From: Chiloscyllium plagiosum
Lineage: Eukaryota
Assembly: GCF_004010195.1 (NCBI RefSeq)
Contig: NC_057756.1
Coordinates: 5,331,774 to 5,379,763, forward strand
Direction of reading: 5' to 3'
DNA length: 47,990 nt
Shown here: piece by piece, positions 1 to 47,990 of the stretch
Numbering within the stretch: the first letter of the stretch is position 1
Layout of the letters: each line of letters begins with the position of its first letter
The notes under the pieces: generated by a model
The model's database searches: none
The model's input: only the letters and a program-made list of their open reading frames with translations
What the model was told of the DNA's origin: nothing
Translations under genes and position numbers: made by a program

Positions 1-3000
1 GTCACTGGAACAGTGTACACGGGTGTCCCTGATAACTGGGACAGTGTGCACGGGTGTCCCTGATAATGGGACAGTGTGCACTGGGGTCCCTGTAACTGGG
101 ACAGTGTGCACGGGGATGCCTGATAACTGGGACAGTGTAAAAGGGGGTCCCTGATAACTGGGACAGTGTACACAGGGGTTCCTGATAACTGGGACTGTGT
201 ACACAGGGGTCCCTGATAACTGGGACTGTGTACATGGGGATTCCTGAAAACTGGGACAGTGTGCAAGGGGGTACCTGATACCTGGGACATTGTACACAGG
301 GTTCCCTGATAACTGGGACAGTGTACACGGGGGTCCCTGATAACTGGGACAGTGTACACAGGGGTCCCTGATAACTGGGACAGTGTACATGGTGGTTCCT
401 GATAACTAGGACAGTGTACACGGGTTCCCTAATAACTGGGACAGTGTGCACGGAGGTTCCTGAAAACTGGGACAGTGCACACGGAGGATTATGACAACTG
501 GAACAGTGTACACAGGGGGTTCCTGATAACTGGGACAGCGTACATGGGGGTTCCTGATAACTAGGACAGTGTACATGGGGTTCCCTAATAACTGGAACAG
601 TGTACACGGGGGTCCCTGATAACTGGGACGGTGTACACGGGGGTCCCTGATAACTGGAACAGTGTACACGGGGGTCCCTGATAACTGGGACGGTGTACAC
701 AGGAGTCCCTGATAACTGGGACAGTGTAATTGGGTGTCCATGGTAACAGGGACAGTGTGCACGGGGATCCCTGATAACTGGGTCAGTGTGCACACGGGTT
801 CCTGATAACGGGGACAGTGTGCACGGAGATCCCTGATAACTGGGACAGTGTGCATGTGGGTTCCTGATAACTGGGACAGTGTACACGGGGGTCCTTGATA
901 ACTGGGACAGTGTACACGGGGGTCCCTGATAACTGGGACAGTGCACACGGGGGTCCCTGATAACTGGGACGGTGAACACGGGGGTCCCTGATAACTGGGA
1001 CAGTGTTCACAGGGGTTCCTGATAACTGGGTCAGTATACACAGGGGTTCCTGATAACTGGGACAGTGTACTCGGGTGTCCATGGTAACAGGGACAGTGTG
1101 CGCGGGAATCCCTGATAACTGGGACAGCTTTCGCCCGGGTTCCTGATAACTGGGTCAGTATACACGGGGGTCCCTGATAACTGGGTCAGTATTCACAGGG
1201 GTTCCCTGATAACTGGGACAGTGTGCACGGGGCCTCCTTGATACCTGGGACAGGGTGGGCGCGGGTTCCTGATAACTGGGACAGTGTGCATGGGAGCCTC
1301 TGATAATTGGGACAGTGTACACAGGAGTCCCTGATAACTGGGACAGAGTGCACACGGGTTCCTGATAACTGGGACAGCGTACACGGGGGTGCCTGATAAC
1401 TGGAACAGTGTATACATGTGTCCATGATTACTGGGACAGTGTACACGGAGGATCAGGACAACTGTGACAGTGTACACAGGGGGTTCCTGATAGCTGGGAC
1501 AGCGTACACGGGGGTCCCTGATAACAAGGACAATGTACACGGGTGTAAGGGGTGGTGTAATTTTTAAATCATTAACTGTTGTAGTAAGCACATAGTAAGT
1601 ACAAAGCCACCATTTTAGTCCTTTCTACCCTGTAGTAAGCACCAGCAGATACTCCCCTAGATTTTCATGAATGGAACAATGGAAACAGCTTTCCTCGTGG
1701 CTGAGGGACTGCCCACAACCCATGGCTGTACATCATCATCCATATAAGGGAGAACGGTGAACTCAAACACTGATTGGCTGGGTGATGAACCAAATAATCT
1801 CATCCATCAGGGAGGACAGTGGGGAACTTTGACACCCATTGGCTGAGACAGTAGAAGGCCCAGCCCATTACTACATGTATATAATGCGCGGGGATTACAA
1901 TCTGTGTGTGTGCCTCGTGGGAAGCCATTGAGGTAACACCCGGTTCTGCAGAACTGAATACATAGTTTTGGACGAACTCCTCCGTGTCTTTGTTCTTGGG
2001 AAGGGAAGCAGAGTGCCTGATGGGGGGTCGCAGAGGTCCCTATCTTGCACACGGGGCACACTGATAACTGGGACAGTGTACACGGGGATCCCTGATAACT
2101 GCGACAGTGTACACAGGGTTCCCTGATAACTCGGACAGTGCGCACACGGGTTCCTGATAACTGGAACAGTGTGCACGGGGGTTCCTGATAACTGGGACAG
2201 TGTACACACGGGTCCCTGATAACTGGGACAGTGTACATGGTGGTTCCTGATAACTAGGACAGTGTACACGGGGGTTCCTGATAACTGGGACAGTGTACAC
2301 AGGGGTTCCTGATAACTGGGACTGTGTACAAGGGGATTCCTGATAACTGGGACAGTGTGCAAGGGGGTACCTGATAACTGGGACATTGTACACAGGGTTC
2401 CCTGATAACTGGGACAGTGTACACGGGGGTTCCTGATAACTGGGACAGTGTGCACAGGGTTCCCTGATAACTGGGACAGTGTGCAGGGGGGTCCCTGATA
2501 ACTGGGACAGTGTACAAGGGGGTTCCTGATAACTGGGACAGTGTACAAGGGGGTTCCTGATAACTGGGACAGTGTGCACGGGTGTCCCTGATAAGTGGGA
2601 CAGTGTGCACGGGGGTGCCTGATAACTGGGACAGTGCATACATGTGTCCCTGATAACTGGGACAGTGGACACGGAGGATTATGACAACTGGGACAGTATT
2701 CACAGGGGTTCCCTGATATCTGGGACAGTGTGCACGGGGCCTCCTTGATACCTGGGACAGGATGGGCGCGGGTTCCTGATAACTGGGACAGTGTGCATGG
2801 GAGCCTCTGATAATTGGGACAGTGTACACAGGAGTCCCTGATAACTGGGACAGAGTGCACACGGGTTCCTGATAACTGGGACAGTGTACACGGGGGTGCC
2901 TGATAACTGGGACAGTGTATACATGTGTCCCTGATAACTGGGACAGTGTAAACGGAGGATCATGACAACTGGGACAGTGTACACAGGGGGTTCCTGATAG

Positions 3001-3894
3001 CTGGGAGAGTGTACACGGGGGTTCCTGATAACTGGGACAGTGTATGCGGAGGACCATGATAAATGGGACAGTGTACACGGGGATACCTCATAACTGAGGC
3101 ACTGTACACAGGGGTCCCTGATAACAAGGACAATGTACACGGGGCACACTGGTAACTGGGACAGTGTGCACGTTCGGCTCCTGATAACTGCGACAGTGTA
3201 CACAGGGGTTCCTGATAACTGGGACAGTGTACACGGGGGTCCCTGATAACTGGGACAGTGTACATGGTGGTTCCTGATAACTAGGACAGTGTACACGGGG
3301 ATCCCTGATAACTGGGACAGTGTACACGGGGGTTCCTGAAAACTGGGACAGTGTGCAAGGGGGTACCTGATAACTGGGACATTGTACACAGGGTTCCCTG
3401 ATAACTGGGACAGTGTACACAGGGGTTCCTGATAACTGAGACTGTGTACAGGGGGTTCCTGATAACTGGGACAGTGTGCACAGGGGTCCCTGATACCTGG
3501 GACAGTGTACACGGGGGTCCCTGATAACTGGGACAGTGTGCAAGGGGTTCCCTGATAACTAGGACAGTGTACACGGGAGTTCCTGATAACTGGGACAGTG
3601 TACAAGGGGGTTCCTAAAAACTGGAACAGTGTGCAAGGGTGTCCCTTATAACTGGGACAGTGTGCACGGGGGTGCCTGATAACAGGGACAGTGTGCAGGG
3701 GGTGCCTGATAACTGGGACAGTGTACACACGGGTCCCTGATAACTGGGACAGTGTACATGGTGGTTCCCGATAACTAGGACAGTGTACACGGGGGTTCCT
3801 GATAACTGGGACAGTGTACACACGGGTCCCTGATAACTGGGACAGTGTACACGGGGGTTCATGATAACTGAGACAGTGTACACTGGGGTTCCTG
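1..3894. repeat. 31-bp tandem satellite, consensus ~CCTGATAACTGGGACAGTGTACACGGGGGTT (satellite A), interrupted by a solo LTR
   Basis: GATAA recurs at 31, 62, 122, 153, 184... (31-bp period); the ORF track shows 31-aa repeats (93 nt = 3 monomers) in all minus frames; array runs into the N gap. Confidence 0.97.
1544..2049 (+). mobile_element. Solo LTR, 506 bp
   Basis: Ends TGTAAGG...TCTTGCA (TG..CA, imperfect terminal inverted repeat); CACGGG duplicated at 1538-1543 and 2050-2055; empty site CAATGTACACGGGGCACAC at 3131-3149; internal ATTGG boxes (~1773, ~1838), TATATAA (~1878), AATACA (~1957). Strand inferred from motif order. Confidence 0.85.
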
Positions 3895-4394
3895 NNNNNN
3901 NNNNNNNNNNNNNNNNNNNNNNNNNNNNNNNNNNNNNNNNNNNNNNNNNNNNNNNNNNNNNNNNNNNNNNNNNNNNNNNNNNNNNNNNNNNNNNNNNNNN
4001 NNNNNNNNNNNNNNNNNNNNNNNNNNNNNNNNNNNNNNNNNNNNNNNNNNNNNNNNNNNNNNNNNNNNNNNNNNNNNNNNNNNNNNNNNNNNNNNNNNNN
4101 NNNNNNNNNNNNNNNNNNNNNNNNNNNNNNNNNNNNNNNNNNNNNNNNNNNNNNNNNNNNNNNNNNNNNNNNNNNNNNNNNNNNNNNNNNNNNNNNNNNN
4201 NNNNNNNNNNNNNNNNNNNNNNNNNNNNNNNNNNNNNNNNNNNNNNNNNNNNNNNNNNNNNNNNNNNNNNNNNNNNNNNNNNNNNNNNNNNNNNNNNNNN
4301 NNNNNNNNNNNNNNNNNNNNNNNNNNNNNNNNNNNNNNNNNNNNNNNNNNNNNNNNNNNNNNNNNNNNNNNNNNNNNNNNNNNNNNNNNNNNNN
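3895..4394. other. Assembly gap (500 N)
   Basis: N run. Confidence 1.
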
Positions 4395-6420
4395 CAGTGT
4401 CCATATCAGTGACTGTATCAGTGTCTATACTGGTGCCTATAATGGTGTCTAACAGAGAGTATAATGGTACCTGTAACATTGTCTTTATTAGTCTCTACAA
4501 CATTGTTGATATCACTGTATATAGAAGATTCCATAACAGTACTGAAATATTGCTTATATAAGAGACTGTAACATACATGTAAGAGTGACTAGGAAGGCAT
4601 CTAAAGCATGTTGATGACAGTAACCAGAACAGTTAAGATGTCAGTGACTAAAACAACATAAATAACAATACCAGAATCAAGAACAATGATAGTGTCTGTA
4701 TCATTACCTATAAAAGTGTCTGAAACAGTGCCAAAAACATAGTTCCTGCTCTGGTCACTGACAATGAGATTATGTAGAACAGTGTATATATCAGTGACTA
4801 TAACAGTCTCTATGCCAGTGTCTGTTGCTATAAATATATCTAGAACATTGCTTATGACAATGTCAATTACAGCATCTATGTCAGTGTGTATAACAGTGAT
4901 TTAACAGTGTTGACATTAGTGACTATAATAGTATTGGTATCAGTGAATACAATGTCTATGACACTATACATCTCAATGTTTCTAACAGTGACCCCAACAC
5001 CAGTATTCATTACAGAGATTCTGACAGTTTATGGATCAGTGTGTACAAAAGTGGCTACAACAGTGCCTATCTCAGTTGCTAAATCAGTGATTATAACATT
5101 GTTTAATTAAAAGCCTGTAACAATATCGATAGTGGTGACTTTAATGGTGTCTATAGGGCAGCTATAACAGTAACCAAAGCAGTTATGGTATCAGTGAACA
5201 AACCAGCACCTGCATCAAGAACAATATCAGTGTCAGTATCGGTGACTGTAAACATTGCTGTAACAGTGACTCTGTCAGTGACTATCGCAGGGATCTTTAA
5301 CACTGTCTAGATCAGTGATTATAACAATCTCTATACCAGCGTTTAACACATAGATCTATATCAGTCTCTATAATACTGTATATACAGTGACTATAATAGT
5401 ATCTGGAACATTATTTATAACAATATCCATAGCAGTGTTGGTATCAGTGTCTAGAACACTGGCAAACCAGAGTTCACAACAGTATAAGTGTTCATAATAG
5501 TTTCTATACCAATGACAATACCAGTGACTATATTGGCATCTATATCACTGTAATAAGCATCTGTTTTAGTGGCTAAAGCAATGTGCATAGCAGTCTCTGT
5601 ATCAGTGTCTTTGGCAGTGTCTATAACAGAGATTATATTAGTGTAACATTGTCTCTATCTGTCTCTATATCTTTGTTGATATCACTATCTATATCAGAGC
5701 CAATAGCAGTATCTATATCATTGTTTATATAACAGACTATAACAGTACGTTTAAGAGTGATCATAAAAGGATGATGATAATAGTACATATAACATTGTCT
5801 CTATCAGTTTCCATGACATAGTTGATGTCACTATCTAAATAAGATTCCGTAATGATATCTATAACACTGTGTTATAAACAGTGTATGCATCAGTGTCTAT
5901 AACTATTGGTTATATCAGTCACAATAACATTGTTGATATCACTATCTATTTGAGATTCTGTAACAGTATCTATAACATTGTTTACATAAGAGAGTATAAT
6001 AATATAATTGACTATAATGGTATCTATAAGGGTGTTTGTAACATAACAGTTATGATATCACTGCACAAAACAGCATCAGTAACAATATCTATATCAATAA
6101 GAATAATATGTCAGTATCAGTGATTATAAAAGTGTCTGTTATAGTGATAAAACCATTGTCTCTGACAATGACTATAGCAGGGATTTTAATATTATAACAA
6201 TGATTATATCAGTGTCTATAATCATGTCAATGCCATGGCTCTAATAGTGTCAACATCAGTATCTATAAGAGTGTACAAAGCAGTGACTATAAAAGTATGT
6301 GTAACACAATCACACAACACCAGGTTATAGTCCAACAGGTTTAATTGTTCGGTAGCCATAGGGAGGGCCTCAACTGGGACCTTGGGTTCATGTCACATTA
6401 CAGGTGATCACCATTGCACT

Positions 6421-6567
6421 ACACACACACACACACACACTCTCACATACACATGGACACAGGTACACACAGACGCACACACAGACACCCACACACACCC
6501 TAAGAGACACACACTCTCCCACACTCACACATGCACCCCCTCACAGACTTAAGACACTCTGCACTCA

Positions 6568-6610
<43 letters not shown>
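6421..6610. repeat. (CA)n compound microsatellite inside the PLE 3' UTR
   Basis: Pure CA runs at ~6421-6440 and ~6569-6610 with CA-rich spacer. Confidence 0.95.
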
Positions 6611-6611
<1 letters not shown>

Positions 6612-7020
6612 TTTGTGTGGTGAATTTTTTTGGTACTTTCAGAGTTACCTTGCACTTTGCTCAAAAACCACATACATTCATGTAGAACTCTGAGCTCAAA
6701 AACTGCATGAATTTATGTAAAACTCTGTTATCTCACTTTTTAGATTGGAATCAATCTAAACATCAGGTCATAGACAGAGAACACAGGGGGCTAACACCTT
6801 CAACATATTGTCTAGCTATCACCATTGTTAACAGCTAACCCGAGAATGCAACTTTTTTTAAAAAAGGTTTTGTGATTTACACATGAAAGAAGTGAAACTA
6901 TCACTGTATTCTAACAGATGAAAGGCTTAACAGACAATCAATTCTTCAATGTATAATTACAGTTACATCACACTGCAAATTTTTGCTATAAACTCTGTGT
7001 TCCAATCGAGTCCTCCACAT

Positions 7021-7055
7021 CACCTGATGAAGGAGCGTCGCTCCGAAAGCTAGTA
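7021..7055 (+). ncRNA. Minimal type I hammerhead ribozyme (pLTR type A)
   Basis: CAC-CTGATGA-A-GGAGC/gtc/GCTCC-GAAA-GC-TA^GTA; core and 5-bp stem II intact, stem I weakened by one mismatch. Confidence 0.75.
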
Positions 7056-7900
7056 TGCTTCCAATTAAACCTGTTGGACTATAACCTGGTGTTGTGTGAT
7101 TTTTAACTTTGTACACCCCAGTCCAACACCAGCATCTCCAAATCATGTTTCCTCCTGGGAAGAGATAAGCGCACGGCTACACCTAGGTAGTGGTGAAAGT
7201 GCATCACAGAAATCGTGTCTGAGACCAGACATATGTAGACGGGCAGGAGTCTGGAAGAACACAGCAAGCCAGGCTGGTGGAGAAGTTGACATTTCAGGTG
7301 TAACCCTTCTTTCAGATATATAGATGTAGGCAAAGCGGCTTAACAGTTCAACAGTTTCCTCATTTCCCCTTCCCCCACCTTACCCTAGTTCCAAACTTCC
7401 AGCTCAGCACTGTCCCCATGACTTGTCTGGACTTGTCCTACCTGCCTATCTCCTTTTCCACCTATCCACTCTACCCTCTCCTCCCTGACCTATCATCTTC
7501 ATCCCCTCCCTCACTCACCCATTGTACTCTATGCTACTTTCTCCCCACCCCCACCCTCCTCTAGCTCACCTCTCCACACTTCAGGCTCACTGCCTTTATT
7601 CCTGATGAAACGTCGATTTCGCTGCTCCTCGGATGCTGCCTGAACTGCTGTGCTCTTCCAGCACCACTAATCCAAAACCTTCAACATATTGTCTAGCTAT
7701 CACCATTGTTAACAGCTAACCCGAGAATACAACTTTAAAAAAAAGGGTTTTGTGATTTACACATGAAAGAAGTGAAACTATCACATATTCTAACAGATGA
7801 AAGGCTTAACAGACAATCAATTTTTCAATGTATAATTTCAGTTACATCACACTGCAAATTTTTGCTCTAAATTCTGTGTTATGATCGAGTCCTCCACAAT

Positions 7901-7935
7901 CACCTGATGAAGGAGCGTCACTCCGAAAGCTAGTG
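7901..7935 (+). ncRNA. Minimal type I hammerhead ribozyme (pLTR type A)
   Basis: CAC-CTGATGA-A-GGAG/cgtca/CTCC-GAAA-GC-TA^GTG; stem I CAC/GTG, palindromic AGCT in place of stem III. Confidence 0.78.
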
Positions 7936-8562
7936 TGCTTCCAATTAAACCTGTTGGACTATAACCTGGTGTTGTGTGGTTTTTAACTATCTCAGTGAAT
8001 ACATCAATGTCTATGAGTGTTCATTACAGTGTCTATTTCAGTGTTTATAATAGTGCCTGTAACAGTGTGTATAACAGTGATTTAGTTGGTGACTACATGA
8101 GTATTTATACCAATGTCTATGTCAGTGATTCTGCCAATGTCTGTAATGGTGTCTTTCTTAGTGTCTAAAACAGAGACTTCGTAAGTGTTTATATCACTAT
8201 GTATCTGTAACTGGTCTATATCCCTGACTATAGTATCGCCTGTATCGATGTACTATATCAGTATCAAAAACAGTGTATACTTCACTGTCTATGTTATTGG
8301 CTATAAGACTGTCTATAACACTGTCTATATCAGTGTCGAAAAATGAGTCTGTAGCAATGACAGTAACAGTGACTATTTCTGCATCTGTATCAGTTGAAAA
8401 TACTATCTGTTTCAGCCCATACCAGTGTCGATTCAGTGTCTATATTATGGACTATAATTATACCTTTATCAGTTGCTCCAGTAGTGTCTATATCAATGAG
8501 TGTAACAGTCCCTATATACCACTGTCTATAACAATGGCTATGTCAATGAGTGTAACAGTCCC

Positions 8563-9347
8563 GCCCCTCCAACCACCACCAGGACAGAACCCCACTGGTC
8601 CTCACCTACCACCCCACCAATCTTCATGTACAGCGCATCATCCACCGTCATTTCCGCCATCTCCAAACGGACCCCACCACCAAGGATATAATTTACGACT
8701 GATTGGAAAGGAACTTCTTCACCCAGAGGGTTGTTAATCCATAGAATTCCCTGCCCAGTGAAGTAATTGATGCTACTTCAGTAAACATTTTTAAAGCTAA
8801 GGTAGAATCTTTTGAACAATAAAAAATTTAAGGGATACAGTGAGAGCGCAGTAAGTGGAGCCGAGTCCATGAAAAGATCAACCATGAATTTATTGAATGG
8901 CAGAGCAGGACCGAAGGGCCGATGGATGACTTCTGCTCCTAGGTCTTATCTTCTAAATGGGCTGAAAAAATAGCAAATGGAGTTCAATCTGGATAAATGC
9001 GAGGTATTGCAATTTGGGACAACAAACAAGGGTACGGTTTTTACAATTTCAGCACCGCCTTCCTAACCTGCAATCTTCTTCCTGACCTCTCCGCCCCCAT
9101 CCCAGTCTGACCTATCATCCTCACCTTGACCTCTTTCCACCTATCACATTTCCGACGCCCCTCCCCCCAGTCCCTCCTCCCTACCTTTTATCTTAGCCTG
9201 CTGGACACACTTTCCTCATTCCTGAGGAAGGGCTTATGCCCGAAACGTCGATTCTCCTGTTCCCTGGATGCTGCCTGACCTGCTGCGCTTTTCCAGCAAC
9301 ACATTTTCAGCTCTGATCTCCAGCATCTGCAGACCTCACTTTCTCCT
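8563..9347 (+). mobile_element. Chimeric retroinsertion: PLE ORF fragment (~8563-8690) + CR1 3' end (~8691-8955) + CR1 RT fragment (~8956-9045) + PLE pLTR with hammerhead (~9046-9347)
   Basis: First piece matches the reverse complement of ~34345-34473; CR1 motifs 'ttcttcacccagagggttgt' and QMEFNLDKCEVL; last piece matches the reverse complement of ~33525-33790. Confidence 0.8.
9219..9252 (+). ncRNA. Minimal type I hammerhead ribozyme (pLTR type B)
   Basis: TTC-CTGAGGA-A-GGGC/ttat/GCCC-GAAA-CG-TC^GAT. Confidence 0.72.
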
Positions 9348-10285
9348 CCTATATACCACTGTCTATAACAGTGGCTATGTCAATGAGTGTAACAGTCCCT
9401 ATATATCACTGTCTACAACAGTGGCTATGTCGATGAGTGTAACAGTCCCTATATACCACTGTCTATAACAGTGGCTATGTCAAGGTTGATAACACTGTCT
9501 ATGACAGACAATAACATTGTTAGCAACAGTTTGTATAACAGTGATCATAACAGTCTCTCCATCTGTGTCCATAACAATAACTATACCAATCTCTACAACA
9601 GTGTAAATGGATAAATGGATACTTTAGTGTCTAGAGTGACTTCAACAGTGTCCACATCAGTGTTTCTAACAGTGTCCAATTCAGTGTTTCTAACAGTGTA
9701 TATAGTGGTGTTCATCACAGAGATTATAACAGTGTCTGTACCAATTTCTATGTCACTGACTATATTAGCATCAGTGTCTTTATTAATTTCTATCACAATG
9801 TCTATAACAGAGTCTATATCAAAGTCTATAACAGTGCCATTATCCTTGATAATCATTGTCCGTAACAGTGTTTATAACAGTGTCTGAATTAGTGAATACA
9901 TCAGTATGCATAATGAGATATATATCAATTTTATTTACAGTGTCTAAATCAGTGACTATAAAGGTGTCTATTCCATGGTCTATAGCAGTGCCTAGAACAG
10001 TGAAGACATCAATGTTGATAACAGTATCAATAGCATTGTTGATATAATAAACTATAACAGTACCTTGTAAGAGTGACTATAATGCTATCTGTAAGGGTGT
10101 TTATGATAATAACAGTACACAGTTGTGATTATCAGGGACCAAAATAATGCTGATAACAGGACCTTTATCAATGACCAAAACAGTATCTATATCAGTGACT
10201 ATGGCAATGTCATGGTACCAGAGTCTACAGCAGTGACTGTACTTTATCTACAATACTAAATCAGTGTCTATAACATTGTCTATAT

Positions 10286-10494
10286 CAGGTTATAGTCCAA
10301 CAGGCTCATTTGGAAGCACTAGCTTTCGGAGCGCTGCTCCTGCATCCCCATATATAATCTTATTCTCCACAACCACCTGATGAAGGAGCAGCGCTCCAAA
10401 AGCTAGTGCTTCCAGACAAACCTGTTGGACTGTAACCTGGTGTCGTGTGATTTTTAACTTTGTCCACCCCAGTCCAACACCGGCACCTCCAAGT
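10286..10494. mobile_element. Fold-back PLE pLTR mini-element (type A), hammerheads damaged
   Basis: 10286-10345 is an inverted copy of ~10379-10439; TSD CATTGTCTATAT at 10274-10285 and 10495-10506; plus-strand core has GAAA>AAAA. Confidence 0.85.
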
Positions 10495-10926
10495 CATTGT
10501 CTATATTGGTATCTATAACAGTGATTACAAAAATATCTGTAACCCTGTCTATAACATTGTCAATATCAATGGCTATAACAGTGTACATAACAGCGATTAT
10601 AACTGTAGCTATATCAGAGACTACAGCAATGAGTATAACTGTGTCCATATCATTATCTATAACAGTCAATGGTTATATCAGTTTCTATATCAGTGACTAT
10701 AACAGTCTCGATCAGTATTAATAAAGTTGTCTATATCAATATCAATACCTGTATCATTGCCCATTACAATGTTTCTCTCTGTGACTATTATAGTGATTAT
10801 AAAATTGTCGATATCTTTGACTATAGCATGTTGATAAGAGTTTCTATAACATTGTCTATAATCATGTCTGTAACATTGTGTATAATATTGTCTATAACAG
10901 TGACTGCAACAGTATCTATAATATTG

Positions 10927-11138
10927 GGAGAAAGTGAGGACTGCAGATGCTGGAGATCAGAATTGAGAGTGTGGTGCTGGAAAAGCACAGCAGGTCAGGC
11001 AGCATCCAAGGAGCAGGGAAATCGACGTTTCAGGCATAAACTCTTCATCCGGAATCCTGATTATGCCCGAAACGTTGATTCTCTTGCTCCTCGGATACTG
11101 CCTGACCTGCTGTGCTTTTCCAGCACCACACCCTCAAC
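10927..11138. mobile_element. Fold-back PLE pLTR mini-element (type B)
   Basis: Inverted arms meeting at ~11050-11060; TSD ATCTA(T/C)AATATTG at 10914-10926 and 11139-11151. Confidence 0.85.
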
Positions 11139-11176
11139 ATCTACAATATTGTCTATGTCAGAGAATATAATGATAC

Positions 11177-11736
11177 CTAAAAGTCAGCTTATAAGTTTGC
11201 TCATTGAGCTGGCAGGTTTGTTTTCAGACGTTTCGTCACCATGCTAGGTAATATCATCAGTGAGCCTCTGGTGAAGCAGCACTAGTGTTCTGACACGCTT
11301 GCTACTTCTGTGTCTTGGTCTGTTGCGGTGGGTGATATCACTTCCAGTTCTTTTTCTGAGAGGTTGGTAAATGGGGTCCAAATCGATGTGTTTTTAATGG
11401 AGTTCCGGTCTGAATGCCAGGCCTCTAGGAATTCCCTTGTGTGTCTTTGTTTAGCCTGTCCCCAGGATGGATGTGTTGTCCCAGTCGAACTGGTGTCCCT
11501 CTTTGTCTGTGTGTGTGGATACCAGTAATAGTTGGTGGTGTCTTTTGGTGGCTAGTTGGTGCTCACATGTCCTAGTGGCTAGTTTCCTGCCCGTCTGTCC
11601 AATGTAATGCTTGTTGCAGTCCTTCTTGGTATTTTGTATGTGACGTTTGTTCTTCTGTTTGTTGGTACGGGGTCCTTTAGATTCATCAAGAACTGTTTCA
11701 GTGTGGTGGTAGGTTTGTGGGCTACCATGATGCCTA
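11177..11736 (-). mobile_element. Penelope-like element 3' fragment (Penelope/Poseidon-like GIY-YIG endonuclease, frameshifted) with pLTR
   Basis: Translations AHKPTTTLKQFLMNLKDP..NVTYKIP and KDCNKHYIGQTGRKLATRTCEH..GHQFDWDNTSILG; hammerhead downstream. Confidence 0.88.
11225..11262 (-). ncRNA. Minimal type I hammerhead ribozyme (pLTR type C)
   Basis: Minus strand CA-CTGATGA-T-ATTACC/tagcat/GGTGAC-GAAA-CG-TC^TG; basal stem II pair mismatched. Confidence 0.65.
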
Positions 11737-12052
11737 GGCATGATGGCACAGTGGTTAGCACTGCTGCCTCACAGCACCAGGGACCCGGGTTTGATTCCAG
11801 CCTCAGATGACTGTCTGTGTGGAGTTAATACGTTCTCCCTGTGTCTGTGTGGGGTTTCCTCTCACAGTCCAAAGATGCGCAGGTTAGGGTGGATTGGCCA
11901 TGCTTAATTACCTATAGTGTTAGATGCATTAGTCAGGGATAAATATAGGGTAGGGAAATGGGTCTGAATGGGTTACTCTTCGGAGGGTCAGTGTGGACTT
12001 GTTGGGCCGAAGGGCCTGTTTCCACACTACAGGGAATCTAATCTAATCTAAT
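11737..12052 (+). mobile_element. tRNA-derived SINE (HE1/V-SINE-like), near full length
   Basis: A box TGGCACAGTGG (11744), B box GGTTTGATTCC (~11788), V-domain-like TGTGTGGAGTT..TCTCCC, GGGCCGAAGGGCCTG 3' motif, (AATCT)n tail. Confidence 0.9.
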
Positions 12053-12054
12053 CA

Positions 12055-12183
12055 GACCATCACCTGATGAAGGAGCAGCTCTCCGAAAGCGTGTGATTTC
12101 AAATAAGCCTGTTGGACTATAACATGGTGTCCTGTGACTTTTGACCTTGTCCACCCCAGTCCCACACTGGCACCTCCACATTA
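12055..12183 (+). mobile_element. PLE pLTR fragment (type A) with hammerhead mutated at the cleavage site
   Basis: CAC-CTGATGA-AGGAG...CTCC-GAAA-GCGT-GTG followed by the same tail as 7060-7145. Confidence 0.8.
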
Positions 12184-12884
12184 TACCAGAGTATATCGAA
12201 TGTCTGTAACAGTAACTGTAAAGGTGCCTATCTCATTATCTATAATGGGGAATATAACACTCACTTTATCAACATCTGTAATAGTGTTTATAATCAATGT
12301 CAGTAATCTGTGTTTATAATAGTATCTATAATTGTGCCTATATCAGAGACTATGCCAAGGACTTGAATAATTCATATAAAAGTACATGTTTCAGTAACTA
12401 CAGCATTGACTATAGCGGTGTCTATAATAGTGTCAATATCTACAAATGTCAAAAAGTATTTCTGCCGATAACTATATAAATGTCTATATCAGTGCCTATA
12501 ACTGTCTCCATATCAGTGACATAATATTACCTATAACAATGTTAATAATGGTGACTATAATGATGATAATGAATATGTCTTTCAGTGTCTATAACAGCAA
12601 CAGAACGTATAACAGTGATTATAGCAGTGTCTGTGACTGTGTCTGTTTAAGTCTCCATAACACTGTTTATAAAAGTGTCTATATCAGTAACTGGATCAAT
12701 GCCTATAACTGTGTCTGTATATAAATGGTAATGAACTGTGTCACTCTCAGTGTGTATAATAGAGACGATGACAGCATCTCTGTCGGTTTTTATTCCTGCC
12801 ATATCTGTTTCTATGTTAGTGTCTATATCAGCCTATGTACACTGCCTATATCAGTAGCTGTATCTGCATTTATGACAGTCTACA

Positions 12885-14775
12885 TCAGGAAATTATAGGC
12901 CAGTGAGCAAAAGTAGTGAGAAATTATTGGAGAATATTTTTTGATTAAGGGTGCACTCACATTTGAAGAAGAATAGATTTATCAGAGATAGCTAGTGTTA
13001 CTTTATGTGGAGGAGATGTTGTCTCACAAACTCAATTGTGTTTTTCTCTGGTGAAGATGATTGTCGAGGGGACAGCAGTGGATACTGTCTACGTGGACTT
13101 TACTAAAGCATTTGACAAGCTCCCTCACGTTTGTCTGGTCCAGATGATCAAGCCACCTGGGATCCATGGTGAATTGGGTACAAAATTGACTTATTCAGAA
13201 ACGGCAGAGGGGTGTTTTTCAGACAGGAGGTCTGTGAGCAGTGGTGTTCTGCATGGATCAGTGCTGGGACCTCTGCTGGGGGTAATAAATGCAAATGATT
13301 TGTTTGAAACTGTAAGTATTTGTAAGTTTGCAGATAGCACCAAAAGGGTAAAAGTTACAGAAAGCAAGGCAGAGACTTGGATAGATAGCCAGAGACTTTT
13401 CCCCAGGGCAGGATTGACGGGTATGAGGGGGTCATAGTTTGAAGATATTAAGGGAAAGGTATAGAGGAGACGTCAGAGGTAGGTTCTTTATGCAGAGAGT
13501 TGTGAACGCATGGAATGCATTGCCAGTGGTGGTGGTGGAAGCAGAGTCATTGGGGACACTTAAGCTACTGCTAGACATGCACATGGAGAGCAGTGAGTTG
13601 AGGGGTGCGTAGGTTAAGTTATTATATTTTACATTAGGATTAGGTCTCGGCACAACATCGTGGGCCAAAGGGCCTGTTCTGTGCTGTACTTTTCTATGTT
13701 CTATGTTATCAAAGGATACAACAGAATTGAATGTTGTGAAGAGAAGGGCAGATGGAGTTTGATCTGGACAAGTGTGAGGGGACACACCTTAGGAGGTCAA
13801 ATGCAAGAGAAAGGTAGATGGTGAGTGACAGCATTCTCTGGACCGTTGATGTGCAGAGGGACCTTCGCATGCAAGTCTATCGCTCCCTGAAAGTAGCAAC
13901 AGAAGTGGAGAAGGTGGTAAAGAAGGCATGCAGCATTGAGAATAGACGTTGATGAGTCACGTTGCATCTGTACAAGACTTTAGTTAGGCCACATTTGGAG
14001 TGTGTAGGTCTGGTCACCACTCTGTAGGAAGGATGTGGAGTTCTTTAGAGAGGGTGCAAAAGAGGTTTCCCAGGATGTTGCCTGGATTGGAGTGCAGTAG
14101 CTATAAGGAAGGGTTGGACAAATATGGATTGTTTCCACTAAAAGGTAAGAGGCTGAGGGCCCACCTGATGGCAGTATATCAAATTAGAATCCCTACAGAG
14201 TGGAAACAGGCCCTTCGACTCAACAAGGACTGGATTAGGTTAGGATATCTGGTTGGCATGGATGAGTTGAATCAAAGGGTCTGTTTCCGTGCTGTACATC
14301 TCGATGACTCTAAGCCCACACTGACCCTCCAAACAGTAACCCACCCAGACCCATACCCCTGCCCTACATTTTCCCCTGACTAATGCACCTAATCTACACA
14401 TCCCTGAACACTATGGCACAACTTAGCGTGGCCAATTGTGGGAGGAAGCCGGAGCAAACCCATGCAGACATGGAGGAGAATGCGCAGACTCCACACAGGC
14501 TGTTGCCTGAGGCTGGGATCAAACCTGGGTCCCCAGCGCTATGAGGCAGCAGTGCTAACCATGATCCACTGTGCCGCCTCTTAAACATTGCAATTGTATC
14601 TGCTTCTACACCTCCCTGACAAATTACGTTGTTTGAGAGATAGTTAGACAGATATGTGAACAGGAAAGGATTATAGGGATACGGACTATATGCAGGCTAG
14701 TGGGATGAGCTTAGAATGGTGTCATGATTGGCACAGACATGGTGAGCTGAAGGGCCTGTTCCTATGCTGTTATGT
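12885..14775 (+). mobile_element. Nest of degraded CR1 LINE fragments (RT region, plus 3' ends at ~13380-13706, ~14228-14312 and ~14625-14775)
   Basis: VDTVYVDFTKAFDKLPH, SGVLHGSVLGPLL, CKFADSTK, LERVQKRFPRMLPGLE; (TTCTATG)n tail at ~13692. Confidence 0.9.
14185..14578 (-). mobile_element. tRNA-derived SINE (HE1/V-SINE-like), interrupted by a CR1 3' end
   Basis: Reverse complement begins GGCGGCACAGTGG, B box GGTTTGATCCC; 3' end at 14185-14227. Confidence 0.82.
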
Positions 14776-14778
14776 TCC

Positions 14779-15037
14779 GTGTGTATATCAATGACTATAT
14801 TAATATGGCTATCGGTGTCTATAACAGTGTATATAACAGTGTATCTGACAGTGTCTATAACAGTGACTATAGCATTGTCAATAACATTGTCCCAGATAGT
14901 GTGTATATCAATGACTATATCAATATAGCTATCTGTATCTATAACAGTGTATAACAGTGTATCTGACAGTGTCTATAACAGTGACTATAGCATTGTCAAT
15001 AACATTGTCCCAGATAGTGTGTATATCAATGACTATA
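14779..15037. repeat. Recent ~119-bp tandem duplication within satellite B
   Basis: GTGTGTATATCAATGACTATA recurs at ~14779, ~14899 and ~15017 with near-identical intervening sequence. Confidence 0.85.
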
Positions 15038-16445
15038 CCAGTGTCTGGTTAAAACTGTGTTGATTACAGAGCCTATAATAGATTTGATAACAATATCTGT
15101 GAGAGTGTCTAGTTCAGTGTCTATGACAGTGTTGATATCAGTAACTATTTCAGTGTCTAACACAGTACATAGCAGTATGTATAACAGTTTTTTAAAACAT
15201 TTTATATGACCATACCTATATTAGTGACTATGTTAGAGTATATCACGGAGACTATAACAATGTATATGATAAGGTCTACAACAATATCTACCAAACAGTT
15301 TCTGTAACAATATCTAAAACATATTGGTGAATATAACCATATCTCTAACATGGTTCGAGTGTCTGTAATAGTCTTGATGCCTTTTCATATCTCAGTGTCC
15401 AGCACAATGACCATTGCAGTATCATACAGTGTCTGCAAAATTGACAATACAGTGTCTACAACAATGTTGGTAGCAGTTTATATTAGTTTCTATAATAATT
15501 ACTACATTAGTGGCCATAACTGCGCCTATAACAGTGTCTGTATCAGTGTTGATAACATTTCGAGAGCAGGGTCTTTCATACTGAATATAAGTGTTTACAG
15601 CAGTGAGTTAACATGACAGTGTTTAGAACATTGTCTATATGAATGACGATAATAGTGTCTATGTTAGTGTCTATTACAGAGACTAAAACAGAATCTTTAA
15701 CAGTGTATCTATCAATGTGTACAGCAGTGTCAATGTCAGTGATTATATTCACTGCCTGTAACTATAACTAAAACAGTATCAATAGCTGTATATAGAAGTT
15801 TATCTATAATAGTTTTGATAACAGTTTCTATTACAGTTTCTTTAACAGCTGCTGTTAAACAGTAATTATAATATTGTTCATAAAAGTAACTACAAATGTG
15901 CCTGTAACACTGACTATGATAGTTCTGTAACAATGTCTATGTAGTGAGTCTAACAGTGTCTATAAACATCTTTAAGTCAGGGTATTTAACAATGTCTATA
16001 TCAGTGGTTATAACTGTGTCAATGACACTGAATATATCAGTGTCTATATCTGTGACTGTAACTGAATTCTAATAGTGTCTATATAAGTGACTATAACTGT
16101 GTCTATAACATTGTCGATACCCAGTGGTGTTCCGCAGTCTGTACTGAGTCTCCTATTGTTTGTGATATATACAAATGATTTGGATGAGATAGTATATGGC
16201 CTGATTAGTAAGTTTGCAGAGGACACAAAGGTTGGAGGAACTGCAGGTAGTGAGGAGGGTTACCAGAGGATGCAGCAGGATATGGATAGGCTAGAGAAGT
16301 GGGTGGAGAAATGGCAGATACACATTTTTTGAGGTCATAGAGTTATAGTGATGTACAGACCCTTCGGTCCAACCCGTCCATGCTGACCAGATATCTCAAC
16401 CCAATCTAGTCCCACCTGCCAGCACCTGGCCCATATCCCTCCAAA

Positions 16446-16695
16446 NNNNNNNNNNNNNNNNNNNNNNNNNNNNNNNNNNNNNNNNNNNNNNNNNNNNNNN
16501 NNNNNNNNNNNNNNNNNNNNNNNNNNNNNNNNNNNNNNNNNNNNNNNNNNNNNNNNNNNNNNNNNNNNNNNNNNNNNNNNNNNNNNNNNNNNNNNNNNNN
16601 NNNNNNNNNNNNNNNNNNNNNNNNNNNNNNNNNNNNNNNNNNNNNNNNNNNNNNNNNNNNNNNNNNNNNNNNNNNNNNNNNNNNNNNNNNNNNNN
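16446..16695. other. Assembly gap (250 N)
   Basis: N run. Confidence 1.
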
Positions 16696-16899
16696 CCCCG
16701 TGTCTGCGTGGGTTTCCTCCGGGTGCTCCGGTTTCCTCCCACAGTCCAACAATGTGCAGGGTCAGGTGAATTGGCCATGCTAAATTGCCCATAGTGTTAG
16801 GTAAGGGGTAAATGTCGAGGTATGGGTGGGTTGCGCTTCGGTGGGTCGGTGTGGACTTGTTGGGCCGAAGGGCCTGTTTCCACACTGTAATGTAATGTA
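16696..16899 (+). mobile_element. HE1/V-SINE-like SINE, 3' portion
   Basis: GGGTTTCCTCCGGGTGCTCCGGTTTCCTCCCACAGTCCAA core; (TGTAA)n tail; similar to 36450-36657. Confidence 0.9.
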
Positions 16900-17914
16900 A
16901 AATGTACTCCTTGTAAATCCTTGAGGTGATACATTTTGGAAGGCCAAACGCAGGAGGAAGGGATACTGTACATGCAGAACCCTTAGAAGCATGAAGATGC
17001 AGAGGGACATGGATGTACAAGTCCATAATTCCCTGAAAGTGGAAACAAACGTGGATAAGGTGGTCAAGAAGGCATACAGCATGCTTGCCTTCATCAGTTG
17101 GGGCATAGAGTCATGTTGCAGCTGTACAGAGCTTGAGTTCAGCCACATTTGGAATACTGTGTACAGTTCTGGTTGTCACACTACCAGAAGGATTAGGAGA
17201 CTATGGAGACAGTGCAGAAACTGTTTACCAGAATGTTGCCTGGTTTGGAGGGTGTTAGCTATGAGGAGAGATGGAACAAACCTGATTTGTTTTGACTTGA
17301 ACATCAAAGGATGAGGGGCAACCCTGATAGAAGTTCACAAAATTATAAGAGGCATGGATAGAATGAATAGTCGGAGTCTTTTACCCAGGATAGAAATCTT
17401 ACCGGGGGATCTAGGGTTAGGGTAAAGGGGAGTATGTTTGAAGATGCCTGAGGCAAGTATTTGACACAGTGGGTGTTAAGTGCCTGGAATGTGCTGTCAG
17501 ATGAGGAGGTGGAGGCGATTATGAGAGCAACATTTACGAGCCATCTTGCCAGATGAATATGTAAGGAATAAAGGGACATGGACGATGTAGAGGCAAAAAA
17601 AAATTAGTTTAGAAAGTCATCATGTGTCAGCAGAGTCTTGGTGGGCCAAAGGGCCAGTTGCTGTGCTGTATTGTGCTTTGTTATAATGGTGACTATAATA
17701 GTGTCCATAGCAGTGTGCACATGAGTGACGCCTCTATCAGTATTGATAATGGAGACTCTAACATTTTCTGTATCTCTGTCTCTATCAGTCTCTGTAGCAG
17801 TGTCTTTGTCAGTGATTACATCAGGGTTGATTACAGTGACCACTACTGTGTCTGTAATAGTATTTGTAACAGTTTTTATAACAATATCTATAAGACAGGC
17901 TACAAGCATGTCTA

Positions 17915-18115
17915 GATTGTGTTGCTGGAAAAGCACAGCAGATCAGGCAGCATCCGAGGAGCAGGAAATTCGATGTTTCAGGCCAGAGCGTTTCATCAGG
18001 AATCAGGGCTCCAGCCTGGAACATGGATTTTCCTGCTCCTCGGATGCTGCCTGACCTGCTGTGTTTTTCCAGCAACACACTCTCAACTCTGATCTCCATC
18101 ATCTGCAGACCGCTC
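17915..18115. mobile_element. Fold-back PLE pLTR mini-element (type B, older)
   Basis: Inverted arms around ~18003; diverged 15-bp TSD at 17900-17914 and 18116-18130 (3 mismatches). Confidence 0.8.
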
Positions 18116-21100
18116 CTACAACCGTATCTATACTAGTGAGTATAATGGTGTCATAACAGCCTCTATACAAGTTTCTACAACAGTGTCTGTAACAAAGTTT
18201 ATGACATTATTTATGAGTGCGTATAACAGTGACTAGAAATTTGTTTGTATCACTGTCTATAATAGCGACTATAACAGTGAGGATAACAATGTTATAAAGT
18301 GTCGATGTCAGTGATTCTAACAGGTTCTGTGTCAATGTCTGTAACAATGTTGATAAAAGTCTTTATTTCAGTGTCAATAGCTGTTTCTATGTCAGTGCCT
18401 ATAACTGTTTCTCACAGTGGCTAAATGACAGTGTCTACAACAGTGTCAATGTCAGTGAGTACAACAGTATCTACATCAGTATCAATACCAGAGATTATGA
18501 TAGCAACAATACTCATGACTTTAATAGTTTCTATCACAGTATTTATAACATTTTCCATTGCAGTGACTGTCTATCAGAGTGTCTACAACAGTGTCTAGCA
18601 CAATATCTATGTCAGTGTTTGTCAGTGACTGTAGCACTATCTATATCAGCATCCAAAGCAGACAGTAAAGTAACATTGTCTGTAACAGTGAGTATGTCAG
18701 TATCTATCACAGTGATACCGTTGTGTCTAAATCAGTGAATGTATCAGTGTCTGCACCAGTGTCTATATCAGAGACTACAGCAATGTCAAAGTCAACTAAT
18801 TTCATAATGTCTATTTCAGGGTCTATAATAGTGATTATAACAGTCTTAATAAGTGTGTTAATAACAGTTCAGTATCTATAACAGTGTTAACGCCTAACTA
18901 TTTCAGTATCTAGCAATGTGACTATCACAGGATAGGGCAATGCCTTTATCAGTGTCTATAATAGTAACTAGTGTCAATAACAGAGTTAGAATCAGTAACT
19001 ATGGGCAGTGATTTTATCACTTTCTATAACAGTGATTACATTTTGGCTTTAACTGTCTATAAGAGTATTTATATCAGTAACTATGTGAGTGTCTAGCACA
19101 GTGACACAGTTTAAAGTAGTGTCTGTAATGGTGACTGCAACAATGTCTGTCACACCATCTAAAACAACATCCATGTCAGTGTCGATAATAGTTTCTTTCA
19201 CAGTGTCAAAACAGTATCTATATCAGTAGCTAAAACAGTCTCTATATCTACCTTCATGACAGTATCTGTAATGGAATGTAAAGCAGTGTGTATAACAGTG
19301 ACTATAACAGTGTTCATATCAGTGACTGTTAATAGTGTTTCTGTCAGTGTCTACAGCTGTATCTATGGCAGTGTCTATAACATTATCTGTAATGGTGGCT
19401 TTATCATTGTCTGTAATGGTATCTGTGACAATGATTATAATAGTGTCTTTTCAAATGTCTATAACAATATCTACATCAGTGTTATAACATTATCTTTCAG
19501 CATTTGTAGTGTGTATATTATTGCCTATAACAGAATCTACATTATTGTCTATCATCATGATTATATCAGTGTCTATATTAAGTGACTGGAACAATATCAT
19601 ATCAGTGCCTATATCAATCATTGTATCAGTGTCTATGTCAGTGACTAAAGCAGTGTCGATGACAGTGTCTATATACAGTGTCTATAACTCTGTATATATA
19701 ATGTTATCCATAACAGTGGTTATAATAATGTATATGACATGGTCTTTAACAATTTATATAACATAGTCTCTAGCAATATCTGTAACAAGGCCTTCAACAG
19801 TATCTATACCAGTGAATGTAATTATGACTCTGACAGTGCCTATTTTAATGTTTACAACAGTGTTAACATAATAGCATCTCTAACAGTGTAAAAGCATCAG
19901 AATTTATAACAGCATATATAATAGTGTTGACAAATGTAACTCTGTCAGTGTCTATACATTCATATGTGTTTTAATGTATATACAGAACCCATTGACACTG
20001 ACTCTATCCATGTCTATAACAGAGTCTGTAACGTTGACTAAGACAGTGTATAACAGTTTCTATAACAGTGTCTATGACAATATTTACCGGTATATCAGAA
20101 ACTTTCACAGTGTTTGTTACAGTGTCTGTAACATTATCTACAAAATTGTCTATATGAGTGTCTATAGAAATGCCTATGCCAGTGCTTACATCATTGTCTA
20201 TAATATACCTATAGCATTCTGTATAATATTGTCTATAACCATGCTGATAAAAGCATCTACAACAGTGCCTATAACAGTGTCACTATAGGCCTGTACAATT
20301 GTCTATCACAGTGTCATTATCGATGAATATAACAGTGTCTATAACATTGTCTATAGAAGAGAGTATAACGATATCGATAGTGGGATTTGTAAGATTGTCT
20401 ACAACAGTAAATATGACAGCGATGATATCAATGGTCAAAACGTTGTTGACAAAAGGAGTATCTATCACAGCAGCTATAAAACTAAGGCTGTAACACAGTA
20501 TTCTGCTCTCTGTTCTGCTGCCTTGATGCATTTTGTATGGTACAATCTCCCTGTATAGCACTCAAAACAGCACTTTTCACTGTATCTCAGTACATGCGAC
20601 AACAGGAAAGTAAACTCAAACATGTCTATTACAGTGTCAACAACAGTGTTGATATAGGACTGACAACTGGTATCTATACCAGTAATGACAACCGTGTTTA
20701 TCACTGTCTCTATAAAAATGTCTATTACAGTGTTAATAACAACTTCTATAAAAGTCTTTCTTAAAATATCTATAACAGTATCACTAACAGTGTTGATAAA
20801 AGTTTCTATTAGTGTTTGTGATATCATTTCTGTCAGTGATAAAAGTGACAATAATATTGTCTATCACAGGATCTATATCAGTGATTTTAACATTGTCTAT
20901 AACAGTTTCTATAATGCTGTCTACAACAGTATCTATAACATCATCTATGATAATGTTCATAACAATTCCATGTCATTGCCTATGAAAGTACCTATAACAT
21001 TGTCTGCAAGTGACTTTGGTAGTGTAAATATCAGTGTCTATATTAACAGCTATAACATTATTAATAAGTGTCCAAAACAATGTAGTAACATTGTCCATAA

Positions 21101-23071
21101 CTGTGCCTATAACAATATCTAGAACAGTGTCTATAACTATGAATATACCAGTGTGTGTAATAGTATATTTATCTAAATAAGTCTACATAACAGTATCATT
21201 ATGTATTATTGTTATAACATCTATAACATTCTGTAGAAGAAGCTATAACAATGACTTTAATGGTATCTATAAGATGTCTACTTCGGTAATTATAATTGTG
21301 ATGATATCATTGGCAATTGTCTATATCAGCGACCGTAACAATATCTATAATAGTGACACTTACCATATCTATAATAGTATCTATACCAGTGCCTATATCA
21401 GAGTCTACATCAGTGACTATATCACTGTTTATATCAGAGATTGAAACAGTGTCTATAAATATGGATATAATGGTGTCTATAAAAGAGTCAATATGATGGT
21501 CTATATCAGTGTCTATAATTAGTAGTTGTATAAGTAGCTTTAACAATGTTTCTGACAGTGATGATATCAGTGGCCAAATCAGTGTTGATAACAATACCTT
21601 TATCAGAAACCAGAATGGTTTCCATCACAGTCTCCATAACATTGTCTATAGCAGTGTGTATTAACGTATCCTTAGCAATTCCATTAGCAGTCTGTAACAT
21701 TCTCTATATCAGTGAATGTAACAATCTCTATAACAGTGTCTATACTAGTGACTATATCAGTGACTATAACAATATCTATGACAGTGATTATAACAGTATT
21801 GATATCAGAATCTGTAGCAATCCCTATATTCATATCTATGACAGTGTCTGTAACAATAACTATAACAGTGATGATATCAGTGTCATTAATATTATCTATA
21901 GCAGAAACAGAACAGTTTCTATCACTGTCACTATAACAGTGTCTGTAACAGTAACTAGAACAGGGTCGATAATAGAGTCTTTAGAATTGTCTATTACAGA
22001 GTCTAAAGCAGTTTCTCAATCTGTCTGTATGACAGTGTCGACAGAAGCTCTATCAGTGCCTCCTACCCATTATAACAGTGCGTATTATCATTGTCTATAA
22101 CAGTAGTTATAAAACTGTGTATAAAAACATTTAATACAGTTACTATATCAATGTCTCTAATGGTGTCTATCTCATGGACTATAACAGTGCTGCTGACAGT
22201 GTTTATATCAGCATCTGTAATATTATCTATAATGCTCTCTGTAACAATGTCTATAACACTAACTATAACAGTGTCTTTATCGGTGACTAGAACTGTATCT
22301 ATAAAAATGTATTTAACATTGTCTATGGCTGTAACAGTATTAAGAGCAGTGTATATAACAATATCTACCTCAGTCTTTATAGGAGTTACTTTATCAGTGT
22401 CTATAACATTATGTATAAGTGCATAAAATAGTCTATGACAATGTCTTTAGCAGTGTGCATAGCAGTGACTATAATTGTGTCTATAACAGTGTCCATATCA
22501 TAACCCATAACAGTGACTATATCAATGTCCATTTCTGTGTATTTATGTGTCTATATCACTGAATCCAGCAGTGACTATAACAATGTCCATTTCTGTGTAT
22601 TTATAAGTGTCTATATCACAGAATCCAGCAGTGACTATAACAATATCTATAGAAGTGTCTAGATCAACATCTATATCAGTTTGTATCAGTGACTGTAGCA
22701 TTGACTGTAACAGTATCTATGATAATGACTATAACATTGTCTAAAATAGCATCAGTATCAATGCTTGTAACATTGTTTATATAACTCTCTATAAAAGTGA
22801 CCAAGACACTGTCTATATCTGTGCCTATACCACAGTCTATATCAATAACTATAACAGTGGCTCGAACAGTCTCTATAACAGTGAACGGTGACAATCTTAT
22901 TGACTATAATAGTATCTGTAATGGTGACTAGGTCAGTGCCTATATTAGTGTCGATCCCAGTAACTACTCATATACAATACTGCTTGTAAAAGCATTTATA
23001 ATAGTGTCTATATCAAAATCCATAACAGTCTCTATAATGGTGTACATAACAGAAACTGTAACAATGTCAAA

Positions 23072-23571
23072 NNNNNNNNNNNNNNNNNNNNNNNNNNNNN
23101 NNNNNNNNNNNNNNNNNNNNNNNNNNNNNNNNNNNNNNNNNNNNNNNNNNNNNNNNNNNNNNNNNNNNNNNNNNNNNNNNNNNNNNNNNNNNNNNNNNNN
23201 NNNNNNNNNNNNNNNNNNNNNNNNNNNNNNNNNNNNNNNNNNNNNNNNNNNNNNNNNNNNNNNNNNNNNNNNNNNNNNNNNNNNNNNNNNNNNNNNNNNN
23301 NNNNNNNNNNNNNNNNNNNNNNNNNNNNNNNNNNNNNNNNNNNNNNNNNNNNNNNNNNNNNNNNNNNNNNNNNNNNNNNNNNNNNNNNNNNNNNNNNNNN
23401 NNNNNNNNNNNNNNNNNNNNNNNNNNNNNNNNNNNNNNNNNNNNNNNNNNNNNNNNNNNNNNNNNNNNNNNNNNNNNNNNNNNNNNNNNNNNNNNNNNNN
23501 NNNNNNNNNNNNNNNNNNNNNNNNNNNNNNNNNNNNNNNNNNNNNNNNNNNNNNNNNNNNNNNNNNNNNNN
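23072..23571. other. Assembly gap (500 N)
   Basis: N run. Confidence 1.
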
Positions 23572-24599
23572 GGTTTAATATCCTTTTATTAGCCGATTCG
23601 TTCCAAAAAACACCTGTGCTGTGCTGTAATGTGTTATGTTGTATTGGTCTAATATCCGGTATTAGACAAATGGTACCATAAAGGTACTGTACTGCGCTGT
23701 AACGCTGTTTGTTCTGTCAGTCTAACTTCCTTTATTAGCCGAGCTATTCCACAAAGGGCCTGTACTGTGCTATAATTATCTACTGTCTATAACTATATTC
23801 CTCTATTTGCCGAGCGGTTCCATAAACGACCGGTGTTGCTGTGTAATGTGCTACGTTGTATTGGTCTAATTTACGGTATTAGCCGAAGGGTACCATAACG
23901 GGCCTGTTCTGCGCTGCAATGCTGTAGGTCCTACCAGTCTAACTTCCTTTATTAGCCGAGCTGTTTCAGGAAGGATCTGTACTGCGCTGTAATGTGCTAT
24001 GTCGTGTTGGTCTAATGTTCGGTATTAGCCGAGTGGTTCCATAATGGACTGTGCTGTGCTGTAATTCTCTACTCACTATGAATCCATATTCCTTTATTGG
24101 CCGAGCGGTTCCATAAAGAGCCTGTACTGTGCTTGAATTGTCTACGTCTATGAGCTGTATTCCTTTACTTGCCGAGCGGTTCCATAAAGGCCTTCTTCTG
24201 CTCTGTCATGTGCTATGTTGAATTGGTCTAATGTCCGGTATTAGCCGGATGGTACTATAAAGGACCTGTACTGCGTTGGAATGCCGTATGTCCTATCAGT
24301 CTAACTTCCTTTATTAGCCGAGATGTTGCATAAAGGGCCTATACTGTGCTTTAATTGTCTATGAACTCTATTCCTTTACCTGCCGGGCGGATCCATAAAG
24401 GAAATGTACTGCTCTGTCATGTGCTATGTTGTATTGGTCTAATGTCCGGTATTCGCAGAGTGGTACTAAATAGGGCCTGTACTGCACTGTAATGCTGTAT
24501 GTTCTATCAGTCTAACTTCCTTTATTTGCTGATCTGTTCCATAAAGGGCCTGTACTGCGCTAGAATGTGTTATGTTGTATTGGTCTAATGTCGTTATTA

Positions 24600-24800
24600 T
24601 CTTCGAGGAGAAAGTGAGGACTGCAGATGCTGGAGATCAGAGCTGAAAATGTGTTGCTGGAAAAGCGCAGCAGGTCAGGCAGCATCCAAGGAACAGGAGA
24701 ATCGACGTTTCGGGCATAGGCCCTTATGCCAGAAACATCGATTCTCCTGTTCCTTGGATGCTGCCTGACCTGCTGCACTTTTCCAGCAACACATTTTCAG
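24600..24800. mobile_element. Fold-back PLE pLTR mini-element (type B)
   Basis: Arms meet in hammerhead stem II (~24723); TSD CTAATGTCGTTATTA at 24585-24599 and 24801-24815. Confidence 0.9.
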
Positions 24801-25478
24801 CTAATGTCGTTATTAGCCGAGTCGTTCCAAAAGGCACCTGTGCTGCGCTGTAATGTGTTATGTTGTATTGGTCTAATGTCCGGTATTAGCCGAATGGGAC
24901 CATAAAGGGTCCCATTACTGGCTGTAATTCCGTATGTTCTATCAGCCTAACTTCCTTTATTAGCTGAGCGGTTCCATAAAGGACGATTTTGGCGAATACT
25001 GGACATTGGACCAATACAACATAACAGATTACAGTGCAGTACACGGCCTTTATGGAACCGCTCGGCAAATAAAGAAATATAGTTCATAGAACGTAGAGAA
25101 TTATAGAGCAGTACAGGCCATTTATGGAACAGCTCGGCTAATAACGAAAGTTAGACTGACAGAACATAAGGCATTACATCGCAGGACAGGCCCTTTATGG
25201 TACCATTCGGCTAATACCAGACATTAGACCAATAGAACATAGCACAATACAGGGCATTACAGGTCCTTTTGGGTACCGCTCGGCCATTACTGGACATTAG
25301 ACCAATACAACAGAGCACATTACAGCAGAGTACAGCCCCTAAATGGAACCGCTCGGCTAATAAAGTAAGTCAGTGTCATATAACAGGAGAAAGTGAGGTC
25401 TGCAGATGCTGGAGATCAAAGTTGAAACTTTATTGCTGGAACAGCACAGCAGGTCAGGCAGCATCCAGGGAACAGGAG

Positions 25479-25514
25479 ATTCGACGTTTCGGGCACAGGC
25501 CCTTCTTCAGGAAT
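25479..25514 (-). ncRNA. Minimal type I hammerhead ribozyme (type B), core intact
   Basis: Minus strand ATTC-CTGAAGA-A-GGGC/ctgt/GCCC-GAAA-CG-TC^GAAT; 4-bp stem I. Confidence 0.8.
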
Positions 25515-25729
25515 GAGCAGAGAGTGTTCAGCAGGAGAAGATAAAAGGTAGGGAGGAGGGACTTGGAGGAGGGGAGTTGGAAATGTCTTCTTCTTGACCT
25601 CTCCGCCTCCACCCTACTCCGACCTATCACCCTCACCTTGACCTCTTTCCACCTATCACATTTCCAACGCCCCTCCTCCAAGTCCCTCCTCCCTACCTTT
25701 TATCTTCTCCTGCTGAACACTCTCTGCTC

Positions 25730-25765
25730 ATTCCTGAAGAAGGGCCTGTGCCCGAAACGTCGAAT
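25730..25765 (+). ncRNA. Minimal type I hammerhead ribozyme (type B), core intact
   Basis: ATTC-CTGAAGA-A-GGGC/ctgt/GCCC-GAAA-CG-TC^GAAT; predicted cleavage after C25761. Confidence 0.8.
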
Positions 25766-27454
25766 CTCCTGTTCCCTGGATGCTGCCTGACCTGCTGTGC
25801 TGTTCCAGCAATAAAGTTTCAACTTTGATATCCAAATGAATCCAACAAGAACTGGACCAAGCATATGTGGTACTCATAATCTTCTTCATCCTAAGTATAC
25901 GCATGATTTTACTACAACTGCTAAGTATTTCATCAGTAATATTTTCAGCAACATAACACAAAACATCGCAGATAAGAAAAACTGCAGCATATTAACATGC
26001 CAAATTTCCCCTAAAGTAAATGCATTAAAATTCCATCAAATTTGACAATATTGTTATGTATTTGGCTTTAAGGGGTTAACACGTAGGGGGTTCCATACAA
26101 CAGCCAAGCAGGGTGAGATCAATAGTTGTGATGTTGAGAAGATATGCTCGAGATGCGGTGGAGGGCACCGTCGAACACGTCGGGGGGGAAATTGCGGTCC
26201 TTGAAGAAGGAGGCCATCTGACTGTCATATAACAAACAGCATTACAGCGCAGTACAGGCCCTTTATGGAACCACCCGGCTAATAAAGGAATATAGAATCA
26301 AAGATCATAGAGCATTTCAAAGCAGTACAGATTCTTTGTGGAATCGCTCGACTACTAAAGGCAATTAGTCTCATTGAACACAGAACATTACAGCGCAACA
26401 CAGGCCCATTATGGAACTGCTCAGCTAATAGAGGAAGTTAGAATAATACAACACAGAACATAACAGCACAGTACAGGCCCTTTATGGAACCACTCGGCTA
26501 ATACCGGACATTAGACCAATAGAACATATAACATTACAGTGCAGTACAAGTCCTTTAGGGAATCGGTCGACTAATAGAGGAAGTTAGAGTCATAGAACAT
26601 ACAGCATTACAGCGCAGAACACACCGTTTATGGAGCCGCTTGGATAATAAAGGAAGTTAGACTCATAGAACATACAGCTTTACAGCTGTACAGCTGTTGT
26701 ATTAGTCTGGTGTCCATTATCTCCCGAGCGGTTGCGTAAAGGGCCTGTACAACGTTGTGGTATTCTTTGTTGTATTAGTCTAACTACATTTATTAGCTAA
26801 GCGGTTCCACAAAGGGCCTGTACTGCGCTGTAATGCTCCATGTTCTATGAGTCTTACTTCCTGTATTAGCTGAGCGAATCCATAACGTGCCTGTACTGCG
26901 CTGTAATTTTCCATTTTCTATCAGTCTAACTTCCATGATCATGCAAGCGATTCCATATAGGGCGGGTCCTGCATTGTAATGTTCTATGTTGTATTAGTCT
27001 AGTGTCCATTATTAGCCAAGCGGTTCCGTAAAGGACCTGTACTGCGCAGTAATGCCCCATATTCCATGAGTCTAACCTCCTTTATTAGGTGAGTGGTTCC
27101 ATAGACAGCCTGTACAGCACTATAATGTGTTCCATCTTATGTTTGTCAAACGTCTGGCATTAGCCAAGCGGTTCTTTGAATGGCCTGTATTGTGCTGTAA
27201 TGCTTCTTGTTCTATGAGTCTTACTTCCTTTATTAGCCAAGCATTTCCATGAAGGTCCTGTACTGCGCTATAATATTCCATGTTGTGTTTGACAAAGTTC
27301 CAGTACTACCAAGCTGTTACATAAAGGGCCTGTAATGCGCTGTAATGTTCCACGTTGTATTAGTCAAACTTCCTTTATTAGCGCAGCGGTTCCATAAAGG
27401 GCCTGTACTGTGTTGTGATATCCTGTGTTGTATTAGTCTAACTGCATTTATTAG

Positions 27455-27656
27455 TTGAAACTTTATTGCTGGAACAGCACAGCAGGTCAGGCAGCATCCA
27501 GGGAACAGGAGATTCGACGTTTCGGGCACAGGCCCTTCTTCAGCCTATGCCCGAAACGTCGAATCTCCTGTTCCCTGGATGCTGCCTGACCTGCTGTGCT
27601 GTTCCAGCAATAAAGTTTCAACTTTGATCTCCAGCATCTGCAGACCTCACTTTCTC
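27455..27656. mobile_element. Fold-back PLE pLTR mini-element (type B, same subfamily as 25386)
   Basis: Near-perfect inverted arms; TSD CTAACTGCATTTATTAG at 27438-27454 and 27657-27673. Confidence 0.9.
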
Positions 27657-28816
27657 CTAACTGCATTTATTAGCCAAGCAATTCCACAAAGAACCTGTAC
27701 TGCTTCTGTAATGCCCAATGTTCAATGAGTCTAACTTCCTTTATTCGGCGAGGGGTTCCATAGACAGCTTGTACAGCGCTGTAATGTTCTATGTTGAATT
27801 AGTCGAACTTCGTTTCTTAGACGAGTAGTATCATAAAGGGCCTATACTGTGCTGTTATGTTTTATGTTGTATTAGTCTAACTTCCTTTATTGGCTGAGCA
27901 GTTCCATATTGGGACTGTGTTGCACTGTAATGTTCTATCTTCAATAAGTTTAATTGCCTTTAGTAGTCGAGTGGTTCAATAAAGGGCCTGTACTGCGCTG
28001 GAATACTGTATGTTGTATGAGTCTAACTTCCGTCATTATCCAAGCGGATCCATAAACAATCTGCACTGCGCTGTAATGCTGTATGTTCTACGACTCTAAC
28101 TTCCTTTATTAGCTGAGCGGTTTCATCAAGGGCCTGTTTTGCGCTGAAATGTTCTATGTTCAAGAAGTCTAATTGCCTTTAGTAGTCGAGCGATTCCATA
28201 AAGGAATCGCTGTAATGTGCTATGTTGTATTGCTTTAATGTCCGGTATTAGTCGAGTGGTTCCATAAAGGGCATGTACTGTTATGTTCTATGTTGTATTA
28301 GTCTAACTTCCATTATTAGCTGATCTGTTCCATAAAGGGCCTGTACTGCACTGTAATGTTTTATTTTGTATTAGTCTGGTGTCCATTATCAGCCAAGCGG
28401 TTGAGTAAAGAGCCTGTAATACATTGTGGTGTCCTTTGTTGTATTAGTCTAACTTCATTTATTACCCAAGCGGTTCCACAAAGGGCCTGTGCTGCGCAGT
28501 ACTGCGCTGTAATGTTCCATGTTCTATGAGTCTCACTTCCTGTATTAGCTGAGTGAATTCATAACGTGCCTGTACTGCGCTGTAAGTTTCCATTTTCTAT
28601 CAGTCTAACTTCCATTATCATGCAAACGATTCCATATAGGGCTTGTCCTGCATTGTAATGTTCTATGTTGTATTAGTCTAGTGTCCATTTTTAGCCAAGT
28701 GGTTCCATAAAGAACCTGTACTGCGCAGTAATGCCCTATGTTCTATGAGTCTAACTTCCTTTATTTGGCGAGCGGTTCCATAGATAGAACATTTCAGCGC
28801 TGTACAGGCTATGTTT

Positions 28817-28906
28817 AAAAATGTGATGCTGGAAAAAGACAGCAAGCCAGGCAGCATCCAAGGAGCAGGAGAATCGACGGTTTGGGCATAAGCCCTTCTT
28901 CAGGAA
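28817..28906 (-). mobile_element. Single-arm PLE pLTR fragment (type B), hammerhead mutated
   Basis: Similar to 24646-24725; ends GGGCATAAGCCCTTCTTCAGGAA. Confidence 0.8.
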
Positions 28907-29447
28907 TGTTGAATTAGTCAAATTTCTTTTCTTAGATGAGTGGTTGCAGAATGGGCCTGCACAGAGCTGTGATGTTCTCAGTGGCATTAGTCTGGAGTCC
29001 ATTATCAGGCGAGCAGTAACATAAAGGGCCTGTCCTGCGCTGTAATGCCCCATTTTCAATGGGTCTACTTTCCTTTATTAGGCGAGCGGTTCCATAGACG
29101 GCTGATACAGCACTGTAATGTTCTATGTTGTATTAGTCTAACGTTGTTTATGAGTGGAGCGGTTCCATAAAGGGCATGTACTGTGCTGTTATGTTCTATG
29201 TTGTATTAGTCTATCTTCCTTTATTGGTGGAGCACTTCCATAATGGGCCTTTGTTGCGCTGTAATGTTCTATCTTCAATGAGTTCAATTGCCTTCAGTAG
29301 TTGAGTGGTTCCATAAAGGGCCTGTACTGCGCTGTAAAGCTGTACGTTCTATGAGTCTAACATCCTTTGTTAGCCGAGTGGTTCCATCAAGGGCCTGCAC
29401 TGTGCTGTTATGTTCTATGTTGTCTTAGTTTATGTTCTCCTTTATTA

Positions 29448-29653
29448 GGAGAAAGTGAGGACTGCAGATGCTGGAGATCAGAGCTGAAAAATGTGTTGCT
29501 GGAAAAGCGCAGCAGGTCAGGCAGCATCCAAGAAGCAGGAGAATCGACGTTTCGAGCATTCCTGAAGAAGGGCTTATGCCCAAAACATCGATACTCCTGC
29601 TCTTTGCATGCTGCCTGACCTGCTGCGCTTTTCCAGCAACACATTTTTCAGCT
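29448..29653. mobile_element. Fold-back PLE pLTR mini-element (type B)
   Basis: Inverted arms; TCCTTTATTAG on both flanks (~29438-29448 and ~29660-29670). Confidence 0.88.
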
Positions 29654-31897
29654 CTAACTTCCTTTATTAGCTGAGCAGTTCTATCATGGGCCTGTGTTGC
29701 ACTGTAAAGTTCTATGTTCAATGAGTCTAATTGCCTTTAGTACATGAGTGGTTCCATAATGGGCCTATACTGCGCTGTAATTCTCTACGTTCTATGTATC
29801 TACATTGTGTTATTAGCCGAGCGGTTTGTAAAGGACCTGTACTGCGTTGTAATGTGCCATGTTGTATTGGTCCAATGTCCAGTATGAGACTAGTGATTCC
29901 ATAAAGGACTGTACTGTGCTGTTATGTTCTGTGTTGTATTAGTCTAACTTCCTTTATTAGCTGAGCAGTTCCATAATGGGTCTGTGTTGCGCTGTAATGT
30001 TCTATGTTCAATGAGTCTAATTGCCTTTAGAAGTCGAGCGATTCCACAAAGGAACTGTACCGTGTTGAAATGCTCTACATTCTTTGAATCTATATTCCTT
30101 TATTAGCCGAGTGGTTCCATAAAGGGCCTGTACTGCGCTATAATGCTGTATGTTCTATGAGTCTAACTTCCTTTATTAGCCGAGCGGTTCCATCAAAGGG
30201 CTGTACTGTGCTGTAATGTTCTATGTTGTATTGGTCTAATGTTCGGTATTAGCCGGATGTATCCATAATGGGTCTGTACTGTGTTGTAATTCTCTATGTT
30301 CTGAGAATCCATATTCCTTTATTAGCTGAGCGGTTCCATAAAGGACCTGTACTGCGCTGTAATGTGATATGTTGTATTGGTCTAATGTCCGGTATTAACC
30401 GAGCAGTTCCCTAAAGGACATGTACTGCGCTGTAATGCTGTGTGTTCTATGAGTCTATTCCTTTATTCGCAGAGCTGTTCCATAAAGGGCCTGTACTGCA
30501 CTGTAATGCTGTTTGGTCTATGACTCTGACTTCCTTTATGAGCTGAGCGGTTCCATAAAGGACCTGTACTGCGCTATAATGTTCTATGTTGTATTGGTCT
30601 AATGACAGGTATTCGCTGAGTGCTACCATAAAGGGCCTGTACTGCGCTGTAATGTTCTATGTTGTTTTGGTCTAATGTCCAGTATTAGCCGAATGGTTCC
30701 CTAAAGGACTTGTACTGCGCTGAATGTTCTATGAGTCTAGCTTCTTTTATTTGTCGAGCAGTTCCATAAAGGAACGATACTGCACCGTAATGTTCTATGT
30801 TGTATTTGTCTAATGTCAGATATTAGCCGAGTGGTTACATAAAGGTCCTGTACTGCGCTGTAATGCTGTTTGTTCAATGACTCTGACTTCCTTTATTAGC
30901 CGAGCGCATCCATCAAGGGGCTGTACTGTGCTGTTATGCTCTATGTTGTATTTGTCTAATGTTAGGTCTTAGTCGAGTTGTACCACAAAGAGCCTGTACT
31001 GCGGTGTAATGTTCTATGTTGTTTTGGTCTAACGTCCGGTATTATGATCTTTGATTCTATACTCGTTTATTAGCCAAGCTGTTCCATAAAGAGCCTGTAC
31101 TGCGCAGTAATGTTCCATGTTATATTGGTCTAATGTCCGGTATTAGCCGAGGGTATCCATAATGGGTCTGTGCTGTGCTGTAATTCTCTATGTTCTGAGA
31201 ATCTATATTCCTTTTATTAGCCAAGTGGTTCCCTGAAGGACCTGTACTGCGCTGTAATGTGCTATGTTGTATTGGTCTAATGTCCGGTATTAACCAAGCG
31301 GTTCCCTAAAGGACATGTACTGCGCTGTAATGCTGAGTGTTCTATGAGTCTATTAGCAGAGCTATTCCATAAAGGGCCTGTATTGCGCTGTAATGTTCTG
31401 TGTCGTATTGGTCTAATGTCTGGTATTAGACGAGCAGTTCCATAAGTTCAATGACTCTGACTTCCTTTATTAGCCGAGCGCATCCATCAAGGGGCTGTAC
31501 TGCGCTGTAATGTTCTATGTTGTATTTGTCTAATGTCAGGTATTAGCCGAGTGGTACCATAAAGAGCCTATACTGCGCTGTAATGTTCTATTTCATATTG
31601 GACAAATGTCTGGTATTAGCCAAGCTGTTCCATAAAGGTCCTGTACTGCGCTGTAATGCTGTCTGTTCAATGACTCTGACTTCCTTTATTAGCCGAGCGC
31701 ATCCATCAAGGGGCTGTACTGCGCTGTAATGTTCTATGTTGTATTTGACTAATGTCAGGTATTTGCCGAGCACTTGTACTGTGCTGTTATGTTCTGTGTT
31801 GTATGAGTCTAACTTCCTTTATTAGCCGAGCAGTTCCATCATGGGCCTGTGTTGTGCTGTAATGTTCTATGTTCAATGAGTCTAATTGCCTTTGGTA

Positions 31898-31970
31898 AAA
31901 ACAATGACTGCAGATGCTGGAAACCAGGATCTGGATTAGTGATGCTTGAAGAACACAGCAGTTCAGGCAG
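31898..31970 (-). mobile_element. Short PLE pLTR fragment (subfamily seen at ~7630-7676)
   Basis: GACTGCAGATGCTGGAAACCAG..GGATTAGTG; TSD CTAATTGCCTTT(G/A)GTA at 31882-31897 and 31971-31986. Confidence 0.85.
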
Positions 31971-32349
31971 CTAATTGCCTTTAGTAGTCAAGCGATTCCA
32001 CAAAGAATCTGTACTGCGTTGAAATGCTCTATGATCTCTGATTCTGTGTTCCTTTATAAGCCGAGCGGTTCCATAAAGGACCTGTACTGTGCTGTAATGT
32101 GCTGTGTTGTATTGGTCTAATGTCTGGTATTAGCCGAGTGGTGCATAAAGGGCCTGTATTGCACTGGAATGCTGCATGTTCACTGAGTCGAACTTCCTTC
32201 ATTTGCCGAGCTGTTCCATAAAGGGCATGGACTGCGCTGTAATGCTGTTTGTTCTATGACTCTGACTTCCTTTTATTAGCCGTATGGTTCCCTAAAGGAC
32301 CTGTACTGCGTTGTAATGTTCTATGTTGTATTGGTCTAACATCCAGGAG

Positions 32350-32620
32350 AAGAAAGTGAGGACTGCAGATCAGAGCTTAAAAATGTGTAGCTGGAAAAGC
32401 GCAGCAGGTCAGGCAGCTCAAAGGCTTATGCCCGAAACGTCGATTCTCGTGCTCCTTTGATGCTGCCTGACCTGCTTGGTCTGACATCCGGTAAGAGAGA
32501 AAGTGAGGGCTGCAGATGCTGGAGATCAGAGCTGAAAATGTGTTGCTGGAAAAGCGCAGCAGGTCAGGCAGCATCCAAGGAACAGGAGAATCGACGTTTC
32601 GGGCATAAGCCCTTCTTCAG
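32350..32620. mobile_element. Two adjacent PLE pLTR insertions (fold-back ~32350-32475; single arm 32497-32620 with an intact minus-strand hammerhead core at ~32589-32622)
   Basis: TSD GACATCCGGTAAGA at 32483-32496 and 32621-32634; TTGGTCT(A/G)ACATCC flanks the first insert (32331, 32476). Confidence 0.85.
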
Positions 32621-33524
32621 GACATCCGGTAAGAACCAAGGGGTGTAATGCTGTATGTTCTGAGACTCTAACTTCCATTATTAGCCGAGCGGTTCCATCA
32701 AGCGCTTGTACTGCGCTGTAATGTTCTATGTTACATTGGTCTAATGTCCAGTATTAACCAAGTGGTACCATAAAGGGCCTGGACTGGGCTGTAATGCTGT
32801 GTGTTCTATGAATCTAACTTCCTTTACTAGCCGAGCTGTTCCATAAAGGGCCTGTACTGCTCCGTAACGTTGTTTGTTCTATGACTCTGACTTCCTTTAT
32901 TAGCTGACCAGTTCCCTAAAGGACCTGTACTGCGGTGTAATGTTCTATGTTGTATTGGTCTAATGTCCGGTATTTGCCGAGTGGTTCCATAAAGGGAACT
33001 GTACTGTGCTGTTATATTCTGTGTTGTATTTGTCTAACTTCCTTTATTAGCTGACCAGTTCCATCATGGGCCTTTCTTGCACTGTAATGTTCTATGTTCA
33101 ATGAATCTAATTGCCTTTAATACTCGAGCGATTCCATATAGGATCTTTGATTCTATATCCCTTAATTAGCCAAGCGGTTCCATAAAGGGCCTGTACTGCT
33201 CTGTAATGCTGTTTGTTCTATGACACTGACATCCTTTATTAGCCGAGCGGTTCCATCAAGGGGCTGTACTGCGCTGTAATGTTCTATGAACATAACACTT
33301 CTGTTTTCGCCGAGCAGTTCATTGAGGGCCTGTACTGCGCTGTGATGTTATATGTCGTAGTGGTCTAACTTGCTTTATTAGCCGAGCAGTTACATAAAGG
33401 GACTGTATTGCACAGTAATGTAATATGTCCTGAGTCTAACATTCTTTATTAGCTGAGCGGTTCTGTAAAGGACTGAAAAAGCGCTGTAATGGTCCATGTT
33501 GTATTAGTCTAATGTCCTTTATTA

Positions 33525-36185
33525 GAGCTGAAAAATGTGTTGCTGGAAAAGTGCAGCAGGTCAGGCAGCATCAAAGGAGCAGTAGAATCAATGTTTTGGG
33601 CATAAGCCCTTCTTCAGGAATGAGGAGGGTGTGCCAAGCAGGCTAAGATAAAAGGTAGGGAAGAGGGACTTGGGGGAGGGGCGTTGGGAATGTGATAGGT
33701 GGAAGGAGGTTAAGGTGAGGGTGATAGGCCGGAGAGGGGGTGGGGGCGGAGAGGTCGGGAAGAAGATTGCAGGTCAAGAAGGCGGTGCTGAGTCTGAGGT
33801 TTGGGACTGAGAAAAGGTGGGGGGGAGGGGAAATAAGGAAGATGAAGAAATCTGCATTCATCCCTTGTGGTTGGAGGGTTCCTAGGTGGAAGATGAGGCA
33901 CTCTTCCTCCAGGTGTCGTGTTACCATGGTTTGGCGATGGAGGAGGCCATGGACCTGCATGTCCTTGGCGGAGTGGGAGGGGGAGTTAAAGTGTTCAGTC
34001 ACGGGGTGGTTGGGTTGGTTGGTGTGGGTGTTCCAGAGATGTTCTCTGAAATGTTCCGCAAGTAGGCGGCCTGTCTCCCCAATGTAGAGGAGGCCACATC
34101 GGGTGCAGCGGATGCAGTAAATGATGTGGATGGAGGTGCAGGTGAATTTGTGACGGATGTGGAAGGATCCCTTGGGGCCTTGGAGGGAAGTGAAGGGGGA
34201 GGTGTGGGCGCAAGATTTGCATTTGTTGCTGTTGCAGGGGAAGGTGCCGGGAGTGGAGGTTGGGTTGGTGAGGGTTGTGGACCTGACGAGGGAGTCGCGG
34301 AGGGAGTGGTCTTTCTGGAACACTGATAGGGGAGGAGAGGGAAATATATCCCTGGTGGTCGGGTTGTTTTGGAGGTGGCGGAAATGACGAAGGATGATAC
34401 GATGTATCTGGAGGTTGGTGGGGTGGTAGGTGAGGACCAGTGAGGTTCTGACCTGTTGGCGATTGGAGGGGCGGGGTTCAAGGGTGGAGGAGCAGGAAGT
34501 GGAGGAGATGCGGTGGAGAGCGTGGAGGAGATGCGGTGGAGAGCATCGTCAACCACGTCTGAGGGGAAATTGCAGTCTTTGAAGAATGAGGCCATTTGGG
34601 TTGTTCGGTATTGGAATTGGTCCTCCTGGGAGCAGATTTGGCGAAGGTGAAGGAATTCGGAATATGGGATGGCATTTTTACAGGGGGCAGGGTGGGAGGA
34701 GGTGTAGTCTAGGTAGCTGTGGGAGTCAGTCGGTTTATAGTAAACGTCCGTGTTGAGTCGGCCGCCCAAGATAGAAATGGAGAGGTCTAGGAAGGGGAGG
34801 GAGGAGTCTGAGACGGTCCAAGTAAATTTGAGGTCGGGGTGGAAGGTGTTAGTAAAGTGGATGAACTGTTCAACCTCCTCATGGGAGCACAAAGTAGTGC
34901 TGATACAGTCATCGATGTAGTGGAGGAAAAGGTGGGGGGTGGTGCCAGTGTAGCTGTGGAAGATGGACTGTTCCACATATCCTACGAAGAGGCAGGCATA
35001 GCTGGGGCCCACGCGGGTGCCCATGGCTACTCCTTTGGTTTGGAGGAAGTGGGAGGATTGGAAAGAGAAGTTGTTCAGAGTGAGGACCAGTTCAGTCAGT
35101 CTAAGGAGGGCGTCAGTGGAAGGGTACTGGTTGGTTCGGCGGGAAAGGAAGAAGCGAAGGGCTTTGAGGCCTTCATGATGGGGGATGGAGGTGTATAGTG
35201 AGGTTGGGGTTGGAGCAGAGGGAGTGGAAGGCTGCATGTTGTGAGGGTGAGAGGTTGGAGTAGGCAGGTTGAGGCGGTCAATGTCGCAGCGTCATTGAGG
35301 GTGGGTAAGAGGCCAGCACAGGGTGTCCAGGTGGATGGGGTGTGTTGGAGGCGGGAGAAGGGGTCGTCAGATGGTGGGCAGGAGTCCTGGTTGAAGAAGT
35401 AGGCGCGGAGGCGAAGGCAGCGGAAGAATTGTTTGATGTCTCGCTGCATGTTAAACTCGTTAATCTGGGAGCGTAGGGGAATTAAGGTGAGGCCTCTGCT
35501 GAGGACTGATCTTTCATCCTCAGAGAGTGGGAGGTCTGGAGGGATGGTGAAATTACGGTAGGGCTGGGCGCTAGGACCTGGTGTGGGGCTGGAGCTGGGA
35601 GTGGGGGTGGGGATCGGCGTGGATCGGCATGGGGACGCGGTTAGGCGTAGGGGCGGAGCTCGGTGTGGTGGCGGGGATTGGCGTGGGGGTGGGGATCAGC
35701 GTGGGGGTGGGGATCAGCGTGGAGGCAGGGTTCAGTGTGGGGGCGGAGACGCATGTGGCGTGATCATTGTGCAAGTGAGTTACGTCACTGGGGGCGGACG
35801 TAGATGTGGCGACGGCAACTCCGGGAGCGGAAGTGGCTGCAGCGACAGCAGAAACAATGTTGTTCCTGGTGGTTGTGGACCCCGCAGAGGCTGCGAATCT
35901 GTCGTGATAGTCTTCCTGGTGATCGTGGAGGCGGTTGTCTGGGCGGCGATCGTGGAGGCTGCATGGTCGGTGGGGGCGGAAGCGACGTCATGGTTCGCGA
36001 CGGTGGTTGCTGCAGCAGCCGCGTGGTTAATGGCACCCGAGCGGTTCCGGAGGCCGATCGAAGATTCTGGAACGCCTGAGGAATCCGGAATGTGGGGGTA
36101 AGTACATGAAAGTTTTTGGTACTTACTGTCTTTAATTTCCGATATGGCTAGGAAGAACTGTTTGTTTAGTGTATGGATTCTTTTG
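33525..36185 (-). mobile_element. Penelope-like retroelement, Neptune-type; 5'-truncated, frameshifted, with an internal deletion near 35195
   Basis: N-region LSEDERSVLSRGLTLIP and FFRCLRLRAYF; RT motifs LYTSIPH, GVAMGTRVGPSYA, YIDD, LPFLD, YYKPTD; Cys linker PCNSNKCKSC; GIY-YIG IIYCIRCTRCGLLYIGETGR; pLTR 33525-~33830 with mutated hammerhead. Confidence 0.93.
33826..35540 (-). pseudogene. Disrupted PLE polyprotein (reverse transcriptase + GIY-YIG endonuclease)
   Basis: Track ORFs 35096..35449, 33999..35237 and 33643..34323 are successive frameshifted pieces; boundaries approximate. Confidence 0.88.
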
Positions 36186-36187
36186 TG

Positions 36188-39100
36188 GACAGCTGTCCCC
36201 TACAATGTACATAGGGCACTGCTGTCCCCTACAATGTACATAGGGACTGCTGTTCTCTATTTTATACAGAGGGACTGCTGTTCTCTATATTATACACACT
36301 GACGCATGTTCTCTACATTATACTGAGGGATAGCTGTTCTCCAGATTGTACACAGGGACTGCTGTTATATATATTATGCACAGTGACTGCTGTTCTCTAC
36401 AATAATTCCCACCTCAGGCGACTGACTGTGTGGAGTTTGCACATTCTCCCGTGTCTGTGTGGGATTCCTCTGGGTGCTCCGGTTTCCTCCCACAGTCCAA
36501 AGATGTGCAGGTCAGGTGAATTGGCCAAACTAATTTGCCCGTAGTGTTAGCTGAAGGGGTAAATGTAGGGGAATGGGTGGGTTGCGCTTCGGCGGGTCGG
36601 TGTGGACTTGTTGGGCCGAAGGGCCTGTTTCCACACTATATCTAATCTAATCTAATCTTAGACACAGAGACTGTTGTTCCCAATGTGAGACACAGCGACT
36701 GCTGTTCTATATAATAAACACAGGGATTGCTGCTCTCTTAATTAAACACAGGGATACCTGTTCTCTATATTGTACACAGTGACTCATGTTCTCTATATTG
36801 TGCACGGGGACTGCTGTTTTCTATATTATACACAGACACTGGTGTTCTCTTTATTATACACAGGGACAGCAGTTCATTTTATTATACACAGGGATTCATG
36901 TTCTGTATATTTTCCACATCTTATTCACTGGGACTGCTGATCTCCATATTAGACTCAGGGACTGTTGTCCTTTCCATTGTGCAGAGGAACTGATGCTCTC
37001 TCTATTATGCACAGGGACAGCTGTTCTCTGTATTATACACAGGGACTGCTGTTCACTGTATTATACACAGCAACTGTTGTCCCCTACAATGTACGTAGGC
37101 ACTGCTGTTCTCTGCATTGTGGGCTGGGACTGCTGTTCTCTCTGTTTTACACCGGGACTGGAGATCTCTGTACAGCCCAGATCTCTGGGCTGTTTAGTGG
37201 AATAGACACAGGTAGAGCTGTTGTTTATTTTGCACAGGGATTGCTGTTCTCTATATTACACGTAAGAACTGCTGTTCTCTATAGTGTGCAGAGGGACTGC
37301 TGTTCTCTACATCACACACAGGGACTGCTGGTCTCTACAATGCACAAAGGCTCTGCTGTTCTAGACATTGTGTACAGGGACTGCATTTCTCTACACTGCA
37401 CACTGGTTCTGCTGTTCTCCAGTGTATGCTGGACTGCTGCTGTCTAAATTATACCCAGGGACTGCTGTTCTCTACAATATATGCAAGGACTACAGTTCTC
37501 CACATTTCCACAGGAACTGTTATTTTACGCATTTTGGACACGGATTGCTGTTCTCTATATTGTACACAGGGACTGCTGTTCTCTGTATAATATAGAGAAC
37601 ACCAGTGTCTCTGTATAATATAGAGAACACCCATCTCTGTGTGTAATATAGAGAGCAGAAGTCCCTGTGCATAATATAGAAACAGCAGTTCCTGTGTCTA
37701 TCTTCGAGAACAGCAGTCCCTGTGTACAATATAGAGAACAGCAGTCCCTCTGTCTATTTTAGGGAACAGCAGTGTCTGTGCAGTATATAAAGATAAGCAG
37801 TCCCTGTGTGCAATACAGACAATAGCAGTTCATATGTATGATATAAAGAACAGCAGTGTCTATCTATAATATAGAAAACAGCAGTCCCTGTGCATAATAT
37901 AAACAACAGCAGTCCCTCTGTACAATACAGAGGACAGAACACAATATAGAGAAACACAGTCTCTGTGTACAATGTCAAGAACAGCATTCCCTGTATTTAA
38001 TCATGAGATCAGCAGTCTCGATGTATAATATAGAGAACAGCTGTCCCTGTGTCAATTTCAGAGAACTGCAGTGCCTGTCCATAATATAAAGAACAACAGT
38101 CCCTGTGTACAATATGGGGTACAGCACTCGCTGTGAACAATATGGAGAATAGCAGTCCCTGTGTATAATATAGTAAACAGAAGATGCTGTGTCTAATATA
38201 AAGAACATAAATCCCTGTGTTTTATAAAGAGAACATCCGTCCCTGCATATAATATAGAAAACACCAGTATCTGTGTATAATATAGAGAACAGCAGTACCC
38301 TTGTAAATTACAGGGAACAACAGTCCTTGTGTATAATATGGAGAAAAGCAGTCTCTGTATACATTGTCAAGAACAGCTGTTCCTGTGTTTAATAATGTGA
38401 ACAGCAGTCTGTGTATAAAATAGAAAAGAGCAGTCTCTTTGTCTATTTCAGGGAACAGCACTGCCAGTGCATAATATAAAGAACAGTAGTCCCTGTGTAT
38501 AATATTGAAAACAGCAGACGCTGTTTCTAATAAAAAGAACATGACTCCCTGTGTTTAATGAAGGGAACAGCCATCCCTGTGTATCATATAGAGAGCAGTC
38601 TGTGTAATATAGAAAACAGCAGTCCCTGTTTTCAATACTGAGAATATGAGACAGTGTGTATAATATAGAGAACTGCTTTCCCTGTGCGTAATATAGAGAG
38701 CAGCAGTCCCTGCATATAATATAAAGGACAGCAGTGCCTGTGTCAATTTTAGACAACAGCAGTGCCTGTGCACTCTATAAAAAACAGGATTCCCTGTGTA
38801 ATATACAGAGAACAGCAGTCACTGTGTATAATATAGAGACCACCAGTGTCTGTGTATAATGCAGAGAACGAGCAGTCCCTGTGTACAATATAGAGAAAAA
38901 GAGTCACTGTGTATAATGGAGAGAACAGATATCCCTGTGTGTAACATAGAGAACAGCAGTCCCTGTGTACAATCTAAGGGAGCAGCAGCACAGTCTTTAA
39001 TTTAGAGAGCAACAGTCCCTGTGTCTATTTTAGAGAACAACAGTCCCTGTGTGTAATATAGAGAACAGCAGTCCCTCTGTCTATTTTACAGAACAGCACT

Positions 39101-41153
39101 GCTTGTCCATTATATAAAGTACGGCATTCACTGTGTGCAATATAGACAACAGCAGTTCATGTGTATAATATAGAGAACAGCAGTCCCTCTGTCTAATACA
39201 GAAAACAGCAGTCCCTGTGCATAATCTGGAGAACAGCAGTCCCTCTGTATTATACAGAGAACAGCAGTCCCTGTGTTTAACAATGAGAACAGCAGTCTGT
39301 GTGTATAACATAGAAAAGAGCAGTCCCTGTGTCTATTTCAGAGAACAACAGACCTGTGCATAACATTGAGAACAGCAGGCACTGTGTATAATATTGAGAA
39401 CAACAGACACTGTGTCTAATAAAAAGAACATGATTCCCTGTGTTTAATGAAGAGAAGAGCTGTCCCTGTGTACAATATAGAGAACACCAGTGTCTGTGTA
39501 TAATATAGAAAATAGCAGTCTGTGTTTTCAATATCGAGAATGTGAGTCACTGTGTATAATATAGAGAACAGCTTTCTCTGTGTGTAATATAGCAAACAAC
39601 AGTCCCTGTGTCTATTTTTGAGAACAGCAGTGCCTGTGCACAATATAAAGAACAGGAGTCCCTTTGTAAACTATAGAGAACAGCAGTTCATATGTAATAT
39701 ATAGAGAACAGCAGTGCCTGTGTACTATATAGACAATATGAGTCACTGCGCCTAATATAGAGAACAGCTATCCATGTGCAGAATATAGAGAGCAGCAGTC
39801 CCTGTGTCTAATATAGAGGACAGTGGTCCTGTGTATAATATAGAGGACAGCTGTGCCTGTGTCAATTTTAGGGAACAGCAGTGCCTGGGTAAAATATAGG
39901 GAACAGCAGTCACTGTATACAATATAGAGAACACCAGCGTCAATGTATAATATAGAGAACAGCAGTCCCTGTGTACAAGGTAGAGAATATGAGTCAGTGC
40001 GCATAACATAGAGAACAGCTATCCCTGTCTGAATTACAGAGAGCAGCAGTCCCTGTGTCTATTTCAGAGAACAGCAGTGCCTATTCACAATAAAAGACCA
40101 GCTGACCCTATATAAAACAGAGAACAGCAGTCCATATGTATCATCCAGAGAACATTGGTCACTGTGTACATTATAGAGAAAAGCACTCTCTGTGTACAAT
40201 GTCGAGAACAGCAGTCCCTGTGCATAACATAAAGAACAGCAGATGCTGTGTCTAATATAAAGAACATGAATCCATGTGTTTAACAAAGATAACAGCCATC
40301 CATGTGTATAATATAGAGAACACCAGTGCCTGTGCATTATATAAAAAACAGCAGACCCTGTGTGCAATACAGACAACAGCAGTTCATATGTATCATATAA
40401 AGATCAGCAGTCCTTCTGTACAATACAGAGGACAGAAGACAATAAAAGAGAAACACAATCTCTGTGTACAATGTCGAGAACAGCTGTCCCTGTATTCAAT
40501 CATGAAATCAGCAGTCTTGATGTATAATATAGAGAACAGCTGTCCCTGTGTCAATTTCAGGGAACAGCAGTGCCTGTGCATAATATAAAGAACAACAGTC
40601 CCTGTGTACAATATGGAGACCAGCAGTTCCTGTGTATAATATAGAGAACAGCAGTCCCTGTGCGTAATATAGAGAGCAGCAGTCCCTGTGCGTAATATAG
40701 CGAGCAGCAGTCCCTGTGCGTAATATAGAGAGCAGCAGTCCCTGAGTCCCTGTGTCTATTTTAGAGACCAGCAGTGCCAGTGCACAATATAAAGAACAGC
40801 AATCACTGTGTAAAATATAGAGAATAGCAGTTCATATGTATAAGAAAGAGAAGAACATTCCCTGTGTCTTATTTAGAGGACAGCAGTCCATTTGTAAAAT
40901 ATAGAGAAAAGCACTCTCTGTGTACAATGTCGAGAACAGCAGTCCCTGTATATAATATAGAGAACAGCAGACGCTTTGTCGAATATAAAGAAAATGACTC
41001 CCTGTGTTTAATGAAGAAAACTTGTGTGTAATATAGGGAGTAGCAGTCTCTGTGTCTAATATAGGGAATTACAGTCACTGTGAAAAAATAGAGAATAGCT
41101 GTACCTGTGTTTAATATAGGCAACAGCAGTCCCTGTGTCTAATATAAAGAACA
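36188..41153. repeat. 28-bp tandem satellite, consensus ~CACAGGGACTGCTGTTCTCTATATTATA (satellite D); orientation flips at ~37588
   Basis: CAGCAG recurs at 40621, 40649, 40677; the reverse-complement monomer dominates after ~37590. Confidence 0.95.
36405..36658 (+). mobile_element. 5'-truncated HE1/V-SINE-like SINE
   Basis: TGTGTGGAGTTTGCACATTCTCCCCGTGTCTG core; (TCTAA)n tail. Confidence 0.9.
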
Positions 41154-41653
41154 NNNNNNNNNNNNNNNNNNNNNNNNNNNNNNNNNNNNNNNNNNNNNNN
41201 NNNNNNNNNNNNNNNNNNNNNNNNNNNNNNNNNNNNNNNNNNNNNNNNNNNNNNNNNNNNNNNNNNNNNNNNNNNNNNNNNNNNNNNNNNNNNNNNNNNN
41301 NNNNNNNNNNNNNNNNNNNNNNNNNNNNNNNNNNNNNNNNNNNNNNNNNNNNNNNNNNNNNNNNNNNNNNNNNNNNNNNNNNNNNNNNNNNNNNNNNNNN
41401 NNNNNNNNNNNNNNNNNNNNNNNNNNNNNNNNNNNNNNNNNNNNNNNNNNNNNNNNNNNNNNNNNNNNNNNNNNNNNNNNNNNNNNNNNNNNNNNNNNNN
41501 NNNNNNNNNNNNNNNNNNNNNNNNNNNNNNNNNNNNNNNNNNNNNNNNNNNNNNNNNNNNNNNNNNNNNNNNNNNNNNNNNNNNNNNNNNNNNNNNNNNN
41601 NNNNNNNNNNNNNNNNNNNNNNNNNNNNNNNNNNNNNNNNNNNNNNNNNNNNN
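41154..41653. other. Assembly gap (500 N)
   Basis: N run. Confidence 1.
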
Positions 41654-41734
41654 AGCTGCATGTCACCAGAATCCAAAGTAACTAACGAGAAGATTCAAGT
41701 TCAGGAACAAGGATGTCTTGCTGTAATTTTACAG

Positions 41735-43040
41735 TGGCCTGAGTGAGACCGTGTAAGAGCATTTTGTGCAGTTTTGGTCTCCTTACCTGAGGAATGATGT
41801 TCTGGCGATGGAGGAAGTGCAATGGTTATTTACCGGACTGATTCCTGACATGGCAGGACTGATATATGAGGAGAGAATGGATTGGTTAGGATTGCATTCA
41901 CTGGTGTTTGGAAGAATGAGAATGTTAAGAGGACCAGAGAGGATCAATGTAGGAAGGACTGCGGTGACTAAAGTTCCCGGTGTCTGAGGAGTCCAGAACC
42001 AGGGCCCACAGTCTAAGGAAATGGAGTAAACCATTTCGGAGAGAAATGAGGAGAAATATCTTCACCAAGAGAGTGGTGAGCCTATGGAATTCATTACCAC
42101 AGAAAGCAATTGAAGCTAAAACATTGCATGATTTCTGGAAGTCTGTGGTGAGTGGTGTTCCACAGGGCTCTGTCCTTGGGCCTCTACTGTTTGTAATTTT
42201 TATTAATGATTTGGATGAGGGGATTGAAGGATGGGTCAGCAAGTTTGCAGATGACACAAAGGTTGGAGGTGTCATTGACAGTATAGAGGGCTGTTGTAGG
42301 CTGCAGCGGGACATTGACAGGATGCAGAGATGGGCTGAGAGGTGGCAGATGGAGTTCAACCTAGATAAATGCGAGGAGATGCAATTTGGTTGGTCGAATT
42401 TGAAAGCTGAGTACAGGATTAAGGACAGGATTCTTGCCAGTATGGAGGAGCAGAGCGATCTTGGTGTGCAGATACATAGATCCCTTAAAATGGCCATCCA
42501 AGTGGACAGGGTTGTTAAGAAAGCATATGGTGTTTTGGCTTTCATTAACAGGAGGATTGAGTCGATAGCCAGAGACTATTTCTCAGGGCAGAAATGACTA
42601 ACACGAGGGGTCATAGTTTTAAGCTGGTTGGAGGAAAGTATAGAGGGGATGTCAGAGGCGTGTTCTTTACACAGAGAGTTGTGAGAGCATGGAATGCGTT
42701 TCCAGCAGCAGTTGTGGAGGCAGGGTCATTGGGGACATTTAAGAGACTCCTGGACATGCATATGGTCACAGACATTTGAGGGTGCATACATGAGGATCAG
42801 TGGTCGGCACAACATCGTGGGCTGAAGGGCCTGTTCTGTGCTGTTCTAAGTTCTATGTTCTATGATTTCAAGAAAGAGCTGGATACAGTATTTGGATCTA
42901 AAGGGATCAAAGGACTTGGGGTGAAAAGCTGGAAGAGACTCTTGAGTTGCATGATCAGGCATGATCATGTTAAATGGCAGAACAGACTCGAAGGGCTGAA
43001 TAGCCTACATCTGTTCCAATTTTCTATGGTTCTATGTTTA
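41735..43040 (+). mobile_element. Degraded CR1 3' region (outer element, split at 42135/42870)
   Basis: QFWSPYLRNDVLAMEEVQ, RRNIFTKRVVSLWNSLP; resumes DFKKELD after the nested insert; TTCTATGG tail. Confidence 0.85.
42136..42861 (+). mobile_element. Younger 5'-truncated CR1 nested in CR1, internal deletion at ~42563
   Basis: TSD ATGATTTC at 42128-42135 and 42862-42869; SGVPQGSVLGPLLFVIFINDLD, SKFADDTK, FFTQRVVRAWNAFP. Confidence 0.9.
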
Positions 43041-43044
43041 AGAC

Positions 43045-44752
43045 AGGTCAAGGGGTAGTGTTGAGCAAACTTGAGGGTCTAAAGGTAGACAAGTCCTCTG
43101 GTCCTGATGGAATGCATCCCAAGGTGTTGAAAGAAATGGCGAAAGTTATAGTAGAAGCATTAGTGGTAATTTACCAAAATTCACTGGACTCTGGGTAGGT
43201 CCCAGCAGACTGAAAGACAGTGAATGTCATGTCACTGTTTAAAAAAGGATATAGACAAAAGGCAAGTAACGATAGGCCAGTTCGCTTAACATCTGTGGTC
43301 AGGAAAATGCTGGAGGCTATCATTAAAGAAGAAATAGTGAGACATCTGGATGGAAAGGATTCCATCAGGCAGACACAGCATGGATTCAGGAAGGGAAGGT
43401 CGTGTTTGACAAGCTTACTAGAGTTCTTTGAGGATGTAATAAGCGTGATGGATGGAGGGGAACAGGTGGATGTTGTATACTTGGATTTCCAGAAGGCATC
43501 TGAGAAGGTGCTGCATAAAAAACTCATCCGTAAGATAAGAATGCATGGAGTTGCGGGAATGTACTGGCATGGATAGAGGACTGGTTAACCAATGGAAAGC
43601 AGAGAGTTGGGATAAATGGGTGTTTCTCTGGTTGGAGATCAATGGCAAGTGGGCCCCGCAGGGGTCTGTGTTGAGCCCGAGCTCTCCATGATATATATAA
43701 ATGATTTGGAAGAGGAGACCCAGGGTAACATATCCAAGTTTGCTGATAACACTAAATTGAGTGGAAAGGCAAACTGTGCAGAGAGTGTGGAAGGTCTGCA
43801 GTGGAATTTAGATTCATTAGGTGAGTGGGCAAGGGTCTGGCAGATGGAGTACGTTGGTAAATGTGAGGTTATCCGTTTTGGAGGTAAAAATAGTAGGTCG
43901 GAGTATTATTTAAATGGTGAAAGGTTGCAGCGTGCTGTGGTGTAGAGGGACTTAGGAATGCTCATACACGAATTGCTAGAAGTTGGTTTGCAGGTGCAAT
44001 AGGTAATCAGGAAGGCAAACAGAATTTTAGCTTTCATTGCTAGAGGGATTGAATTTAAGACCAGGGAGGGTCTGCTGCAATTGTAGCAGGTGTTGGTGAG
44101 GCCGCACCAAGAATATAATGTGCAATACTCCATTACTTCCTCCTCACTTGTGGAAGGATACACTGGCTTTGGAGGCGGTGCAGAGGGGTTCACCAGGTTG
44201 ATTCTGGAGGTGAGGGGGTTACCCTGTGAGGAGAGGTTGAGCCGCCTGGGACTGTACTCTCTAGAATTTAGAAGAGTAAGAGAGGTGCTTATAGAAACAT
44301 ATAAAATTATGAAAGGGATGGATAAGATAGAATCAGGCAAGTTGTTTCTGCTGGTGGGTGAATGAGGACGTGGGGGAATGGTCTCAAGATTAGGGGGAGT
44401 AGATCTAGGACAGAGATGAGGAAGAACTGTTTTTCTCAGAGAGTAGTGAATCCAAGGAATTCTCTGCCCAAGAAAGCAGTACAGGCAGCTTCACTAAATA
44501 TATTCAAAACACAGTTGGATGGGTTTTTGTATGGTAGGGGAATTCTGGGTTATGGGGATAATGCAGGTAGGAGAAACTGAGATGATGGATAGATCGGTCA
44601 TGATCTTAATGAATGGTTGAGCAGGCTTGACAAGAGGGCTTTTACCCAAAACACCAATTCTCCTGCTCCTCAGATGCTGCCGGACCTGCTGTGCTTTTCC
44701 AGCACCACATCCCTGACAGTCAAAAATGACCTACTCCTGTACCTATTACTGT
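43045..44752 (+). mobile_element. CR1 LINE ORF2 RT region to 3' end, degraded, with a PLE pLTR fragment at ~44633-44717
   Basis: RPVRLTSVVRKMLE, QHGFRKGRSCLTSLLEF, DVVYLDFQKA, ISKFADNTKL, FSQRVVN; several stops and frameshifts. Confidence 0.92.
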
Positions 44753-45249
44753 GAAAATCTGAATTTAACCTGTTAACCTGTGGGTCTGAACCGCTGTTGC
44801 CCAGTTTGAAGTCAGTAATGGGCAGTCAGGAATGTTCTGTCACTCCAGAAACAGGTGAATGTCGGGCTCATGAGAGAGCGCAAGTCCATTCTGAACAACC
44901 AGAGAGACAACTGAAATCATCTAAACAACACCATCTCACTTCAGGAGGGTGGATCTCACTGAGCTCCCCTGGGAATTTCACAAAAAGCACCTGCGTTTTT
45001 CTAAGGAGGTCACCGTGACAATAAAATATGAAGATGGAATGGCTGATGGATCAAGAAGAGTTGAGGGTAATCCATGAGAGGAATGGAGATCTATTAGGGA
45101 TCTACTGGGGAATTCCTGGTGTCTCACACACCTCACATGCCACAGAGCTTTTTCAGGGGGGTAATGGGGCAGAGAGGATGGGGGTGAATGGTTTCTGTGG
45201 TTCCACTGAGGGGCAGTCACTGTCACTCAGGGGCCAGCAGATGCTGGCG

Positions 45250-45990
45250 AGGGCAAATGGTGGTGTAGTGGGAATGTCACTGTCGCAGTGATCCAGATAG
45301 CCAGGATAATGCTCCAGGGACACAGTTTCAAATCCCATTCAGCAGCAGGTGGAATTTAAATTCAATTCATAAAATCTTGTCATCTAAAAGTAGTTTCTGC
45401 AACAATGACCATTACAGTGACCATAACACTGGAGGTAATGGCCAGTTGGTAGACCATTAATCCACAGACTCAGGTCATGTTGTGGGTACACATGTTTGAG
45501 TCCCGTCGTGGCAGATGGTGAAATTTGAATTCAATAAAAATCTGGAAATTAAGAAGCTAATAACCACCAAACTGTTGTTAATTGTCAGAAAAACCCATCT
45601 AGGTCACTAATGTCGTTTAGGGAAGGAGATCTGCCGTCCTTACCCAGTCTGGGCATAGATATGGCTCCAGACCCACAGCAATGTGGGTGACTCTCAGTTG
45701 CCCTCTGCGTAATTGGGGATGGGCAATAAATGCTGGTCTAGTCAGACTCACTCACATCCTCTGAATGAATTTTTAAAAATGATCAATTGTTGTGAAAACC
45801 CTTTGGTGTCAGTAATGTCCTTTGGGAAACGAAATCTGCCATCCTCACCCAGTCTGGGCCTACATGTGACTCCAGACCCACAGTAACATTAACTTAACTG
45901 CCCTCTGAAATGATCTGAGCAGGACACCCAGTTCAAGGCAACTAATGCTAATTCAGCCTGCAATGCCTACATCCCCCAAAATGAATACAA
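45250..45990 (+). mobile_element. Two nested copies of a second tRNA-like SINE family (outer ~45250-45410 + ~45780-45990; inner ~45430-45780)
   Basis: B-box-like GTTTCAAATCCC and GTTTGAGTCCC; duplicated body (AAAACCC..TAATGTC..GGGAA..ATCTGCC..CTCCAGACCCACAG) at ~45590-45680 and ~45795-45885; shared CACATCCC..ATGAAT tail. Confidence 0.7.
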
Positions 45991-46654
45991 TTTTAAATAG
46001 ATACGTTGCCTTTCAGCAGTGAGTTAAATACTGATTTGGACATTGGGGTTTCTACATCTCTCAAACAGGTTTAATATCTGAAAAGCTGTCTGACAGTGTG
46101 GCCATGCATCACTATTACACTGAAAACTGAGCTGCAGAACTCTAATAGATTCACACAGATAACCTCCTGCCTCTGAGGGCTACTAACAGAGGTAAGCACA
46201 CTCTCCACTAATTACAAAGTCAGACAGTAGGTGACTACATAATAGAAGTGTGGGAGCAATTGGAAAAGAAATTCAAAAGCAACACGAATGTTTCAAGCAT
46301 GAATGAGCAACGTGAGAGCAGCTAAATATTAGAAAGAGCTGCTGAACGTACAAGGCAGGGATTTGAAAATCTGGAAAGGTGATCGAATTGATGAGAGCCT
46401 CTATCATCCTTTCTGAATAAAGCTGCATAATAAAGATGCACTGGATACAGGCAAATATTCCACCCCAGCTAAGCATGACTGATACCCAGCCCACACAATG
46501 GAACAGACACAAAATACTACTCAGCCCAAAACTAGCCCTCATGGCCCTGCAGTTGTCTGTTTCACTGGGAGGTCATCTGGGTTTTAATAGGCACAATATC
46601 ATTCAGGTTTGCAACAGTGAGGGAAAAGAGAAAACATCAATGATTCATAAAGTC

Positions 46655-47385
46655 ATGTATGAATGTACAGCATGGAAACAGACCCTTCAGTCCAACCCGT
46701 CCACGCCGACCAGATATCCCAACCCAATCTAGTCCCACCTGCCAGCACCTGGTCCATATCCCTCCAAACCCTTCCTATTCATATACCCATCCAAATGCCT
46801 CTTAAATGTTGTAATTGTACCAGCCTCCACCACCCTCTGGGTGAAAAGGTTGCCTCTTAGGTCTCTTTTATATCTTTCCCCTCTCACCCTAAATCTATGC
46901 TCTCTAGTTCTGAAGTCCCCTTCCCCAGGGAAAAGACTTTGCCTATTTACCCTGTCCATGCCCCTCATAATTTTCTAAACCTCTATAAGGTGACCCCTCA
47001 GCCTCTGACACTCCAGGGAAAACAGCCTCAGCCTGTTCAGCCTCTCCCTGTAGCTCAAATACTCCAACCCTGGCAACATCCTTGTAAATCTTTTCTGAGC
47101 ACTTTCAAGTTTCATAACATCTTTCCGATAGGAAGGAGACCAGAATTGCACGCAACATTCCAACAGTAGTCTAACCAATGTCCTGTACAGCGGCAACATG
47201 ACCTCCCTACTCCTGTACTCAATACTCTGACCAATAAAGGAAAGCATTCCAAACACCTTCTTCACTATCCTATCTACCTGCGACTCCACTTTCAAGGAGC
47301 TATGAACCTGCACTCCAAGGTCTCTTTGTTCAGCAACATTCCCCAGGACCTTACCTTTAAGTGTAAAAGTCCTGCTAAGATTTAT
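46655..47385 (-). mobile_element. CR1 LINE 3' portion
   Basis: SLKVESQVDRIVKKVFGMLSFIGQSIEYRS..CCVQFWSPSYRKD; LRGNLFTQRVV; 3' UTR as at 16335-16445. Confidence 0.92.
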
Positions 47386-47504
47386 GGATTGAATTATCCA
47401 AAGGATAACAGGAAGGAGGATTTGACGGTCATTTTGACAAACTCAGAAAACCTGTACATAGAAAACAAATTTACCTTAACAAACGTACAACATAAATGAG
47501 GCAT

Positions 47505-47710
47505 ATTAAAGAACAAGTGGGCAAAAATTTGGCAAATGGAACATAATGTGGGAAAATATGAGAATATATTGTGTGACAGAAGGAATAGAGGAGCTGAATA
47601 TTATTTAAAATGGCAATAGACTGCAGAAAGTGACAGAGCCCAGGAGTAGGGAGACCTTGTCCATGTAACATTAATTCAGTGGGTCTTTATTTCAAAGGGA
47701 GTATGGAATT
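47505..47710 (+). mobile_element. Old CR1 RT fragment
   Basis: KWAKIWQMEHNVGKYE, YYLKWQ.LQK. Confidence 0.7.
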
Positions 47711-47990
47711 AGAAACAGGTTTTATTGTCATGAATTCTCAGGTTCAGGGATACAAGGTTTCACTGAAACGTTTACAATGTCACCATCCACGGTGCCATCT
47801 TAAGGAGAAAATACCCAACCACAAAATTGTAGGTTAAAAAGTCGATAAAAAAAGAAATAAGTGAAATGACCAACATTACAGCTCCTCTTTGGCCATGGGC
47901 CGGAAGACATCCCACACAGGGCCGACCACACGAGAGCTCGATCTGTCACCACGGCCCCCCACACTGAGCTCACTCCCCCCTCCCCCCCCC

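Follow-up and report, generated by a model that had tools for sequence, protein, structure and literature searches.

Why do Penelope-like elements (PLEs) hit the same position of a 73-bp satellite monomer over and over again? The question arises from the window, the analyzed stretch of 47,990 nucleotides from Chiloscyllium plagiosum, which holds a satellite array (23573..33525, plus strand) whose monomers are ~82% like the consensus and which contains inverted segments. Monomer positions follow the satellite consensus, with position 1 being the first T of TTAG, and hotspots are defined by the top-strand junction: site 1 (positions 72–4), site 2 (57–59), and site 3 (20–23). Positions 19–58 of the monomer resemble the 3′ tail of a LINE-like repeat, and an Rfam scan of 23570–36200 returned miRNA matches only, which are hairpin-driven and under their cut-offs. 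We consider it likely that the repeated hits reflect a weak but real local preference that a PLE of the Neptune/Nematis type shows genome-wide, and not satellite targeting.

The class of the element can be read from a decayed copy with RT and endonuclease parts (33524..36190, minus strand, far end approximate). Its RT frame (33999..35291, minus strand) matches RVT_1 with an E of 4e-4, which is below the curated cut-off; a second frame (33643..34548, minus strand) comprises a CX4CxxC linker, a GIY-YIG core (E 0.008, below the Pfam cut-off), and CCHH-type residues: the translation reads IIYCIRCTRCGLLYIG, which places two cysteines between GIY and YIG, and histidines come after it. This order, RT and then C-terminal GIY-YIG in adjacent broken frames, is that of EN+ PLEs, as is the anatomy of the window inserts with pLTR, inverted copy, optional tail, and TSD. 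The linker CNSNKCKSC fits the CX2-5CxxC pattern, which upstream of GIY-YIG marks the Neptune/Nematis clades according to the accessible part of PMC8557442. Seven homologues (E 1e-15 to 1e-42) are labelled RT and/or GIY-YIG. In the pLTR a hammerhead-like core, CTGAAGA...GAAAC, is recognizable by eye; Rfam gave no hammerhead match. With ~230,000 pLTR cores, as estimated from read depth, the element is very abundant and, judged by its sequence, an endonuclease-bearing PLE, probably of the Neptune/Nematis type.

Nine PLE inserts lie in the window; a strand, minus in each case, is assigned to the one-armed inserts with TSDs and the coding copy. Six join the satellite at site 1. Three of these are fold-back pLTR inserts: 24600..24800 (subfamily A, long tail left; 15-bp TSD 24585–24599/24801–24815 ending at monomer position 3), 27455..27656 (subfamily B, long tail right, opposite orientation; 17-bp TSD 27438–27454/27657–27673 ending at position 4; the genome holds 39 further near-identical copies of this form), and 29449..29659 (subfamily A; exact 11-bp TSD 29438–29448/29660–29670 ending at position 4). 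Two are one-armed, namely 31894..31970 (subfamily C; 12-bp TSD 31882–31893/31971–31982 ending at position 72) and 32497..32620 (subfamily A; 14-bp TSD 32483–32496/32621–32634 ending at position 3). The sixth is the coding copy, whose 3′ short end is joined at monomer positions 2–4 (junction at 33509); no TSD was found for it, and its far end runs into another repeat. The initial annotation had most inserts duplicating 11–17 bp; the GGTA that it counted as flank at 31882 belongs to the element start, because the same letters precede subfamily C in loci L036 and L050. Its count of seven out of nine at one position was generous: a decayed fold-back insert (32345..32475, insertion at 32331) has a 14-bp TSD with one mismatch at positions 56–69, which stops 5–8 nt short of site 1. 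This insert is off all three hotspots, and its monomer also holds 32497..32620. The two inserts it described as using other positions are indeed off site 1 but not arbitrary, as both fall on the other two hotspots: the fold-back insert 25386..26222 (subfamily B, extended arm, insertion at 25374) has its 12-bp TSD at positions 49–60 in the site 2 region, and 28783..28905, an inverted monomer piece plus one pLTR arm read from sequence as having no TSD, has its borders near sites 3 and 2.

Six of nine inserts thus join within 5 bp, at ...TTATT^AG. The probability of at least six of nine in any 6-bp stretch is 0.0009 under a uniform null and 0.001–0.034 under AT-weighted nulls of rising strength; with one of the nested pair dropped, five of eight at site 1 give P = 0.007. 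The inserts represent three pLTR subfamilies in both orientations; neither their start registers nor their inner junctions are uniform, and they sit in different variants of the host monomer. The pile-up at site 1 is real, and its members arose independently. That a single ancestral insertion, or a few, were multiplied as the satellite amplified is exceedingly improbable, and the initial annotation, too, had rejected copies of one amplified event: the six inserts at site 1 vary in subfamily and orientation as well as in start register and host monomer, and the exact TSDs match their own monomer variant. In favor of such descent are three duplicate pairs with identical flanks among other contigs; some insertions in a LINE-like repeat (see below) also have their short-end letters in common and could be products of amplification.

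A dedicated targeting system, with the element recognizing either the monomer or the chromatin on it and inserting at a single position, would draw on this pile-up, on the density of the window array (eight blocks in 8 kb, ~7 times background, P 2e-4), on the recurrence of site 1 on other contigs (nine cases), and on the proposal, in the accessible text of PMC8557442, that Neptune-type linkers mediate repeat bias. We nevertheless regard it as very unlikely. Among 39 satellite insertions outside the window, site 2 leads with 21, against nine at site 1, five at site 3, which was invisible to several of the searches, and four at other positions. In 12 other satellite-bearing loci, a set outside the large chromosomal arrays on C17, C24, C27, C37, C40, C9, C34, and C8, PLEs are not enriched: 10 PLE ends in 69.9 kb compare with 35 in 228.6 kb of other DNA, i.e., 1.4 versus 1.5 per 10 kb. 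Only two of the best 30 pLTR matches lie in satellite, one of them being the window itself. By the best 30 loci and the density, the family does not have most of its copies in one target repeat, and by the distribution of the 39 insertions it does not keep to a single position within the target, as R2 or PLE-X would. In the raw reads, the satellite side of the site-1 junction is covered by only 7–27 reads per run, compared with ~40,000 long-tail junctions that have other flanks; when reads were aligned to monomer plus pLTR arm, satellite–pLTR joints were too rare to list, and this alignment yields usable depth and flank consensus only. Some searches placed the long tail more often on the T-rich strand of the satellite, others about evenly on both strands; such a bias is not robust.

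The same behavior is seen in a dispersed LINE-like repeat, which further argues against a satellite system: at its 3′ end, of 29 non-satellite matches spread over 14 contigs, 17 have one junction in common, and the three insertions there that were paired with their other end have TSDs of different lengths. Gap lengths look spread for a pile-up of junctions exactly at the LINE-like tail ends, which we do not claim.

What the insertions have in common is their immediate surroundings. TSDs are 11–18 bp long (median 15) and AT-rich inside, with G directly 5′ and C directly 3′ of the duplication; in 21 of 27 non-satellite sites the long-end TSD is followed by a C at +2 or +3 (36% expected, P 2e-5). 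A target motif, as the initial annotation had proposed, was built from these 27 sites (54 nicks, mostly of one subfamily, the 39 near-identical fold-back inserts contributing no flanks; one site, L048, sits in a LINE tail that has homology to site 2). Its strength is 0.73 bits, a value that none of 300 random training sets approaches (maximum 0.41), and its top monomer peaks, 22/23, 58, and 3, coincide with the three hotspots, which receive a weight of 0.61 versus 0.23 from random matrices (0 of 300 reach it). The LINE-like hotspot ranks first of 63 positions in both empty copies examined, and second and fourth with a fixed-register matrix. The matrix has the order wrong, however, predicting site 3 > 2 > 1 where 2 > 1 > 3 is observed. 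Against circular shifts of its own profile it comes only 4th–6th of 73 when all insertions or those outside are scored and 16th–18th of 73 when the window's nine are, and with the long end only, sites 1 and 2 rank only 4th–6th. Target and element ends also share 1–5 nt at long tail and short end: at least 2 nt are shared at 23 of 36 clean ends, compared with 7–8 after swapping targets (0 of 5000 shuffles).

A plain preference for AT-rich DNA could appeal to the TSDs ending at sites 1 and 2, which are among the AT-richest (0.68–0.72), and to the AT-rich or ATT preference published for PLEs (PMC11167929 and the accessible part of PMC3846280). Tested against the junctions as the initial annotation had suggested, AT richness lacks sharp peaks: the AT content of the monomer forms a broad plateau from ~48 to 3, site 3 gets 2–8% under AT nulls yet holds five of 39 insertions, and non-satellite TSDs are 62% AT versus 60% in flanks. 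Moreover, the strongest signal is a C, and ~19,000 raw-read flanks per run from three runs (A/T consensus, G at −16/−15, T at −1, consensus agreement only 0.33) suggest that a C/G signal persists in a large sample. This explanation, too, is extremely unlikely. Because plain AT richness leaves the peaks unexplained and the events are independent, the sequence-directed part of the earlier proposal is supported; its satellite-specific part is not.

The general preference may be joined by a factor specific to this array, such as an old or open state, earlier inserts drawing later ones, or monomer variants fitting site 1 better. The matrix gives site 1 ~12% of the weight and therefore leaves the window's six of nine, like the density, unexplained; two inserts share one monomer, and the monomers' TTGGTCT variant, located upstream of site 1, is similar to the read consensus. 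The site-1 excess over arrays elsewhere is a comparison chosen after the fact (P = 0.018, or 0.042 when two biased rows are dropped and 0.18 for fetched loci alone). The window was chosen for its conspicuous pattern, insert-bearing arrays may assemble more easily, predicted profiles of window and other monomers are nearly alike, and monomer divergence is similar to that of other arrays, so that we hold such a factor to be unlikely.

The preferred reading, a local preference exercised genome-wide, suggests the following course. The GIY-YIG domain would nick both strands ~8–16 nt apart, with a preference for places where a C lies two to four bases on the 3′ side of each nick, and each nicked 3′ end would pair with a few RNA bases close to one or the other of two internal RT start sites; targets with AG at both nicks would be favored because both start sites begin with AG in the cDNA. 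Each repeat copy would offer the same few best sites, so insertions would look phase-locked; the monomer may offer three good sites, of which the window array happens to use site 1 most. For a Poseidon element, both-strand cleavage and two RT start sites were shown in vitro (PMC11167929). A stronger version, which we put forward tentatively and with some doubt, holds that the PLE is semi-site-specific: paired GIY-YIG domains would read one G:C per strand in the manner of homing nucleases, nicks would fall ~13–15 nt apart across AT-rich DNA, and pairing of each nicked end with the RNA, at one of the two internal RT start sites, would be mandatory. If true, this would define a two-part target code for PLEs, with phase-locking in any repeat carrying the code, and revise the view of PLE priming as homology-independent. 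With this analysis a candidate system for satellite targeting drops out, and it becomes clear why repeated hits at a single repeat position do not in themselves indicate targeting. The ~230,000 cores constitute a very large natural data set for the target rule and primer–template pairing, both testable in the existing in vitro system.

Among known systems, the Neptune/Nematis PLEs, as described in the accessible part of PMC8557442, share RT followed by C-terminal GIY-YIG, the CX2-5CxxC linker, CCHH residues, pLTRs, inverted copies, variable TSDs, and a repeat-associated insertion bias; their bias concerns microsatellites such as (TA)n, whereas the shark sites are ordinary sequence in which a G...C frame encloses an AT-rich TSD. 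The green anole Poseidon element PAc (PMC11167929) likewise cuts and extends both strands at AT-rich targets and has two internal RT start sites, from which a long tail and a short end arise, but prefers 5′-ATT-3′, primes without homology in vitro, and belongs to a clade without the linker Zn motif, whereas at the genomic junctions here a C/G signal is present and shared bases are clearly in excess. Adineta Penelope, in what is accessible of PMC3846280, resembles our inserts in anatomy (inverted pLTR, tail, TSD) and in secondary insertion into an attractive region; its TSDs are 8–10 bp, shorter than here, and that text gives no target consensus or phase-locking. By analogy, the C signal, purely a genomic correlation, may be likened to the cleavage preference of the GIY-YIG homing endonucleases I-TevI (CNNNG) and I-BmoI (NNNNG), a preference that resides in one or two G:C pairs of a short, tolerant motif; these enzymes, according to the accessible text of PMC12774661, bind DNA through a separate domain and recognize a long homing site, and no such site is seen here. 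Finally, PLE-X in spike moss 28S rDNA also inserts repeatedly at one position of a multicopy repeat, but is, as far as the accessible part of PMC8557442 describes it, without nuclease and confined to its target, whereas the shark family is dispersed and uses several positions.

In the window, nine inserts interrupt the 73-bp satellite array (23573-33525), and seven of them carry target-site duplications (TSDs) of 11-17 bp, the length that the initial annotation had given for most inserts. Counted from the first T of TTAG in the consensus monomer, six of the nine (24585, 27438, 29438, 31882, 32483 and 33509) join at positions 72-4, that is, at ...TTATT^AG (site 1): The annotation had placed seven there, but the insert at 32331 ends at position 69. 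The two inserts it had considered off-site, at 25386 and 28817, indeed lie outside 72-4: the first duplicates monomer positions 49-60, starting at 25374, and the second, now placed at 28783, is an inversion that lacks a TSD. Six of nine within any 6-bp stretch is improbable under a uniform null (P 0.0009) and under AT-weighted nulls (P 0.001-0.034); a version of the test with five of eight gives P 0.007. The six site-1 inserts belong to different subfamilies, lie in both orientations, begin at different registers and interrupt different monomer variants, so they are independent events, in line with the annotation's argument that they are not copies of one amplified event. A single monomer at 32331-32634 holds two inserts with target bases common to both, the older of which is probably the one with the mismatched TSD. 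The array orientation switches twice within 24982-26695, with no terminal repeat (pLTR) of the Penelope-like element (PLE) at the switch points, and the insert at 28783 comes with another small inversion.

Outside the window, we read by hand the monomer positions of 39 satellite insertions, drawn from 12 satellite-bearing loci of 20 fetched, from locus L002 and from eight gapped-pattern searches (overlaps removed). Paired ends were merged into one; three duplicates with identical flanks, all non-satellite matches and seven rows of unclear satellite context (contigs C101917, C101964 and C98799; C3:21566571, C19:65721666, C4:132436778 and C16:72429359) were left out. Site 1 (72-6) accounts for nine insertions, including one borderline case at 6, site 2 (top strand 57-59, bottom strand 45-48) for 21 and site 3 (top strand 20-23) for five; four lie elsewhere. 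Thus, 35 of the 39 fall within 20 of 73 monomer positions (P 5e-16, with windows picked after the data had been seen). One gapped-pattern search, the sole source of two site-2 rows, is blind to top-strand site 1, and search anchors at 13-23 are blind to site 3. When the count is limited to the 10-kb loci that were fetched, sites 1, 2 and 3 have 3, 4 and 3 insertions. Insertions are thus very unevenly spread over the monomer, yet the position first proposed is not the main one.

Across the 3.56-Gb assembly, the satellite further occurs on C8, C9, C17, C24, C27, C34, C37, C40 and many small contigs. No enrichment of PLE ends was found in satellite outside the window: Ten pLTR blocks in 69.9 kb (1.4 per 10 kb) compare with 35 across 228.6 kb of non-satellite DNA (1.5 per 10 kb; P 1.0), and the best 30 pLTR loci include two within satellite, one being the window. 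Each raw-read run contains about 40,000 long-tail junctions with other flanks, compared with 7, 27 and 11 reads that cover the satellite flank at site 1, a count that monomers less than 80% alike escape. The window array itself holds eight pLTR blocks in 8.0 kb, an approximately 7-fold higher density (P 2e-4), and a larger fraction of its inserts sits at site 1 than is the case outside the window (P 0.018, rising to 0.042 once the biased rows are dropped and to 0.18 if only the fetched loci are compared). Both excesses could stem from post hoc choice of the window, from arrays with inserts being easier to assemble, or from some local influence. We rejected the proposed PLE/satellite targeting system, given the lack of enrichment, the different main site and the recurrence in another repeat.

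That repeat is the 3' end of a dispersed LINE-like element, where 17 of 29 non-satellite PLE matches (14 contigs) join at one position about 60 bp inside. The opposite side shows ten short ends, three of which pair with matches of that set (C10, C12, C27). In these three, TSD lengths differ across LINE variants, so the PLE inserted into LINE copies that were intact. Short-end letters recur in some copies, which may stem from a single event; the number of independent events is therefore about 4 to 17. The LINE-like element is a putative CR1. Over half of the monomer (positions 19-58) matches its 3' tail at 35 of 39 bases, and such tails lie in the window at 13667-13705 and 42825-42865 (scores 62 and 55 vs shuffled maxima of 28 and 27), one downstream of a reverse transcriptase (RT) frame (41968-42594) with RT as the sole domain shown. 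The satellite probably originated from a LINE 3' end. Three other tandem repeats flank the array (1-3894, 4400-23060 and 36187-41153; 31-bp, degenerate 12-bp and 28-bp units), the degenerate one likewise holding pLTR inserts (9220, 10927, 17911). On contig C93049, from 5783 on, matches are spaced exactly 146 bp apart and all score the same, which indicates either a young, homogeneous array of dimers or an artefact of assembly.

A local target rule emerges from 27 non-satellite insertions with TSDs of 11-18 bp (median 15), excluding L010 (a duplicate of locus L004), one 8-bp case and ends lacking a TSD. In 21 of the 27 (P 2e-5), the long-end TSD is followed by a C at +2 or +3, positions at which the element itself has none. 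The loose-end consensus (three runs with about 19,000 reads apiece, plus fourth-run contigs; agreement 0.33) shows A/T, with T at -1, often C at -14, and G at -16/-15; this G corresponds to the C beyond the opposite nick, read on the complementary strand. For the monomer, a weight matrix trained on the 54 non-satellite nicks gives peaks at 22/23, 58 and 3, and the three hotspots receive 0.61 of its weight vs 0.23 for random matrices (0/300 reach it); it also ranks the LINE-like site 1st of 63 positions in both empty copies (loci L018 and L048). Against this general rule, the matrix predicts the wrong order among the hotspots and ranks 4th-6th of 73 circular shifts overall and 16th-18th for the window's nine. 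The suggestion that insertion is sequence-directed is supported, with a G...C frame around the TSD, but insertion is not specific to the satellite: The hotspot is real and is the product of a genome-wide local preference, not of a satellite-targeting system.

At least 2 nt are common to target end and element at 23 of 36 clean ends vs 7-8 after target swapping (0/5000). That these letters vary with register (TCTT, CA, CTG, AG, GG) suggests that primer and template pair here, rather than that the nuclease recognises a fixed motif. In a plausible course, both strands would be nicked, the nuclease may read the C beyond the nick, the shared bases would reflect priming, and cDNA synthesis would proceed from two RT start sites; both-strand nicking and the two start sites are described in PMC11167929, where internal RT start sites account for the long-tail/short-end anatomy. 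The same paper reports that, for an element of another clade, priming occurred in vitro in the absence of homology, unlike the shared-base excess at genomic junctions here.

The short inserts fold back on themselves, one 3' end bearing a long tail and the other being short, an anatomy described in PMC3846280. The 206-bp fold-back at 27455-27656 has 39 further copies genome-wide (95-100% identity, nearly full length) and represents either a non-autonomous unit that has been amplified or a product that arises in stereotyped form. Past the short end, subfamily B pLTRs continue with the usual tail or with a different sequence (25835-26222, and contig C98317:7320-7386), possibly reflecting a second template or splicing. 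In the long copy, which has seven homologues, the reading frames are broken and match RVT_1 (E 4e-4) and GIY-YIG (E 0.008), in each case short of the Pfam cut-off; its CX4CxxC linker and CCHH-type residues fit, by motif comparison, the Neptune/Nematis type as defined in PMC8557442. In the titles and abstract openings covered, few of them from subscription papers, we found neither a PLE target consensus nor phase-locking of PLEs in a satellite. With the PLE class already known, the target rule and shared-base excess add modest new detail, the C signal resembling, by analogy, the cleavage preferences of I-TevI (CNNNG) and I-BmoI (NNNNG) in PMC12774661.
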